Assembly: GCA_963744145.1 (NCBI GenBank)
Contig: CAVUSO010000001.1
Span: forward strand, 4,416,001 to 4,480,000
Direction of reading: 5' to 3'
DNA from: an uncultured cyanobacterium
GTDB lineage: Bacteria; Cyanobacteriota; Cyanobacteriia; Cyanobacteriales; CAWUOF01
Length of the DNA stretch: 64,000 nucleotides
The position numbers and the translations under genes were made by a program. Positions 1 through 64,000 of the stretch are shown here, in pieces (within the stretch, counting starts at the first letter, position 1; every line of letters begins with the position of its first letter). Below the pieces are notes generated by a model, which searched no databases, was not told where the DNA came from, and worked only from the letters and a program-made list of their open reading frames with translations.

Positions 1-439
1 AGCCCGCTAAACAAAGGCAACTTTCGCGATCGCCTGCCAATATACTGGCTTCCCGAGGCTGTTTATGTTTCCGAGCTGTAATATAAATCCTAAGTGAAGC
101 ATTAATTATTTAACCTTTAATTGTGACCGATCGGCCTATTGTCACTAAGTTTTGACTTAAAACATTGATATTTTGTGGTCACAAGTAGCTGGCTAATTAT
201 TTGTTAATTGCTGTACTTAGGTGGAAAGGAGTAGTTTTCCCAATCTAGGCATCCCATAGAATGATGGCTAGCAGTGCTTTTTACTTAACTTTCCGACGAA
301 TTTTTCCTCCTTTCTTTTTTATTTTACTGGAAAATTGCCTGAGCAAAAATCAGTAAAAATACTGAGAAGATTTAATTTAGTCCAATTAAACCTTCCAGTT
401 TAAATATAAACTGTGAACTTACGATTTTACCATAAACCA

Positions 440-1135
440 GTGCGATTCGATCTGATTACTCTATTTCCTGATTTTTTTACTTCGGCCCTCGCTTCTGGGT
501 TATTAGGTAAAGCTTTGGTCAAACAAATTGCGTTGGTGGCTCTGACTAACCCCAGAGATTTTACGACTGATAAGCACAAGCGGGTTGATGATGAACCTTA
601 TGGAGGTGGGGTGGGTATGGTAATGAAACCAGAACCGATCTTTGCGGCGATCGAATCATTGCCAATTTTACCCAGACGTGAAGTGATTTTACTCACTCCT
701 CAAGGTGAACGGATGGACCAAAAGCTATTCCGGCATCTAGCCACAAGTTATGATCAATTGGTGTTAATTTGTGGTCACTATGAAGGTGTGGATGAACGGG
801 TTTTGCATCTAGTCACTCGTGAAGTCTCTTTAGGGGATTTTGTGCTAACTGGTGGTGAAATTCCGGCTTTGGCTTTAATTAATGGAGTAGTGCGTTTGCT
901 TCCAGGAACTGTGGGTAAAGCAGAATCCCTGACAGTAGAAAGTTTTGAGTGTGGTTTATTAGACTATCCCCACTATACCCGTCCGCCAGTTTTTCGCAAT
1001 TTGGCGGTGCCCGATGTTTTATTGTCAGGAAATCATGGTGAAATTGAAAAGTGGCGTTTTGCACAGCAGTTAATCCGAACGCGCGATCGCCGTCCTGATC
1101 TCTGGGGAGATAATAATGAATATCCGAATTGGTAA
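440..1135 (+). CDS. trmD: tRNA (guanine37-N1)-methyltransferase
   Basis: [31 protein letters not shown] and [11 protein letters not shown] motifs. Probable GTG start at 440 (ORF track starts at 413). Confidence 0.95.
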
Positions 1136-1595
1136 TGGTTACGATATCCATCGCTTAGTCACCGATCGCCCTTTAATTTTAGGGGGGATCAATATTCCCC
1201 ACGAATTGGGATTATTGGGTCATAGTGATGCGGATGTATTGACCCATGCAATTATGGATGCAATGTTGGGAGCTTTAAGTTTAGGAGATATTGGTCATTA
1301 TTTCCCACCTCATGATCCCCAATGGAGTGGTGCGGATAGTTTGGTGTTGTTAGCCCAAGTTGATCAATTAGTTAAACAACAAGGTTGGCAAATTGGTAAT
1401 ATTGACTCGGTAGTGGTCGCGGAACGTCCGAAACTCAAACCTCATATCTCGGCGATGCGTCAACGTTTAGCAGATGTTCTAAAATTAAACCCTAACCAAA
1501 TCGGGATCAAAGCGACCACGAATGAAAAATTGGGTCCAGTGGGACGGGAAGAAGGAATTGCTGCTTATGCAGTTACTTTGTTGATTACCAATTAA
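1116..1595 (+). CDS. ispF: 2-C-methyl-D-erythritol 2,4-cyclodiphosphate synthase
   Basis: [24 protein letters not shown] and KATTNEKLG motifs. Confidence 0.96.
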
Positions 1596-1602
1596 AAAGC
1601 TG

Positions 1603-3381
1603 ATGAGGATTGCTAAGTTTTTAGTGCGGATTTCGAGCCTAATCTGTTTAGCGTGGTATTGTGCGATCGCGCTGTCGAGTTGCAATCCCCTTAGCTTGCG
1701 GAATCATCCGGAAGTAACATCGGAATTAAGAACCGCTCTTCTAGCTAATCCGGATACATTTAACCCAGCGATGAGTAAATCCGCATCCAATGTGTTTGGA
1801 TTTACTTTTGAGGGTTTAACTAATCAAAATGGTATTACCGGCAAAATTGAACCAGATTTAGCCACATCATGGCAAATTTCCTCTGACAAACGACGGATCA
1901 TTTTTACTTTACGGGCAGGATTAAAATGGTCTGATGGTCAACCCCTGACTGCTGATGATGTAATATTTACTTATCAAGATGTCTATTTTAACTCAGCTAT
2001 TTCCACCACGACCAAAGATGGTTTTCGGATTGGCAAAAGTGGTCAATTACCACAAGTACAAAAGTTAGATCGGTTAACGGTTGTATTCATTCTACCAGAA
2101 CCATTTGCTCCTTTTTTAAGTGCAGTGGTTAGTCCCATTTTACCAGCACATATCCTGAAAGAATCAACCATACCCGATCCAAAAACTGGAAAAATTAAAT
2201 TTACCAATATTTGGAGTCTAGATACAGCACCGACCGAAATCATTGTGAATGGTCCTTACCAGATTAAAAGTTATGCGACCAGTGAAAGGATTATCTTACA
2301 ACGTAATCCATATTATTGGCGTCGCGATCGGCAAAATCATCCTCAACCCTATATTGAGAGAATCATCTGTCAAATTGTGGAAAATCACGATACTCAACTA
2401 CTGCAATTTCGTTCAGGAGGATTAGATGTAGTGGATATTCCACCAGAAAATTTTTCCTTACTCAAACGAGAAGAAAAGCGAAATAAGTTTAAGATCTATA
2501 ACGGTGGTCCGGATTCGGGCACATCATTAATTAGTTTTAACTTGAATACAGGTCATACCCCTGAAGGTAAATTTGTTGTCGATCCAATTAAGTCTAAATG
2601 GTTCAATAATATCGCTTTTCGACAAGCGATCGCTTACTCAATTGATCGTCAAGCAATGATTAATAACATTTTTCGGGGTCTGGGGAAACCCCAAAATTCT
2701 CCAATTTCTGTCCAAAGTCCTTATTATTTATCACCAGAAGCAGGATTGACCGTATATAATCATAATCCAGACCAAGCCAAAAAATTACTTTTAGCGGCTG
2801 GATTTGGGTACAATGAGCAAAAGGAGTTATTAGATCAAGCTGGAAATCGAGTTCGGTTTAGTTTAGCTACCAATGCTGAAAATAATACCCGGATCGCTCT
2901 AGCAGCCCAGATTAAGCAAGATTTAAGTGAAATTGGCATTCAAGTTGATCTAAATCCCTTGGCTTTTAATCTCCTGATCAATAAGATCAGCAATACGCTC
3001 GATTGGGAATGTCATCTCATCGGTTTTACGGGCGGAATTGAGCCAAATGAAGGTGCTGATATTTGGTCAGTGAATGGACGATTTCATTTTTTTAACCAGT
3101 TACCTGAACCAGGAAAACTATCGTTAGTTGATCGAGAAATATCCGATTGGGAGCGTAAAATTGACGAGCTTTATGTGCAAGGAGCGCAAGAGTTTGATCA
3201 AAAAAAGCGTCAAGCAATATATGCTCAATCCCAGCTCCTCACTCAAGCATATTTACCGGCTATTTATTTAGTTAATTCCCTCGTATTAGTCGCAGTCAGC
3301 GATCGCGTTCAAGGGATAAAACTATCAGCTTTGGGTGGGGCATTGTGGAATATTTATGAACTAAAAATTATTGAAAATTGA
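1603..3381 (+). CDS. ABC transporter substrate-binding lipoprotein (family 5, peptide/nickel)
   Basis: Lipobox LSSC; LRAGLKWSDGQPLTADDV; RNPYYW. Confidence 0.9.
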   Translation: MRIAKFLVRISSLICLAWYCAIALSSCNPLSLRNHPEVTSELRTALLANPDTFNPAMSKSASNVFGFTFEGLTNQNGITGKIEPDLATSWQISSDKRRIIFTLRAGLKWSDGQPLTADDVIFTYQDVYFNSAISTTTKDGFRIGKSGQLPQVQKLDRLTVVFILPEPFAPFLSAVVSPILPAHILKESTIPDPKTGKIKFTNIWSLDTAPTEIIVNGPYQIKSYATSERIILQRNPYYWRRDRQNHPQPYIERIICQIVENHDTQLLQFRSGGLDVVDIPPENFSLLKREEKRNKFKIYNGGPDSGTSLISFNLNTGHTPEGKFVVDPIKSKWFNNIAFRQAIAYSIDRQAMINNIFRGLGKPQNSPISVQSPYYLSPEAGLTVYNHNPDQAKKLLLAAGFGYNEQKELLDQAGNRVRFSLATNAENNTRIALAAQIKQDLSEIGIQVDLNPLAFNLLINKISNTLDWECHLIGFTGGIEPNEGADIWSVNGRFHFFNQLPEPGKLSLVDREISDWERKIDELYVQGAQEFDQKKRQAIYAQSQLLTQAYLPAIYLVNSLVLVAVSDRVQGIKLSALGGALWNIYELKIIEN

Positions 3382-5176
3382 ACAGATGATGGTAAAAATG
3401 ATCAAAATTATTATGCGGTGGTTAGGATTATTATTAGTGATGGTAATGGCGATCGCGATCGGTGGTTGTAACCCAGCTCAATTTAAAAGTAGTAGCAATC
3501 AAGTCTCCCAATTAGTTTTTTCCAGTCCTAGTAATCCCTCTACTTTTAATTCTCCCATCAATACTTCAGCTTTTAGTGGTGTAGTTTTTTCCTATATAGA
3601 GGAAGGATTGCTGAATGAAAATGGTTTAACAGGAGAACTAGAACCAGGATTAGCCAAATCTTGGGAGGTATCTGAAGATAAAAAGCGAGTAATTTTTACG
3701 CTGCGAGAAGGATTAAAATGGTCAGATGGAGAACCCCTGACAACAGACGATATTATTTTTACCTATCAAGATATTTATCTAAATGAGAAAATTGCGAGTG
3801 GAATGAGAGATATTTTACGAATTGGGAAGGATGATGTTTTTCCGACAGTAAAAAAACTTGATTCACTCCGAGTAGAATTTTCTGTACCAGAACCTTTTGT
3901 GCCCTTTATCCGTTATGCTGGTGGATTAGTAGTTTTGCCAGCACATATATTAAAAGAGTCAGTTCATACTACTGATGCTAAAGGTAAACTTAAATATCTA
4001 TCTACCTGGGGAACTGATACCGATCCCAAGCAGATTATTAGTAGTGGTCCTTACCGGATGACTCGCTATATTCCTGGTCAAAGAATTATTTTCGAGCGTA
4101 ATCCTTATTATTGGCGTAAAGATCTTGCAGGGAATCAACAACCCTATATTGAGCGGATCGTAGTCCAAATTATTGAATCGACGGAGAATCAATTAATCAG
4201 CTTTCGGTCTGGTGCGCTGGATCATTTAGGTGTAACTCCAGGGGATTTTCCCTTACTAAAACGAGAAGAAACAAGAGGTAAGTTTAAAATCTATAATGGT
4301 GGATCGGATTCAGGTACAACTTTTCTTGGTTTCAATCTGAATCAAGCCAAAAATGATCAAGGTAAGCCATTTGTAGCTCCCCTCAAATCACGTTGGTTCC
4401 ATACTTTAGCTTTTCGACAAGCAGTTGCTTATGCACTCGATCGAGAAACCATGAAAAATAATATATTTCGGGGATTAGGAGAAATTCAAAATTCACCTAT
4501 CTATGTGAAAAGTCCCTATTATCTATCACCCGAAAAAGGTTTAAAGGTTTATAACTATAATCCCGATCAAGCCAAACAACTGCTATTAGGAGCTGGATTT
4601 AAATATAATAGACAAGGACAACTAATAGATGGGGAAGGAAATCGGGTTGAATTTACCTTGTTGGTGAAAGCGGAAGAAAAAACGCGGGTAGATATGGCAA
4701 CTCAAATTCAGCAAGACTTAAGCAAGATTGGGATCAAAGCGAATTTACAGGTACTGAGTTTTAATTCCATTATTGAAAAGCTCTCTAATCGAGATTGGGA
4801 ATGTTATGTTGGTCGGTTTGGTGGAGGTGGTGGAGTTGAACCCCATAATGGTGCTAATATTTGGTTAACCACTGGGAGACTACACCAATTTAATCAAGGT
4901 TCAGAACCAGGGGAACCACCAATTCAAGGTTGGAAAGTTTCTGATTGGGAAAAAGAAATTGACCGTCTATTCATTGCGGGTTCTCAAGAATTTGATGAGA
5001 CAAAGCGCAAGGAGATTTATGCTAAATTCCAACAAATTGCTCAAGAGCAATTACCTTTTATTCATTTAGTCAATCCTCTCTCATTTGAAGCCTTGCGCGA
5101 TCGCATTAAAAATGTTAAATTTTCAGCGATCGGAGGAGCATTATGGAATACTTATGAGCTAAAAGTTTCCGAGTAA
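3371..5176 (+). CDS. ABC transporter substrate-binding lipoprotein (family 5), paralog of the upstream gene
   Basis: Lipobox IGGC; LREGLKWSDGEPLTTDDI; collinear with the 1603-3381 product. The true start may be slightly downstream. Confidence 0.9.
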   Translation: MKIEQMMVKMIKIIMRWLGLLLVMVMAIAIGGCNPAQFKSSSNQVSQLVFSSPSNPSTFNSPINTSAFSGVVFSYIEEGLLNENGLTGELEPGLAKSWEVSEDKKRVIFTLREGLKWSDGEPLTTDDIIFTYQDIYLNEKIASGMRDILRIGKDDVFPTVKKLDSLRVEFSVPEPFVPFIRYAGGLVVLPAHILKESVHTTDAKGKLKYLSTWGTDTDPKQIISSGPYRMTRYIPGQRIIFERNPYYWRKDLAGNQQPYIERIVVQIIESTENQLISFRSGALDHLGVTPGDFPLLKREETRGKFKIYNGGSDSGTTFLGFNLNQAKNDQGKPFVAPLKSRWFHTLAFRQAVAYALDRETMKNNIFRGLGEIQNSPIYVKSPYYLSPEKGLKVYNYNPDQAKQLLLGAGFKYNRQGQLIDGEGNRVEFTLLVKAEEKTRVDMATQIQQDLSKIGIKANLQVLSFNSIIEKLSNRDWECYVGRFGGGGGVEPHNGANIWLTTGRLHQFNQGSEPGEPPIQGWKVSDWEKEIDRLFIAGSQEFDETKRKEIYAKFQQIAQEQLPFIHLVNPLSFEALRDRIKNVKFSAIGGALWNTYELKVSE

Positions 5177-5194
5177 TAGCAGGAGTAATCGATT

Positions 5195-5977
5195 ATGGAA
5201 CCTCAAGCTCTAGCAGCTTTATTAGCATCTGTTGCAGAGGGGAATATTACCCCAACCGATGCGTTAGAAAAACTGAAACATTTTGACTTTGAACCAGTTG
5301 GGGATTTTGCGCGAATTGATCATCATCGTCGGTTAAGAACTGGTTTTCCCGAAGTAATTTGGGGACAGGGAAAAACCCCCGATCAGATTGCCCAAATTAT
5401 GGGAACTATGCGTCACCGTTATCCTGTGGTAATGGCAACTCGGATTGAACCTGATGTATATATGGAAATACAGGAACAAGAGACTAATTTGTATTATTAT
5501 CCTGGGGCAAAGATTTGTGCTAATGTACCCACTGCTTTAGCACCGACTTATCCAGGGATAATTGGAATTCTCTCTGCTGGTACTGCGGATTTACCTGTAG
5601 CAGAAGAAGCTGCTGTCACCGCAGAATTATCAGGATTTGAGGTAAAACGTCTCTGGGATGTAGGAGTTGCTGGTATCCATCGGTTATTGAGTAATCGACA
5701 TATAATTGCTGAAGCTAATGTCTTAATTGTGGTTGCTGGAATGGAAGGAGCTTTACCCAGTGTAGTTGCTGGTTTAGCTGATTGTCCAGTGATTGCTGTT
5801 CCTACTAGTATTGGTTATGGAGCAAGTTTTGGTGGAATAGCTCCTCTGTTGACAATGTTGAATTCTTGTGCTGCGGGTGTCGGTGTGGTAAATATCGATA
5901 ATGGTTTTGGTGCAGCTATTTTAGCAGGACAAATTCTGAGAACTGCTAGTAAATTACAGTCTAAAATAAATATATAA
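5195..5977 (+). CDS. larB: LarB/CpmA-family PurE-like protein (nickel pincer cofactor biosynthesis / circadian phase modifier)
   Basis: DHHRRLRTGFPEVI, AGTADLPVAEEA, DVGVAGIHRL, VVNIDNGFGAA. Confidence 0.88.
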   Translation: MEPQALAALLASVAEGNITPTDALEKLKHFDFEPVGDFARIDHHRRLRTGFPEVIWGQGKTPDQIAQIMGTMRHRYPVVMATRIEPDVYMEIQEQETNLYYYPGAKICANVPTALAPTYPGIIGILSAGTADLPVAEEAAVTAELSGFEVKRLWDVGVAGIHRLLSNRHIIAEANVLIVVAGMEGALPSVVAGLADCPVIAVPTSIGYGASFGGIAPLLTMLNSCAAGVGVVNIDNGFGAAILAGQILRTASKLQSKINI

Positions 5978-6114
5978 CTGTTGCTGATGCCAAGCGCGAT
6001 CGCTTCCGGAACCATCACATTATTTAATTTTCATTCCTTAATCGCTATCGGGCAATAGAATTTCTCGGAGAGGGGAGTTTTGGTAGTATATTTAAGGGTA
6101 TAGATGAACAAATT

Positions 6115-6459
6115 TTACCCCAGCATCTCCCCCAATTCTATCACTATTACTTGTTTCAATGATGGTAAAGAATGCTGCACCGTTGCCCATACTACAGCAA
6201 CATCAATTTGCCAATATTCATGCACCATGACATCCTTCATCCCTGCGATTGATTTCCAAGCTATATCTGGATAATACTCACGGCGATCGCTAGGAATTTT
6301 TTTCACAGCTTCACCAATAATTTCTAATAGTTTTACCACCGCTAAAATTTTCTCTCTATTGGAGCTAAAAGTATCAAAACTAACACCACTGACAAAAGTT
6401 TCAATTTCTGTAATTGCCTCCAAAATATCCTGTAAAAATTCTGGATAACTGCGCTTCAT
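6115..6459 (-). CDS. HEPN/DUF86 (HepT-like) toxin
   Basis: LEIIGEAVK...W..IAGMKDVMVHEY. The canonical R-x4-H appears as K-x4-H. Overlaps the MNT gene by 4 bp. Confidence 0.85.
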   Translation of the reverse strand: MKRSYPEFLQDILEAITEIETFVSGVSFDTFSSNREKILAVVKLLEIIGEAVKKIPSDRREYYPDIAWKSIAGMKDVMVHEYWQIDVAVVWATVQHSLPSLKQVIVIELGEMLG

Positions 6460-6749
6460 ATATAAACTACCTCAGCCAAAACGCGATCGCTAATCCGAGC
6501 TTTAAGACCGTTTTTGGTGACAATATCTACCTTTAAGCCAAAAAGATCACTTAAATAGTCTCTCAGTTCCACCAACATCACAAAAGTTGGTGCTGTTTGA
6601 TAATCCACCAAAATATCAATATCACTTGCTTCTGTTTGTTCACTTCTTGCATAAGATCCAAAAACACCCAGTTCAGTAATTTGATATTTTTCACACAAAG
6701 ATTTTTTGTGGGTTGATAAAATTTGCTTTACTTCATCAAGAGTTTTCAT
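6456..6749 (-). CDS. Minimal nucleotidyltransferase (MntA-like) antitoxin
   Basis: VFGSYARSEQTEASDIDILV (GS-x10-DxD). Confidence 0.9.
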   Translation of the reverse strand: MKTLDEVKQILSTHKKSLCEKYQITELGVFGSYARSEQTEASDIDILVDYQTAPTFVMLVELRDYLSDLFGLKVDIVTKNGLKARISDRVLAEVVYI

Positions 6750-7436
6750 GCTTTATCCTGATTTGATTGATCAAGTTATCTTTAATTATATCAGATTAAA
6801 ATATTTCTGCCAATTAATTATCGCATTTTGTCCGATGATTGGGGCGATCGCTCCTGGAATGCGATCGGCTCAAGTAGGAGAGATGATTTAGTCTCAATAT
6901 GCTAGACTCTTTACAAGTCATAACAAATAAAAACTGATTATGTCGTTCAAGCGTCGCGCTCTGGTAATTGGGATTAACCGATATACTTGTCCACCAAAAT
7001 TTCAATCTCTAGGACACTTGTCAACACCAGCAAATGATGCTGAGAAAATTAGCTCTTTGCTCGATGCTGCATCTGGGGATCTATCCTGGGATGTATGGCG
7101 CTTACCAGAGAAGATTACATCAGATTGTATCAATGTAGCAGAAAAAGATGTTGTCTCACAAAAGAAACTCTCTCAACTTATTCATGATTTATTATATAAC
7201 GAACCTTTACCAGAAGTGGCGTTACTATTTTTTGCGGGACATGGAATTAGTCGCGATGGACAAGGTTTTTTAGCAGCTAGTGATACGCGAATCGATGCTG
7301 ACACTGAAGATAAAATGGGTATTTCTTTTAAGTGGTTGCGATCGCAGTTGTTAAATAGCCAAGTGAAGCAGCAGATAGTTTGGTTAGATTGCTGTCATAG
7401 TGGAGATTTACTCAGTTTTACAGCAGCAGAATTAAA

Positions 7437-8587
7437 AGACATCTCCTAAAACTTATAAGCTAGTTATGGTAAGCATTTTAGCGTTTTTCCTGTTTAAATT
7501 TATCATCGCTGAAACGTATATTTTTCGTAGTTTTACTTCATTGATCCAATTTCAGGTTAAAACTATGACTCACTATGATCTCGATTTCTTTATCTATTTC
7601 TGACGGATTAACTACTTTAATAAGTAAAGCATTTATTCTTAATCTTACTAACCCGCAAATCGTTAAAAATATTGATTTATATTTGATTTTACTTAATCTA
7701 AATCTCTCTTGCATTATCCTAAATATTTTGATAATTCTAATTAAATGTTCGACAAATATTCTCTCTGATGAGATCTCTTTATTTGTTTCTTTTTGTGATT
7801 GAGTTAATTCACCCCCTTTCGGTTTTTTGGCTGGTGTTTTAATTTGTTCTTCTCCTATGTAAGCTTTATCTCCACTAAATTTTTGGGTTTTTGAAAATTT
7901 ACTTAAAGTTTCTCTACATATTTTTATGTCACTTGTAGGTCCTGGTTCTCCTGCTACTACATCGACAATATCTTTAGCTTTTGGTAGACTGATCACTTGG
8001 TTTTTAAAAGTATGATTTTTCTTTTTACCTGAGTAATATTTTTTCTGCTCCTCATAAGACAAAGCCCTTTCTATTGGCTGTTCTTCGCTGTCTACTATTA
8101 GTTCATAATCAGTAAGTTTTTCCAGGATTTCTGATGAATTTTCCTCAAACTTTTTTACTTGTTCTAATAGAGAACATGGCAAAGCTTCTCTTAATATTTG
8201 TTGCCAATAGTGAAAAATCTTATGAGCAGTTGATTCACTTACTTGAAACATCAATCCTAATAATTGAAAATTTAGATGATGTCTAAGATAGACTAAGGTT
8301 AAAATGATTTGCTCTTTTTTTTCTAGTTTTGATTCTCTCCCTCCTCCTGATTTAATTATTCTTACTTTCTGTTCTTCTTGTTCTTGTTCTTTTTGGTCAT
8401 GCAAAATTAAAGCATATTCTATCAACTGTTCTAATTGGTTATAATTAATTCCCAATAATCGTTTAGTTTCCTTCTGGTTTTTTTGGATGTATTCCCAAGT
8501 ATAATTACTCATTTTAGTAATTACTCCATTAATGTTCTAGATCATTATACCATATTTTTGGTTTTTCATTATATTATGGAGATGTCT
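7437..8587 (-). mobile_element. IS5-like insertion sequence (about 1151 bp)
   Basis: Terminal IR AGACATCTCC (7437-7446) / GGAGATGTCT (8578-8587), flanked by an AAA duplication; carries a transposase. Confidence 0.88.
7538..8512 (-). CDS. DDE transposase (HTH + DDE, IS5/ISL2-like)
   Basis: IVDSEEQPIER, YYSGKKKNHTFK, GDKAYIG, RIFVEHLI. Confidence 0.88.
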   Translation of the reverse strand: MSNYTWEYIQKNQKETKRLLGINYNQLEQLIEYALILHDQKEQEQEEQKVRIIKSGGGRESKLEKKEQIILTLVYLRHHLNFQLLGLMFQVSESTAHKIFHYWQQILREALPCSLLEQVKKFEENSSEILEKLTDYELIVDSEEQPIERALSYEEQKKYYSGKKKNHTFKNQVISLPKAKDIVDVVAGEPGPTSDIKICRETLSKFSKTQKFSGDKAYIGEEQIKTPAKKPKGGELTQSQKETNKEISSERIFVEHLIRIIKIFRIMQERFRLSKIKYKSIFLTICGLVRLRINALLIKVVNPSEIDKEIEIIVSHSFNLKLDQ

Positions 8588-11052
8588 AAAGGAATTTCAA
8601 TTAGGGAGCGATCGCTGTTTGATTGCTGCGTGTCAGAGTGATCGATCGGCATTTTCGGTTCCGAATGCAGGGGGAATATTGACCCAAGAGTTAATCAAAG
8701 CCCTCAGTCCTGAATTGTACCCAGAAGAAGAATGGATTAATACTGGTAGAGTCACTGATTTAATTGAACAACGACGAGAAAAAGATCCTTTACTCAAACG
8801 CCAAATTCCCCTCTGTAAGAACTTTGGTGAGAGAATCCGGTTGTGGAAAGGTAAACAAGAAGAATTTAATCAAAAATATTTCTATCCCAGAGACTTTGGT
8901 TCTTCTATATTTGTTGGACGCGATCGGGAGTTAAATCAATTACACGAAATGTTCCAATCTTCTCCCCATGTAGGAATTGTTGCTACTAGCGGAATGGGTG
9001 GTGTCGGGAAAACTCAGTTAGCTTGGCAATATGGCGATCGCTATAAACAGGAATACCCTGGTGGGATCTGGTGGTTATCTGGAACAAGACTGGTTGATGA
9101 TGTACTCAGTTGTAGTGGTAGGATGGAGTTAAAATCTCCCCCAGATTCTATCAAAGATACTATCAAAACCGATGTGGAGTTAGTGCAATGGTACTATGAG
9201 CAGTGGGTGAAAACTATTCCCCAGGGAAAGCGTTTACTCATCTGGGATGATGTGACTGATTATGGCAAAGTGCGATCGTTCTTCCCTCAAAATGATTTAT
9301 ATCGAGTATTGATCACAACCAGGGTAAAATTAGGTTCATCACCAGTGCAACGGTTGGAGTTGGAAGTTTTGACACCAGAAGCGGCTCTGGAAATGTTGTG
9401 TAAACTGGTTGATCGCGATCGGATTGAGGCAGAAAAGGAAGCAGCCCAGAAATTATGTGAATGGTTGGGGAGATTACCATTAGGAATTGAATTAGTGGGT
9501 AGGTATTTGGCAGGTAATCCCACCTTAGAACTGGCAAAATTGTTAGAGCGTCTGGAAAAACAACGATTGCAGACAAAGGCATTACAAAAGGTGCCAGAGG
9601 AAATGCCTTACCAAGATAACTTAGTAGCAGCTTTTGAGTTGAGTTGGAAGTTATTAGATGAACCAGCCAAGGAGTTAGGTTGTTTGCTGAGTGTGTTTGC
9701 TCTGGCTCCGATCAAAGAAGATTGGATATTGCCAGGATGGGATGAAGAGGAATTAGAGGAAGCACTAGGAAAATTGTTAAGGTTTTCACTGGTTTATCTC
9801 AATGAAAAGAAATATCTACTGCACACTCTGATTAGGGAGTTCTTTGCCCAGAAGTTAGAGACGGAGTTGAAGGATAAAGCTGAAATACTTCAACGAAATA
9901 TGGCAATGACAATGGTTGCAGAGACAAAGACGGTTTATCCAACTGTAACATTGGCAGATTTGGCGCGGATGGAGAATGTGATTCCTCACTTGCAGGTAGT
10001 GGCAAAGAAATTAACCGCTTTGTTAGATGATGACGATGTATTAGGGTCTTTTGTTGCCTTGGGACGATTGGCGCAAGGACAAAACCGTTGGCTAGATGCA
10101 GAACAATGGTATGAAAATTGTTTGGAGATAAGCGAGCAACGTTTTGGCCCCACTCATCCCGACACTGCTACTTCTCTGAACAATCTGGCATTATTATACA
10201 ATTCAATGGGGCACTATGCGGAGGCTTTAGCTTTGTCCCAGCGTGCCCTATCGATCAGGGAACAGAAATTAGGCCCCACTCATCCCGACACCAACGCTGT
10301 TAGAGAAAATCTGGCAATATTAGAAGAGTTGATAGAGCAACAGAAAGAAATTTAATCCGATCGTATTATTAAGGTTAAAAGTGCGATCGGTCTAAATAGT
10401 TAAAAACTGGAGATGCGCGATTTAAAAACATTAATAGCTTATTTCTAGTCTTGGGAGCGATCAGCATTTATCTAATAAAAATTTTAATTTCGTTATCCTC
10501 AAGATTACAGCCTATTCCAGACGTTCAATCTCGCGCTCAATAATCTCTTTGATAAACTCAGGCAGTTTCTTTTCTACACTGACAGCCCTTTGCTTGAGCT
10601 TTTCATAAATCTCAATGTCTTCACCTTCCCAAAGCAGATCTATTCTTCTGACTTGGCGCATTGCAATATGCTCATAGCTTTCTGGATATGCCCAGTAGCA
10701 GGATAGGCAAATCGACTGATCCTTAATGCTGTTCCAGTTTTCGCAATGTTCGCATGACCACGATTTAGCCCGATTAGCAGAGCCGCAAAGCAACATGAAG
10801 TTTTCTGGAGCTAGGTCTGGCTCACCATCAACTTCAAAAGGAACACGATGATCAATTTGCAACTCACGTTCATCAACCTCCTCAAGATAAATAAAACACT
10901 TACATCCGTATCTGCTAATCAGTGCCTTTTTAATCTGCTTGGATAAACCTGTTCTCCCAGAAAGACGAGTGAATCTTGCCTTACTAATATCTCCAAACCG
11001 ATATGCAGCTATTTTTCTGCCGTCGCTTCCAGTAACACGAAAAGTCTCTAAT

Positions 11053-12627
11053 CAATACTCCGGACAAAATTAAACTGCAATCGCACCGTAGGAAAGTAGT
11101 TCTGAGTAATTGGGATGGCTTTTGATCAAAGTCGGCTCCAAATCTAACTTCAAAATAAATTGTTCCAAAAGATGCGCGTTGAAGGCTTGGCGTTTATAAG
11201 TAGCCATAGAAAAGATAAAGGGCTCATCTTCTTGATGGTTTAATCTGGCTGATAATTTGGCAATATTCAAAGCTGTCAGACTAGCATTAAAATGAAAATC
11301 TAATTTGGCCGCATCACGGGCTTGACAATCCACTAATCCTGTAAACTGTTTAGCATCACGAAAAATAAATTCAATCTGAAAACGAGCCTGATAATACTCG
11401 TAAATTTCCAGGGCGGTCAGCGACAAATCTGTTGAAAACAAAATTAGATAACCAGTTTTGTCAGGCTGACGCTGATCAACAACCACGACAATTTTAATGT
11501 TTCTCTCTAAGGAGACATGATTAACTATCGCACTATAAATATTAACTGATTTCTCAACTTCCTGGCACCAAGTCAAACGACTTAAATTAGTGAAATTGAC
11601 TTTTCCTGCATAGAGACGTGGGCGACCACGCTCTTTTTGTTCACCCTGATATAAATAACGCATATTGGCATCAATCCGCAATTTACCTAGGTAATGAAAA
11701 TTGACAGATATCACCCCATCAACAAACTTTTTTTTACTATAGTACCCATCAGCTACTAGGTGGCGTATATCCGATGGAATATAGCTTTGAGCTCTTTTTA
11801 GTTGCTCTAAATACTGATCTACTCTTGTAGCTTCATCCTCTTGATTGTCCGATGTTTTCGGACTAGATTTTCGGGATTTTTTCTGATTTTTTCCTGGCGA
11901 TTTTTTGGTGGTTTTTCTTGGTGATTCTGTGGGCAAAGATGGTGATGTTTGCTGAACAGATAAAGCATAAGCCGTGTTGATATCTAAATCAATAAGTGCG
12001 AGCAGAGAAATTTCTAACCCCCGTTCTGCTTGGCTCTTACTACTATTATAGAAATAATCTTTTCCATAGGTTTTTTTACCACTTTTTTGAATAAATGAAC
12101 AGTCCATTGCTAAAATTTTTCGACTCGTGACCGCTAGGGCTAATTGCAGGAGTTGTTTATTTAACTCCAAAAAATTGAAGGAGCGCTGAAAATGGCGTCG
12201 ATAAGTTTTTTCGTTTAACTGCGAGTAACGACTTAAATTAGTAAAATTGACTTTACCATAGACTAACAAGATAGTTGTCATTAAGGTTAAGAAAAATTTT
12301 TTTTGAGCTTTACTAATCCCAGCAAGTTGAGTTAAGATGTTTTCTAGAAAATTCATAATTATCGGTCGGGTCGAATTTACATAGTAAATTCTCTCACGAT
12401 CGATATTTTTTTGGTGATCTCAGTAAGGAAAAAATTGCGCCCAATCCGTTCGGTTGCCTGATTTGGCCAGAAAATTGTTCAAGTAGAAAACGATTCAGAA
12501 TCGAAAATATCTGCCAAATCAGGTTTTCGGCTAGTCCCAGTCTGTCTTTTGGCTATTGGCCGAAAACTATTGGTTAGTCAATTATACCTATAAATAATTT
12601 TCTCTCACCAAAGTGTCCGGAGTATTG
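11053..12627 (-). mobile_element. IS701/IS4-superfamily insertion sequence (1575 bp)
   Basis: 14-bp IR CAATACTCCGGACA / TGTCCGGAGTATTG; 5-bp TSD CTAAT at 11048-11052 and 12628-12632. Confidence 0.9.
11070..12356 (-). CDS. DDE transposase
   Basis: AMDCSF, VADGYY, YQARFQIEFIFRDAKQ (Y-x2-R-x3-E-x6-K). Confidence 0.9.
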   Translation of the reverse strand: MNFLENILTQLAGISKAQKKFFLTLMTTILLVYGKVNFTNLSRYSQLNEKTYRRHFQRSFNFLELNKQLLQLALAVTSRKILAMDCSFIQKSGKKTYGKDYFYNSSKSQAERGLEISLLALIDLDINTAYALSVQQTSPSLPTESPRKTTKKSPGKNQKKSRKSSPKTSDNQEDEATRVDQYLEQLKRAQSYIPSDIRHLVADGYYSKKKFVDGVISVNFHYLGKLRIDANMRYLYQGEQKERGRPRLYAGKVNFTNLSRLTWCQEVEKSVNIYSAIVNHVSLERNIKIVVVVDQRQPDKTGYLILFSTDLSLTALEIYEYYQARFQIEFIFRDAKQFTGLVDCQARDAAKLDFHFNASLTALNIAKLSARLNHQEDEPFIFSMATYKRQAFNAHLLEQFILKLDLEPTLIKSHPNYSELLSYGAIAV

Positions 12628-12791
12628 CTAATGGGATACCATTTTCTCTGACATCTCTAGCTGCTCTTGGAGGATGGTTATAGCCGTAGGTTTCTTTCAA
12701 CTCCTCAGTTGTAATAAATCCGTGTTGCAAGATGTGATCAATGACTGCCTTCGGTCTCTTTGCTGTTACAGATCGGCAAAGTTCCAAAAAG

Positions 12792-13739
12792 TCATCTGGT
12801 AACTGTTGCGAATTCTCCATGTTTTTCCCAGAGGGTTAGCTGCTTTGGTTTCTTGTCCATATAGCTGAAATCACTGATTTGAGTAGTTACTAAGCTGCTG
12901 AATAAACTTGGCGATAAGTACAATGACTCAATCGTAGTTTCTTCCTTTCCAAGTAATGTAGCCTGTGAAGATTTGCCAACTTCGATTTCGATTCTTTCAA
13001 GATTTAAGTTCTTAGGAAGAACCTTGCCAAAAACCTTATCACCCAACTTACCATCGTAACTGATAGCAAATGCGGCTCCTTTTCGATTTAACTGTTCAAG
13101 AGCTAATACAAAATCATCGAAATCTATCCCAGACAGATACCTTGAATCTCTATTTCCGCATACACCTTGATAGGGAGGGTCCATGTAGATGAAATCACCA
13201 TCCTGGATTTGCTCTAATACTTCTCGATAATCCCAGCTCGTAAACTTGCATTTACCTTTAAGCAGACTAGACACACCTGCTATGTTTTTTCTCATCGTCT
13301 CAGGTTTTGTCCCTTTTCGTCTTTTGTCTGGGCTTTGATTAAACAGTCCCTCAGAATTATAACGGACTGAACCTTTAACGCATCTTGCTAGTAAATAAAG
13401 GAACAATTTTGGATCATTAGTCTCATTAAATCTTGACCTGACCTCAAAATAATGGGCTACGGAATCATCATGTTGCTCATTCCATAGTTCTAGGTAGAAA
13501 TCTGCTATCTCATTCGGTCTTTCTATAGCTAGTTCTAATAGCTCGATTAGAGGTTTATTCAGATCATTTAGCCAGAATCTACGGGTAATCTGATTCGCAG
13601 ACGTAGCCACACTAATCGCAGCAGTTCCAGCAAAAGGCTCTACCAACCTACCGATCTCTTGGGGAAGCAACGGGAGGATGTGCTTTGCCAAATTTCTCTT
13701 GCTACCTTGATACTGAATGAAATGGGGTAGATTCGTCAT
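12792..13739 (-). CDS. Dam-like (D12 class) DNA adenine methyltransferase
   Basis: YQGSKR, EPFAGTAA, YMDPPY. Likely ATG at 13739. Overlaps the start of the HNH gene. Confidence 0.88.
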   Translation of the reverse strand: MTNLPHFIQYQGSKRNLAKHILPLLPQEIGRLVEPFAGTAAISVATSANQITRRFWLNDLNKPLIELLELAIERPNEIADFYLELWNEQHDDSVAHYFEVRSRFNETNDPKLFLYLLARCVKGSVRYNSEGLFNQSPDKRRKGTKPETMRKNIAGVSSLLKGKCKFTSWDYREVLEQIQDGDFIYMDPPYQGVCGNRDSRYLSGIDFDDFVLALEQLNRKGAAFAISYDGKLGDKVFGKVLPKNLNLERIEIEVGKSSQATLLGKEETTIESLYLSPSLFSSLVTTQISDFSYMDKKPKQLTLWEKHGEFATVTR

Positions 13740-14026
13740 CGTCACACCAGAACAAATGATATGAAAGCATTTTACCACGAGCGATAGAGCTTCTCCTTGG
13801 CGATCGCACCACACTAGGATCTCGGTTATTCCCAAACAAATAACCTCGTGACCTAACCCAACCGTTCACCTACCGCAGATCACCTATTGCTAGTCTTGGG
13901 GGCGATCGCATGATCGCATCTCTCTAATAGACATCTTAATTTCTTTTTTTTAGTTAACAATTGCGGAATTAACCAAATTAGGTTATATTGATTTATAGAA
14001 ATCGGTTATATTGATTTATTGATGTT

Positions 14027-15118
14027 GTGGTAAATGCGAAAGTGAAAATAAAACAGAATATACCTGTAGATCAAATTATCCTAGAAGATTGCTTACAACT
14101 GCTTCAGAAATTGCCAGAAGATAGCGTTGATTTAATTGTATCTTCACCACCTTATAATTTGGGTAAAGAATACGAATCTAAAAAAGCTCTTGATATTTAT
14201 TTACAAGAACAAACCGCCGTACTGCGGGAATGTAGCCGGATTCTCAAAAATACAGGTTCCCTATTTTGGCAAATCGGAGCTTTTTCAGATCAAGGAATAC
14301 TGATTCCTCTAGATATTCGTTTTTTTCCGATTCTTGAATCTTGTGGGTTACTTCCTCGGAATCGAATTATCTGGGCTAGACAACATGGTCTCCATGCTCG
14401 AAAAAAGTTCTCTTGTAGACATGAAACTATTCTCTGGTTTACTAAATCCGATAATTATAAATTTAACTTAGATGCAATTAGGGTTCCGCAAAAATATCAA
14501 AATAAGAAACACTTTCGAGGAAATCGGAAGGGAGAGTTTTCCTGTAATCCAGATGGTAAAAATCCCGGTGATATCTGGCTATTTCGGAATGTTAAACATA
14601 ACCATGAAGAACAAACTATACACCCCTGTCAATTTCCAGAAGATTTAGTCGCTAGAATTATCTTATCTACAACTGAGGAAAATGATATTGTATTAGATCC
14701 TTATATGGGTACTGGTACTGTAGCAGTCGTTGCTAGAAATTATAAACGCCATTTTTTAGGAGCAGAAATTGAATCAAAATATCATCAAGTTGCCCTACGT
14801 CGTCTCAGCGGTGAACCTGATGAAAACGGATATTTTCCAAACTTAAAAACCCTGCGCGATTACGTTGAAAAAACTGGTGAAGCGATCGATAATTTTAAAT
14901 TTGATTTGCAAATAGGAAATAGAGCTTCAGAACGCAGTAAAGCTAAAATTTACTCAGAAGAATATCACTTACAAGAAATGGAAGATAGATTAATCTATGA
15001 AGAAGCGGCTTTTGCTGCTACTTTACGTGGTGAAAAAATTCCAGTAGATCCAAAACTTAATGGAAAGGTCAAAGATACACCCAGATCAAATCAACAGGTA
15101 GAACAGATTGAGCTATAA
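14027..15118 (+). CDS. Beta-class N4-cytosine/N6-adenine DNA methyltransferase
   Basis: SSPPY precedes HPCQFPE and LDPYMGTGT. Confidence 0.88.
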   Translation: MVNAKVKIKQNIPVDQIILEDCLQLLQKLPEDSVDLIVSSPPYNLGKEYESKKALDIYLQEQTAVLRECSRILKNTGSLFWQIGAFSDQGILIPLDIRFFPILESCGLLPRNRIIWARQHGLHARKKFSCRHETILWFTKSDNYKFNLDAIRVPQKYQNKKHFRGNRKGEFSCNPDGKNPGDIWLFRNVKHNHEEQTIHPCQFPEDLVARIILSTTEENDIVLDPYMGTGTVAVVARNYKRHFLGAEIESKYHQVALRRLSGEPDENGYFPNLKTLRDYVEKTGEAIDNFKFDLQIGNRASERSKAKIYSEEYHLQEMEDRLIYEEAAFAATLRGEKIPVDPKLNGKVKDTPRSNQQVEQIEL

Positions 15119-15684
15119 TTATTCATTGTTGAGGAAAATTTTATGGGTCTTTTAATCGACGGAGTTTGGCAAGATCGTTGGTATAACACAGCTAGCACAG
15201 GTGGACGCTTTATCCGAGAATCTGCCCAGTTTCGTAACTGGGTGACTCCGGATGGAAGTCCCGGACCTACTGGGAATGGAGGTTTTAAAGCTGAGACGGG
15301 ACGTTATCATCTCTATGTGTCTAAAGCCTGTCCCTGGGCTCATCGGACAATGATTTTTCGGTTGCTCAAAGGACTAGAAAATATGATTTCAGTATCTATC
15401 GTTCATTGGTTTATGGGCGATCGCGGCTGGACATTTGAGCCTGGTGAGGGAGTAGTCGCTGATTCCATCTTTAATGCCAAATACTTATATGAGATCTATA
15501 ATCATGCAGACGCCAAATATACTGGGCGAGTAACTGTGCCAATTCTATGGGACAAAGATACCCAAACTATTGTCAACAATGAGTCTTCAGAAATCATAGA
15601 AATAACTCGGTAAGTGGGAAACTCAGTTCTTTAGAACTGGGAGGGAAACGGCTCGTGCGGTTTTAACCGCCAGTAAATATTTCT

Positions 15685-16119
15685 TCAATTAGCGGAGTGG
15701 TGTGGGTCTTCTATGTATTTCTTAACCACTTCACTACTAATATTACCTGCTGTGCTTACAAAATAACTGCTTGTCCAAAGACTAGGTAATTTTAATAATT
15801 GTGGAAACTCTTTTCTTAGATAATTACTTGACCTTCCTTTAAATGCTTTAACCACCAGTGCGGGGGTGTCTGTCGGTTTAACTGCCACAAATAGATGTAC
15901 ATGATCTGGGGCAACTTCTAAGGCTAAAATATCCCAACCTTTCTCTATTGCCAAAGCTAAAAATATCTGACGGATTCTAGTTGCTATATCGCCGACTAGA
16001 ACTGGACGGCGACGCTTAGGGATAAATACAAAATGGTAGTTAAGCAGGAACTTGACGTGATTGTGGGTTTTGTATTCCGGTAAATTTAGCATAAAAAGAT
16101 TGTAGATATAAGTTGACAA
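15685..16119 (-). CDS. tnpA: IS200-type Y1 HUH transposase
   Basis: YHFVFIPKRRRPVL, PDHVHL, LWTSSYF, YIEDP. The start is probably the internal ATG. Confidence 0.92.
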   Translation of the reverse strand: MSTYIYNLFMLNLPEYKTHNHVKFLLNYHFVFIPKRRRPVLVGDIATRIRQIFLALAIEKGWDILALEVAPDHVHLFVAVKPTDTPALVVKAFKGRSSNYLRKEFPQLLKLPSLWTSSYFVSTAGNISSEVVKKYIEDPHHSAN

Positions 16120-16141
16120 ATCAACTATACTACGTTATGCT
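16113..16141 (+). promoter_or_regulatory. Putative sigma70 promoter of tnpB
   Basis: TTGACA-17bp-TATGCT, 30 bp upstream of tnpB. Confidence 0.55.
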
Positions 16142-16170
16142 GTTAATAACAAGATAGAAAAGGAAAGAAA

Positions 16171-17475
16171 GTGGCTAAAGCTAGAAGTAAGACGCCAAAA
16201 AAAACCAAAGTACCGTTAGGTGTTCAGCAAAATTTGATCAATGCTGAACCAGAGTTAAAAGCAATTCTTGAATTTATTTGCTCGGAGTCGAACAAACTCC
16301 ACAATTGTGCTACCTACTATGCGCGTCAAATGTGGTTTAAAGCTCACCAATACGTCACCAAGTTTGACATAGTAAGGAATCTTACGGAAAATGTGCATTT
16401 CTCTGCACTACCCTCAGATGCAGCAGTGCAAACTTGTATCTCAGTGGGAGAGTCAATTAGCTCTTTTGCCAAGTTACGGGGGTTGTGGCTAAGTGGTCAA
16501 CTTGAAACTAGACCCAAACTACCCAATTATCGAAAACCGGGGTATCAATTAGTTGCCTATCCTAAACGGTCACTAAGGTTAATTGATGGAAAGATTAGAT
16601 TCCCTTTAGGATTACAGGTCAATGCTTGGTTTGGCATCAAAGAATTTTTCCTACCAATGCCAACTAACCTAGATTTTGAGTCTCTTAGAGAGGTCAGGAT
16701 ACTCCCTAGAAACGGTTGCTTTTATGCTGAGTTTATCTACCCAGTTCTAGTCGAAAAACCTGTCCTAGACCCAGCTAAATGTTTGGGGATAGACCACGGT
16801 TTGAATAACTGGTTGACAGCCGTTAGTAATGTAGGGACAAGTTTTATTATTGATGGCAAACACCTAAAGTCAGTCAATCAATGGTACAACAAACAGGTCG
16901 CCAAACTTAAAGCTAATAAACCCGAAGGTTTTTGGTCTAATCGTTTAGCTGCAATGACGGAGAAACGTAATAGACAAATGAGGGACGCTATCAACAAAGC
17001 GGCTCGGATAGTGATAAACCATTGTTTAAATAATGGGATAGGAACTTTAGTTTTTGGTTGGAATAAAAGTCAAAAAGATGGGATAGAGTTAGGCAAAAAG
17101 AACAATCAAAACTTTGTCCAAATCCCTACGGCTAGGCTTAAAGCAAGAATTCAAGAACTTTGTGAGTTGTTTGGCATTAAGTTTGCCGAAACTGAAGAAA
17201 GTTATACCAGCAAGGCTAGTTTTTTAGATGCTGATCCCATCCCAACTTACGGTGAAAAACCCGCAGGATGGACAGCATCAGGAAAAAGAGTTAGCCGTGG
17301 TTCCTATCTCAGTTCCAAAGGCACTAAGATAAATGCCGATTGCAATGGTGCAGCCAACATTTTAAGAAAAGTAGCGGTGGAGCTTGGGCTAGTCCTAAGT
17401 GAAATCAGTAGAGGTGTCTTGTACGCGCCTTTGAAGTTCAGGATCTGGACTCTTCAAGAATCTCAGTGTCTTTAG
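16171..17475 (+). CDS. tnpB: RNA-guided nuclease TnpB
   Basis: GIDHGLNN (RuvC-I), EESYTSKAS, INADCNGAANI. Confidence 0.92.
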   Translation: MAKARSKTPKKTKVPLGVQQNLINAEPELKAILEFICSESNKLHNCATYYARQMWFKAHQYVTKFDIVRNLTENVHFSALPSDAAVQTCISVGESISSFAKLRGLWLSGQLETRPKLPNYRKPGYQLVAYPKRSLRLIDGKIRFPLGLQVNAWFGIKEFFLPMPTNLDFESLREVRILPRNGCFYAEFIYPVLVEKPVLDPAKCLGIDHGLNNWLTAVSNVGTSFIIDGKHLKSVNQWYNKQVAKLKANKPEGFWSNRLAAMTEKRNRQMRDAINKAARIVINHCLNNGIGTLVFGWNKSQKDGIELGKKNNQNFVQIPTARLKARIQELCELFGIKFAETEESYTSKASFLDADPIPTYGEKPAGWTASGKRVSRGSYLSSKGTKINADCNGAANILRKVAVELGLVLSEISRGVLYAPLKFRIWTLQESQCL

Positions 17476-18125
17476 ACCTGAGAGTATCAATCGGATGTTC
17501 AACAGCGCATTTAATGGATTGGGTGCAAAACAGATTGACTATTATCCTGAAGAGTTGCGAGAAGAAATAGATACTTTAAACGAGCAAATTTATCATAACG
17601 TTAATAATGGTGTATACAAAAGCGGCTTTGCTACGACTCAAGATGCTTATGAAGAAGCAGTCAAATCTTTGTTTGAAACTCTCGATTTTTTAGAAGATCG
17701 TCTTTCGACTAGATGCTACCTAACTGGAGATCGAGTGACGGAGGCGGATTGGCGACTTTTTACTACCTTGGTAAGGTTTGACGCTGTTTATGTAGGGCAT
17801 TTTAAGTGTAATATTCGTCGCATTGTAGATTATCCCAATTTATGGGGTTATCTACGCGATTTATATCAAACACCTGGCGTTGCTGAAACCACTGACTTGA
17901 CGCATATTAAGCGACACTATTATCAAAGCCATGAAAAAATTAATCCCACTAGGATTGTGCCTATCGGTCCGGAAATTAACTTTATGACTCCTCACGATCG
18001 AGGATTATATTCTAATAATTGAATAAAAATTGATATTAAGACCATGTGCCCCGGGCGTATGGCAATACGCCCCTACAAATTATTTATTCATACCGTAAAT
18101 CAGCAACACCTCGCTGCATATATAT

Positions 18126-18794
18126 TTATTCAGCTTCTCCACACCCTTGATCTAATATCCGTTCTTTTACCCATCGCCGAAATTCCCTTAATGCTTGACT
18201 TGTACCTGATTGTCGTCCCATTTCCAAAAACTGAGAAATCCCTTCAATAACTGGAAAATTACCAAATGTTGGACTTATTGTAGACTCTACATACTTTCCC
18301 GATCGCAATACATAAACCTGCAATTTCCGATTCTCATATCGCCAAATTTCCGGCACTCCTAACACTTTATAAGCACTTAACTGAGTTTTAGAAGTCACAT
18401 CAATTTCAATAGCTAAATCGGGGGGCGGATCTATGGTTAAATCTAAACTTTCTCGCCCAATCATGCGAGCATAATTTTGGATATAAAAACAATCATCTGG
18501 TTCAATTCCAGCAGTCATATCTTGTCGTTTAAATGTCGTTGATCCATAAGGTTCCCAGTTCACTTCTAACTCATCCAGTAAAATTTTTAATAAATCGCCA
18601 ATAATAACTTTTGCTTTCTCATGTTCTGGTAAAGTTATCCTAATCTCCAAGGTGCGATCGAGATAAGCTACTCGACTAGAGCGATGCTCTCCCAATTCCT
18701 CTAAAATCGCTTCAAATTCTGACCAACTCACCTCATGAAATATTACCCGATGTCCAGGTGGTACGCTAATTTGTCTGAATTGTAATGTCACCAT
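18126..18794 (-). CDS. Uma2 family endonuclease
   Basis: EPDDCFYI, PPPDLAIEIDVTS, LGVPEIW. Confidence 0.88.
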   Translation of the reverse strand: MVTLQFRQISVPPGHRVIFHEVSWSEFEAILEELGEHRSSRVAYLDRTLEIRITLPEHEKAKVIIGDLLKILLDELEVNWEPYGSTTFKRQDMTAGIEPDDCFYIQNYARMIGRESLDLTIDPPPDLAIEIDVTSKTQLSAYKVLGVPEIWRYENRKLQVYVLRSGKYVESTISPTFGNFPVIEGISQFLEMGRQSGTSQALREFRRWVKERILDQGCGEAE

Positions 18795-18971
18795 TATATT
18801 TTTACATTCCTTTGAATCAATTAATTTATTTAAGATTCAGATCAATAAGCTTGTTTATTTAAGTATCGGTTGCAAGTCAATTTAGCTAATTCGCATAAAG
18901 ATATTTATTAGATAGCATAACACAAAAAACTAGATTTTGGCATCAGTGAGTTTTGACAAAATAGGTTTTTC

Positions 18972-19000
18972 TTGACAAAGATCAATTTTTATGATATTAT
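18972..19000 (+). promoter_or_regulatory. Putative sigma70 promoter
   Basis: TTGACA-17bp-TATTAT. Confidence 0.5.
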
Positions 19001-19042
19001 AGACAAGCTAAATGAAACGTAAATAAAATTTTGTCCGTCTTT

Positions 19043-19113
19043 GTAGGGGCAAAGCATTTCGGCGAAAAATCATGGTCTCAACACAGAAAACTACGACCGA
19101 AATGCTTTGCCCT
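19043..19113. repeat. REP-like palindromic repeat
   Basis: GGGCAAAGCATTTCGG ... CCGAAATGCTTTGCCC arms; also near 31951, 42157, 51633 and 51916. Confidence 0.8.
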
Positions 19114-19220
19114 CAGCCATTTACGAATCAAATAGATTAACTATAAAATACAAATAATATCTTTAACCCAACTCTATTAATAAAGCAATAAGAGAACCTT
19201 AGAACTGCATTAAATCAATT

Positions 19221-19826
19221 ATGTCTTACAGTCAATTTACCACTATCACTAAGGTTAAAGAAGCTTTCAATTTAACCACGATCGAGGGAATTAGATTTCT
19301 CCCTGAAATTGCCCCTATTCAACCCAGTAATACTCTTGCTGCAACTCTTGAAGAAACTCTCCCACTAGCTGTGGCTACAGGTAGCGAAAAAGCTAGATCC
19401 GAGCTAATTATTAGCCCAGTTATTGTAGAAGTTCGGCGCATTCTCAATCGTCAAATTAGTCTGTTTTCGGGGGAAGATTTCAATGTAGATGAATCCCTAG
19501 GATTAAATGGACGCTGCGATTTTCTTATCAGTCGTTCCACTGAACAATTAGCAATTGAGGCACCAGTTATTGTTATTGTAGAAGCAAAACAAACGGATTT
19601 GAAAACAGGAATTGGTCAATGTGTTGCAGAAATGGTAGCTGTACAGAAATTTAATGAAGCCAAACAAAAACCATTACCTGACCTCTATGGTTCTGTTAGT
19701 AATGGTCTCCAATGGCAATTCCTCAAGCTTTCTGGAACCAAAGTAACTATTGACTTGAATATTTATCCTTTACCACCAGTAGAGCAAATTTTGGGATTTT
19801 TGGTCTGGATGGTAGGATTAGAATAG
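19221..19826 (+). CDS. Conserved cyanobacterial protein, PD-(D/E)xK nuclease-like
   Basis: GRCDFLIS...VIVEAK...GQCVAEM. Confidence 0.6.
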   Translation: MSYSQFTTITKVKEAFNLTTIEGIRFLPEIAPIQPSNTLAATLEETLPLAVATGSEKARSELIISPVIVEVRRILNRQISLFSGEDFNVDESLGLNGRCDFLISRSTEQLAIEAPVIVIVEAKQTDLKTGIGQCVAEMVAVQKFNEAKQKPLPDLYGSVSNGLQWQFLKLSGTKVTIDLNIYPLPPVEQILGFLVWMVGLE

Positions 19827-19832
19827 CTTTTT

Positions 19833-21293
19833 ATGGTAAATTTGGCTAACATGATTACAGTTGCTGATGCGTTGCAGATTGCTTCTGGGTATTATCAGTC
19901 TGGTGGTTTCTCTGATGCGGAACGGGTTTATCGTTATATTTTACACCAACAACCAGATTGTTATCCAGCTCTAGTTAATTTAGGAGCAACTCTGAGAGTT
20001 AATGGTCAGTTAACAGCAGCGATCGCTTGTTATCAAAAAGCTTTGCTGCTGCAACCGGAAGAAGCGCTGATTCATGCGAATTTAGGTAATGCTTTAAAAG
20101 ATGCTGGTGATCAAACTAATGCGATCGCCCATTATCAACAAGCGATCGCTTTAGGATTGAAAAATGCCGAGGTTTATCATAATTTGGGAAATGCTTACCA
20201 AAACGATGGTCAATTAACAGCAGCGATCGCGAGTTATCACCAAAGTTTAGCACTAGCTCCTGATCAAATTAAAACCTTAATTGCGTTAGGAAATGCGCTC
20301 CAAGCATTAGGTTGTGTGTGGGAAGCGATTATTTATTATGAAAAAGTTCTCACCCTGGAACCAAACCATGATGAAGCAATCTGGGATAAAGCATTTACCA
20401 CACTTCTAGCTGGAGATTTAATTCAGGGATTTACGGAATATGAAAGTCGTTGGTGGGTAAAGTGCGCTCCTCATCCCCAATCCTTCCCACAACCGCTTTG
20501 GGATGGTTTACCTTTAGATGGAAAAACAATTTTATTGCATACAGAACAAGGTTTTGGAGATGCAATTCAGTTTATTCGTTATGCACCTTTAGTTGCACAA
20601 AAAGGAGGTAAGGTAATCGTTCAATGTCATCAGTCTTTAGTGAGATTATTTCGGACTATAGCTGAGATTCAAACAGTAATTGCGATCGGTGATCCTTTAC
20701 CAGATTTTCATTTCCATGCACCTTTAATGAGTTTACCCCATCTATTTGGAACAACTTTAGCGACTATACCTTGTGCCATTCCTTATTTATTTCCAGCCAA
20801 ATTATCTGGGGTTAAGATCATAGCTAAAACTCGTTTAAAAATTGGGATAGCTTGGGGAGGAAATACCTCTGTATATAGGGGCGATCGCAATCGTTACCGG
20901 AGTTGTCCGCTTCAATATTTTAGTCCTTTGTTTAAAATTCCAGATATTACTTGGTTTAGTCTTCAAAAGGGAGAACATAGAGCAGAATTAACCGAATTTG
21001 CAGATAAAAATCGAATTTACGATTTAAATGAACAGATCAAAGATTTTGCTGACACTGCTGCAATTATCTCCCAACTTGATTTAGTAATCACTGTAGATAC
21101 ATCAGTTGCCCATATTCCAGGAGCAATTGGTATTCCAGTCTGGGTAATTTTACCTTTTTGTGGGGATTGGCGCTGGTTATTGCACCGAGAAGATACTCCT
21201 TGGTATTCAACTATGCAATTATTTCGTCAAAAACAACCAGGAGATTGGTTGGAAGTATTGACAAGAATTGCGGAAACTTTAAAAATGGTGTGA
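19833..21293 (+). CDS. TPR-containing glycosyltransferase-like protein
   Basis: N-terminal TPRs; EQGFGDAIQF; DLVITVDTSVAH; DWRW. Confidence 0.8.
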   Translation: MVNLANMITVADALQIASGYYQSGGFSDAERVYRYILHQQPDCYPALVNLGATLRVNGQLTAAIACYQKALLLQPEEALIHANLGNALKDAGDQTNAIAHYQQAIALGLKNAEVYHNLGNAYQNDGQLTAAIASYHQSLALAPDQIKTLIALGNALQALGCVWEAIIYYEKVLTLEPNHDEAIWDKAFTTLLAGDLIQGFTEYESRWWVKCAPHPQSFPQPLWDGLPLDGKTILLHTEQGFGDAIQFIRYAPLVAQKGGKVIVQCHQSLVRLFRTIAEIQTVIAIGDPLPDFHFHAPLMSLPHLFGTTLATIPCAIPYLFPAKLSGVKIIAKTRLKIGIAWGGNTSVYRGDRNRYRSCPLQYFSPLFKIPDITWFSLQKGEHRAELTEFADKNRIYDLNEQIKDFADTAAIISQLDLVITVDTSVAHIPGAIGIPVWVILPFCGDWRWLLHREDTPWYSTMQLFRQKQPGDWLEVLTRIAETLKMV

Positions 21294-24200
21294 TCATTTT
21301 GATCTGGGTAATGCCCACTCAAGATAAGCTTTTAATTGTCTGGCCAAATCTTGAACATTAGGTTCCTCGATCATGGTATAATGATTACCTGGGATGCTGT
21401 AGGTTTCTAAAGACTGAACCATCACTTCATCCCAACCATTCGCAGGATCACTTAAATCATCAGATCGGGTTTCACTGGCTTTGAAAAGGATAATTTGGTT
21501 TGAATAAGTCTGTGGAACATACTTCTGCCAAGCTTGAAAATTCGCTTTGAAAACATCTATAATCGGACGAAGATACTCACTATTAACATCTGTTGGGAGC
21601 AGTCCAGCGCTTTTTGCTTCTTCCAAAACATAGTCAATTTTCTGGTCGAAGGTCAGAGCAGAGATATCTTCTTCAGATTTAATGAGATTTTGGTCGAAAC
21701 GACCTCCGAAGTCCTGAGCAAAGTAGCTCATTAATGTTGTGTCATCAAGGTCGCTCATCATCTGGCGATCGCGATGATTAAAGACCATACTGTCCAGTAA
21801 GACCAGCAGCGCTACCTCCTGATGCTGTTGTTGGAGTTGTTGTGCCATTTCCAAAGCGATCACTCCACCCATCGACCAACCTCCGAGCAGGTAAGGACCA
21901 GAGGGTTGGACCACACGCATCGCTTCGATATAACAAGCAGCCATTTCTTCAATTTCACTTAAAGGTTGAGTTTGCCCATCTAATCCTTTAGCTTGTAGTC
22001 CGTAGAAGGGTTGCTCAGTCCCAAGGTAACGGGCTAAACTCCAGTAGCACAGAACGTTACCCCCCACTGGATGGACGCAAAAGAAAGGTGGTTTAGAACC
22101 ATCAGGTTGAATTTCTACCACAGGAGACCAGGTTTGGACTAAATCTCTGTGCGATCGGATTATCCTAGCCTGTTGTTCAATGGTGGCATTTTCAAATAGG
22201 CTAGTGAGAGGTAAATTTTGTCCCAATTCCTTTTGGATCAGAGCCATCAGACTGACCGCCAACAAGGAGTGACCACCCAGATGGAAAAAATGATCGCGAA
22301 CACCCACTGGAGTAGGATGAAGCACCTTTTCCCAGATTTGGACAAGTTTAAGTTCTAGGGTGTCACGAGGTGCAACCAAGGTACTTTGAATTGCATAGCG
22401 ATCGCGATCGGGTGCAGGTAGTGCTTTTCGATCTACTTTACCGTTCGGTGTCAGTGGCAGTGCATCTAACACCACAAAGTTGGTTGGCACCATGTATTCT
22501 GGTAGCTTTCCCTTGATAAATTCCCGCAGTTGATGGCTGGTTAGTGATTCATCCGAGGTGACTATATATGCAACTAAGCGTTTGTCTTCAGAAATATCTT
22601 CTCGCAGCACTACTACAGCTTGTTGAATTTGAGGATAGGTATGGAGAACTGCTTCGATTTCTCCTAATTCGATGCGGAAACCACGAATCTTCACTTGGTG
22701 ATCTATCCGCCCTAAGTATTCGATCTTACCATCACTTAAGTACCGGGCTAGATCACCTGTTTGGTAAAGACGTTCTGATTTGTGATCACAGAAAGGATTT
22801 TGAATAAATTTTTCTGCTGTTAATTCTGGACGATTTAGGTAGCCTCTGGCTAATCCTGCACCACCAATATATAATTCCCCAGACACACCGATCGGCACTG
22901 GTTGGAGATGGCAGTTGAGGATATAAACTTTAGTATTGGCAATTGGTTTACCGATGGAAATTAATCCGACTTGAGCATCTACCTGATCAATCAGTGACCA
23001 GATGGTAGTCTCTGTCGGTCCATAAACGTTCCACAAACAACTACTCCTAGTTTGTAATTGATTGGCTAGCTTTCTCGGTAAGGCTTCACCACCACAAAGG
23101 ATTTTTAATTGAGCCGAATTTTGCCATCCAGTTTCTAACAGTAATTGCCAGGTTGCTGGAGTAGCTTGCATAACTGTAATGCCAGAGTTTACGATTAAGT
23201 CTAATAACCGTTTGCCATCAACGGTAACTTCACGATTAGCTATCACCACGTAAGCACCCACAATCATTGGTAAGAAAATTTCTAATCCCGCGATATCAAA
23301 GGTAAAAGTTGTCACCCCAAGCAGGACATCATCTGCTGTCATGCCGATGTGCTGGCACATAGTACATAATAAATTCACCACAGCACTATGTAAAATTTGT
23401 ACAGCTTTAGGCTTACCTGTAGACCCAGAAGTGAAAATGGTGTAGGCTAGGTTGCTAGAGTTCACCTCAGTGATTGGGTTTTGTTTACTATGCTGGGCGA
23501 TCTCATGCCAATTCTTGTCTAAATATAGCACAGTAGCGTTCTGTGACAGTAAATCTGACAAAAACTGCTGTTGCGTCAACAATACTGATACTTGAGTATC
23601 CGATAACATGAAATTTACCCGTTCTTGGGGATAACTAGGGTCAATGGGTACATAAGCTCCACCAGCTTTGAGAATCCCTAATAGTCCTATTACCATCTCG
23701 ATCGATCGCTCTACACAAATCCCCACTAACACCTCTGGTCCTACTCCTAAACTCTGGAGGTGATGTGCGAGTTGGTTGGCTTTTTGATTTAATTCTTGAT
23801 AGGTTAACTGCTGGTTCTCAAACACTACAGCTACCGCTAGAGGTGTTTTTGCTACTTGTTCCTCAAACAACTGATGAATACATTTATCACTAGGATATTC
23901 TGTGGCTGTATCATTCCACTCCACCAACAACTGATGTCGTTCGGCTGCACTCAACAGGGGGATTTCCCCCACCTTTTGTTGAGGATTTTTAGCGATCGCC
24001 AATAACATAGTTTGCAGATGTCCTAACATCCGCTCAATCGGATCTTGGGCTAAACGAACTGGATCATAACTAATCTTAATCAACAACTCATCCCCAGGTA
24101 TGACAAATACAGTGAGGGGATAATTAGTTTGTTCAAAACCCTCGATCTTGCTAATCTGGAGTGAACTACCTTCATTCCATAAAGCAGGATTAACTGGATA

Positions 24201-27200
24201 ATTCTCAAATATCATAATACTCTCAAACAAGGGTATTCCCCCAGGTAGATCACTCCAGGATTGAATATCCACTAGGGGAGTATAAGAATAATGTTGTAAT
24301 TCCCACATTAACTGTTGGATTTGTCCGAGCCAAGATATAAGTTGTTCATCTGGGGATATTTGCAGACGTAATGGTAAGGTGTTGATCAACAATCCCACCA
24401 TATTTTCCACCCCAGAAAAACCACTACTCCGACCAGAAACAGTAACTCCAAATACTACATCTTGTTCACCACTATAACGACTTAACAGTAAAGCCCAAGC
24501 AGCTTGGAATATGGTTGCTAAAGTTACGTGATGGTTTTGTGCTACATTCTGTAATTTACAGCTAATCTCAACAGACAACCGTAGTTCAATTTCTTGATAA
24601 TGTGAGTCTTGCTGCTGATTTTGCGCTTGTGTTTGATCCACTACCAAAGGAGTAGGAGCCATAAACCCATCTAACGTTTGTCGACCAAAACTCCTTTGCT
24701 GCTTCCTGGTCTTGAGACTGCAACCAAGCAATATAATCACGGTAGGGATGTGGGGTGGGCAAATCACAAGTTTCACCTTGTAGTTCAGCCTGATAGAGAC
24801 TTAAAACTTCTTTAAAGATAATTGGTAAACACCATCCATCGATCAAACTATGGTGGTGGCTCCAGATCAATTTATAAACGTCAGCACTTAGTTGAATTAA
24901 AGTACATCTCATCAATGGTGCTTGACTAAATTCAAAACCTTGCTTTCTTTGGGTTTGCAACAATTCTGATAATTGCTGTTGTTGCTCGCTCCCAGATAAG
25001 GAAATCCAATCCAGATCACTCCAAGGTAACTCCACCTGTTTCAACACCACTTGTAAGGGAGTTGGGCGATTTTCCCAAACCAAAAATGTCCGAAAAACTG
25101 AATGTCTATCTACAACTTTTTGCCAAGCTAATCGAAAAGCCCTAACATTCACCTTTCCCTGCAAACTCAAAGTTATTTGCTCGTAATACACCCCACTTTC
25201 AGGAGCATAAAGACTATGGAACAGCATCCCTTGTTGCAGGGGAGAAAGTGGATAAATTGACTCAATATTTTTAGTTTTACTCGTAGCTAATAACTGATCA
25301 ATTTCTCCTTGATTTAACTCAGCATCAGGGAAATCAGATGGGGTATAGCCAAAAGCATCTTTTGACTGACAATGTTCAATTAAACCCCGGATTGCTTGAA
25401 TATAGCTCTGCGCCAAATTTTCGACTGTGCTATGATTATAAACCTGCCTAGTGTAAGTCCAACTAATTTGTAATTCTCCTGCTAGCACCAGCGCATTTAG
25501 ATCCAATAGATGGTCACGTTTTTGCTTTAAACTGTAGTTATCTCCAGTGGATTCAGGGGCAAATTTCCACTCGGTTTGGGCTTGAATTTGGTCAAATTGT
25601 CCTAAGTAGTTAAAACTAATTTCTGGAGTCGGAATTGTCTGTAGTTGTGCATTAACTTTCAGAATCTGCACATAAGTAACGCAAAATCCCATAACCCATC
25701 CCACGCTGGGGAATTGCTCGTAATTGCTCTTTAATTGACTTGAGTATTACTCCAAGCTGGTCTGATTTTGGTAGTTGCAATAAAACCGGAAACAAACTGG
25801 TAAACCAACCTACCGTCCGCGATAAGTCTACCTCTGCAAATATTTCTTCTCTCCCATGTCCTTCCAAGTCAATTAATACTGTGGTATTTCCTGTCCAATC
25901 TGCTAATATTTGGACTAATGCACTCAGAAGTAGATCGTTAATTTGTGTGTGGTAAGCTTGATTGACTAATGTGAGCAGATTATGGGTTTCTTCTCTACTT
26001 AATTTAACTACTACATTGGCGGCACTACTAACTACATTTTCTGCTTGAGTATCATGATAGTCTAAGGGTAATGAGGTTACTTCAGACCAAGGTTGGTTGA
26101 GCCAATAGCCTAACTCTTGTTTAATAATTTCTGATTGTGCATATTGGTTTAATTTCTCTGCCCAATCAATGAATGCTGTGGTTTTCGCACTTAATTGGAT
26201 TGGTTTTTGGGCGCTGAGTTGTTGATAAATCATGGCTAAGTCTGATAATAAAATTCGCCAACTCACACCATCTACGGCTAGGTGGTGAATAATTATTAGC
26301 AAACGTGCATCACAGTCACTTCCCAAGTTAAACATGACCATTTGCACGATTGGACCTGTGGACAGATTTAAACTCGCTTGGTATTCTGTGGCGATTTTTT
26401 CTAAGGTTTGTGCTTGTAGGAGTTTAGGTGTTGATGATAAATCTACTACGCTAAATGAGACATGATTATCTTGGTCTTGATTTATTTGTTTGGACTCAGA
26501 TGCTGCTGATGTAAATCGTAACCGTAGCGCATCATGATGTTCTATTAATTTTTTCCAAGCTATTTCAATTAGTTCACTTTGGAGATGAGGGGGAATTTGC
26601 AATAAAACTGATTGGTTATAGTGTTGTGGCTCTTGACGATTTTGGGCAAAAAACCAATGTTGAATTGGTGTCAGATGTGCAACTCCCGTTACGATACCTT
26701 GTTGAGCTATTACCCTCACTGTGGTATTGGCAACTCTGGCTAATTCGGCGATCGTTTGATTTTGGAAAATTTGTTTAGGGGTGATTTCTACTCCTGAGTT
26801 TTTCGCCCGAGCAACTACTTGAATGCTGAGAATGGAATCACCACCGATTTCAAAAAAGTTATCGTGGATGCTGACTTTTTCTTTAAACAGCAGTTCTTGC
26901 CAAATGTTGGTTAAGATTTCTTCGATCGCTGTACTTGGTGCTACATAATCATCTGCTCTAGTAATTTTTCTATCAGGGACTGGTAAGGATTGGCGATCGA
27001 TTTTCCCGTTGGGTGTTAATGGGAATTTATCTAACATCACAAAAGCCACAGGTATCATGTACTCTGGTAGCTTTTGTTTCAGTAATTCCCGCAATTGATG
27101 ACTGGTCAGTAATTGATCCGAGGTGACTATATATGCAACTAAGCGTCTGTGTCCTGGAACATCTTCTCGCAGCATGACTAGAGCTTGTTGAATTTGAGCA

Positions 27201-30200
27201 TGGCTATTGAGGACTGCTTCGATTTCTCCTAATTCAATTCGGAAACCACGAATTTTTACTTGGTGATCTATCCGCCCTAAGTATTCGATCTTACCATCAC
27301 TTAAGTACCGGGCTAGATCACCTGTTTGGTAAAGGCGTTCTGATTGGTGATCACAGAAGGGATTTTGAATAAATTTTTCTGCTGTTAGTTCTGGACGATT
27401 TAGATAACCTCTGGCTAATCCATCACCTCCAATGTAGATTTCTCCGAGAACACCGATCGGTACTGGTTGTAAATATTGATCTAGAATGTAAATTTGGGTA
27501 TTGCTGATCGGACGACCAATAGGTACTATTTGTAAATCTGCTTGCGGTTGACATTGCCAATAAGTGACATCAATTGCCGCTTCTGTTGGTCCATAAAGAT
27601 TATGCAATTCGCATTTGAGTTTCTCAAAGAAACGTTGATTCAGTTCATACCCTAGTGCTTCTCCACTACAAAATACTCGCTGTAAGGAATGGCAATTTTC
27701 TAAATTAGCCTCTTGCAGAAAAATTTGCAGCATTGATGGAACAAAATGTATAGTCGTGATTTGCTCTTGGAGAATTAAGTTAACTAAATAATTGCTATCT
27801 TTATGTCCTTCTGGTTCGGCGAATACAATTCTTGCTCCTGCTAGTAATGGCCAGAAAAAACTCCCACACTGATACATCAAAACTAAAGGGAGTTTTTTGC
27901 ATAATGCGATCGCTACTATTTAATTGATAAGACTGCTGCATCCATAGCAAACGATTATGAACCCCTTGATGGATATTCATCACTCCCTTTGGTAGTCCAG
28001 TAGAACCAGAAGTGTAGATCACATAAACCAAATTATCTGCACATACCCCAGAATCAAGATTCTCCTGACTCTGTTGCTCAATCACTTTCCCATCAGTATC
28101 TAAACCAACTACCTGTGCTGGATGTGATGGTAAAGACTCTATTAAAGACTGTTGGGTTAACAATACCCTAACCCCCGCATCTGCTAACATATAACTCAGC
28201 CGTTCTGATGGATAATTCGGATCAAGAGGTACATAAGCTCCACCAGCTTTGAGAATCCCTAATAGTCCTACCACCATCTCGATCGATCGCTCTACGCAAA
28301 TCCCCACCAACACCTCTGGTCCTACTCCTAAACTTTGCAGGTGATGTGCTAATTGGTTCGCCCTTTGATTTAATTCTTGATAGGTTAACTGCTGTTTTTT
28401 AAAGACTACAGCTACACCTAGCGGGGTTTTTTCTACTTGTTCCTCAAACAACTGATGAATACATTTATCTCTGGGGTATTCGGTAGCAGTATCATTCCAC
28501 TCCACTAACAACTGATGTCGTTCGGCTACACTCAACAGAGGGATTTCTCCTACCTTTTGTTGGGGATTTTTCACAATTTCTAACAATAAATTCTGAAAAT
28601 GAGTCGCCATCCGCTCAATTGTTGAACCATCAAACAAGTCCGTATTGTACTCCCATGAACTTAGTAATCCCTGGTTAGTTTCAGACATTGATACTGTTAA
28701 ATCAAACTTAGCAATTACACTTTCTGTCGATAACTGAGCCAAACTTACACCAGGTAATTCTAATGCACTCAGGGGTGTATTTTGGAAGACAAACATCACC
28801 TGGAACAGAGGAGAATAACTTAAGGAACGTTCTGGTTGCAATGCTTCTACTACTTGTGCAAAAGGCACATCCTGATGTTGATATGCTTGGAGTGTGGTTT
28901 CCCTCACCTGAGCTAGTAGCTCCTCAAAAGTGGGATGATCGGCAAATTGGGTTCTCAACACCAATGTATTCGCAAAAAAGCCAATCAGCGCTTCAATTTC
29001 ACCCTTGGTGCGATTAGCAATAGGAGTACCAATTAAAATATCTGATTCACCACTATAACGATATAGTAAAGTAGCAAACGCTGCATACAGAGTCATAAAT
29101 AAGGTAGTCCCTGATTCCCGCGACAGAATTTGCAATTTTTTGGTTAAATCAGAATTTAAACTAAAACTTTGAGTATTTCCTCGGTAAGTTTGTGCATTGG
29201 GACGAGGGCGATCTGTCGGTAATTGTAATAGAGGTGGTGTACATTGTAATTGCGATCGCCAGTAATTAAGTTGAGTTTCTAAAACTTCCCCATTCAACCA
29301 TTCTTTTTGCCACCGGGCAAAGTCTGTATACTGAATTGCTAAATCTGGTAAGGTTGATGGTTCTCCAATTTTAAAAGCTTGATATAAAGCAGATAGCTCC
29401 GAGATGAATATCCCGAGCGACCAACCATCAAAAACAATGTGGTGCATTGTGAATAATAAAACCGATTCTGTGGCTGATAACTGTAACCAACTGCTTCTGA
29501 TTAATGGTGCTATTTCTAAGTTAAAGGGGGTATTTGCTTCTTGTTTTACTAACTGCTGTATTTGCAGTTCAATTTCTGGCTCTGGTAGTTGTTGTAAATC
29601 CACCACCTTGATCTTGATGGTGGCTTCTGAATTGATTACCTGAACTGGTGTACCATTTACTGTTGGGAAACTGGTACGGAGTACCTCGTGACGACGTACT
29701 ATTTCTGCTAATGCTTGTTGCAATACATCAATATCTAGAATACCAGTGATTCGGACTGCTTCTGGCAGATTATAAGTAGCACTTGCTCCTTCGAGTTGAT
29801 TCAGGAACCACAGTCGTTCTTGCGCCCAAGATAGGGGGAATTGTTTCCGATCTTTTGTTGGTTGAATGGGTGGAAGACTTAATCTACTTCCAGCCAGACG
29901 TAACTGGGTTAATGTTTGATCTAATTGAGTTACTGTCGGTGATTCAAAGACTGCTCTTAAAGGTATTTCTACAGCAAAGATAAGTCTAAGTCGGGAAACT
30001 AATTGGGTAGCTAAGAGAGAATGTCCTCCCAATTCAAAGAAATTGTCATGGATTCCTACATTCTGCAACTCTAGAACTTTGGCGATGCTGTTGGCGATGA
30101 TTTCTTCGCTTGGTGTACTTGGTGCTACATATTCATATCCTCTGGTGATTTTCCCATCAGGTGCTGGTAGTGCTTGGCGATCGATTTTTCCATTTGGTGT

Positions 30201-31850
30201 TAACGGTAATTTGTCTAACATGACAAAGACCGTAGGTATCATATATTCTGGTAATTTTTGCTTCAGCAATTCGCGCAATTGATGACTGTTTAGTGATTCA
30301 TCCGAGGTAACTATATATCCAACTAAACGTTGGTCTCCAGGAATATCTTCTCGTCGCACTACTACAGCTTGTTGAATTTGAGTATGGGTGTTGAGGACTG
30401 CTTCAATTTCTCCCAATTCAATGCGGAAACCACGAATCTTCACTTGGTTATCTATCCGACCAAAGTATTCGATATTTCCATCTGCTAAGTAGCGAGCCAG
30501 GTCACCTGTTTTGTACAGTTTATCATTTGGTATGGCAGTGAATGGATTGATGATAAATCTTTCTTCGTTAAGTTCATCATTACCAATATAACCCTTACTT
30601 AAATAAGGAGTACGTACATAAATTTCTCCTAATTCTCCAATCTCAGCTAAATTTTGGTGATTATTTAGTATTAAAAGTTGTACATCTTCAATCCCTTGTC
30701 CTAGAGGGATAATTTTACTATTCAAAGCCACCAGCTCACTTGAGTCGGGGATAATAAAATAACCCATTGCTTGCGGAGTTTCGGTAGCTCCATAGAAATT
30801 AATACAGGTTGCCTGGGTCGCAAAATCCTTGATGTTTAGGACATCCTGCACTTTTAAAATATCGCCACCAAAAAATATATAACGTAAATATGGCGTCGGA
30901 TCTATGGGATTTCCTATTAATAATAATTGGGCGATCGCTGGCGTTAGATGAGTAATAGTTATTTGCTGTTGTTTGAACCAATTAGCTAATTGATGAGGTG
31001 TTTCAATATCTAATTGCCGAGGAATATATAAAGTTGCACCGATCGATAATGGTGTGAATATATCCCGTAGTAAGGGATCGTGAGATAGTCCAGAGAGCAT
31101 ACTAAATCGGTCGGAATCCTTCAGTCCAAAGGTCTGACAATGCCATTGGATAAAATGGGATAAAGGTCTGTGAGTACCGAGAATTCCTTTGGGTTTTCCG
31201 CTGGAGCCAGAAGTAAAAGCGATGTATGCTAATTGATCTGGCTCCACTACTATTTCTGGATTGCTAGGTGCATAATCTGAAAATAAGTGGCGAATTTCTG
31301 TGATTGAGCCTTGAGGAAGTTGTAAATTACAATTTAAAGCTAAAGTTTCTAGATAATCTCGCCAAGAATCTGTAATTTCTCCGGCTGTACTGATTTGCAA
31401 CCAAGCGCGAGGTTGAGCAAGTTCTAGACAATCAATCAAACGGGATGAGGGATAAGCGGGATCGAGGATCACAAAAGCTGCACCAGCTTTGAGAATACCT
31501 AGTATTGCCCAAACTAAACCAGCACTGCGATCGCCATAGATAGCTACAATATCTTGAGATTTTATTTGATTTACCAGCAAATAATTAGCCAGTAAATTAC
31601 TACGTTCTTCTAGTTCAGCGTAAGTCCATCTGACTTGTGCATCAACGATCGCTATTTGGTCTGGAAACTTTTGAGTTTGTTGCCAAAAGCTGATATGACA
31701 AGGTAGTGTCCCGTTTTTAGACAATATCTGTCGTGGATTGGGCAGCAATAATTCTGTCCTAGGAGTAGCCAAAGGAATTTCCGTAATTTTCACTTCAGGG
31801 TTGACTATCACTACTTTTGTGTCTTGGTAAGGATGACTAGATCCTACCAA
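21294..31850 (-). pseudogene. NRPS A-T-C-A-T-E-C-A-T-TE, frameshifted and 5'-truncated
   Basis: Four overlapping ORFs with A-domain motifs (TSGSTG, YGPTE), T domains (GGHSL, GGDSI), C domains (HHIVFDG, HHSLIDG), E domain (HHLAVDG, EGHGRE) and TE (GWSMGG). +1 shifts near 27857, 25658 and 24684. Confidence 0.88.
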
Positions 31851-31927
31851 TAGACCTCTTGCAAAAGTCATTTTGATCAATTTATAGTAATTAGGGAAAT
31901 TCTGACTACAGATCATCTATATAGTCA

Positions 31928-32092
31928 ATCGATTTGATTCATCAATGGCTGGGCAAAGCATTTCGGTTATAGTTCTCTGGCTCTAAGCAATTATTGATCT
32001 GCCGAAATGCTTTGCCCCTACAAATCTGGACAAAACTTGCCCTGAGCGTAGTCGAAGGGTTCTGTTGATGTTTCCTTTCTGTTCGCGATCAA
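31928..32092. repeat. About 165-bp composite repeat/MITE-like element, copy 1
   Basis: Near-identical inverted copy at 51560-51723. Confidence 0.8.
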
Positions 32093-32132
32093 CCAATCAT
32101 CTGTAGTACCAATTTATGAAACTGGTATTATT

Positions 32133-32278
32133 GAACGGGCAAGATGCCCGTTCCACCAGAAAAAATGACTCTTGTGGGATGGGCATCTTGCCCATCCTAG
32201 TGATTTGTGATTTGTGGGATGGGCAAGATGCCCATCCTAGTGATTTGTGATTTGTGGGATGGGCATCTTGCCCATCCT
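32133..32278. repeat. Cluster of REP-like palindromes (GGATGGGC-atctt/aagat-GCCCATCC) in 39-bp tandem units
   Basis: Visible directly; related palindromes at 50654-50717. Confidence 0.8.
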
Positions 32279-33185
32279 AAGTTTCTAGCTCAATTCCTAG
32301 AGCTTTAGCGCGATCGCGTAACAGTTTAGTCTGATGACGTTCTGCTTCTAAAACTGCATTTTGTTGAGCTAATTCAGCTAGAGCTTGTTCTTTTTTTTGT
32401 TGTTCTTGCTGTAAATTAGCCTCAGCCTGATCAGCGCGGAATTTTTCTTGTTCAGCGCGAAGTTTTTCTTGTTCAGCGCGAAGTTTTTCTTGTTCAGCGC
32501 GGAATTTTTCTTGTTCAGCCCGGAGTTTTTCTTCCTCGGCTTTTTCCGTACCCAATAATACTAAATTTCCTTCTCGATCGTAAAATCTAATCCAAGTTGC
32601 TTCTTCTTGCAAAATTGTTCCTTTCCATTTTCCTAACCATAATTCCAGAGTGTTACACCATAACCATCCTCTTTGATCCGGAACTAGCTCTTGGTATTTT
32701 CCATTGGAACCTAGACTCCATCCTTGTAAAGAATTTTCATCAAAGGGATCATAGATCAGGTAATCCTGAGTATGAAATGTCTGTTCATAGATATTCTTCT
32801 TTTCTTCTTTATCTACTTTTGCTGTAGTTGGGGACAGTAATTCCACAATGATATCGGGATAACGTCCTTCTTCTTCCCATACTACCCATCCTTGACGTTG
32901 TTTTTTTCCATCGACGTTTAAGACTACAAAAAAATCTGGTCCGCGAAAATCTTGGCTGCGAACCTGTTTGCTGCTATAGTACAAAAACATATTTCCAGCA
33001 GCAAAAAAGTCATTTCGTCCTTGATAAGCTTGATAGATCGCATCAATCAAGCTATTCATAGCGATTCGATGTCTATTACTTTCCAAGGGTTCTCCATCAT
33101 CAAAGATTAAATCGGTTGGGGGAAGCGGTGGTGTCCAGCTTGCTTGGGTTTCACTCTCTTGTGCTTGGATCAGATTGGTGGACAT
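32277..33185 (-). CDS. Uma2 family endonuclease with coiled-coil heptad tail
   Basis: DFRGPDFFVV, PDIIVELLS, (EQEKLRA)n. Confidence 0.88.
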   Translation of the reverse strand: MSTNLIQAQESETQASWTPPLPPTDLIFDDGEPLESNRHRIAMNSLIDAIYQAYQGRNDFFAAGNMFLYYSSKQVRSQDFRGPDFFVVLNVDGKKQRQGWVVWEEEGRYPDIIVELLSPTTAKVDKEEKKNIYEQTFHTQDYLIYDPFDENSLQGWSLGSNGKYQELVPDQRGWLWCNTLELWLGKWKGTILQEEATWIRFYDREGNLVLLGTEKAEEEKLRAEQEKFRAEQEKLRAEQEKLRAEQEKFRADQAEANLQQEQQKKEQALAELAQQNAVLEAERHQTKLLRDRAKALGIELET

Positions 33186-33349
33186 ATACAGATCCTTTTT
33201 TCAGATTTCTTTGATTATATCCGAAATTTGACTTTTTAGACAATTCGCGATCGCGCTCACCATATAATTAGCGATCGCAAACTTTTTTATGATCGGTTGA
33301 ATTTCTGGTTTAATATAGTAAAATCATTACCAAAAGATCGAGTCATACC

Positions 33350-35599
33350 ATGTTACGCAAACCAAACAAAAATTTAACTCCGGAATTGTGGGCTAGTTGG
33401 AAACCTTTTGGAATTGGAGAACAACACCCCAATAATTATTATGAAGGTTGGAGAGCTTTTTGGGAAAATTTAGACGAATTACCATATACTTGGCGTATTC
33501 TCACCCAAGGTGTTTGTGATGGATGTGCTTTAGGAACAACGGGGATGAAAGATTGGACAATGGACGGGTTACACCTGTGCAATGTCAGAATGAGACTTTT
33601 ACGTCTTAATACTATGCCCGCTTTTGATCATCACATATTAAATGATATTTCTTCATTACAAACTAAATCTAGTAGTGAATTGCGTCAATTAGGAAGACTT
33701 CCTTATCCCATGATCAGACAACGTGGAGAAAAAGGTTTTCATCGAGTCAGTTGGGATGAAGCTTTAGAATTAATTAGTGCGCGGATTCGTGCTACTACAC
33801 CCGATCGTCTGAGTTTTTATCTCACCAGTCGGGGAATTCCGAATGAGACTTATTATGTGACTCAAAAAATTGTGCGATCGCTAGGTACTAATTCCATCGA
33901 TAATGCAGCAAGAGTTTGTCATTCTCCTAGTACCGCAGGATTAAAAGCAGCTTTGGGAGTCGCAGCAACTACTTGCTCTTATCGGGATTGGATTGGTACT
34001 GATTTATTAGTCTTTATTGGTTCTAATGTTGCAAATAACCAACCTGTAACAGTTAAGTATCTCCACTGGGCTAAAAAAGCTGGCACAAAAATGGTAGTAA
34101 TTAATAGTTACCGTGAACCAGGAATGGAACGCTATTGGGTGCCATTAATTCCTGAAAGTGCTTTATTTGGTACTAAATTTGCCGATGATTTCTTTCTGGT
34201 AAATGTTGGGGGAGATATTGCTTTTCTCAATGGTACTTTAAAACATCTGATAGCCAATAACTGGTTAAATAATTCCTTTATTGATCACTATACTACTGGG
34301 TTTACAGAATTAAAAGCTACTTTAGCAAATCAATCATGGGAATCATTAGAACAAGTTTCAGGTAGTACCCGTGAACAGATGTATGCTTTTGCGGAAATAG
34401 TAGGAAAAGCCGAAAAAGCTGTATTTGTTTGGAGTATGGGAATTACCCAGCATGAATGTGGTGAAAATAATGTACAATCTATTATTAATTTAGCATTAAC
34501 TCAGGGATTTATTGGTCGGACAGGATGCGGATTAATGCCCATTCGTGGACATTCTGGAGTCCAAGGTGGAGCGGAAATGGGAGCTTATGCTACAGCATTT
34601 CCTGGTGGTAAACCAATTACTCCAGAAAACGCGGCTCAACTTAGTCAGATTTGGGGTTTTGATGTTCCCACCACAACTGGTTTGATTGCTTCAGAAATGA
34701 TCGATCATGCAGCAAAAGGAAATCTGGATGTGCTATTTTCGATCGGAGGAAATTTCTTAGAAATTATGCCCGATCCGAATTATGTAGAAATGGCTTTAAG
34801 TCAGATATCTTTAAGAGTACATCTGGATATAGTGCTGTCTAGTCAGATGTTAGTTGAACCTGAAGATACAGTAGTTTTATTACCTGTAACTACCCGTTAT
34901 GAAATTCCTGGTGGAGTCACTTCTACTAGCACAGAAAGACGGATTATTTTTAGTCCAGAAATTCCTGGTCGTCGCATTGGAGAAGCACGTCCGGAATGGG
35001 AAGTCATGATGGAGTTAGGACAAAAAGTACGTCCAGAAATTGCCGATCGGTTAAAATTTAAAGATACCACAGCGATTCGGACAGAAATTGCTCAAGTTGT
35101 CTCTTTTTATGATGGAATTCAACATTTAAAACAAGCTGGAGATCAATTTCAGTATGGTGGTGATCATCTTTGTCAAGATTGGAAATTTCCCACTGCGGAT
35201 GGGAAAGCTCATTTTGCAGCAATTTCTTTACCATGTCAACCTGAATTACCCCAGGGATATTTTCGGGTAACAACCAGGAGAGGTAAGCAGTTTAATAGTA
35301 TGGTTCAGGAACAAAAAGATACTATTACTGGTGCAGAACGTGAAGCAATTTTTATGAATCGACAGGATACAGAGAAGTTAAATTTACAGGAAGGAGAAAT
35401 AGTGATTTTGAAAAATGAATTTGGAGAATTGAAAGGAAAGGTATATATTGCACAAATTTTACCAGGCAATTTACAAGTACATTGGCCCGAAGGTAATGTA
35501 TTATTAGATAAAAATAAGCGATCGCATCAAGCTGGTATTCCTGACTATAATGCTTTAGTACAGTTAAGTGTAGGGGTGAAGCATTCGGGCGACAATTGA
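33350..35599 (+). CDS. FdhF/YdeP-family molybdopterin oxidoreductase
   Basis: GVCDGCALG, ARVCHSPS, PIRGHSGVQG, TRRGKQFNS. The C-terminus is altered by a repeat insertion. Confidence 0.88.
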   Translation: MLRKPNKNLTPELWASWKPFGIGEQHPNNYYEGWRAFWENLDELPYTWRILTQGVCDGCALGTTGMKDWTMDGLHLCNVRMRLLRLNTMPAFDHHILNDISSLQTKSSSELRQLGRLPYPMIRQRGEKGFHRVSWDEALELISARIRATTPDRLSFYLTSRGIPNETYYVTQKIVRSLGTNSIDNAARVCHSPSTAGLKAALGVAATTCSYRDWIGTDLLVFIGSNVANNQPVTVKYLHWAKKAGTKMVVINSYREPGMERYWVPLIPESALFGTKFADDFFLVNVGGDIAFLNGTLKHLIANNWLNNSFIDHYTTGFTELKATLANQSWESLEQVSGSTREQMYAFAEIVGKAEKAVFVWSMGITQHECGENNVQSIINLALTQGFIGRTGCGLMPIRGHSGVQGGAEMGAYATAFPGGKPITPENAAQLSQIWGFDVPTTTGLIASEMIDHAAKGNLDVLFSIGGNFLEIMPDPNYVEMALSQISLRVHLDIVLSSQMLVEPEDTVVLLPVTTRYEIPGGVTSTSTERRIIFSPEIPGRRIGEARPEWEVMMELGQKVRPEIADRLKFKDTTAIRTEIAQVVSFYDGIQHLKQAGDQFQYGGDHLCQDWKFPTADGKAHFAAISLPCQPELPQGYFRVTTRRGKQFNSMVQEQKDTITGAEREAIFMNRQDTEKLNLQEGEIVILKNEFGELKGKVYIAQILPGNLQVHWPEGNVLLDKNKRSHQAGIPDYNALVQLSVGVKHSGDN

Positions 35600-35910
35600 G
35601 CAATTAAACTTTACCCTGAGTTTACCCTGAGCGTAGTCGAAGCTTGCCCTGAGCGTAGTCGAAGGGGGCGTAGTCGAAGGGCAGTAATATTATCCCCGAA
35701 TGCTTCACCCTTCTTTTTCTGCTGAGTTCCCCAAAAATATTCTTAACTGAACTGTATGGGATTATAATGCTTTAGTACAGTTAAGTGTAGGGGTGAAGCA
35801 TTCGGGTGACAATTGAGCGATTAAACCAGTAACATTATACCCGAATGCTTCACCCTTCTTCTGCCGATATCTCCTGAACTGTATTGGATTATAATGCTTT
35901 AGTACAGTTA
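35546..35910. repeat. Two tandem MITE/REP elements separated by three copies of a 21-bp sequence
   Basis: TATAATGCTTTAGTACAGTTA at 35546, 35763 and 35890. Confidence 0.85.
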
Positions 35911-35918
35911 GAAAAACT

Positions 35919-36773
35919 ATGAAAATCACTCCTAGTAGTAAAATAAATACTCAAGTTTGGGTAGTAGAAAAAGGGATCTTGCGATCGCGAACTGATCGCT
36001 TAGTGACGGAAGAACCTTTAGAAATCCGTCTAGTTGTGGGTGGAGCATATCGCACCATTGCGATTACGATGCGAACTCCTGGAAATGATTTTGATTTAGC
36101 TGCGGGATTTCTCTATAGTGAAGGTATAATTTATGGTCGCGAAGATATCCGACGGATGAATCACTGTATCGATCCTGGAGTAGAACCAACCAATCGCTAT
36201 AATATCGTTAATGTTGAACTTACGACAGATATCTTCCCAGAATTAACCACCTTAGAGCGTCATTTTTACACTAACAGTGCTTGTGGAGTTTGTGGAAAAA
36301 CTAGCTTAGAAAGTTTGCGTCATCGAGGATATTTAGTAAATCAGTCAGATGTAAAAGTTGCAGCAGATATTTTATATACATTACCAGAAAAATTGCGATC
36401 GCGACAGTCCATATTTTCCAGTACCGGAGGTTTACACGCTGCGGGTTTATTTAATGTAGATGGAGAACTAATTGCTCTCCAGGAAGATGTCGGGAGACAT
36501 AATGCTTTAGACAAGTTAATCGGTGCTGCTTTATTAACTGACAGTTTACCATTCAACAATCAGATTGTGATCGTGAGTGGAAGAACTAGCTTTGAACTTT
36601 TACAAAAAAGTTTAATTGCTGGAGTCCCAATTATCTGTGCTATTTCTGCACCTAGTAGTTTAGCAGTAGCTTTAGCACAGGAATTTGGGATTACCCTCAT
36701 TGGTTTTCTGCGGGGGGAAAAGTTCAATATTTACTCTCACTTAGAACGGATAATTTTACCAAATATCAATTAA
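35919..36773 (+). CDS. fdhD: Formate dehydrogenase accessory sulfurtransferase
   Basis: EEPLEI, MRTPG, SACGVCG, TGGLHAA, EDVGRHNALDK. Confidence 0.93.
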   Translation: MKITPSSKINTQVWVVEKGILRSRTDRLVTEEPLEIRLVVGGAYRTIAITMRTPGNDFDLAAGFLYSEGIIYGREDIRRMNHCIDPGVEPTNRYNIVNVELTTDIFPELTTLERHFYTNSACGVCGKTSLESLRHRGYLVNQSDVKVAADILYTLPEKLRSRQSIFSSTGGLHAAGLFNVDGELIALQEDVGRHNALDKLIGAALLTDSLPFNNQIVIVSGRTSFELLQKSLIAGVPIICAISAPSSLAVALAQEFGITLIGFLRGEKFNIYSHLERIILPNIN

Positions 36774-37641
36774 TCAAGTTTTCAATATTGGTTTTGAGTC
36801 CATTACAAATGTCATCTAGGGGTAAATCGTTAGGATCGTAACCAAATGGGTTTTCGATTTCAATACCAATTTCTTCGATTCCTAGGATTGTAAAACTAAC
36901 TAAAGCGATCACTGGAACAGTCCCCCATCCAAAATCTTTGACTATCTGAAACGGTAAGACTAAGCAGTAAAGTAATAGTAATTGTTTTAAGTGGATATTA
37001 TAAGCTAAAGGTAGGGGAGTTTTTAAAATGCGATCGTAGTTACCTTGACTATCAACTATACTTCTCATTAAACTTTGAACTGCTGCTATTTGAGGAGCAT
37101 TACTGATCCGATTAAGTCTAAATTGCTGTTGTAAATATTCTTCAATCCAAACCCCAATCTCTAGGGGAGGATTAGAGATATTCTGAAGACGTAAATATTG
37201 CTCTGGAGTCATTAATTGTTCCAACTCACTATTAACAGATTCCGATCTTAGATATAATTTAGTAGCGATCGCAAAAGCAGATAGGAGTCGTAGTGCTGCA
37301 ATTTTCTTAGTCCGATCTTCTGGTTCAACTTCTTCAATAATTACCCGAATCAACATGGCTAAATTCAGGATATCGTTAGCTAAACTTCCCCATAACTTGC
37401 GACCTTCCCAATATCGATCATAAGCAGTATTAGTGCGGAAAACTAATAATAATCCTAAAATAATTGACATACTGGTGAGTAATGGTCCCACCGGTTGAGC
37501 TACAGGAAATTCTAACCCATTTAGAACAGAAATAAAAAATGCAAAGAGACAAATGCCAATTACTCTTTGATAAATTGCACCAATAACTGATCCCTTAAGT
37601 TGAAAAACTAATCTAAACCAATTATTTTGTCGCATTTTCAT
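36766..37641 (-). CDS. Bestrophin-family anion channel
   Basis: LLVFRTNTAYDRYWEGRK, IEIENPFG.DPNDLPL. Confidence 0.92.
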   Translation of the reverse strand: MKMRQNNWFRLVFQLKGSVIGAIYQRVIGICLFAFFISVLNGLEFPVAQPVGPLLTSMSIILGLLLVFRTNTAYDRYWEGRKLWGSLANDILNLAMLIRVIIEEVEPEDRTKKIAALRLLSAFAIATKLYLRSESVNSELEQLMTPEQYLRLQNISNPPLEIGVWIEEYLQQQFRLNRISNAPQIAAVQSLMRSIVDSQGNYDRILKTPLPLAYNIHLKQLLLLYCLVLPFQIVKDFGWGTVPVIALVSFTILGIEEIGIEIENPFGYDPNDLPLDDICNGLKTNIENLIN

Positions 37642-38012
37642 TTTTCCTTTAGAGCTACAGCTTGCATTGCTTGATTCTAGCCACTACAGAACAGTATATT
37701 CCGTCCTTATATCAAATTCCAACTATACCAGTCAACTATCAAGTTGATTTTTTTAGATAGCGATATGAATGGAACTGTAAATCTTGAGCCCTTTTCTAGG
37801 AAGAGCCACATTTTACCCAATATTGACAATTAGGATAATCATTGTTAAGCTAATCACTTTTTTTTAAGTATTTTTACTTAGAAATAATCGAACTGAGTAA
37901 AAACACCATTGTCTATGGTTAAATAGGTAACTATAGTAGAAAATTTAACTGATTGAGCCGATCGCCTTTGAACAGGACCAAAAAACCCTATCACAATTTG
38001 ATCTAATTCACA

Positions 38013-39503
38013 ATGCCAAATAAATTTATCAACTTATTCCTATTGAGTGCATTTACTTATCTTGGGTTAGCACCATTACCTGTGCAAGCAAAACCGAGTT
38101 TATTAAATGAAAACCATCCTACCACCATTGCTCAAGATCCCACATCAATTTGTCCAGCACAACTAGGTCCAGCAATTAATGCGATCGTCAACCGTTCCCA
38201 ATTTCGTCGTGCTCACTGGGGAATTCTAGTCGAAACCCTATCCAATGGTCTAGTTCTCTACCAGCATAACCAAAAAGCTTACTTTATCCCGGCTTCTAAT
38301 GCTAAAATTCTCACCACAGCTAGTGCTTTAGCCAAATTAGGTTCTCAATATCAGATTCGCACTTCTATATATGGTAGTAGCGATGGCACTTTATCAGTTG
38401 TGGGTCGGGGAGATCCTAGTCTGACCGACAGTAGTCTCACTAATTTAGCAGAACAACTAAAACAAAAAGGAATTACCCAAATTAAAGAATTAGTAGCAGA
38501 AGATGGTTACTTTACTGGTAATCTAGTCAACCCCACTTGGGAATGGGAAGATATCCAATCTGGTGATGGGGCTCCCGTTAATAGTCTCATTGTTAATCAA
38601 AATACCATAGGCTTAACTCTATCACCCCAAGGAATTGGTCAACCCCTACAAGTGAATTGGGCAGATCCGACGGAAGGAACAGGATGGAAAATTGACAATA
38701 AATCTGTGACAGTTAGCACCAATGAAACAGAATTTGTGGATATCAGTCGAGATTTTGACCAAAACTTAATTCGAGTGAATGGACAACTCCATGTTGGTTC
38801 AGAACCGGACACTGCATCGATCGCAGTTAGTAAACCTACGGAACATTTTTTACAACGATTTCAGAAAATTTTAACCACAGCGGGAATTAATGTTGGAAAA
38901 ATAAAAATCGGTAGTAGTAAAGGACATGAAAACGAGCAGGAATTAGCTGCGATTGACTCTCCTCCTTTAGCCAAGTTATTAATGGATACAAATTTACCTA
39001 GTAATAATTTTTATGCTGAAACCTTACTGCGATTGCTCGGTGCCACTACCAATCAAAGTTCTCAGGACACCGATACTAGCACAAAAGGATTAGAGGTAAT
39101 CAGAGATACTTTAACCAAATTAGGAGTTGATCCCGATAGCTACGTTCAAGCTGATGGATCGGGGTTGTCACGTCATAATCTAGTCAGTCCCGAAGCTTTA
39201 GTTCAAATTCTCAGAGCAATGGTCAATATTCCAGCAGCTTCAGTGTGGAAAGCTTCTCTACCTGTAGCTGGAGTCAGTGGAACTCTGATGAATCGGTTTC
39301 GGAATACCCCAGCGCAAAATATTGTCAGTGCTAAAACCGGGACTCTCCAAGGGATTGTTTCCCTGTCCGGTTATATCAATGCTCCTGAGCAGGAACCGCT
39401 AGTTTTTAGTATGATAATTAATCAATCAGCAGCTAATGCTGCTACTTTACGTCAACCAATCGACGAGATCGTGATCTTACTAACAAGTTTACGTCGTTGC
39501 TAA
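38013..39503 (+). CDS. dacB: D-Ala-D-Ala carboxypeptidase/endopeptidase (PBP4)
   Basis: PASNAK, SNN, DGSGLSRHN, AKTGTL. Confidence 0.92.
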   Translation: MPNKFINLFLLSAFTYLGLAPLPVQAKPSLLNENHPTTIAQDPTSICPAQLGPAINAIVNRSQFRRAHWGILVETLSNGLVLYQHNQKAYFIPASNAKILTTASALAKLGSQYQIRTSIYGSSDGTLSVVGRGDPSLTDSSLTNLAEQLKQKGITQIKELVAEDGYFTGNLVNPTWEWEDIQSGDGAPVNSLIVNQNTIGLTLSPQGIGQPLQVNWADPTEGTGWKIDNKSVTVSTNETEFVDISRDFDQNLIRVNGQLHVGSEPDTASIAVSKPTEHFLQRFQKILTTAGINVGKIKIGSSKGHENEQELAAIDSPPLAKLLMDTNLPSNNFYAETLLRLLGATTNQSSQDTDTSTKGLEVIRDTLTKLGVDPDSYVQADGSGLSRHNLVSPEALVQILRAMVNIPAASVWKASLPVAGVSGTLMNRFRNTPAQNIVSAKTGTLQGIVSLSGYINAPEQEPLVFSMIINQSAANAATLRQPIDEIVILLTSLRRC

Positions 39504-39574
39504 TGCTTCACTAATTAAGCATTTGTGATTAATAAAATTTACCTCGGCTTCCTGACTATTAGAGGATCTGCTCT

Positions 39575-41962
39575 ATGAATAGTGATACGATCAAACCTAA
39601 TGTGCAAGTCCTACAAAAAAGTGTCATCGAGTTGCTCCGTACAATTAACGCGCTGATGAAACGTGCTGCTCAAGAATTAGCAACCGAAGATCATGGGACT
39701 AAATATGAGGTTTTTCAGCAGGAAATCATGAATGAGAGTCGGAAGGTAGCTCAGTTAGAGTTAACCATGGCGATCGTGGCACCGATGAAAGCTGGAAAGT
39801 CAACAATTATTAATGCTATTTTAGGACAAGAGCTTCTCCCTAGTCGCAATGCAGCGATGACTTCCCTTCCCACAGAAATTGTTTTTAATCATACTATTGC
39901 TGAACCGATTCTTAAACTCAGTCCAGCTGTATTAGAAGTGTTTGAATTGACTTTTGAAGTCCTGAAAGCAAAAATTGGTAGTGCTAGTCTCGGTCGGGTG
40001 TGGGAAACTAAGTCGCAATATCCCCATTTGATGGATTTATTAAAAAGAATTCAAGCTTCCGAAGATTTACCGATTAAGTCAGAAACATCTGGACGTGAAG
40101 CTGTCTTGAAAACTTTGACCGATTTGAATGATATGGTCAGACTGTGTAATTTATTTGCACCCCTATCAGATCCCTTACAATTTTTGATGGATTTACCTCG
40201 GCTCGAAACTCCTTTAGTGCGATCGCAAACCGGGAAATCAATGTTAGGAAACTTGGTCTTGGTTGATACTCCCGGACCAAATGAAGCTCGGGCAGATTTA
40301 GAATTAGCTAATGTGGTATCTAAACAGCTCAATAAAAGTTCAATGGTCTTAATTGTCTTAGATTTTACTCAGTTAAAAACTGAAGCAGCAGAAAAAGTCA
40401 AGCAAGATGTGGAAAAAGTAATTAATTTACGTGGCAAGGATAATCTATATGTTTTAATTAATAAAATTGATCAACGTCGCAAAGGTGATATGAATGAAGA
40501 AGGGGTACGTGATTTTGTCGCATCTGAATTAGGATTAGATAGTAAAGACCGAGTATTTGAAATTTCCGCCCGTTGGGCTCTATCTGCATCGAATTTTATT
40601 CAGGAAATCCAAGATGATCCTAATTGCTCAGTTAAGGAAATGAAAACTGGGCGATCGCTAGCTCAAGAAGTATTTGTGACTTTAGATGATGATGAGCTAG
40701 AAGTAGCACTAGAATCGGTGACTACGGAGAAGCTCTATAACCATGCTCAACGTCTATGGAAAAAATCCAAATTTGCACCTTTTTTAGAAAGTGCTATTGA
40801 TGTATTAATCGCACAAGTTGTACCCCACTGTATTCGCTCCGCGTTGAATATGAGTCGTAATTGTTTAATCGAATTACGAGATGATGTCACCCTCCGACGT
40901 AGTGCGATCGCTCAGGATGCGAAGAAATTAAAAGCTGAAATTCAAGCAATTGAAGCTGATTTAGTCCGGTTAGAAGCTTGTCATCATCGTTCTCAAAAAG
41001 CGATCACTAAAATCAAACAGCAACTATCTCAAGCTCTTGAAACTAATCTCAAAGTCCTGAAAGACATGGCTCAAGTTAGCTTGGAAACTTATTTTGTTCA
41101 AGAGGAATATCAACGCTCTGATTTAATTAAGCGAGCTGATATAAAAGCCAGAAAAATGTTACTAAAACCCTTAAGCGAGTTTGACCTATTTCCGAATTGG
41201 ATTTCCCTCCGTCTCAAGTCTCAGTTAGAATTTAAAAGTGCTGGAGTAGTAGTATTTGCTAGTGCTAATATTGCTGAAGAATTTGCTGAATTAGCTTTAA
41301 CTTATGCTAAACGTAGTGTGGATATATTAATGCAAAGTACCCGAGAAGAATCTTGTAAGCAAATTGAACAAGCACGACAAAATGCGATCGATGTTTTAAA
41401 ATGGGAAACTGAACCAATTATTGTCGGAGCTAGAGATCGATTAAATAAATCTTTTAATGTTAATCTCGAATTACCTACCCTGATTTTAGATAGCGGAACT
41501 AACGTTGATTTTGTCCAACCTAGAGTCAAAAGTCATACTAAAAAAGTAACGGAATATAAAAAGATTAAAAATCGTCCTTTTTGGTTACTGTGGTTGTTGG
41601 AAATTGAACGGACTGTTAAAATTAATAAAGAGGAAAATTATTATACAGTTTCGATGCAGGAATTAATTAATCAATTTAACCAATCAATTGAAAAGAATAT
41701 CGAACATATTAATCAACGTTTAAATGAATATTTAGATGCAGATTTTCAGCAAAAGCTCGAAATTTGTTTTGCTGATTTAAGTGCTTATCTCAATAATTAT
41801 CAAGATAGTTTAAAACAAGCGCAAAAAGACCAAAATTTATCATTATTTAAACAAAATGAGTTAATTCAAGGATTAGATCCTTTTGTCCAAAATTCCACCA
41901 GATTAATAGACAAAACTGAGAAGATTCTGAAACAAATCAATAAATTGAAAATGTTAGAATAG
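39575..41962 (+). CDS. Dynamin-like GTPase (CrfC/YjdA-like)
   Basis: APMKAGKSTIINA, DTPGPNE, INKID; helical C-terminus. Confidence 0.8.
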   Translation: MNSDTIKPNVQVLQKSVIELLRTINALMKRAAQELATEDHGTKYEVFQQEIMNESRKVAQLELTMAIVAPMKAGKSTIINAILGQELLPSRNAAMTSLPTEIVFNHTIAEPILKLSPAVLEVFELTFEVLKAKIGSASLGRVWETKSQYPHLMDLLKRIQASEDLPIKSETSGREAVLKTLTDLNDMVRLCNLFAPLSDPLQFLMDLPRLETPLVRSQTGKSMLGNLVLVDTPGPNEARADLELANVVSKQLNKSSMVLIVLDFTQLKTEAAEKVKQDVEKVINLRGKDNLYVLINKIDQRRKGDMNEEGVRDFVASELGLDSKDRVFEISARWALSASNFIQEIQDDPNCSVKEMKTGRSLAQEVFVTLDDDELEVALESVTTEKLYNHAQRLWKKSKFAPFLESAIDVLIAQVVPHCIRSALNMSRNCLIELRDDVTLRRSAIAQDAKKLKAEIQAIEADLVRLEACHHRSQKAITKIKQQLSQALETNLKVLKDMAQVSLETYFVQEEYQRSDLIKRADIKARKMLLKPLSEFDLFPNWISLRLKSQLEFKSAGVVVFASANIAEEFAELALTYAKRSVDILMQSTREESCKQIEQARQNAIDVLKWETEPIIVGARDRLNKSFNVNLELPTLILDSGTNVDFVQPRVKSHTKKVTEYKKIKNRPFWLLWLLEIERTVKINKEENYYTVSMQELINQFNQSIEKNIEHINQRLNEYLDADFQQKLEICFADLSAYLNNYQDSLKQAQKDQNLSLFKQNELIQGLDPFVQNSTRLIDKTEKILKQINKLKMLE

Positions 41963-42113
41963 CATCATTGGGGTAAGCAATGCGATCGCGCTTCGGTTAA
42001 TATTCATCTTAACTTCATTCTCTAGTCATAAGTTTGTCAAACCTCTCTGATACTATCAAAATATTGCTGGCTAGGCAATGGTTACATAGTTTGATTGTTA
42101 AGGATACTCCTCT

Positions 42114-42145
42114 AACCTCTCAGGGAAACTGAGAGGTTTTTTTTT
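42114..42145 (+). terminator. Rho-independent terminator
   Basis: AACCTCTCAG-loop-CTGAGAGGTT followed by a T-run. Confidence 0.8.
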
Positions 42146-42441
42146 CTTGAATAGAGGGCAAAGCATTTCGGCATATAAATGATTGTTTAAGCGTTTACCC
42201 TGAGCGTTCCCTGAGCGTAGTCGAAGGGCGTAGTCGAAGGGCAGAATAATATTACTGAAATGCTTTGCTCTCACACCTATGCAGCCAACCGATCAATTAT
42301 ATATCAATACTCAGTTACAGCCTATGACCTGTTTATGCAGTTCATCAAGGTGATCTGTGGGGCAGGGCGGGTTCATTAAGGTTATTTGTGTGTAGCAAAT
42401 TCATCGGTGAACCCGCCCCTACGAGCGATCGAAAAAACAGG

Positions 42442-43983
42442 TTAACTAACCGATAATTGTTGACAGATCTCTGTATTTACCCGATTATTTTGCTGAATCG
42501 GAATTTCAATATAAAACTCTGTTCCCTGTCCCGGTTGGGATATACAACGGAGCGATCCTCCATGTTTTTCAACGACTATTTTATAGCTAATCGACATTCC
42601 CAATCCCGTACCTTTACCAATTGGTTTGGTGGTAAAGAAAGGATCAAATATCCGTGTTTTGATCTCTTCAGGTATTCCACCTCCATTATCAGCAATCCGC
42701 ACGATCACCCCATGAGAATGGGATATTTCCGTGCGAATCCAGATGGTGGGAATAGTAATTTGAGGATTAGGATTAAGGAGATGAGGATGCTCCGATTCAG
42801 AATTAATTAATCCTTTATTTTGCTCTTCTAAAGCATCGATCGCATTAGCAATAATATTCATAAAAACTTGATTCATTTCACCAGCACAGCATTCTACTAA
42901 TGGTAATGGGCTATAATCTTTAACTATTTTGATCGCTGGTTTTTCTGTGCTACGCATTTTTAACTGATGCTGTAAAATTAATAGGGTACTTTCAATTCCT
43001 TCATGGAGATCAACTAAGTGCATTTCTGATCGCTCCAGTCTGGAAAAGTTTTTCAGAGATTTAACAATATGGCGAATCCGTTCCGTTCCCAATTGCATGG
43101 AATCAGTAATTTTATTAAGATCTTCAATGATAAATTCTAAATCAACATTTTCGATATAATCAGCAATTTCTGTGCTTGGCTCTGGATAATATTTTTGGTA
43201 AAGAGCTAACAATTTCAACAGGTCTTTGATATAGGAATTGCTATGGCAAATATTACCATAAATGAAGTTAATTGGATTATTAATTTCGTGAGCTACTCCT
43301 GCTACTAATCGACCCAGACTAGACATTTTCTCTGTTTGTATTAATTGCAGTTGAGTTTCTTGTAAATCCTGTGATGCTTGTTCCAGTTGTTGGGATTTTA
43401 ATTGGGCAGTAGCAATTGATTCACAATTTTGCTGGTATAATTTTTCTTGTTGATGAGCGATCGCAATTTCTTCAGCTTCACTTTCTTGCTGATATTGAGT
43501 AACCAGCAAATCTAACCCAGCTAATAAGTCTGTTTCTGCTGCATCTAAAATTACTTCTAGTACCGGAATATCTGGAGAGAATTTTCCCTCAATATTGGTC
43601 ATCAAGTTTCTGACTTGGGCAATATAACTCCGGACTTGTTTGTCTAGCTGAATCGGTGGTTCAAAATAAATTTTCCAAATTTTCCCAGAAGGATTTCCTG
43701 GTAAATTGAGATCGAAATCACCACGAATTAATCCATAATGGGTTTTTTCCATTAGATCGACTGCTGCTAGCAATTTTTGACGTAATTGTTTTTGTTTAGT
43801 TTGCTCAGAAGTAGTAACTAATTTTAAACAAAACAAAGCAATCCGTTGGCTCAACATTCGCTGTCTTCCACTCAGATTAATTACCGCAGCATTAATTTTT
43901 CTCACAGTAGTAAGTTTATTCACGTCAAAATAATCGCTTAATTCCAGCACAGGTGATCGCTCCAATGGTGCAAATTTTGGCAA
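42442..43983 (-). CDS. Histidine kinase with NarX/PilJ-like N-terminal sensor domain
   Basis: [36 protein letters not shown]. Confidence 0.85.
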
Positions 43984-44186
43984 ATTTTTCCTAGCTGTTT
44001 GACCTAACTAGCGGTAGGTTAATCTCTTATTCTTTAATAATTACGTTAGGAAATCAGTATAATTTATTACCAAATTTGATTGAGCCATTGAAAATGTAAT
44101 AATATTTTTATATTTAACTAACTGGTGCGAAAATTGCATGAGGGACTCTCCAGAGTCCCAGCAAAACTCTGTCCAGGGATTAACCT

Positions 44187-45530
44187 TTAATCAGGAGCAG
44201 AAAATGCGATCGCTCGATCATGATCAGTTATCCCACAAATCCCTGATAATAAAAACCAACCTAGGGTATTAACTCGAAAATCAAACAAGCTGACATCAAC
44301 CGTATTAAATAAAGTACAACCAGCAAAAGCTACCAAATAGCTAAATAAGATTAATTGATCTTGCTTCCGACCAGACCAATTTTGACATAACCAGACTCCC
44401 TGAGCAAAAACCCAACCAATTAAACCAAAAAATAGCATAGTTGCAGGAATACCGGTTTCCGAAGTTAACATGAGGAGCAAATTATGAGGATGACCTAACC
44501 AGAATTGCATTTTGGCTTGATAAAGAGGAGTAAAATTTCTTAATCCCCAACCTGTGAATGGACGTTGTTGAGTTAACTCCCAAGCAAATTTCCATTGAGT
44601 TGTGCGTAGATCTGCGATCGGTCGATTTGGATTCAATTGATCGGTAAGTCGAGCCCAGAAATAAGCAGGAACAATTTGTCTTAACCATTGTCTGATCGGA
44701 TCAGGACCAAATGCAGACCAAAGGATAACTGTTGCGATCGCAGTAATTCCTGTAATTAACCACCTCCAACCATAATAGATCGCAAAAGCTAAACTGCCTA
44801 AAAATGCGATCGCCCAAGCATTACGAGAATCAGTTAAAATTAGTGCGATCGCATTACCGACAACGACTAGACTGAGAATTAGCCAACACCACCAAATTTT
44901 ACTTTTAAATCTGGTTATTTTCTGAATCTGCTGAATCCGTTTTAACTTTTGAGCAGTTTCCACCCACAATCCTAAGCTTAAGATCAAAGTAATGATCAAA
45001 TAACTAGCTAAAGTATTAGCATACATAAACACTGAAGCTATTCTTCCCGGAGGATTTCCACCTGATTCCAACACCCAACCGACAATTCCCTGTAATAAAA
45101 GAGGACTAGACCAACTAAACCATAGCTGTCCTAATCCCAAAATTACGACTGGAATTGAGGTAATTACAATTATCCAGGATAATAACCGTAACTGACTAGG
45201 TATTTGAATCAAGGTACTCAGACCAGCAAATACAATAAAATAAGGTAAGAAATTAAATGTTCCTAATAAAGCATCTCCCGGGTAAGGAGCAAAAGCAGAG
45301 ATCAGGAGCAACCACAAACTAAAAATCCCTAATCCCCAGATCAGGGGACGACGAATAATTTGACGATGATATTCTTTCCAAGTACCTAAAACTCCTAAGA
45401 CAATCAGCATTCCTCCCGGTAAGGGAATTAAAACGAAGATTGATAGACCCACCAAAATTAAGAACCACCAAAGTTGTAACCGGGGGTCAGAATGTTGGAA
45501 AAAAGGTAACGGTAAACAGTTATAAAACAA
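44187..45530 (-). CDS. O-antigen ligase / IctB-like membrane protein
   Basis: Multiple TM segments; LTDSRNAW; GWG; HPHNL. Confidence 0.8.
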   Translation of the reverse strand: MFYNCLPLPFFQHSDPRLQLWWFLILVGLSIFVLIPLPGGMLIVLGVLGTWKEYHRQIIRRPLIWGLGIFSLWLLLISAFAPYPGDALLGTFNFLPYFIVFAGLSTLIQIPSQLRLLSWIIVITSIPVVILGLGQLWFSWSSPLLLQGIVGWVLESGGNPPGRIASVFMYANTLASYLIITLILSLGLWVETAQKLKRIQQIQKITRFKSKIWWCWLILSLVVVGNAIALILTDSRNAWAIAFLGSLAFAIYYGWRWLITGITAIATVILWSAFGPDPIRQWLRQIVPAYFWARLTDQLNPNRPIADLRTTQWKFAWELTQQRPFTGWGLRNFTPLYQAKMQFWLGHPHNLLLMLTSETGIPATMLFFGLIGWVFAQGVWLCQNWSGRKQDQLILFSYLVAFAGCTLFNTVDVSLFDFRVNTLGWFLLSGICGITDHDRAIAFSAPD

Positions 45531-45856
45531 AATAATTCAATCTCAATCGACTAAAGATTATCTTAATCGAAGAATAACCTAATCAAATAGTTTGCCATGA
45601 ATCAGCAGCAGGAACAAGTGGGTCAAGTTGGGGACGATCGGATTGGTTCCAGTTTTCCACACTCCGATATTAAAATTGTTTTTAGGAAATTAAAGAATCT
45701 AGCTAATCTGCTCTAGACATATTGCTGCATCTTCGGTTATCATCAGCTCGCTCTTTCAGAAAACCATCAAAAAAGAGTACAATCGGTTCAAATTACATCC
45801 ATTTTCAATCAAGGAACTTATATGATTGAGTTGATTAGGTCAAGCAGAGTTAAGAT

Positions 45857-46966
45857 ATGCGGTGGTTTGTCTTATCAACTTCCGATATGGCTTCTTGGTT
45901 GCGTTTCCTCAAGCGGATAAACTGGCAAGCTTTTCAACAGCGTCGAGTTGGCACAATCTTGATTTTAGGTATTTTCCTAAGTATTATTTCTCTGAGTTTA
46001 TTATTGTTTCAGGCATTGTTTCCATCTGCTTCCTCCCTTCCTCAACCGCTTCTTCCGGTTGTGCGAATCAGCTCTCAATCTCTAGAACCAATCACACCCA
46101 TATTTTCCTATCCTGGACTTGATTCTCGCAAAGTAGCTCTGGGAGAAAAACTATTTCACGAAACTCAACTGTCACACAACAACCAGATATCCTGTGCTAG
46201 TTGTCACAACTTACAGCAAGGTGGTACGGATCAACTACCCCATTCTGTAGGAATCAATGGACAGATATCCTTCATGAATTCTCCCACGGTATTTAATTCT
46301 GGATTGAATTTTAAACAATTTTGGGATGGAAGAGCAGCCACCCTAGAAAAACAGATTGACGGACCAGTGTTAAATCCCCAAGAAATGGGTTCAACCTGGA
46401 CTGAGGTGATCGCCAAATTACGAACAGATCAGCAATATAATCAGTCTTTTCGACAAATATATAACAGTGATATTCAGCCCGAAATGATCAAAGATGCGAT
46501 CGCAACTTTTGAACGATCTTTGAATACTCCTAACTCGAGGTTTGATCGTTTGCTGAAAGGTGAAAAGCTGGCAATTACAGCAGCAGAAAAAGCCGGTTAT
46601 GCGCTGTTTAAATCCTATGGTTGTGTTGCTTGTCACCAAGGTGTGAATATGGGTGGCAATATGTTTCAAAGTATGGGAGTAATGGCTGACTACTTTGCCA
46701 ATCGAGGACATATTAATCAAGCTGATTATGGTCGGTTTAACTTAACTAAAGACCCTCGCGATCGCTATGTTTTCAAAGTACCCAGTCTGCGTAATATTGC
46801 GCTTACTGCTCCCTATTTCCATGATGGTCAAATCCAGACTTTACCAGAAGCAGTGAAGCTGATGGGGAAATATCAACTCGGAATTGATATTCCATCCCAA
46901 GATGTAGTTTTGATCTGGCAATTTCTTCAAACCCTGACTGGAGAGTATCGAGGAGAAAGCTTATGA
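45857..46966 (+). CDS. Di-heme cytochrome c peroxidase (CcpA/MauG family)
   Basis: Two CXXCH motifs (CASCH, CVACH), QFWDGRA, FKVPSLRN, PYFHDG; N-terminal TM segment. Confidence 0.9.
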   Translation: MRWFVLSTSDMASWLRFLKRINWQAFQQRRVGTILILGIFLSIISLSLLLFQALFPSASSLPQPLLPVVRISSQSLEPITPIFSYPGLDSRKVALGEKLFHETQLSHNNQISCASCHNLQQGGTDQLPHSVGINGQISFMNSPTVFNSGLNFKQFWDGRAATLEKQIDGPVLNPQEMGSTWTEVIAKLRTDQQYNQSFRQIYNSDIQPEMIKDAIATFERSLNTPNSRFDRLLKGEKLAITAAEKAGYALFKSYGCVACHQGVNMGGNMFQSMGVMADYFANRGHINQADYGRFNLTKDPRDRYVFKVPSLRNIALTAPYFHDGQIQTLPEAVKLMGKYQLGIDIPSQDVVLIWQFLQTLTGEYRGESL

Positions 46967-48750
46967 CCCCAAATCGAGTCCGCACTATTTTAATCAGCAT
47001 CATCATCTCGTTGCTATTGACTGGATTATTTATTAAAACTCAGGCGCTAAATCTTGATCATCATTATCAACTACTGGTACAAATTCGTCAGATCAAACAA
47101 GCAGACGCGATCGTGAATTCGGATCTACTGAAAAGTCGGTTTATGTTAGACTCTAACTATGATAATTTGGTAGCAGACTGGCAAATATTCCAGCAAAATT
47201 TGCAGATTCTCTCGATATTTTTGCAGACTTCTAGCGTGGGAAAATTGCCGACTGTGCAACAATATTGGCAAGCAATTGTGAAAGTGAGCGAGGAAAAAGA
47301 AACTGCCATTGAACGATTTAAATCTCAAAATGCGGTATTACAAAACTCTGAATACTACTTTCCCACCATCAGCTATAAACTACTAAATAAATGGTCAGAT
47401 TATTCCCAGGATGTTCCAGTTAAAGCGACATTAGAACAACTTATCCATGATTTTTTGATCTATCAAATGAATGCAAGACAAGATTTACAATCTTCTGTTG
47501 TAGCTGATTTAGATAGATTGCAATTATTGGCACCACAGTTACCATTAGAATCACGTCTAGAGCTAAATAATCTGATCGCTCATGGTAGAAAAATGCTGAG
47601 TCTGAAATCAGAAATGACTGAACACTTATCCTACCTATTAGCGATACCTACACCCCAAACTATAGATGCTCTAGCTTTGGATTACGAAACACATCATAAA
47701 CAGCAATTGCAGGAATCAAATGTCTATCGACTAATTCTGTATTTAGCGTTGATCGGTTTATTGTTAATTACTGTTCGCTCGCGAATTTATTGGCAAACCC
47801 AAATTCTCAAAACAACTAATATTCAGTTAGAACAACAGGTAAATGAGCGGACTCGGATATTACAAAAAACCCTCTATGATTTACAGCGATCGCAAGCACA
47901 ATTGATTCAAGCTGAGAAAATGTCTAGTCTAGGACAACTGGTAGCAGGGATTGCCCATGAAGTTAATAATCCAATTAATTTTATCCATGCTAATATTCTA
48001 CCAGCCGAAACCTATATCCATGAATTAATTCAAATTATCAATCTATATCAACAACACTATCCCACTCTACATCCAGAGATTCAAACCTATACGGAAAGTA
48101 TCGATCTAGAATTTGTCAAAAAAGATTTTTTACATTTGATTACCTCAATGAAAATTGGTTCTGAACGGATTCGTGATTTGGTCATCTCCCTGCGAAATTT
48201 TTCGCGTTTAGATGAATCAGACAAGAAACAGGTGAACATCCATGATGGATTAAATAGCACATTATTAATATTACAGCATCGGCTTCAAAATCTTTCTAGT
48301 CATGGTGAAATTAAAATAATTAAACAATATGGTGATCTGCCATTAATTACTTGTTATGCTGGTTTACTCAATCAAGTTTTTATGAATCTCTTAGCCAATG
48401 CGATCGATGCTCTAGAGCAAAAAATGAGTACAGACATCTCCCCGAGTATTACCCCAACAATTTGGATTCAAACTAAAGCTTCTGATCAGGGGGTTACGAT
48501 CACGATCGCTGATAATGGTTCAGGAATTCCCGAATCAGTCAAAGCCGAAATTTTTAATCCATTTTTCACTACTAAATCCGTTGGTAAGGGTACAGGTCTG
48601 GGGTTAGCATTATCTTACCAGATTATTGTTGAAAAACATGGGGGGAAAATAGAATGTTTGAGTTCTGCTTTTCAACGAACTGAATTTCATATCTATCTTC
48701 CTTTCCCAGTTCTACATAATTTAGAAGTTACTACAAACCTTTCTCTTTGA
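46963..48750 (+). CDS. Membrane histidine kinase with all-helical (DAHL-like) extracytoplasmic domain
   Basis: TM-sensor-TM; NYDNLV and [18 protein letters not shown]; HATPase. ATGA overlap with the peroxidase gene. Confidence 0.85.
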
Positions 48751-50530
48751 TCATCCCCATTAACTTGTGTTTACGAGCATGAGTTTGCATCATTTTTGTC
48801 CGGTAAGCTGACCACTCCGATGTGCGTTCCGCTCGTTTATAAGCATCTCTTGCTAGGGTGAGGTACTCTACCGCTAAACCATATACTTCTGATTTACCTT
48901 GATCCATAATTGCACCAGCTTGACGGATCGCATGAGTAATCACCCAATCCGGACGCACACCCACAGCTTTTTTCATTACCCGTCGCAGTAGAGCTTCGTG
49001 ATAAGAACCAATATTAGTAACAGCAGCGATCGCGTCATCAATTAAATCCTCATGGAGAAAAATCTCTACCTTTACCTCATGAGTTCCCCAACCAGAATGA
49101 GTCCGAAGATTAGCTAATAGTTCTGCTTTTACCTCCTCCCAATTTTCTCCTGCTAGATGTTCAGCTAAACGATAGTCTCCAAATTCAGGGTGAGCTTTAA
49201 ATGCTTGAATGCGAGCTTTTAGTGCTACGGGGAGATTGTCTAACCCTTCTGCGAGATTGCTGGTCCAAATTGCTAACTCGTACTCACAATGACCCTTTAA
49301 AGTCAGTCCCATTTGGGCAATCTCTAGTGCTTGACTCAATGCGTTCTGTTCTTGTAAAGTTTTAGCTAGAGCCAACGCTTCTTCCCTTAACTGCATTTGG
49401 GTTTTAGCCGCAGCGATCGCTTCTTCGATTCGACCTAAACCAGCTAACATTGTCAGGTAATGTTCAGTTTGCCCTTCTGCTTGTGCTAAATAGAGGTATT
49501 CCTCATTGCGTTCTTGACGCTCTAGGATTTGTAATCTGATTAAGGCTAAATCATCAGCATAGTCTGGTGGTTCCCCAGTCCATGCTCCCTGTGAGGTAAT
49601 TTCTCCCTGTAAAACGCGCTGGAGCTGTGGATCATCCCAACCTTGTCGCAATGCTCCTAAACTCATCTCAAAATTAGCATCCCATTCATCTTGCCATTGC
49701 TCTAAGTTTTCCTGGAGCTGGGTTTTTTCTTGGGGAGTAAGTTCAGCACTCAAAATCGCTGCTGTCCAAGCATCATTTAGAAGTCCGACTACTTGGTCAT
49801 TATCTAAACCATAGTCATCAACATCATCCCACTCTTGCACACAGGTAGCAGTAATAGCTGTGAGAATCGCGATCGCACTATTACCATCTCCCTGTTCAGT
49901 AAAATCTTCTGCTTGCTGAATCACATCAATGAGATACTCAACCACAGGATCATCTTCAGACCCATCTTCAAGCTCACGCACAGCATCTCGTAAAATCTGT
50001 TTTACCTGTCGCTTAATCGGAGTTGGATCTATATTAGTACGGCGTTGAGATTTAGCAGATTGCCGTTCTGGGGATTTAGGGGGGTTAGTAATTAGAATAA
50101 TGTGACGCTCAATCAGATCAATTAGTTCGGGTTGGTCTGATACCAATTCTTGTACTAATCTTTGAGTTTGAAGGAAATCGAGCCGATCTAAAAGATTTTC
50201 TAGGGTGGGACGTTGTTCAATTTTTTCTGGCTCATGCAAACAAACTAGCAGCGTAGCGATCGCGTGTTTGCACCATCCCTCATAGCTATATTCACAGGTA
50301 CAAGTAGCGTTTGTGATCCCCTTCCCATCAAAACTAAGACTCACCCAATAGGGAAGAGGTTCACTACCTTCTACTTCTGCGAACAGGGTATTGCTCCGCT
50401 GGGTCAGACTAAGTACAGCACCCTGACGATAGTAGGTTTCGCCCCGCTCGAAAGATTTAGTGGTAGCATAGCTGCGGATGATTGCTTCGCTTAGATGGGG
50501 TATAGGCATATTACGATCAGAAGTTGTCAA
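48731..50530 (-). CDS. SWIM zinc-finger protein
   Basis: RGETYY, CTC-x7-CKH. Confidence 0.8.
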   Translation of the reverse strand: MTTSDRNMPIPHLSEAIIRSYATTKSFERGETYYRQGAVLSLTQRSNTLFAEVEGSEPLPYWVSLSFDGKGITNATCTCEYSYEGWCKHAIATLLVCLHEPEKIEQRPTLENLLDRLDFLQTQRLVQELVSDQPELIDLIERHIILITNPPKSPERQSAKSQRRTNIDPTPIKRQVKQILRDAVRELEDGSEDDPVVEYLIDVIQQAEDFTEQGDGNSAIAILTAITATCVQEWDDVDDYGLDNDQVVGLLNDAWTAAILSAELTPQEKTQLQENLEQWQDEWDANFEMSLGALRQGWDDPQLQRVLQGEITSQGAWTGEPPDYADDLALIRLQILERQERNEEYLYLAQAEGQTEHYLTMLAGLGRIEEAIAAAKTQMQLREEALALAKTLQEQNALSQALEIAQMGLTLKGHCEYELAIWTSNLAEGLDNLPVALKARIQAFKAHPEFGDYRLAEHLAGENWEEVKAELLANLRTHSGWGTHEVKVEIFLHEDLIDDAIAAVTNIGSYHEALLRRVMKKAVGVRPDWVITHAIRQAGAIMDQGKSEVYGLAVEYLTLARDAYKRAERTSEWSAYRTKMMQTHARKHKLMGMIKEKGL

Positions 50531-50617
50531 AATTTAATCTTGCTAAAAATAGTACCATTTAGAACCCGGAACTACGATGAGAAAATCTGGACTGCTTTTG
50601 GCGATCAGTTTTTATAC

Positions 50618-50740
50618 TAGACCTCTTGCAAAAGTCATGTTGATCAATTTACTGGACAGGCAAGATGCCTGTCCCACAACCAAAAAAACTCTTGTGGGAC
50701 AGGCATCTTGCCTGTCCTAGTTATTTTTGCAAGAAATCTA
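50618..50740. mobile_element. MITE-like element (123 bp)
   Basis: TIR TAGACCTCTTGCAAAA / TTTTGCAAGAAATCTA with internal REP palindromes; a 33/34 copy of the left end lies at 31851-31884. Confidence 0.7.
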
Positions 50741-50848
50741 CTATAGAAGAAGAATTGGATAAAATATCCTCTATTCAAAAGTAGCTGCGTAAGCCAGAGC
50801 CAAGTGGCGAAAAAATCAGAACAGTAACCAATTTCCGGGAGCAAAGCC

Positions 50849-51556
50849 ATGACATTTGACATTAATCAACTCAATAATTTGGAATATGATGATGCTGAAC
50901 CTTTACTAGAAGATTATATAAATGATGTAATTGAGGAATTTGCCCAATCACCAGAAGGAAAGGCATATGCTCAAGAATATCCAGAATTTGGTGGATGGAT
51001 CAACTCTTTCATAGAAATGTCATACAACTATGAGGGATTCACATTACCAAAGATGACTAAGGCTGATGCACAAGTGGTCATGGAATATCTTTTGCCTCGC
51101 AAATTGACATTGCTTGATCGATCGGAAGCGGAAGATGCTATTCCCGAACTGGTTGCTTTTTGGAATTTTTTAAAGCGGGAGTACAAATTTCGTAGTGCCG
51201 GCGCGATCGCCAAGTATCTGTCTAGTATCAAAGACAAGTTCACCGACTGGATGTTCGATCCGGCCAGAGGTGGTATAGCCAAAAACTTTTTTATGATTGG
51301 GATACAAGCTGGATTTGACATGACAACTCGGGAAGGGCTAAATGCTTTTCAAAAAGAGTATAATCAAAAACTCATTTCACCAAATTTCAATAGTTCTTTG
51401 TTTCAGCAGATAGAAATTATTCCAGACAATTCCCCAGCAGTACAACCTCCTTCGTCAAGTCGTAAATCGTCTCAGAAAAAGTTGCAGACTAAACCCAAAA
51501 CCAAAGGATTTGATTCACCAAAAAAAGGTAAGAAATCTCAAGACAAAAAAAGATAA
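50849..51556 (+). CDS. Hypothetical protein
   Basis: 235-aa ORF with GGAG RBS and a basic low-complexity tail. Confidence 0.75.
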   Translation: MTFDINQLNNLEYDDAEPLLEDYINDVIEEFAQSPEGKAYAQEYPEFGGWINSFIEMSYNYEGFTLPKMTKADAQVVMEYLLPRKLTLLDRSEAEDAIPELVAFWNFLKREYKFRSAGAIAKYLSSIKDKFTDWMFDPARGGIAKNFFMIGIQAGFDMTTREGLNAFQKEYNQKLISPNFNSSLFQQIEIIPDNSPAVQPPSSSRKSSQKKLQTKPKTKGFDSPKKGKKSQDKKR

Positions 51557-51559
51557 TCC

Positions 51560-52395
51560 TTGATCGCGAACAGAAAGGAAACATCAACAGAACCCTTCGA
51601 CAGGCTCAGAGCAAGTTTTGTCCAGATTTGTAGGGGCAAAGCATTTCGGCAGATCAATAATTGCTGAGAGCGAGAGAACTATAACCGAAATGCTTTGCCC
51701 AGCCATTGATGAATCAAATCGATCGCGGTTGAGAACGAACCGCAGAGAGGGTCCAAGAATCTGAAAGAGTGGTTAAGTGTAGGGGCGAAGCATTCGGGCG
51801 ATAATTGAACGCTTAAACGAGTAATATTAGACCCGAATGCTTCGCCCTTCTTCGCCGATATCCCCCAAAATATTCTTAACTGAACTGTATTGGATCTGTT
51901 GGTTGCATAAAGTGAGGGCAAAGCATTTCGGTCCTATTCTTCTGAGTTTAACCTATCATTTGTTCGCCGAAATGCTTTGCCCCTACAGAAATTGGCATAT
52001 ATATAGTTGATCTGTTGGCAATACGGTTCGGTTAAGTGTAGGGGCGTTCGCGCAAGCGTGCCGGAGGCATAGCATTCGGGCGATAATTGAACGCTTAAAC
52101 TTTACCCTGAGCGTAGTCGAAGGGGAGTAATATTAGACCCGAATGCTTCGCCCTTCTTCGCCGATATCCCCCAAAATATTCTTAACTGAACTGTATTGGG
52201 GGTGAAGCATTCGGGCGACAGTTGAACAATCAAACTTTACCCTGAGCCTTGCCCTGAGCCTTGCCCTGAGTGTAGTCGAAGGGGTAGTCGAAGGGGTAGT
52301 CGAAGGGGTAGTCGAAGGGCAGTAATATTAGATCCGAATGCTTCACCCTCTTCTGCGCCGAGATTCTCAAAAATATCCTTAACTGAACCATATTG
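51560..52395. repeat. Dense cluster of REP/MITE-like repeats with nested mini-insertions
   Basis: Several GGGCGAAGCATTCGGG...CCCGAATGCTTCGCCC units ending CTTAACTGAACTGTATTG; a complete unit with both ends at about 52019-52198. Confidence 0.85.
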
Positions 52396-52517
52396 AATTA
52401 TAGCAGGTTTTTAACCTTTCTGCTCTGGGAAGTATATCACTGTGCGATCGCTTTTTGGTTAGATGAGTTGGAGGTGCGATCGCACAATTTTTTCCATCAA
52501 TGCGGCCAGATTTCCTC

Positions 52518-54182
52518 TTACTTTAGATAGGATTTTGCCCAACTATATTGATTTGGATCTTTATTGAGAAGATACTCGACCACTTCTCTACGTTTATCTT
52601 TATCTTTGGTCATTCTCACAATTCTTTCAATTTCATCATCAGTATCATCAGCTCCACGTTCGATCGCCAATTTAAACCAATAATCACCATCCTCATATTT
52701 ACTGCGATCGTAACAAATTGCTCCCCTTAGAGTATAGGGTTGATGATTATCAGGTTGACATTCCATTGCTGATGCTGCACATTTCTCGGCTTGATCTAGG
52801 TGATTAAGATCCCGAAATGCTGCACCTCTAGTTACCCAAAGAGCTGATTTGAGATCAGGTTCTTGTAATTTGTTCCAATTCAAATTTTCGGTAACTTTTA
52901 GAGCTTGTTCAGGATGATCCGCCTTACGCCAGTTACTACTTGCACTGGGTAAATTCCATCTGTTTCCAGTTCGTTGATATTCTTTTTCGTAAAATATTGC
53001 TTCTAATCTGTAGTAAGCGATCGCGATCTTTCCATGTCGAGAAAGACGACCTTCTTCCATTAATTGAATAACTTGTTTTGGGTCGAGTCGTTCTTCTCGC
53101 TCAAGTTTGAGCATAATTTCATAAAATGGGTCGATCGCTAATTGACCGAGAATCTGATATTTAGTTTTTAATGCTCGGAAGTGGATTTGTTTGGCTAGCT
53201 CTACTGTTTCCATCAGTCCCTCTTCTGACAACCACTGCATATCGTTCTCCGATATTTCAAAAATTGTAAGCCTCAGCAGAATTAGGTATAGAGGACTGGC
53301 AGGATCTGAGCTTTGATATTGAGTAGCTTTATATTTATCTTTAAGTTTCGCAAAGAATTTTCTGTCCTGATGTTCTTGATTAATTTCAATTAAATTGCTA
53401 AAATTTTGCTGTTCCAACCATTCACATTCCCTCCGATCTAGTTCTTCTTCTAAGTTGAGTTTCTTCAAAATAGGATATAGGGGACTAGAAATCGATGTAG
53501 CGGAGGTAGAATCAACCTGATATTTCGACTTTAGGTCTGAGAATTCAAGTTCTTTTTTCCTTTCATCCTCTTGTTGCCAATGAATTTTCAGCGTTTCTTC
53601 AAAATTGAATTCTAAAAGCCATTTAGTTTCTGAGTCCGATAATTCTGTTCTTGTATCAAGCTTTTTCAGAATTGAATAAAGAGGCTCTTCAGGAAACTGG
53701 TTTAAATGTTTGGTGGCTTTATATTTAACTTTTAATTTTGAGAAATTTAAGATATTTTGAATTAAAGTAATTGTGTCAATCAGCTCATAATTATTTAGCA
53801 GTTCAAGTTCTGAATCTTTAAGAGTACATCCAATATCTAGCTTCCCAAGTATTGAATAGACTGGGCTGGAGATGGGCAGCTCTAATTTTGGTGGAATGTG
53901 GTATTTAGTTCGTAGTTGCAGCAATTCAGTTTCTAGCCTTTGTTTGTCTTCTGCTTGGTATTGCTGTAAAAAAATAATCTCAACTGTTCGAGAAAGACGA
54001 TTCTCTGTTAACCATTCAAATTCTGGAGTTGTGACTTGAATACCCAGGTCTGCTTTTCTCAGGATCAGATATAGGAAACTATCAGAGCCATGACTATGCT
54101 GATCTACTTGATATTTCTTTTTAAGAGCAGCAAAGTGCCTTTTCTGTAGTTCTTTATTATCCATTCCTGATGTCATATTCAT
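52518..54182 (-). CDS. Hypothetical protein with six repeats of about 55-65 aa and C-terminal TPRs
   Basis: Recurrent F..LK.KY...LY.IL.KL...WL motif; TRGAAFRDL and TLRGAICYD TPR-like helices. Start uncertain (54188, 54182 or 54176). Confidence 0.75.
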   Translation of the reverse strand: MNMTSGMDNKELQKRHFAALKKKYQVDQHSHGSDSFLYLILRKADLGIQVTTPEFEWLTENRLSRTVEIIFLQQYQAEDKQRLETELLQLRTKYHIPPKLELPISSPVYSILGKLDIGCTLKDSELELLNNYELIDTITLIQNILNFSKLKVKYKATKHLNQFPEEPLYSILKKLDTRTELSDSETKWLLEFNFEETLKIHWQQEDERKKELEFSDLKSKYQVDSTSATSISSPLYPILKKLNLEEELDRRECEWLEQQNFSNLIEINQEHQDRKFFAKLKDKYKATQYQSSDPASPLYLILLRLTIFEISENDMQWLSEEGLMETVELAKQIHFRALKTKYQILGQLAIDPFYEIMLKLEREERLDPKQVIQLMEEGRLSRHGKIAIAYYRLEAIFYEKEYQRTGNRWNLPSASSNWRKADHPEQALKVTENLNWNKLQEPDLKSALWVTRGAAFRDLNHLDQAEKCAASAMECQPDNHQPYTLRGAICYDRSKYEDGDYWFKLAIERGADDTDDEIERIVRMTKDKDKRREVVEYLLNKDPNQYSWAKSYLK

Positions 54183-54192
54183 TGTCAAAATT

Positions 54193-54228
54193 GGTTCTAT
54201 TCAACTAATTTCCCTAGCGAGTAGGGAG
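54193..54228 (-). CRISPR. Degenerate terminal CRISPR repeat
   Basis: 34/36 match to the array repeat; 506 bp from the main array. Confidence 0.9.
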
Positions 54229-54302
54229 CGGCAATTTGAAATAGTAAAGGCGGAACTCAAATTAATAACTGCATCATAAGTTCTGGAAAAATTGTGCTAT
54301 TT

Positions 54303-54326
54303 AGCCCCTACTACTGGGCTTTTTTT
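54303..54326 (+). terminator. Rho-independent terminator inside the 506-bp insert
   Basis: AGCCC-loop-GGGCT followed by a T-run. Confidence 0.6.
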
Positions 54327-54734
54327 ATGCTTATTAATTGGTGGCAATTAAGTTAAGCCTGTTGTACAAGTTTGAGCTTTAAAAGGGTGTCTTTGGAGTT
54401 TTCCAAAAGTTGAAGAGTTAGAGCTTTTGTCGCTACGGAAGTCTCTGGTTTTTTAGTTTCTATTTGCGGAGTCGAGTGGGAGTCGAAGCCTTCTCGATTT
54501 CCGCCATTAATAGAAAACTTCGACTAGGTTTGTCTTAACTTATTTCTAAGTAAGCACTTTGTTGTAACCCTTCGGCTGGGGGAATGTTTTTATTCCTAGC
54601 GCGTCAGGATAGGGACACACTGCGGGTGGCGGGTGGTAGTAAGTGCCCCCCAAAGTTAGATTACTCGAAATCTACTCTTTTGTCAACAGTCACGTCTCAC
54701 ATTAATAGAAAACTTCCACTAATTTTGTCTTAAC

Positions 54735-57700
54735 GTTTCCATTCAACTAATTTCCCTAGCGAGTAGGGAGAGCAAGACTATCTGGAACAACGGATTAAGA
54801 TGATGCTTGTTTCCATTCAACTAATTTCCCTAGCGAGTAGGGAGTATAAAGGTGCCCCTGGCACCAAGCGCCTTTTGTGGTGCTAGTTTCCATTCAACTA
54901 ATTTCCCTAGCGAGTAGGGAGAATAACCCAATAACATTACGAACAGGACAAAACAAGTTTCCATTCAACTAATTTCCCTAGCGAGTAGGGAGCAGAAATC
55001 GGATGTAGAGAAAATATTCATAGACCCGGATGGTTTCCATTCAACTAATTTCCCTAGCGAGTAGGGAGCTTCTGTGTGATTGTCATTTATCTGGTGATCG
55101 CACTCGCGTTTCCATTCAACTAATTTCCCTAGCGAGTAGGGAGGAGAGCCACTTTTATTAGTAATATATTGAGAATAAGCTGTTTCCATTCAACTAATTT
55201 CCCTAGCGAGTAGGGAGATTGGAAAGCATCTTACAGAAGGCGGTGCAGCAGTAGTTTCCATTCAACTAATTTCCCTAGCGAGTAGGGAGACTACTTCCAA
55301 AGAATACGAATCCGGAAGGGTTCTCCTTGTTTCCATTCAACTAATTTCCCTAGCGAGTAGGGAGCACTGCTTACGGTCAGGGGGGAGATTTAATTCTCCC
55401 GGTTTCCATTCAACTAATTTCCCTAGCGAGTAGGGAGCCAGAATCACCGACCGCGAAAATATTGAAATCGGCGATAAGTTTCCATTCAACTAATTTCCCT
55501 AGCGAGTAGGGAGACGGATTATTCAACGGCGGTAGACGAAGAGCTTTTAGAAAGTTTCCATTCAACTAATTTCCCTAGCGAGTAGGGAGGTGCAACAACA
55601 ATCCGCACAGGTGCAACCAGCACCAACGTTTCCATTCAACTAATTTCCCTAGCGAGTAGGGAGTTGAAAAACGACCAGTTTATCGTTGTTGATTAAACTT
55701 GTTTCCATTCAACTAATTTCCCTAGCGAGTAGGGAGTCTAAAAACTGCTTATTACAACAGTTTTGTTTCAAAGTTTCCATTCAACTAATTTCCCTAGCGA
55801 GTAGGGAGTCTGCAATTACTGACAGTGGAATCGGTAAAAACTTGTTTCCATTCAACTAATTTCCCTAGCGAGTAGGGAGCTAAAAAGGTTAAATCGGCTC
55901 GAAAACAATTGGCCAAAGAGGTTTCCATTCAACTAATTTCCCTAGCGAGTAGGGAGTCAATTTGTTACGTCGCATTAGCGTCAGAGCATTTATCCGTTTC
56001 CATTCAACTAATTTCCCTAGCGAGTAGGGAGACTTTTCTGTCCAAAAGGCTTGCGTCAGCCTTAATTAAAAGTTTCCATTCAACTAATTTCCCTAGCGAG
56101 TAGGGAGTGTAGAAAATTTTGGGACTACCCCATGAGCCAAGTTTCCATTCAACTAATTTCCCTAGCGAGTAGGGAGTAGTTGGTGATTTTGGTTTAACTC
56201 CGACTAGATTAATAGTCGTTTCCATTCAACTAATTTCCCTAGCGAGTAGGGAGCCGTCTTTATGGCGGTCTGACTCAGGCGTTTATCCGGACGTTTCCAT
56301 TCAACTAATTTCCCTAGCGAGTAGGGAGTCCAGCTATAGTTTCGATTCTAGATTGGCCCTCACCCAGGTTTCCATTCAACTAATTTCCCTAGCGAGTAGG
56401 GAGGATCGCAAAAACTGTTAATCCGGTTTCCGTTCGGGATGGTTTCCATTCAACTAATTTCCCTAGCGAGTAGGGAGTTATCTCAAGGATTATATTGATC
56501 GGATCATTAAGAAGTTTCCATTCAACTAATTTCCCTAGCGAGTAGGGAGGAAATTACTGAACCTAGATGCAGAGTTACAGGAGTTAGAGAGTTTCCATTC
56601 AACTAATTTCCCTAGCGAGTAGGGAGAATAGAGATGCCTATCCTCAAAGATAAAGATAACTATCGTTTCCATTCAACTAATTTCCCTAGCGAGTAGGGAG
56701 TACACAAACTTTAGAAGAATATATTAAGACTTGTAGTTTCCATTCAACTAATTTCCCTAGCGAGTAGGGAGTGGTAAATACAAAGGTGCAGATGAATTAG
56801 GATTTAAGTTTCCATTCAACTAATTTCCCTAGCGAGTAGGGAGTGCATTAACAGGTGCGTCAATGTTCTCTATGAATAAATCAAGTTTCCATTCAACTAA
56901 TTTCCCTAGCGAGTAGGGAGTCTAAGTCAGTTATTAAGTATCCTATCTAGAAATGCGTTTCCATTCAACTAATTTCCCTAGCGAGTAGGGAGCTGTAACC
57001 GCATTGATTATACGATACATAGTAATTCTACCGTTTCCATTCAACTAATTTCCCTAGCGAGTAGGGAGTTTGTTATGTCTATATCTAAGTCTTTCTCAAA
57101 TCAAAGTTTCCATTCAACTAATTTCCCTAGCGAGTAGGGAGTAGTCTTATGTTGTAATATCTGTTTACTATCTGTAGTTGTTTCCATTCAACTAATTTCC
57201 CTAGCGAGTAGGGAGCTCGGTATGGCTAAATGATTCAATTAATAATTCAGTGTTTCCATTCAACTAATTTCCCTAGCGAGTAGGGAGTTCGCAGCAAGCC
57301 CAATCCTGATTGGGATGAAGAAATGTTTCCATTCAACTAATTTCCCTAGCGAGTAGGGAGTCTTACTCATTATTACTTCCTCTTCTTATCTTTCTTTAGT
57401 TTCCATTCAACTAATTTCCCTAGCGAGTAGGGAGAATCATTACAGAAATTATATGATTCTTTAGATATTAGTTTCCATTCAACTAATTTCCCTAGCGAGT
57501 AGGGAGCTTAACTTCAAAACCACGGGAGATAGGATATCAAGAGTTTCCATTCAACTAATTTCCCTAGCGAGTAGGGAGTTAAGGTTGGAATACATTGTTG
57601 TAGATAATCTATAACTTGTTTCCATTCAACTAATTTCCCTAGCGAGTAGGGAGATTCTAAAAGATAATTTTAGGTATTTTACTGTAGATGTGTTTCCATT

Positions 57701-59344
57701 CAACTAATTTCCCTAGCGAGTAGGGAGACTCTAAAGCCATATTGCGATCGGCATATTTAAAATTGTTTCCATTCAACTAATTTCCCTAGCGAGTAGGGAG
57801 ATTATTACTGAATCTGCAACAGTCAATGTTACTAGCGTTTCCATTCAACTAATTTCCCTAGCGAGTAGGGAGCATGGAGTGGATTCTAGTCTGATACATA
57901 TCCAACCAGGTTTCCATTCAACTAATTTCCCTAGCGAGTAGGGAGTTGAATACCGTAGTCCCAAACATTTTACTGGCAAAAGTTTCCATTCAACTAATTT
58001 CCCTAGCGAGTAGGGAGTCCTACCGCCTATCCAGTTTTCTATAATACTTATTCTCGTTTCCATTCAACTAATTTCCCTAGCGAGTAGGGAGGTAAAAAGA
58101 TAGTAATGGAATGGGATGTAGAAAAAGATGTTTCCATTCAACTAATTTCCCTAGCGAGTAGGGAGAGATTTTGACATGACTAACTCGGCTGTAACTCCAG
58201 CACGTTTCCATTCAACTAATTTCCCTAGCGAGTAGGGAGCACAGGCTGGGATAATTGGAATAACCAGGGATATAATTAGTTTCCATTCAACTAATTTCCC
58301 TAGCGAGTAGGGAGGAATGGAAAGGCACAGTAGATAAAATTGAATATTATAAGTTTCCATTCAACTAATTTCCCTAGCGAGTAGGGAGACGGAGATTAGA
58401 ACCATGAAACCAATGAACTACGAAGTTTCCATTCAACTAATTTCCCTAGCGAGTAGGGAGAAGCCAACAAGGACAGTCAATCCCTCTTAGCGGATGAGTT
58501 TCCATTCAACTAATTTCCCTAGCGAGTAGGGAGTTCCAACAGTTATCAGAAAATGAATGGTATTTATATGTTTCCATTCAACTAATTTCCCTAGCGAGTA
58601 GGGAGAAGATTACTTTACTAACGATAGAAAAAACCATGAATAGTTTCCATTCAACTAATTTCCCTAGCGAGTAGGGAGATTTTACTCGACATCTGGGATC
58701 TGGCTAAGGATCGACAAGTTTCCATTCAACTAATTTCCCTAGCGAGTAGGGAGTAGAAGTAGATATTGATATTCAAACAGTATGGAATAGTTTCCATTCA
58801 ACTAATTTCCCTAGCGAGTAGGGAGCTAGGAAAAGAATACTGGATCATGCAAGAAAGAACAGAAGTTTCCATTCAACTAATTTCCCTAGCGAGTAGGGAG
58901 TAGTGGATATGGTTATACATCTTTAAGTTTGTTTACGTTTCCATTCAACTAATTTCCCTAGCGAGTAGGGAGTTACTCAATCTACATTACCTACTACTAC
59001 TGGTACTCAATGTTTCCATTCAACTAATTTCCCTAGCGAGTAGGGAGTACTACAGTAAAAGGATCAGTAGTAGCATCATCTTTTAAGTTTCCATTCAACT
59101 AATTTCCCTAGCGAGTAGGGAGTCTTTTAGATAATTGTGATAAAAGTAATTATAAAGAAGTAGTTTCCATTCAACTAATTTCCCTAGCGAGTAGGGAGTG
59201 TAGAAAATTGTAATGATGTAGAAGAAGATTTATTTGTTTCCATTCAACTAATTTCCCTAGCGAGTAGGGAGTATCGTTCTAAGTTTAAGAGGTACCACGA
59301 TTGAGATCGTTTCCATTCAACTAATTTCCCTAGCGAGTAGGGAG
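54735..59344 (-). CRISPR. CRISPR array, 63 repeats / 62 spacers by manual count
   Basis: 36-bp repeat CTCCCTACTCGCTAGGGAAATTAGTTGAATGGAAAC (minus strand); spacers about 33-41 bp. Orientation inferred from the leader next to cas2 and the degenerate distal repeat. Confidence 0.98.
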
Positions 59345-59544
59345 AGCTTCTATTAAAACCCATATCCCGTCTAATGTCTAGAGGCAGTTTGCGAGGCTCA
59401 CCATTTTTGCTCCTAAATTTTGCTTCTACCATGCTACTCAACACCTCTCAAATCCTTATGCAGTAAGACATCGAAGCTCCCGACGGAAAAAGGTTGTTCT
59501 AGCCATTTTCGCTATCTTGCAGATTTCCCATGTTACAAAAAACC
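59345..59544 (-). promoter_or_regulatory. CRISPR leader
   Basis: 200-bp region between the cas2 stop and the first repeat. Confidence 0.75.
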
Positions 59545-59826
59545 TTAAATGACTAAAGACCCAGGAAACTGGGTGACAGGAAGCCCAACTCCCCAGATTT
59601 CCACTTGTCCCAGGGTATGTCTGGACAATGGGTAAAAACGCAGATTGTCTTCCGTTAAATTTACTCTTTCCTTAAGTCTCTGACACATTTCGTTATACTT
59701 AGTTGGTGTCAGCACAGACTCAAAGACACTGTACTGTACTCTTTTCCCGTAACCCTCTAATAAATCAGAGACTTTTTGACGACGCTTGTCGCTAGGAATA
59801 TCATAAACCACTACATAAAATAGCAT
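59545..59826 (-). CDS. cas2: CRISPR endoribonuclease Cas2
   Basis: YVVVYDI...YGKRVQYSVFE. Confidence 0.96.
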   Translation of the reverse strand: MLFYVVVYDIPSDKRRQKVSDLLEGYGKRVQYSVFESVLTPTKYNEMCQRLKERVNLTEDNLRFYPLSRHTLGQVEIWGVGLPVTQFPGSLVI

Positions 59827-60818
59827 TAGCGAATCCGATAAGGTTCATAAACCTGAATAGGGTTGTAAACAAACTGCTTAAAAGCTTTCACTTGCTGAGT
59901 CAGCAAATCCCATTTTGGCTGTTTATCTCCTGAATTAGTCTGTACTTCTTCTTCCATCCTTTGCACAAAAGCTTTCAGATATTTAGAACGTCCCGTATCA
60001 TTCAGATAACATCCACCATCCCGATAAACAAAATCATCCAATACCGATAGCATCCGACGATTTGCTAAATATAATACCAGAGAATCCACTATGGGGGTGC
60101 GAAATTCTTCGATCAAATCAGAAGCTAAGGATGCGTGTTTTTCACTTGGTTGATGAAGACAGCCAAAATAAGGATCTAGTCCCTGAATCTCGATTAAACT
60201 AAGTAAGTGATTCCAGAGAATTTGATAACCAAAACTTAGCATCGCATTCACTGGATTTCCCGGAGGTTGTCGCGATCGCCCCGCAAAGACAAAATCTTCA
60301 TGATCAAAACATTCTCCCAACCCTGAGAAATATTGAACTGCACCAGCACCTTCAAAACCCATTAACTGCTGAATATTATCGGCATTTCCAGCTTTTTCAA
60401 GTAAATGGGCTAAACTCTGAATCGCCATATCCAGACTTGCTGAATGCTGACTACGTTGCTGACGCTTCAGGAAAACGCGACTATTTTTGAGCTTTCCCTG
60501 GACAATTTTTCTAGCAACAATTAAACGGTCAATTTCTGACAATTGCTGTTGATAGCGAGCCAGTTGTCGATAGCCACGTTCAATTGGAATAATCCTACCA
60601 TAACAGAATCCCATCCGTGACAAATAAGCGATCGCAATATTGCGCCATAAACAAGTTCTAATTAACTGGGTGGTAACTTGAGACTTGCCAAAAATCAGAA
60701 TTTGGTCCAATAATGGTAACTGCATCTTTCCCAGAATATTTTCGCCTTTTTTAATCACCACAGATTCATGGTCTTGGCAAACATAACAACCTTGTTGAGA
60801 AACATAAAGAGTCCGCAT
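59826..60818 (-). CDS. cas1: CRISPR integrase Cas1 (no RT fusion)
   Basis: TLYVSQQG, GFEGAGA, PVNAMLSFGY, LASDLIEEFR. Confidence 0.96.
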   Translation of the reverse strand: MRTLYVSQQGCYVCQDHESVVIKKGENILGKMQLPLLDQILIFGKSQVTTQLIRTCLWRNIAIAYLSRMGFCYGRIIPIERGYRQLARYQQQLSEIDRLIVARKIVQGKLKNSRVFLKRQQRSQHSASLDMAIQSLAHLLEKAGNADNIQQLMGFEGAGAVQYFSGLGECFDHEDFVFAGRSRQPPGNPVNAMLSFGYQILWNHLLSLIEIQGLDPYFGCLHQPSEKHASLASDLIEEFRTPIVDSLVLYLANRRMLSVLDDFVYRDGGCYLNDTGRSKYLKAFVQRMEEEVQTNSGDKQPKWDLLTQQVKAFKQFVYNPIQVYEPYRIR

Positions 60819-61087
60819 TATTTTTGGTCTAAATCATGGCGATCGCGACGATTAATATCAGATTGACCGCGTAAAATTTGCGCTTGCTGTTCAGCAGGAG
60901 TAAGATAAACAATAATCCGATCTGAAGCAGTAGCAGTAATGTAAGTAGCCACAGTAATCAGCAAGGTATTAATAATCACTGCGGCTAATCCCAAAGGAGC
61001 GATTAAGAGAATGATCAAAGTAACCGCACCATTGACAATAGAAAGAGCAACATTGCGAATAAAAGCAGCACGAGATGAGATATACAT
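60818..61087 (-). CDS. csx18: Csx18-like small membrane protein
   Basis: Two hydrophobic helices (LLIAPLGLAAVI); directly upstream of and coupled to cas1, as in cyanobacterial type III loci. Confidence 0.75.
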   Translation of the reverse strand: MYISSRAAFIRNVALSIVNGAVTLIILLIAPLGLAAVIINTLLITVATYITATASDRIIVYLTPAEQQAQILRGQSDINRRDRHDLDQK

Positions 61088-61148
61088 GATGTTAATTGTG
61101 CTATTAAGGACATTAACTTGACAGCAGAGAGCTTGTATTTGACAGAGT

Positions 61149-62627
61149 TTAGGGTTGGTAAGAAGTTATCGCTTCTTTTAATTCTTCATGTACTCGCGAC
61201 ATAAGACTCGCTTCCTTAAGAGATGTAAACTCTTGTTCAGATACAAAATTAAGACAGCCTAAAACCCTGGCTTCCCAATTTTTTTGATTTTCAGTTTTCC
61301 AAGCTTGAAAAACCGCTTTTTTTTCCAATCCTCGCAACCGATGAAATTGCTCATTGCGAATTTTGGCAGCCTCATCCCAAACAACCGCGATATGAGGATC
61401 TGATTGCCAATGAGGTTGAGCTTGTCGCAGTAATTCATAAAGAGAGGTACTATAAAGTCCCAATCTCGACTCTTTCTGAAACCGATTTCTCATTCCTTCT
61501 GATAAATTACTTAAGTAATTAGGAAACTGATTTTTAATCGATAATTTTAGACAAGGAGAACCTCGATGAATTTCAATGTGATTCGAGTAATAATGTTCTG
61601 CCCACTCAGCAATTAATCCTTCCACAGAGCGAAAACTATGAAATAAAGCTTCAACAGTATTACTTTGCTGAAACCTGATGACTGCTAAGTAAGCAGCTTC
61701 ATAAGCTGTCCACCACCATTGACGCGATCGCACTTTTGCTTCATTATCTAAAAGAGTAGCAAAATCCTGAAAGTTGCCAATATTCCACTGAATTGCCGCG
61801 TCTAGGAGTAACTGAATTCGTCTAATAAGTTGACCATTTTCATCATCAGAGTTAGCCGTCTTATAATAACCCCTAAGCAGACGACTCACTGCTTCATAAT
61901 TATACTGTCGTAATAAAGATAGTGCCTCTTGCTGTTTCCGATCCCAGAGATAATTTGTTCCCTGGAAAGGAGGATAATATTCAGAGGGAAAACCTTGACT
62001 ATTTGTTACCTCATCTTGTTTAAAATCATAAAACAGAGAATCTTCTCCAAAGCGACTCAATGCCGTTACCCGCGATGCTTCTGAAGACTGTCCGACACCC
62101 CCTTTCAAACACAACAAAATAGGAGTATCTTCAGAAATTTCTGAAGCAATTTGTCGCCAGACTTGTTTCCACCAACGAAACATTTCTTCAAAATTAGACG
62201 GATTATACCCCTCAGCACCTTGCAAAATAATCTGAGTAGGAATGTGATAGTTACTTTCAATCCACCGCTGAATAATTTGGGCTGAGTAGAGGGTGTCTTT
62301 ATCTCGCTGTTTAACTGTTTCTAACTGATCTGTTGCTACTAAATAAACTTTTTGTAATTGTTGATGCCGATCTTGTAACAATTTCCCTAAAATAATCGGC
62401 TTGAGAGCATTTTGGTACTCTTCCCAGTTTTCCAGTAAATATTTTGTGAGAAATCGAAAATCACTGTTCTCAAACCCTAATTCAGCTTGAACTAAGGCTT
62501 GTTCGCTGATACTATTACTATCGGGAGAGCGGTCATTTCCTAAATTGTACCATTGTTCAGAAGTAACAGCAAAAGCTAGATCCCGAGTACCAATGGTAGC
62601 AACTAAAATAGATTTTGGTGTAGCCAT
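61149..62627 (-). CDS. CARF-HEPN ancillary ribonuclease (Csx1/Csm6-like)
   Basis: N-terminal ILVATIGTRD, LCLKGG (CARF-like); RNEQFH = R-x4-H. Confidence 0.7.
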   Translation of the reverse strand: MATPKSILVATIGTRDLAFAVTSEQWYNLGNDRSPDSNSISEQALVQAELGFENSDFRFLTKYLLENWEEYQNALKPIILGKLLQDRHQQLQKVYLVATDQLETVKQRDKDTLYSAQIIQRWIESNYHIPTQIILQGAEGYNPSNFEEMFRWWKQVWRQIASEISEDTPILLCLKGGVGQSSEASRVTALSRFGEDSLFYDFKQDEVTNSQGFPSEYYPPFQGTNYLWDRKQQEALSLLRQYNYEAVSRLLRGYYKTANSDDENGQLIRRIQLLLDAAIQWNIGNFQDFATLLDNEAKVRSRQWWWTAYEAAYLAVIRFQQSNTVEALFHSFRSVEGLIAEWAEHYYSNHIEIHRGSPCLKLSIKNQFPNYLSNLSEGMRNRFQKESRLGLYSTSLYELLRQAQPHWQSDPHIAVVWDEAAKIRNEQFHRLRGLEKKAVFQAWKTENQKNWEARVLGCLNFVSEQEFTSLKEASLMSRVHEELKEAITSYQP

Positions 62628-62664
62628 AGTTTTTAATTATCAAAAGTGTAGAGTGTGATCTAAG

Positions 62665-63027
62665 CTAAATCAGAGGTAAATATTCAATACGGTCTTGATA
62701 TTCATCATCAAAAGATGCGCCAGCGATCGTGATTAATTCCTCAATAATCTGACCCATACTTTGGCCAAAATCAATGACTAAAATACCTGGAATATGATGA
62801 CCTTGTGATAAGTGATCTGCGAGATGTTTTGGCATTGATTTACGATTGTTAGTCACCAGAATAAATTGATTGACTTCACACCAAATCAGAATCTCTGGGT
62901 CTAATGTTCCTTTACCAGGAACATCCAGATCGCCAATAATCCTGACGATTAATTCTGGGTTGTGCCGCACCAATTGAGTCCGATAAATAGGAGAGATATG
63001 TTCATCTAGTAAATACTTAATGGTCAT
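62665..63027 (-). CDS. DUF5615 PIN-like toxin
   Basis: YLLDEHIS, DPEIL, ILVTNN, HIPGI. Confidence 0.8.
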   Translation of the reverse strand: MTIKYLLDEHISPIYRTQLVRHNPELIVRIIGDLDVPGKGTLDPEILIWCEVNQFILVTNNRKSMPKHLADHLSQGHHIPGILVIDFGQSMGQIIEELITIAGASFDDEYQDRIEYLPLI

Positions 63028-63032
63028 GCTCT

Positions 63033-63362
63033 CTATGATGGTTGCAAGTTTGCTGTTTCTGCTTTAATTTGACGGAATCTCAATCTAGCGGGTGAGGGAT
63101 TTTCCTCTTGCTCTGCGCGGATTTTGCGAGAAAATTCTAGCCAATCAGCAAGGTAAGCACTCACCTCAGATTTGTTGTGTAAATAGTACAAAATAGTCGC
63201 ATAAATTTGCTCTAAAGTGACAGTGTGAAATTGGGTGGCAATTTCTTCAGGAGTTTTACAACGATAGATGTATTCATAGAGAATACTTTCAATACCAATC
63301 CGAGTTCCTTGAAGGCGAATATCATCAGGAGCGAGAAAATTGAAGTAGTCTTCAATCTGCAT
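63033..63362 (-). CDS. DUF433 antitoxin
   Basis: IRLQGTRIGIESIL, TPEEIA, LEQIYATILYY. Confidence 0.85.
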   Translation of the reverse strand: MQIEDYFNFLAPDDIRLQGTRIGIESILYEYIYRCKTPEEIATQFHTVTLEQIYATILYYLHNKSEVSAYLADWLEFSRKIRAEQEENPSPARLRFRQIKAETANLQPS

Positions 63363-63410
63363 AGGATAATCCTCCGAATTGTTTTAAATTAGTAAAAAAG
63401 AGATATTTTT

Positions 63411-64000
63411 TTAGGGATTGGGTGGCTGCACTCCAAATAAATGGACAGTCCCAGACATATTACTTAAGTCCTGGAGAAATTGCGATCGCACATGATTAGA
63501 ATCTGGTGTTTGTCCTCCCATAAAAAGACAGACAATCTCTTGACAATCGGTATCTTCTACCTCATTGGGAATATTCACTCTCTTAATACTTGCCCAAGAA
63601 CAATGGGCATTTGTACCGCTGGCAGCATTACCACCAATATCAGGATTTCGCTTGTAATTTCGCGGGGGAGTTTCTTGATAAATAATATACATTCCATCAC
63701 CGCGTGTTTCTTCAGCGCGTGTTTCTTTCCATGCAATATTTGCAGTAGACACAGGATCGGCATCTGGGCCTGGAACAGCATAAACAGCACAAGTTGTCGG
63801 AGAAAAAATTTCCCAAGCTTGCTGTTGATTAATTCCTACTGCTACTCTAGTTGACCATTTGCTTTGGACAGCAGCTAGCCACTCTTGATAATCTGTATTC
63901 CAGCTATTTGTATCGAACTGTAAGCGAAATGTTTTATTTTCTAACTCATTAGTTTTAGAGTTTCTAACTTTGTGAGTCAAAATTAAATGCGTCCCTCGTG
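63411..64000 (-). CDS. 3' part of a gene running off the window; possibly a type III RAMP (Cmr) subunit
   Basis: The frame is open to the window edge (RGTHLILTHK...). The assignment rests mainly on context. Confidence 0.4.
   Translation of the reverse strand, partial: RGTHLILTHKVRNSKTNELENKTFRLQFDTNSWNTDYQEWLAAVQSKWSTRVAVGINQQQAWEIFSPTTCAVYAVPGPDADPVSTANIAWKETRAEETRGDGMYIIYQETPPRNYKRNPDIGGNAASGTNAHCSWASIKRVNIPNEVEDTDCQEIVCLFMGGQTPDSNHVRSQFLQDLSNMSGTVHLFGVQPPNP

Follow-up and report, generated by a model that had tools for sequence, protein, structure and literature searches.

The window analysed here is a stretch of 64,000 nucleotides from the genome of an uncultured cyanobacterium. Towards its end lies a CRISPR locus with the following features:

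54193-54228, minus strand: repeat deviating at two positions of the handle, immediately ahead of the gene for a 556-aa protein; a lineage-specific junction.
54735-54770, minus strand: last perfect repeat, the 3' part of which is the crRNA handle for the terminal spacer S described below.
54735-59344, minus strand: type III-B CRISPR array with 63 perfect 36-nt repeats, transcribed towards lower coordinates.
59545-60818: cas2 and cas1; the array comes after cas2, cas1, csx18 and the CARF-HEPN gene.
61149-62627, minus strand: CARF-HEPN (Csx1/Csm6-like) effector, a gene of the III-B locus.

The genes cas10/cmr2, cmr3, cmr4 and a cmr6-like gene lie near the array, just outside the window, and the system is therefore type III-B; no cas5/7/8 or cas6 was recognised among the genes listed at the locus. 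The 62 ordinary spacers of the array measure 33-41 nt (mean 37.8). Homologous repeats terminate in the 13-nt tag given for Synechocystis CRISPR3 in the accessible text of PMC3575380, which makes the minus strand the transcribed strand and 54735 the trailer end; the repeats of the present array deviate from this tag at two positions. Six ordinary spacers (window positions 56701, 57216, 57654, 58166, 58534 and 58826) have matches of 17-25 nt elsewhere in the genome, two of them inside other CRISPR arrays by their coordinates. At G000:C1:5814700-5815353, far from any array, a leader-like stretch resembling the end of the present array's leader stands with a single degenerate repeat directly before a short reading frame. 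A TnpB-family gene (G000:C1:4489385-4490941) is found 2.4 kb past cas10, adjoining a divergent 395-aa gene.

On the trailer side, the 556-aa protein (window positions 52518-54188) has internal repeats and a TPR-like end by reading of its sequence, gave no Pfam, NCBIfam or PADLOC match, and has homologs in 26 of 200 genomes of the order. A comparable repeat (≤14 mismatches) was absent from seven of eight fetched loci with such homologs, the eighth having one repeat match at the 14-mismatch limit. Dense REP/MITE-like palindromic repeats occupy intergenic DNA at 50654-50717 and 51629-52396.

Between the last perfect repeat and the degenerate repeat at 54193-54228 lie 506 bp in place of the ordinary 33-41 nt, a gap that the initial annotation had reported and that we confirmed. 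The minus strand does contain the TTGACA (54686-54681) and TAATCT (54663-54658) hexamers, 17 bp apart, that had been read as a promoter. A consensus promoter scanner found 0 promoters, because this -10 matches at only 3 of 6 positions, and it is solely the homologs that speak for the candidate promoter. The 35-bp direct repeat (54700-54734 and 54505-54539) matches at 32 of 35 positions, where the best of 200 shuffles gave 25; its first copy, hereafter S, is spacer-length and flush with the last repeat, which the earlier reading had overlooked. The proposed plus-strand terminator (54303-54328) was called by terminator prediction as well, and the proposed stop-terminated plus-strand frame, RQFEIVKAELKLITAS*, is present at 54229-54279, without a start codon. 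The GC-rich foldable tract is there, but in the present copy it folds no better than shuffles (z -0.71). The longer RNA of this copy reaches a folding z of -1.8 against shuffles, and most homologs of the module fold better than theirs (z -1.7 to -4.9).

The unit itself had been taken as a 506-bp spacer closed by a terminal repeat, and this did not hold: the conserved part stops near 54354. The '506-bp spacer' is an accident of this genome, and the natural unit has ~380 bp (54354-54734). The 125 bp outside it and the 'terminal' repeat are lineage-specific, the last 75 bp of the interval and the repeat at 54193 being local to this genome; in run X3 the sequence from 54239 runs into other DNA, in frame across the 30 letters displayed. 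The stretch is a heritable trailer module of cyanobacterial III-B loci, in which the last repeat, S, a promoter and a structured RNA with a second copy of S (S') are conserved as a unit. Its parts and immediate surroundings in this genome are:

54700-54734, minus strand: S, fixed terminal spacer of 35 nt, flush with the repeat, a putative self-directed guide.
54658-54686, minus strand: sigma70-type promoter TTGACA-17-TAATCT, with a predicted start near 54651.
54612-54651, minus strand: P1, 5' hairpin of the predicted RNA; loop motif 54627-54632 complementary to 54501-54506.
54561-54582, minus strand: P2, small hairpin or pseudoknot, with a G-C/C-G swap in genus g210.
54538-54551, minus strand: hairpin capped by GAAA, immediately preceding S' (helix 7; paired cells 81%).
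54505-54539, minus strand: S', second copy of S, 32/35, with differences at positions 12, 13 and 18.
54481-54525, minus strand: P3, helix of 12-13 bp in which the 3' half of S' (54513-54525) pairs with the arm 54481-54495.
54354-54480, minus strand: conserved A-rich distal part of the module, not directly followed by a degenerate repeat here.
54303-54328, plus strand: intrinsic terminator on the far side of the module and directed into it, at the same place in genus g33, a metagenome lineage and G772.
54229-54279, plus strand: 3' end of a truncated convergent frame, outside the conserved module.

One of the two readings first offered for the interval was an over-long acquisition from a phage or plasmid. 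Captured DNA of this kind, or a small transposon inserted in the array, would agree with its position between two repeats in this genome and with the gene end and terminator on one side. However, no match was found in plasmids, phages or viral contigs (a 15-mer of the stretch gave 29 matches in this search, none of which extends), neither TGT...ACA ends nor a short target duplication were seen by eye, and the unit is single-copy and occupies the same array position in many genomes with differing other spacers. We regard a captured-DNA origin as largely refuted and give it only the slightest chance. Three objections had also been anticipated, namely a multicopy genomic repeat, an assembly artefact and a want of conservation beside arrays. 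Both blastn and a profile of 20 homologs find the stretch to be single-copy, which rules out a multicopy repeat or MITE. An assembly artefact is excluded, since run X1 has contigs identical to 54306-54626 and the module is also covered in more distant relatives. As to conservation, the module was found behind III-B repeats in other genomes of the order, several filamentous cyanobacteria among them.

Among 400 other genomes of the order, 12 gave a module match, comprising five in g210, six in g33 and a partial one in g226 that consists of S plus promoter only; all 11 full-length matches begin directly behind a III-B repeat. Genus-wide searches found the module in 20 of 79 g33 genomes, 54 of which have the repeat, and in 5 of 12 g210 genomes. 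A pattern scan of genome collections returned 31 loci, 18 of them titled as cyanobacterial (Microcoleus, Laspinema, Oscillatoria, Hormoscilla and others); three of the 13 non-cyanobacterial loci were inspected, together with L078, and showed no repeat or module. A metagenome scan returned eight loci, five from one further lineage, and contigs of three other runs carry the module at identities up to ~95%. A search of 60 spread relatives gave 0 modules. The class sample of 400 genomes contained one clear module genome, G440, and 13 weak matches (21-53 nt, E 6e-5 to 6e-3), none of which scores as a module by profile, while the phylum sample of 300, queried with the G772 copy, gave three matches, all in g33. 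Beyond the order, the module was not found in these class (400) and phylum (300) samples. In 12 loci fetched at 14-20 kb, cmr-type genes were present in all 12 and cas10 itself in 10 (three size classes).

The edges of the module differ between lineages. In G772 it stands with a solo repeat, ~470 kb from that genome's cas10, and in L046/L082 the handle, S and promoter are kept and the RNA and S' are absent. A degenerate repeat follows right after the conserved part (~54354) in g210, the metagenome lineage and runs X2/X4 and is missing in g33, G772 and this genome; the opposite-strand terminator accompanies most module copies. The module is tandemly duplicated at G440:C1:1414207-1415200 and in G768:C151, the second G440 copy having only the 3' part of S, without repeat or handle. 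In g210 (L035:540-1500, L036:1851-2612 and L037), two small membrane-protein-like frames of ~45 and 91 aa lie between degenerate repeats, upstream of the module in some genomes and downstream in another; the 91-aa frame gave no PADLOC hit. The same genus has a second fixed spacer behind the module, between two degenerate repeats (L035:1894-2010, L037 and L039), which is nearly identical in the three genomes. In the second arrays of L062/L064, a GC-rich hairpin common to both genomes lies directly behind the last repeat and possibly blocks a terminal crRNA.

We then consider the transcript. In 34 distinct copies, for which the -35 was part of the selection filter, TAnnnT lies 17 or 18 bp past TTGACA in 32, with one copy masked and one deleted at this site. 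Immediately past S', a complement of the P1 loop is present in every one of 30 distinct copies; in this genome the pairing has gained one extra base on each side with the match kept. P3 is 93.5% paired, with wobble changes on the minus strand; in the diverged copy of G772, which lies outside the alignment, it is rebuilt as 12 pairs with both sides changed. Folding by covariation across homologs, as had been proposed, found compensatory base changes: in 13 aligned copies, 93% of cells are paired over 41 named pairs and 17 cells are changed on both sides. This covariation exceeds all 500 shuffles and all slid controls, with only 4 pairs carrying double changes, with related rows and with a structure derived from the same sequences.

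The choice of strand draws on several signals. Folding z-scores are alike on both strands, the raw energy of the 5' domain is lower on the antisense strand in 19 of 20 rows, and P2 of the present copy (the stem of which is broken at two pairs on the minus strand) and a long helix in g210 give a better fit to the antisense strand. The promoter, and the way wobble pairs are distributed in P1 and P3, lead us to favour an RNA made from the array strand. RNA contigs from X3 and X4 cover 54318-54637 and 54354-54625, without promoter or S, and are unstranded. DNA run X2 continues across the promoter and S, DNA run X1 also ends at 54626, and the ending of the RNA contigs before the promoter and S is at most a weak hint on the transcript.

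At the gathering score, Rfam 15 assigned no family, returning only sub-threshold matches and one CRISPR repeat, and a tRNA/tmRNA search of the stretch found none. The predicted RNA of ~300 nt, with a long-range loop pairing backed by a matched insertion, would stand outside every Rfam family. Defining motifs of ribozyme, retron, DGR and lox-like elements were not seen by eye, and these readings were set aside. An antisense ATG-CGG-TAG minigene was likewise rejected as the core of the module, the frame being present in 8 of 9 copies tested and missing here and in G772; the motif seems better explained by pairing with the bases after S'. The other reading first offered for the interval, an array-embedded ncRNA or regulatory module with its own promoter, is thus supported, since in several genera III-B repeats are accompanied by the module, its promoter conserved and its RNA showing compensatory changes. 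We hold with high confidence that the module is real and selected.

Another way to view the module is through S. It is conserved in 34 distinct copies although the spacers preceding it turn over, their upstream 30-mers falling into 32 clusters (identical combinations merged). From the start of S to the -35, the distance ranges from 48 to 224 nt with at least five values, and the distance from S to the handle is constant: intact module copies have an intact 5' handle directly before a spacer-length S; in G772 a solo repeat still stands before S, and in L046/L082 the bare handle does. By these spacings, S is tied to the repeat rather than to the promoter.

This arrangement weighs against S and S' being a pair of sites for a protein, such as a WYL-domain regulator, that controls the internal promoter, the RNA being a separate CRISPR accessory RNA. 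Such a pair would explain why S and S' co-vary, as two sites of one locus-specific protein would, and it suits the retention of S without S' in L046/L082. S is moreover an imperfect dyad (4-8 against 22-26) with both sides changed in G772, and 8 of the 12 fetched loci encode a homolog of the 395-aa protein, which we take to be a WYL-domain regulator, its family search having given no hit. However, in every intact copy S adjoins the handle without a gap, at promoter distances that take at least five values; a solo repeat or bare handle stays with S; S' is part of a compensated RNA helix; and four g210 loci lack a 395-aa-type protein in the 14-20 kb fetched. We consider the protein-site pair unlikely.

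S and S' change together. Across lineages they are identical at 28-34 of 34-38 nt. In g210, S has 1-5 differences from its own S' and 8-13 from the S' of most other lineages, L036 excepted, and the g210 copies have lineage-specific 3' ends common to S and S'. In G772, S and S' have acquired new letters in common at positions 7, 18, 20, 23 and 24 and keep mismatches at 6 and 12. The persistence of these mismatches in a tract of common changes argues against gene conversion across the tract, which would erase them.

Gene conversion is what would keep S and S' alike if the module were a decayed second mini-array, with the unit as its promoter and long leader and S as an old self-derived spacer of no function. 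A degenerate repeat does follow the module in g210, the metagenome lineage and X2/X4, the L046 promoter drives a small array, and for Shmakov et al. the mini-arrays of type III loci are degraded repeats (bioRxiv 10.1101/2023.03.03.530964, in the text accessible). The module is, however, not similar to genuine leaders belonging to its repeat family (14 arrays or array segments compared, best z 2.7), and its downstream repeat is truncated or lost in most copies, yet the RNA structure is compensated. With the mismatches at 6 and 12 surviving as well, we find a decayed mini-array quite improbable. We prefer to regard S as a selected self-directed guide, which it probably is.

For such a guide, the plus-strand complement of S' is the only full target in the genome, S' lying 195 nt downstream of S and 110-145 nt inside the predicted transcript. 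A search for trans targets of S in this genome, allowing ≤7 mismatches with every sixth base disregarded, found none; five g33 genomes gave no other match of S, and G515 gave only S itself. The 5' flanks of S' vary (TAA, GTC, GTA, ATA and GGA), without a handle match or a common PAM, from which we expect a target of this kind to be read as non-self and consider targeting by type I unlikely. Targeting of S' DNA by type I-D was rejected in particular, since GTN occurs in several flanks and not in others and a near-full match should be lethal. In the accessible text of PMC3575380, the transcript behind the last repeat of Synechocystis CRISPR3 accumulates at crRNA length, so a second repeat is not needed for a crRNA of S.

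The positions at which S and S' differ may also be informative. Of 24 conservatively counted mismatch events, nine fall at positions 6, 12, 18 or 24 (binomial p 0.005, permutation p 0.017, both for a fixed register); with any register allowed, the period-6 signal has p 0.19, and the lineages are related. With one event later added, eight of 25 fall in 13-17, all of them at 13-16, with two in 19-23 and one in 7-11. In the part of PMC8376896 available, every sixth base is unpaired in T. thermophilus Cmr, and for its cOA production segment 3 matters little and segments 1, 2 and 4 matter much. By analogy, the mismatch positions show a modest resemblance to this tolerance map. Positions 1-5, which belong to the Cas10-activating region, account for four events, one of them a C/T mismatch at position 2 that is fixed in the metagenome lineage. 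RNA structure could be the source of part of the pattern: self-folding of S, together with the engagement of S' in P3, could account for differences at 12-18, and positions 6 and 24 can form a pair. Several copies have, however, lost the hairpin of S itself, and 12 of 62 ordinary spacers form one at least as strong.

The linked effector genes suggest what binding by S would do. Cas10 has the GGDD motif in 10 of 10 linked loci and in this genome, and CARF-HEPN was recovered in 7 of 7 candidates tested. Cmr4 lacks an Asp at the position of P. furiosus Cmr4 D26, the slicer residue (PMC4333402, as far as its accessible text goes), in 7 of 7 sequences, two of which have Glu one position further. 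With a linked Cmr4 lacking the slicer Asp and a Cas10 with GGDD, target binding by Cmr would be predicted from these motifs to yield signalling, not cutting, and the CARF-HEPN gene is likely the output of that signalling. The Cmr4 sequences (L002:6807-7709 and six homologs) span three cyanobacterial III-B sub-lineages and have an invariant GN in addition to the absent slicer Asp.

In this genome, codon 139 of the cmr6-like gene is an in-frame TGA (G000:C1:4480752-4480754, ~750 bp past the window end), where a homolog has Trp; read through, the gene has 585 codons and shares 65% identity with a homolog of 570 aa. In the present copy of the module, the array strand has disturbances in P2 and in the inner stem of P1, and the native closing repeat is gone. 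The module copy and cmr6 of this genome thus look partly decayed, and given the in-frame TGA in cmr6, the locus may be decaying and its own copy perhaps idle.

We consider how a selected guide of this kind might work. In a first step, which we think probable, the last repeat would be processed and S loaded into Cmr as a crRNA, with selection keeping S complementary to the strand opposite S'. Cmr reads RNA, and S has the same sense as S', so that Cmr-S could pair fully only with the opposite strand and the target would be an RNA antisense to the module's RNA. The predicted S duplex has -42.5 kcal/mol with this antisense target, against -16.6 at the best site on the sense RNA. Given the first step, we place at even odds a second, in which such an antisense RNA is the target, is normally kept unavailable and triggers Cas10 signalling on its release. 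Abundant sense RNA would anneal to the antisense target and, with the opposite-strand terminator, keep it away from Cmr-S. Should this balance fail, because host transcription is off, termination is overridden or the sense RNA is lost, Cmr-S would bind the antisense target, cyclic oligoadenylate would be made and the CARF-HEPN RNase would become active. The module would then be a spacer-independent tripwire or addiction circuit of RNA alone, a reading of the whole to which we assign a probability of about one in three.

Several observations bear on this circuit. No antisense transcript was found among the RNA contigs, which are unstranded, and no conserved antisense promoter was seen by eye in the homolog sequences. 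A folding model of the plus strand leaves little of the S target unpaired (mean 0.23). L046/L082, in which neither the RNA nor S' accompanies the handle, S and promoter, count against the circuit, as does the optional nature of the module, with 20 module carriers against 54 repeat carriers among the 79 g33 genomes. A fuller statement of the circuit as a hard-wired, all-RNA guard appears doubtful to us: the last spacer would aim a slicer-dead Cmr at the antisense of its own trailer RNA, and Cas10 signalling would fire without an acquired spacer once the sense RNA disappeared, termination failed or an invader's polymerase copied the structured RNA.

The folding energies also bear on a reading modelled on CreTA, in which the sense RNA is the active, possibly toxic or regulatory, species, and a crRNA of S binds the P3 arm partly, so that slicer-dead Cmr remodels or masks it without Cas10 activation. 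The P3 arm is complementary to ~15-27 of S, covering the Cmr 3' seed, and in G772 it has changed along with S and S'. Such a scheme does not require an antisense transcript, and partial pairing is the principle of CreA in the accessible text of PMC12737573. Yet its best duplex has -16.6 kcal/mol against -42.5 for the antisense target, with S' competing in cis; it leaves unexplained why positions 1-11 and 28-35 of S track S'; and the sense strand has no conserved toxic mini-frame. We judge partial pairing with the sense RNA to be improbable.

How, then, does the module compare with known systems? CreTA, CreR and CrePA are CRISPR-regulated RNA modules of type I (and V-A) loci, as described in the accessible text of PMC12737573. 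Like CreTA/CreR as described there, the present module has a fixed, repeat-derived guide that seems aimed at a neighbouring non-coding unit of its own locus, and an RNA with its own promoter; it travels with the cas locus and can persist with a solo repeat. Unlike CreTA, which is linked to a DNA-reading type I Cascade and to Cas6, the module belongs to an RNA-reading type III-B locus, and its guide is the last spacer of the main array. Whereas CreTA, so far as described there, uses a partial promoter match with a PAM, the module's match is near-complete over 35 nt, lies inside the transcript and has no conserved PAM, and the module seems to lack a conserved mini-frame with SD and rare codons. 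In effector type, target position and partial pairing, it departs from what defines CreTA/CreR.

Regulatory mini-arrays and repeat-like RNAs (Shmakov et al., bioRxiv 10.1101/2023.03.03.530964) resemble it in their extra or degenerate repeats near arrays and in a self-matching spacer. In the accessible part of that survey, type III mini-arrays have no conserved position and no targets and are called degraded, unlike the module, the position and cis match of which are conserved across genera. The 3'-terminal crRNA of Synechocystis PCC 6803 CRISPR2/3 (PMC3575380) is processed without a second repeat, as we propose here for S, and belongs to the same repeat family with a closely related 13-nt tag. 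In contrast, the terminal sequence of the module stays fixed from genus to genus and has its match in an RNA gene downstream, and no such match is described for CRISPR2/3 in the text accessible.

In type I toxin-antitoxin sense/antisense pairs and in toxin-antitoxin defence that senses transcriptional shut-off, a short-lived RNA neutralises an overlapping opposite-strand RNA. The proposed sense RNA would likewise neutralise an opposite-strand RNA, here a putative antisense partner; unlike those pairs, the module has no toxin frame, and its harmful output would be Cas10 signalling. Array-targeting Tn7-like transposons also place foreign-looking DNA in a cyanobacterial array, but the module is without Tn7-type ends or transposase, is always at the trailer end and is flush with the repeat.

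A literature search found no description of this module in the partial texts it covered, subscription journals lying largely outside its scope. CRISPR-derived regulatory RNAs are established for DNA-targeting types, and the broad survey of Shmakov et al., in its accessible part, found none with targets in type III. We conclude that this is a CRISPR-linked regulatory RNA module with a fair chance of representing a new mechanism. With a self-guide that is fixed and co-evolves with its match, and with a new structured RNA in type III-B, CRISPR-derived regulatory RNAs would extend to RNA-targeting, signalling systems, and the 'extraneous' crRNA of the last repeat would have a selected job. The module is a direct test of how a slicer-dead Cmr is used and kept from autoimmunity.

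Follow-up and report, generated by a model that had tools for sequence, protein, structure and literature searches.

A conserved trailer module of a probable type III-B CRISPR array in cyanobacteria carries a candidate crRNA guide and a matching protospacer-like site within a predicted small RNA gene

The stretch of DNA analyzed here, termed the window, is 64,000 nt long, and positions are counted in it throughout. It contains a CRISPR array on the minus strand (54735-59345) with 63 exact 36-nt repeats and 62 spacers of 33-41 nt, three of which measure 35 nt. A leader (59346-59544, minus strand) lies between the array and cas2 (59545-59826), which is followed, likewise on the minus strand, by cas1 (59826-60818), csx18 (60818-61087; NCBIfam Csx18, 96.6 bits with a cut-off of 50), and a gene for a Csm6-like CARF protein (61149-62627). 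Matches to cas2 and cas1 are above cut-off as well; the Csm6-like match is weak and below cut-off. Since cas2, cas1, and csx18 reside on the minus strand at the high end, the minus strand is the reading strand of the array, and the repeat at 54735-54770 is its last regular repeat, as an earlier note on this DNA had called it. As RNA, this repeat forms a stem-loop from nt 2 to 18 and is single-stranded from nt 19 to 36, ending in GGAAAC. A further, degenerate terminal repeat, termed psiR (54193-54228, minus strand), matches the array repeat at 34/36 positions, and the two changes both fall within the prospective 5′ handle of the crRNA. It is separated from the last regular repeat by 506 nt and situated a few bases upstream of an open reading frame at 52518-54188. 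In a Planktothrix plasmid array with the same repeat family, a similarly degenerate terminal repeat is found at normal spacing; the 506 nt therefore take the place of a last spacer.

The array probably belongs to type III-B, and more specifically to the III-Bv systems exemplified by CRISPR3 of Synechocystis sp. PCC 6803, with effector genes that would be located beyond position 64000. This assignment is based on csx18, cas1, and cas2, the weak Csm6-like match, the repeat family, and cmr genes in related loci. The window repeat aligns with the CRISPR3 repeat of plasmid pSYSA at 27/36 positions, both end in TGGAAAC, and in both a stem-loop occupies nt 2-18 while the 3′ half stays single-stranded. 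The csx18-cas1-cas2 block lies beside the leader in the same order as in pSYSA. Genes for cmr2, cmr3, cmr4, and cmr6 are present in related loci of Oscillatoria sp. HE19RPO (L011), Laspinema olomoucense D3b (L033, on the same contig as L076), and Microcoleus sp. K1-B1 (L032), and no match to Cas6 was obtained among 37 open reading frames of at least 80-90 aa in the fetched flanks of these three loci. In Synechocystis, the III-Bv repeat forms a stem-loop at nt 2-18 and leaves an AU-rich stretch, nt 19-36, unpaired as the source of the 5′ handle, and crRNAs are reported to mature by RNase E and RNase J without Cas6, bearing a 13-14-nt 5′ handle and reaching mature lengths of 48 and 42 nt (PMC12464536).

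Directly after the last regular repeat lies a segment, S* (54700-54734, minus strand), of which the earlier note had claimed that it abuts the repeat exactly, has spacer length, and differs at three positions from a second segment nearby. All of this could be reproduced: base 54734 precedes the repeat start at 54735, a length of 35 nt is spacer-sized given array spacers of 33-41 nt, and 32/35 positions are identical to the protospacer-like segment S*′ (54505-54539), 195 nt away from start to start. A search of both strands of the whole window with up to three mismatches returns these two sites alone, with no other copy of the pair sequence, and dinucleotide shuffling never produced a match to the guide/site sequence (0/100). 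The identity breaks off sharply on both sides, and an ungapped comparison of the 80-nt flanks gives scattered matches only. The last crRNA would have the reverse complement of 54700-54734 as its guide and is predicted to read handle + GTTAAGACAAAA... Subtraction of a 13-14-nt handle from a 48-nt crRNA leaves a guide of up to 34-35 nt, equal to the length of identity in the window, and the 35-40 nt over which the copies agree among genomes fit such a guide.

Related loci were drawn from a scan of species-representative genomes for a degenerate repeat pattern, which yielded 93 stretches from a collection that does not contain the genome of the window itself. Searches with blastn and an nhmmer profile over 97 sources (96 loci and the window) detected homologues of 54343-54734 in just four loci, namely the three named above and Laspinema sp. 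D2d (L056), with identities of ~70-75%. The same layout of repeat, guide, and site, which had been proposed as a check in other cyanobacterial loci, is present in all of them. The two Laspinema modules are identical, leaving three distinct relative sequences, or four including the window, which fall into two clades (window and Microcoleus; Oscillatoria and Laspinema). In 4/4 homologous modules one copy abuts the repeat at guide position +1, and the spacing between copies is 195 (window), 202, 201, and 228 nt across the four distinct sequences. The Microcoleus module is contiguous with the array, as in the window. In Oscillatoria and Laspinema, the module resides ~1 kb from the main array, between a repeat variant of its own and further degenerate repeats, and a TATAAT read directly from the sequence 7 nt upstream of the module's repeat indicates that repeat and guide constitute a unit with its own start there. 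Each of the four contexts has other genes downstream: a 556-aa repeat protein in the window, a second cmr2-cmr3 operon in Oscillatoria, a Tn3-transposase remnant in Laspinema, and plus-strand genes in Microcoleus. The module therefore belongs to the array end and not to a neighboring gene, and the interval of 506 nt from the last regular repeat to psiR is a conserved trailer module. The trailer of Synechocystis CRISPR3, inspected by eye, differs in carrying neither module nor pair.

Pairs of this kind are confined to this family in the material covered. When the ends of 100 arrays or repeat groups were scanned for analogous pairs, the window alone scored, and a survey of the 97 sources, comprising 2,417 spacers and repeat flanks, gave a repeat-abutting segment with a near-identical copy outside an array in this family only; all other matches are spacers or cassettes duplicated inside arrays. 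The presence of the pair in 4/4 homologous modules of four other genomes speaks against an accidental self-targeting spacer or the remnant of an inserted element. The earlier note had named, as a finding that would undo its reading, a donor element that already carried both copies and met the array at a coincidental boundary. This is not supported, in view of the exact abutment of one copy to the repeat in 4/4 related loci and the co-variation of the copies described below. BLAST searches with 54150-54800 gave no match in 50,697 phage records and, in 72,556 plasmids, matched the CRISPR repeat only, in four records, so that neither a protospacer nor a donor element was found; the region 36000-54200 also had no near match in plasmids.

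The interior of the module appears to be organized as a small RNA gene. A sigma-70-type promoter is located on the minus strand at 54658-54686, with TTGACA (54686-54681), a 17-nt spacer, and TAATCT (54663-54658). In minus-strand reading it lies 13 nt past the guide copy and has a predicted start near 54651, which places S*′ at +112 to +146, downstream of an internal promoter as previously noted. The promoter is kept in 4/4 genomes with the same spacing, the −10 elements of the others being TAATAT, TAATAT, and TAGTCT; a stricter computational scan returned no promoter-like site in the window and detected the Oscillatoria homologue of this promoter. It would drive a structured minus-strand RNA of ~240 nt that contains the second copy. 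The 5′ part of this predicted RNA (54540-54651, minus strand) comprises a 5′ hairpin in which compensatory changes have occurred, as well as a conserved block, TAACCCTTNGGCTGGGGG in plus-strand reading. Further on, a segment designated block 3 (54481-54494, minus strand) forms the 3′ arm of a hairpin, H3, in which it pairs with the distal half of S*′ in the minus-sense RNA. In the four genomes, H3 has 13-14/14 canonical pairs in minus sense versus 11-12/14 in plus sense, and each genome has two G-U pairs that fit the minus sense only.

Just before the site, in plus-strand direction, a conserved hairpin followed by a T-run (54420-54462, hairpin 54420-54446, plus strand) resembles a terminator. 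Its hairpin is steadier in plus than in minus sense in 4/4 genomes (−8.5/−3.9, −12.3/−7.7, −7.5/−6.8, and −9.8/−4.5 kcal/mol), and in Oscillatoria it is also called as a plus-strand terminator by a prediction tool. Because of this difference in stability, 54420-54446 is taken as a predicted terminator for plus-strand transcripts ahead of the site; 54420-54462 is likely to be the 3′ end of the minus-strand RNA as well. The module's left block (54354-54419) is conserved and includes a small hairpin, TTTGGA/TCCAAA. A second intrinsic-terminator-like hairpin with T-run on the plus strand (54303-54328) is conserved in Microcoleus (4216-4231) and absent in Oscillatoria and Laspinema, where psiR abuts the conserved module. 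Rfam 15 gave no match in the window at gathering score and three sub-threshold matches in 54100-54850 (E 0.65-2.7). The module is overlapped only by open reading frames of 20-49 aa, none of which is conserved over it; conserved bases in a 24-aa plus-strand frame across the site fall into a different frame in Oscillatoria. Trailers of such arrays are predicted to encode, in this module, a structured RNA with its own promoter that had not been annotated before.

Guide and site change together. Within genomes, the two copies agree at 32/35, 30/35, 38/40, and 38/39 positions (86-97%); across clades, any copy agrees with any other at 27-29 of 38-40 (~72%). With guide positions numbered from the base adjoining the repeat, the changes A12G and A34G between Microcoleus and the window are common to both copies, as are a 1-nt indel between Oscillatoria and Laspinema and, between the clades, a ~4-nt indel together with several substitutions. 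A C/G difference at guide position 18 persists in the window and Microcoleus. In this latter clade, counterparts in the two genomes are 31/35 and 29/35 identical, versus 32/35 and 30/35 for the copies within a genome, and the evidence there rests on the shared substitutions, for which we estimate p ~0.01-0.03. The sample consists of four distinct sequences in two clades, with shared ancestry of window and Microcoleus. We infer from these data that the copies evolve in concert and that selection maintains the match, since simple gene conversion is a poor explanation for changes shared 2 and 5-6 nt from the ends of copies that have no flanking homology. The suggestion in the earlier note that the sequence adjoining the last repeat is guide-like is thereby strengthened, as its match to a nearby site has been maintained in evolution.

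The remaining differences between guide and site appear to lie mostly where type III pairing tolerates mismatches, that is, at positions +6, +12, +18, and +24 or in the middle segment. They are found at positions 12, 13, and 18 in the window, at 6, 12, 14, 15, and 18 in Microcoleus, at 24 plus a 1-nt bulge at 17/18 in Oscillatoria, and as a 1-nt bulge at 19 in Laspinema; positions 1-5, 7-11, and 19 onward are otherwise intact. In type III duplexes, every sixth position (+6, +12, +18, and +24) is unpaired (PMC8376896, PMC9704408) and mismatches there are reported to be without effect (PMC9704408), while cyclic oligoadenylate (cOA) production by the Cmr complex needs paired bases from +1 to +7, and mismatches are tolerated in the third segment (PMC8376896). 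Multiples of six account for six of the nine substitution cells, where 5/35 would be expected (binomial 5e-4; a small sample and a post hoc test); a recount by events gives 5/9 (p=0.0045, likewise post hoc, with window and Microcoleus related). Unless a flipped position takes them up, the 1-nt bulges in Oscillatoria and Laspinema would put the pairing out of register. On the plus-sense 3′ side of the site, the 8-nt flank agrees with the anti-tag at no more than 1-3 of 8 positions (3 in the window; 1, 1, and 2 in the others), so the site would read as non-self.

The main difficulty for a self-target reading is polarity. The only RNA across 54505-54539 for which there is sequence evidence, namely the promoter and H3, is minus-sense, as is the crRNA. 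As the crRNA and the RNA from the internal promoter share one sense, a type III effector could recognize only a plus-strand transcript; this caveat, raised in the earlier note, is borne out. Neither inspection by eye nor a computational scan yielded a convincing plus-strand promoter upstream of the site, and the conserved plus-sense terminator lies ~40 nt before it in 4/4 genomes. A precedent exists in the conditional tolerance of type III systems, by which a perfect or near-perfect self or prophage target is safe as long as the complementary sense is untranscribed; an untranscribed target carried safely is the situation that the locus suggests. To our knowledge, the known cases involve spacers acquired against prophages and not, as here, a conserved, co-evolving, built-in pair.

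The reading that we tentatively prefer, and to which we give slightly less than even credence, is that of a selected guide-protospacer pair in a III-Bv array, kept silent by orientation and insulation and dependent on transcription for any effect. On the anatomy, conservation, and co-variation of the module and the strand of its RNA structures, a model can be built in which crRNA production, a plus-strand target RNA, and an output are postulated. The trailer module would supply a hard-wired last crRNA, with the reverse complement of 54700-54734 as guide, and would also carry the matching protospacer at 54505-54539, 195 nt further on, inside a small structured RNA gene with a strong minus-strand promoter of its own. 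Guide and site would be kept matched over the length covered by the Cmr-bound guide. Plus-strand transcripts would normally be stopped ~40 nt before the site by the conserved terminator. Should a plus-strand RNA nevertheless run through the trailer, it would be bound by a Cmr complex loaded with the guide and, its flank not being complementary to the handle, the complex would cleave the RNA and switch on Cas10 signaling. The output might be the destruction of the plus-strand RNA, regulation, or a dormancy signal.

Among the other explanations, the one that survives best, while still unlikely, is that the two same-sense copies are kept alike by pairing with the same third sequence, for which block 3 of the small RNA (in H3) or an RNA encoded elsewhere would be candidates. 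The copy in the small RNA would then mimic the guide, and the crRNA could invade H3 in trans without pairing at the Cas10-activating end. In agreement with such a common partner, 13-14/14 canonical pairs join block 3 to the distal half of the site in H3 in all four genomes, the duplex that the guide copy could form with block 3 is almost identical and reaches −16 to −18 kcal/mol, compared with −19 to −24 for the resident copy, and one H3 pair has changed on both sides (C-G to A-U) with the same change in the guide copy. However, co-variation reaches beyond H3, to guide position 2 (window versus Microcoleus) and to the ~4-nt clade indel at positions 13-17. Moreover, no third copy was found on either strand of the 64-kb window or within ~10 kb in the Oscillatoria, Laspinema, and Microcoleus loci, where the best local scores were 13-16 versus 11-14 for shuffled sequences. 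One partial match of 20/24 near 7712-7735 of the L033 locus, inside the Tn3-transposase remnant, scored 16 versus a maximum of 14 in 30 shuffles, barely above chance.

Concerted evolution without function, in which direct copies are homogenized by gene conversion or re-duplication and the position beside the repeat is historical, is also held to be unlikely. Sequence exchange between direct repeats at a distance of 195-228 nt is possible in principle, the distinct sequences number only four, and in the window and Microcoleus identity within genomes does not exceed that between counterparts. Conversion, however, would have had to act without flanking homology and still transmit changes 2 and 5-6 nt from the ends, and it would have spared the difference at position 18, which persists between co-changed positions. 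It would also leave unexplained why one copy begins exactly at +1 of the repeat in 4/4 loci, why stand-alone modules have their own TATAAT, and why the differences are enriched at positions that are unpaired in type III duplexes.

A bolder version of the guide-protospacer reading, which we regard as quite improbable, sees in the module an innate tripwire within an adaptive system, that is, a permanently carried and normally untranscribed self-protospacer with a dedicated crRNA that triggers dormancy or abortive infection. If it were true, plus-strand transcription through the terminator, caused by phage-induced read-through or antitermination, an outward promoter of a mobile element, or a stress-regulated promoter, would switch on Cas10 signaling and the CARF effector and lead to dormancy or abortive infection without a phage-specific spacer. 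The abundant same-sense small RNA could in this case act as a buffer by masking low levels of target.

That the copies are two operators or iterons for one DNA-binding protein controlling the internal promoter or replication, as the earlier note had allowed, is very improbable. The copies do lie on either side of the promoter (relative to the predicted start, ~−83 to −49 for one and +112 to +146 for the other), and a WYL-domain protein is encoded beside the Microcoleus array (6245-7453; weak Pfam matches just below cut-off) and, by annotation, beside a related array on a plasmid of Nostoc PCC 7524. Against this explanation stand the size of the sites (35-40 bp) and their co-variation over the whole length, including shared internal indels of 1 and ~4 nt, as well as a spacing that varies from 195 to 228 nt (195, 202, 201, and 228 nt) and does not keep helical phase. 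Iterons and operators are expected as several copies of ~17-22 bp with conserved spacing and a Rep protein or regulator nearby; here there are two copies only, no dyad symmetry common to the four genomes was seen, and the scanned part of the window yielded neither a regulator nor a rep gene.

Equally doubtful is a CreTA- or CreR-like function, with a crRNA-like antitoxin or regulator that represses a neighboring toxic RNA or the cas operon. A near-consensus promoter for a structured non-coding RNA is located directly beside the repeat and guide, and the Oscillatoria module lies upstream of the second cmr2-cmr3 operon in the same orientation. On the other hand, the context is an RNA-targeting type III-B system, guide and predicted RNA agree in sense, and the match spans almost the full length and sits far downstream of the promoter. 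In a small plus-strand open reading frame over the site, the frame in which the conserved bases are read is not the same in Oscillatoria as in the window, and the downstream genes differ in all four contexts. The CreTA analogy drawn in the earlier note is accordingly a loose one: the self-matching guide stands, whereas the RNA-targeting context, the near full-length match, the site away from the promoter, and the shared sense do not fit. Transposon ends were discarded, as the copies are direct and not inverted, no target-site duplication was seen, and there is no similarity evident by eye to the GGGG-starting end beside the Laspinema Tn3 remnant; a PAM for a DNA-binding type I effector was likewise discarded, on the weak argument that the trinucleotide preceding the site is not the same in the two clades (TAA, ATA, GTC, GTC).

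The CreA, CreR, and crlRNA mini-arrays of types I, II, and V share with the module a repeat-associated, non-immune guide, a site in their own locus, and guide-site co-evolution, guide and target being conserved and co-varying among relatives here as well. They direct DNA-binding effectors to promoters by a partial match; here, the context is type III and RNA-targeting, and the match extends over 35-40 nt with 86-97% identity inside a gene predicted to be transcribed into RNA. Two defining features of CreTA/CreR mini-arrays are lacking in the module. Its two repeats are 506 nt and not one spacer apart, with a guide on the side of the regular repeat only instead of one spacer-sized pseudo-spacer flanked by both, and in place of a partial match to a cas or toxin promoter there is a 32/35 match at +112 to +146 in a type III context. 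In its manner, the module would still work like a built-in crRNA-like guide. CreR has been demonstrated experimentally for types I-B, I-E, and V-A (10.1101/2023.03.10.532045) and a I-F1 mini-array has been validated (PMC10120712). According to the relevant passages of the survey by Shmakov et al., type III mini-arrays near arrays occur in 10-14% of systems, are without conserved positions or targets, and are probably degraded repeats (PMC10120712). In the accessible parts of a 2025 review and a 2024 preprint on crlRNAs, type III CRISPR comes up only in other contexts. The homing guides of CRISPR-associated transposons (for example cyanobacterial Cas12k elements) resemble the module in being array-edge guides for a nearby chromosomal site; they combine an atypical repeat with a self-matching spacer where the array ends and are separate from the immune spacers (10.1101/2021.02.06.429022). 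They differ in that the matched site here lies inside the module itself and the effector context is type III; no match to Tn7-like proteins or Cas12k was obtained among the scanned cas-side open reading frames (38013-63998).

No description of such a module or pair was found in the literature on type III crRNA-like guides, cyanobacterial csx18/III-B systems, and III-Bv maturation. Regulatory or safeguarding crRNA-like guides have been established for types I-B, I-E, I-F1, and V-A, as far as the portions of these reports available to us go (10.1101/2023.03.10.532045; PMC10120712). The locus suggests a hard-wired self-recognition circuit in a CRISPR type for which we found none described and, if this is true, would offer a first candidate for a self-directed guide that is hard-wired into a signaling CRISPR system of the RNA-targeting kind. 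It lets one ask if built-in guides serve type III systems in self-surveillance, regulation, or addiction, and how autoimmunity would then be avoided.

Two further observations concern the dimensions and the origin of the module. An interval of similar length, 504 nt, separates the last repeat from a degenerate repeat on a plasmid of Leptolyngbya BL0902; as the interiors are dissimilar and BL0902 is without the pair, the agreement with 506 nt is taken as a coincidence. The center of the guide copy matches repeat positions 7-19 at 11/12 positions, a score reached by 62/2000 shuffled sequences, and part of the guide copy could thus derive from the repeat, which counts against the preferred reading.

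The Synechocystis-CRISPR3-type array family may repeatedly carry long "cargo" intervals where its terminal repeats are set apart. On the plasmid of Leptolyngbya sp. BL0902, which shares the csx18-cas1-cas2-array order with the window, a degenerate terminal repeat is located 504 nt past the last regular repeat (2457-3032 of the fetched locus). The sequence of this 504-nt interval is unrelated to that of the window's interval, and a 79-aa ORF contained in it has no Pfam match. Small ORFs are also located between degenerate or regular repeats within the arrays of Oscillatoria sp. HE19RPO (L011, 9320-9595), Laspinema olomoucense D3b (L033, 8952-9227), and a further locus with repeats of this family (L052, approximately 1540-1690). 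The two 91-aa ORFs from Oscillatoria and Laspinema yielded no matches in Pfam. When translated by eye, both of them and the L052 ORF of about 50 aa have a hydrophobic appearance, and the L052 ORF cassette is tandemly duplicated.

The guide copy adjoins the last regular repeat of the window, and its centre (54713-54724, TTCCACTAATTT) matches repeat positions 7-19 (TTCAACTAATTT) at 11 of 12 positions, a score that was reached by 62 of 2000 shuffles. Judged from the sequence, either the guide copy would be partly repeat-derived or the likeness would have arisen by chance. The three differences between the guide copy and the distal copy all reside within or adjoin this same stretch.

In Oscillatoria, two separate Cmr gene sets (1-7515 and 16626-24354) lie on either side of the array and the conserved trailer module, the module being positioned upstream of the second set; the module's repeat variant is identical to the window repeat at 27 of 36 positions, as compared to 35 of 36 for the main array. 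In Laspinema, the neighbor of the module is a remnant (7441-7752) derived from the C-terminus of a transposase of the Tn3 family, and inside this remnant a partial match to the guide sequence (20/24, approximately 7712-7735) barely exceeds shuffles. WYL-domain proteins are found beside arrays of the family in Microcoleus sp. K1-B1 (6245-7453 of its locus; weak Pfam matches slightly under cut-off) and, according to the annotation, on the Nostoc PCC 7524 plasmid (8788-9996 of its locus); none is visible in the window.

A 556-aa ORF starts on the minus strand of the window a few bases past the degenerate terminal repeat (52518-54188). By eye, it comprises some seven internal copies of a motif of about 45 aa (LK.KY...SPLY.IL.KL...L...E..WL), from which its C-terminal part is distinct. 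The ORF has no matches in Pfam or NCBIfam, and tblastn of the fetched loci retrieved no relatives. Within the cas locus, the Csm6-like gene is separated from the ORF that follows by a minus-strand gene pair (62665-63362), which encodes a 120-aa DUF5615 protein, scoring 23.3 bits, slightly under the cut-off of 23.8, and a 109-aa DUF433 protein; the two may constitute a small toxin-antitoxin-like pair. Finally, the region at 51600-52400 has the look of small repetitive elements clustered together. Perfect inverted repeats of 16 nt (GGGCAAAGCATTTCGG / CCGAAATGCTTTGCCC, with variants) are densely packed there, direct repeats of 75 nt are present as well, and GTAGTCGAAGGG occurs four times in tandem at 52272-52319.
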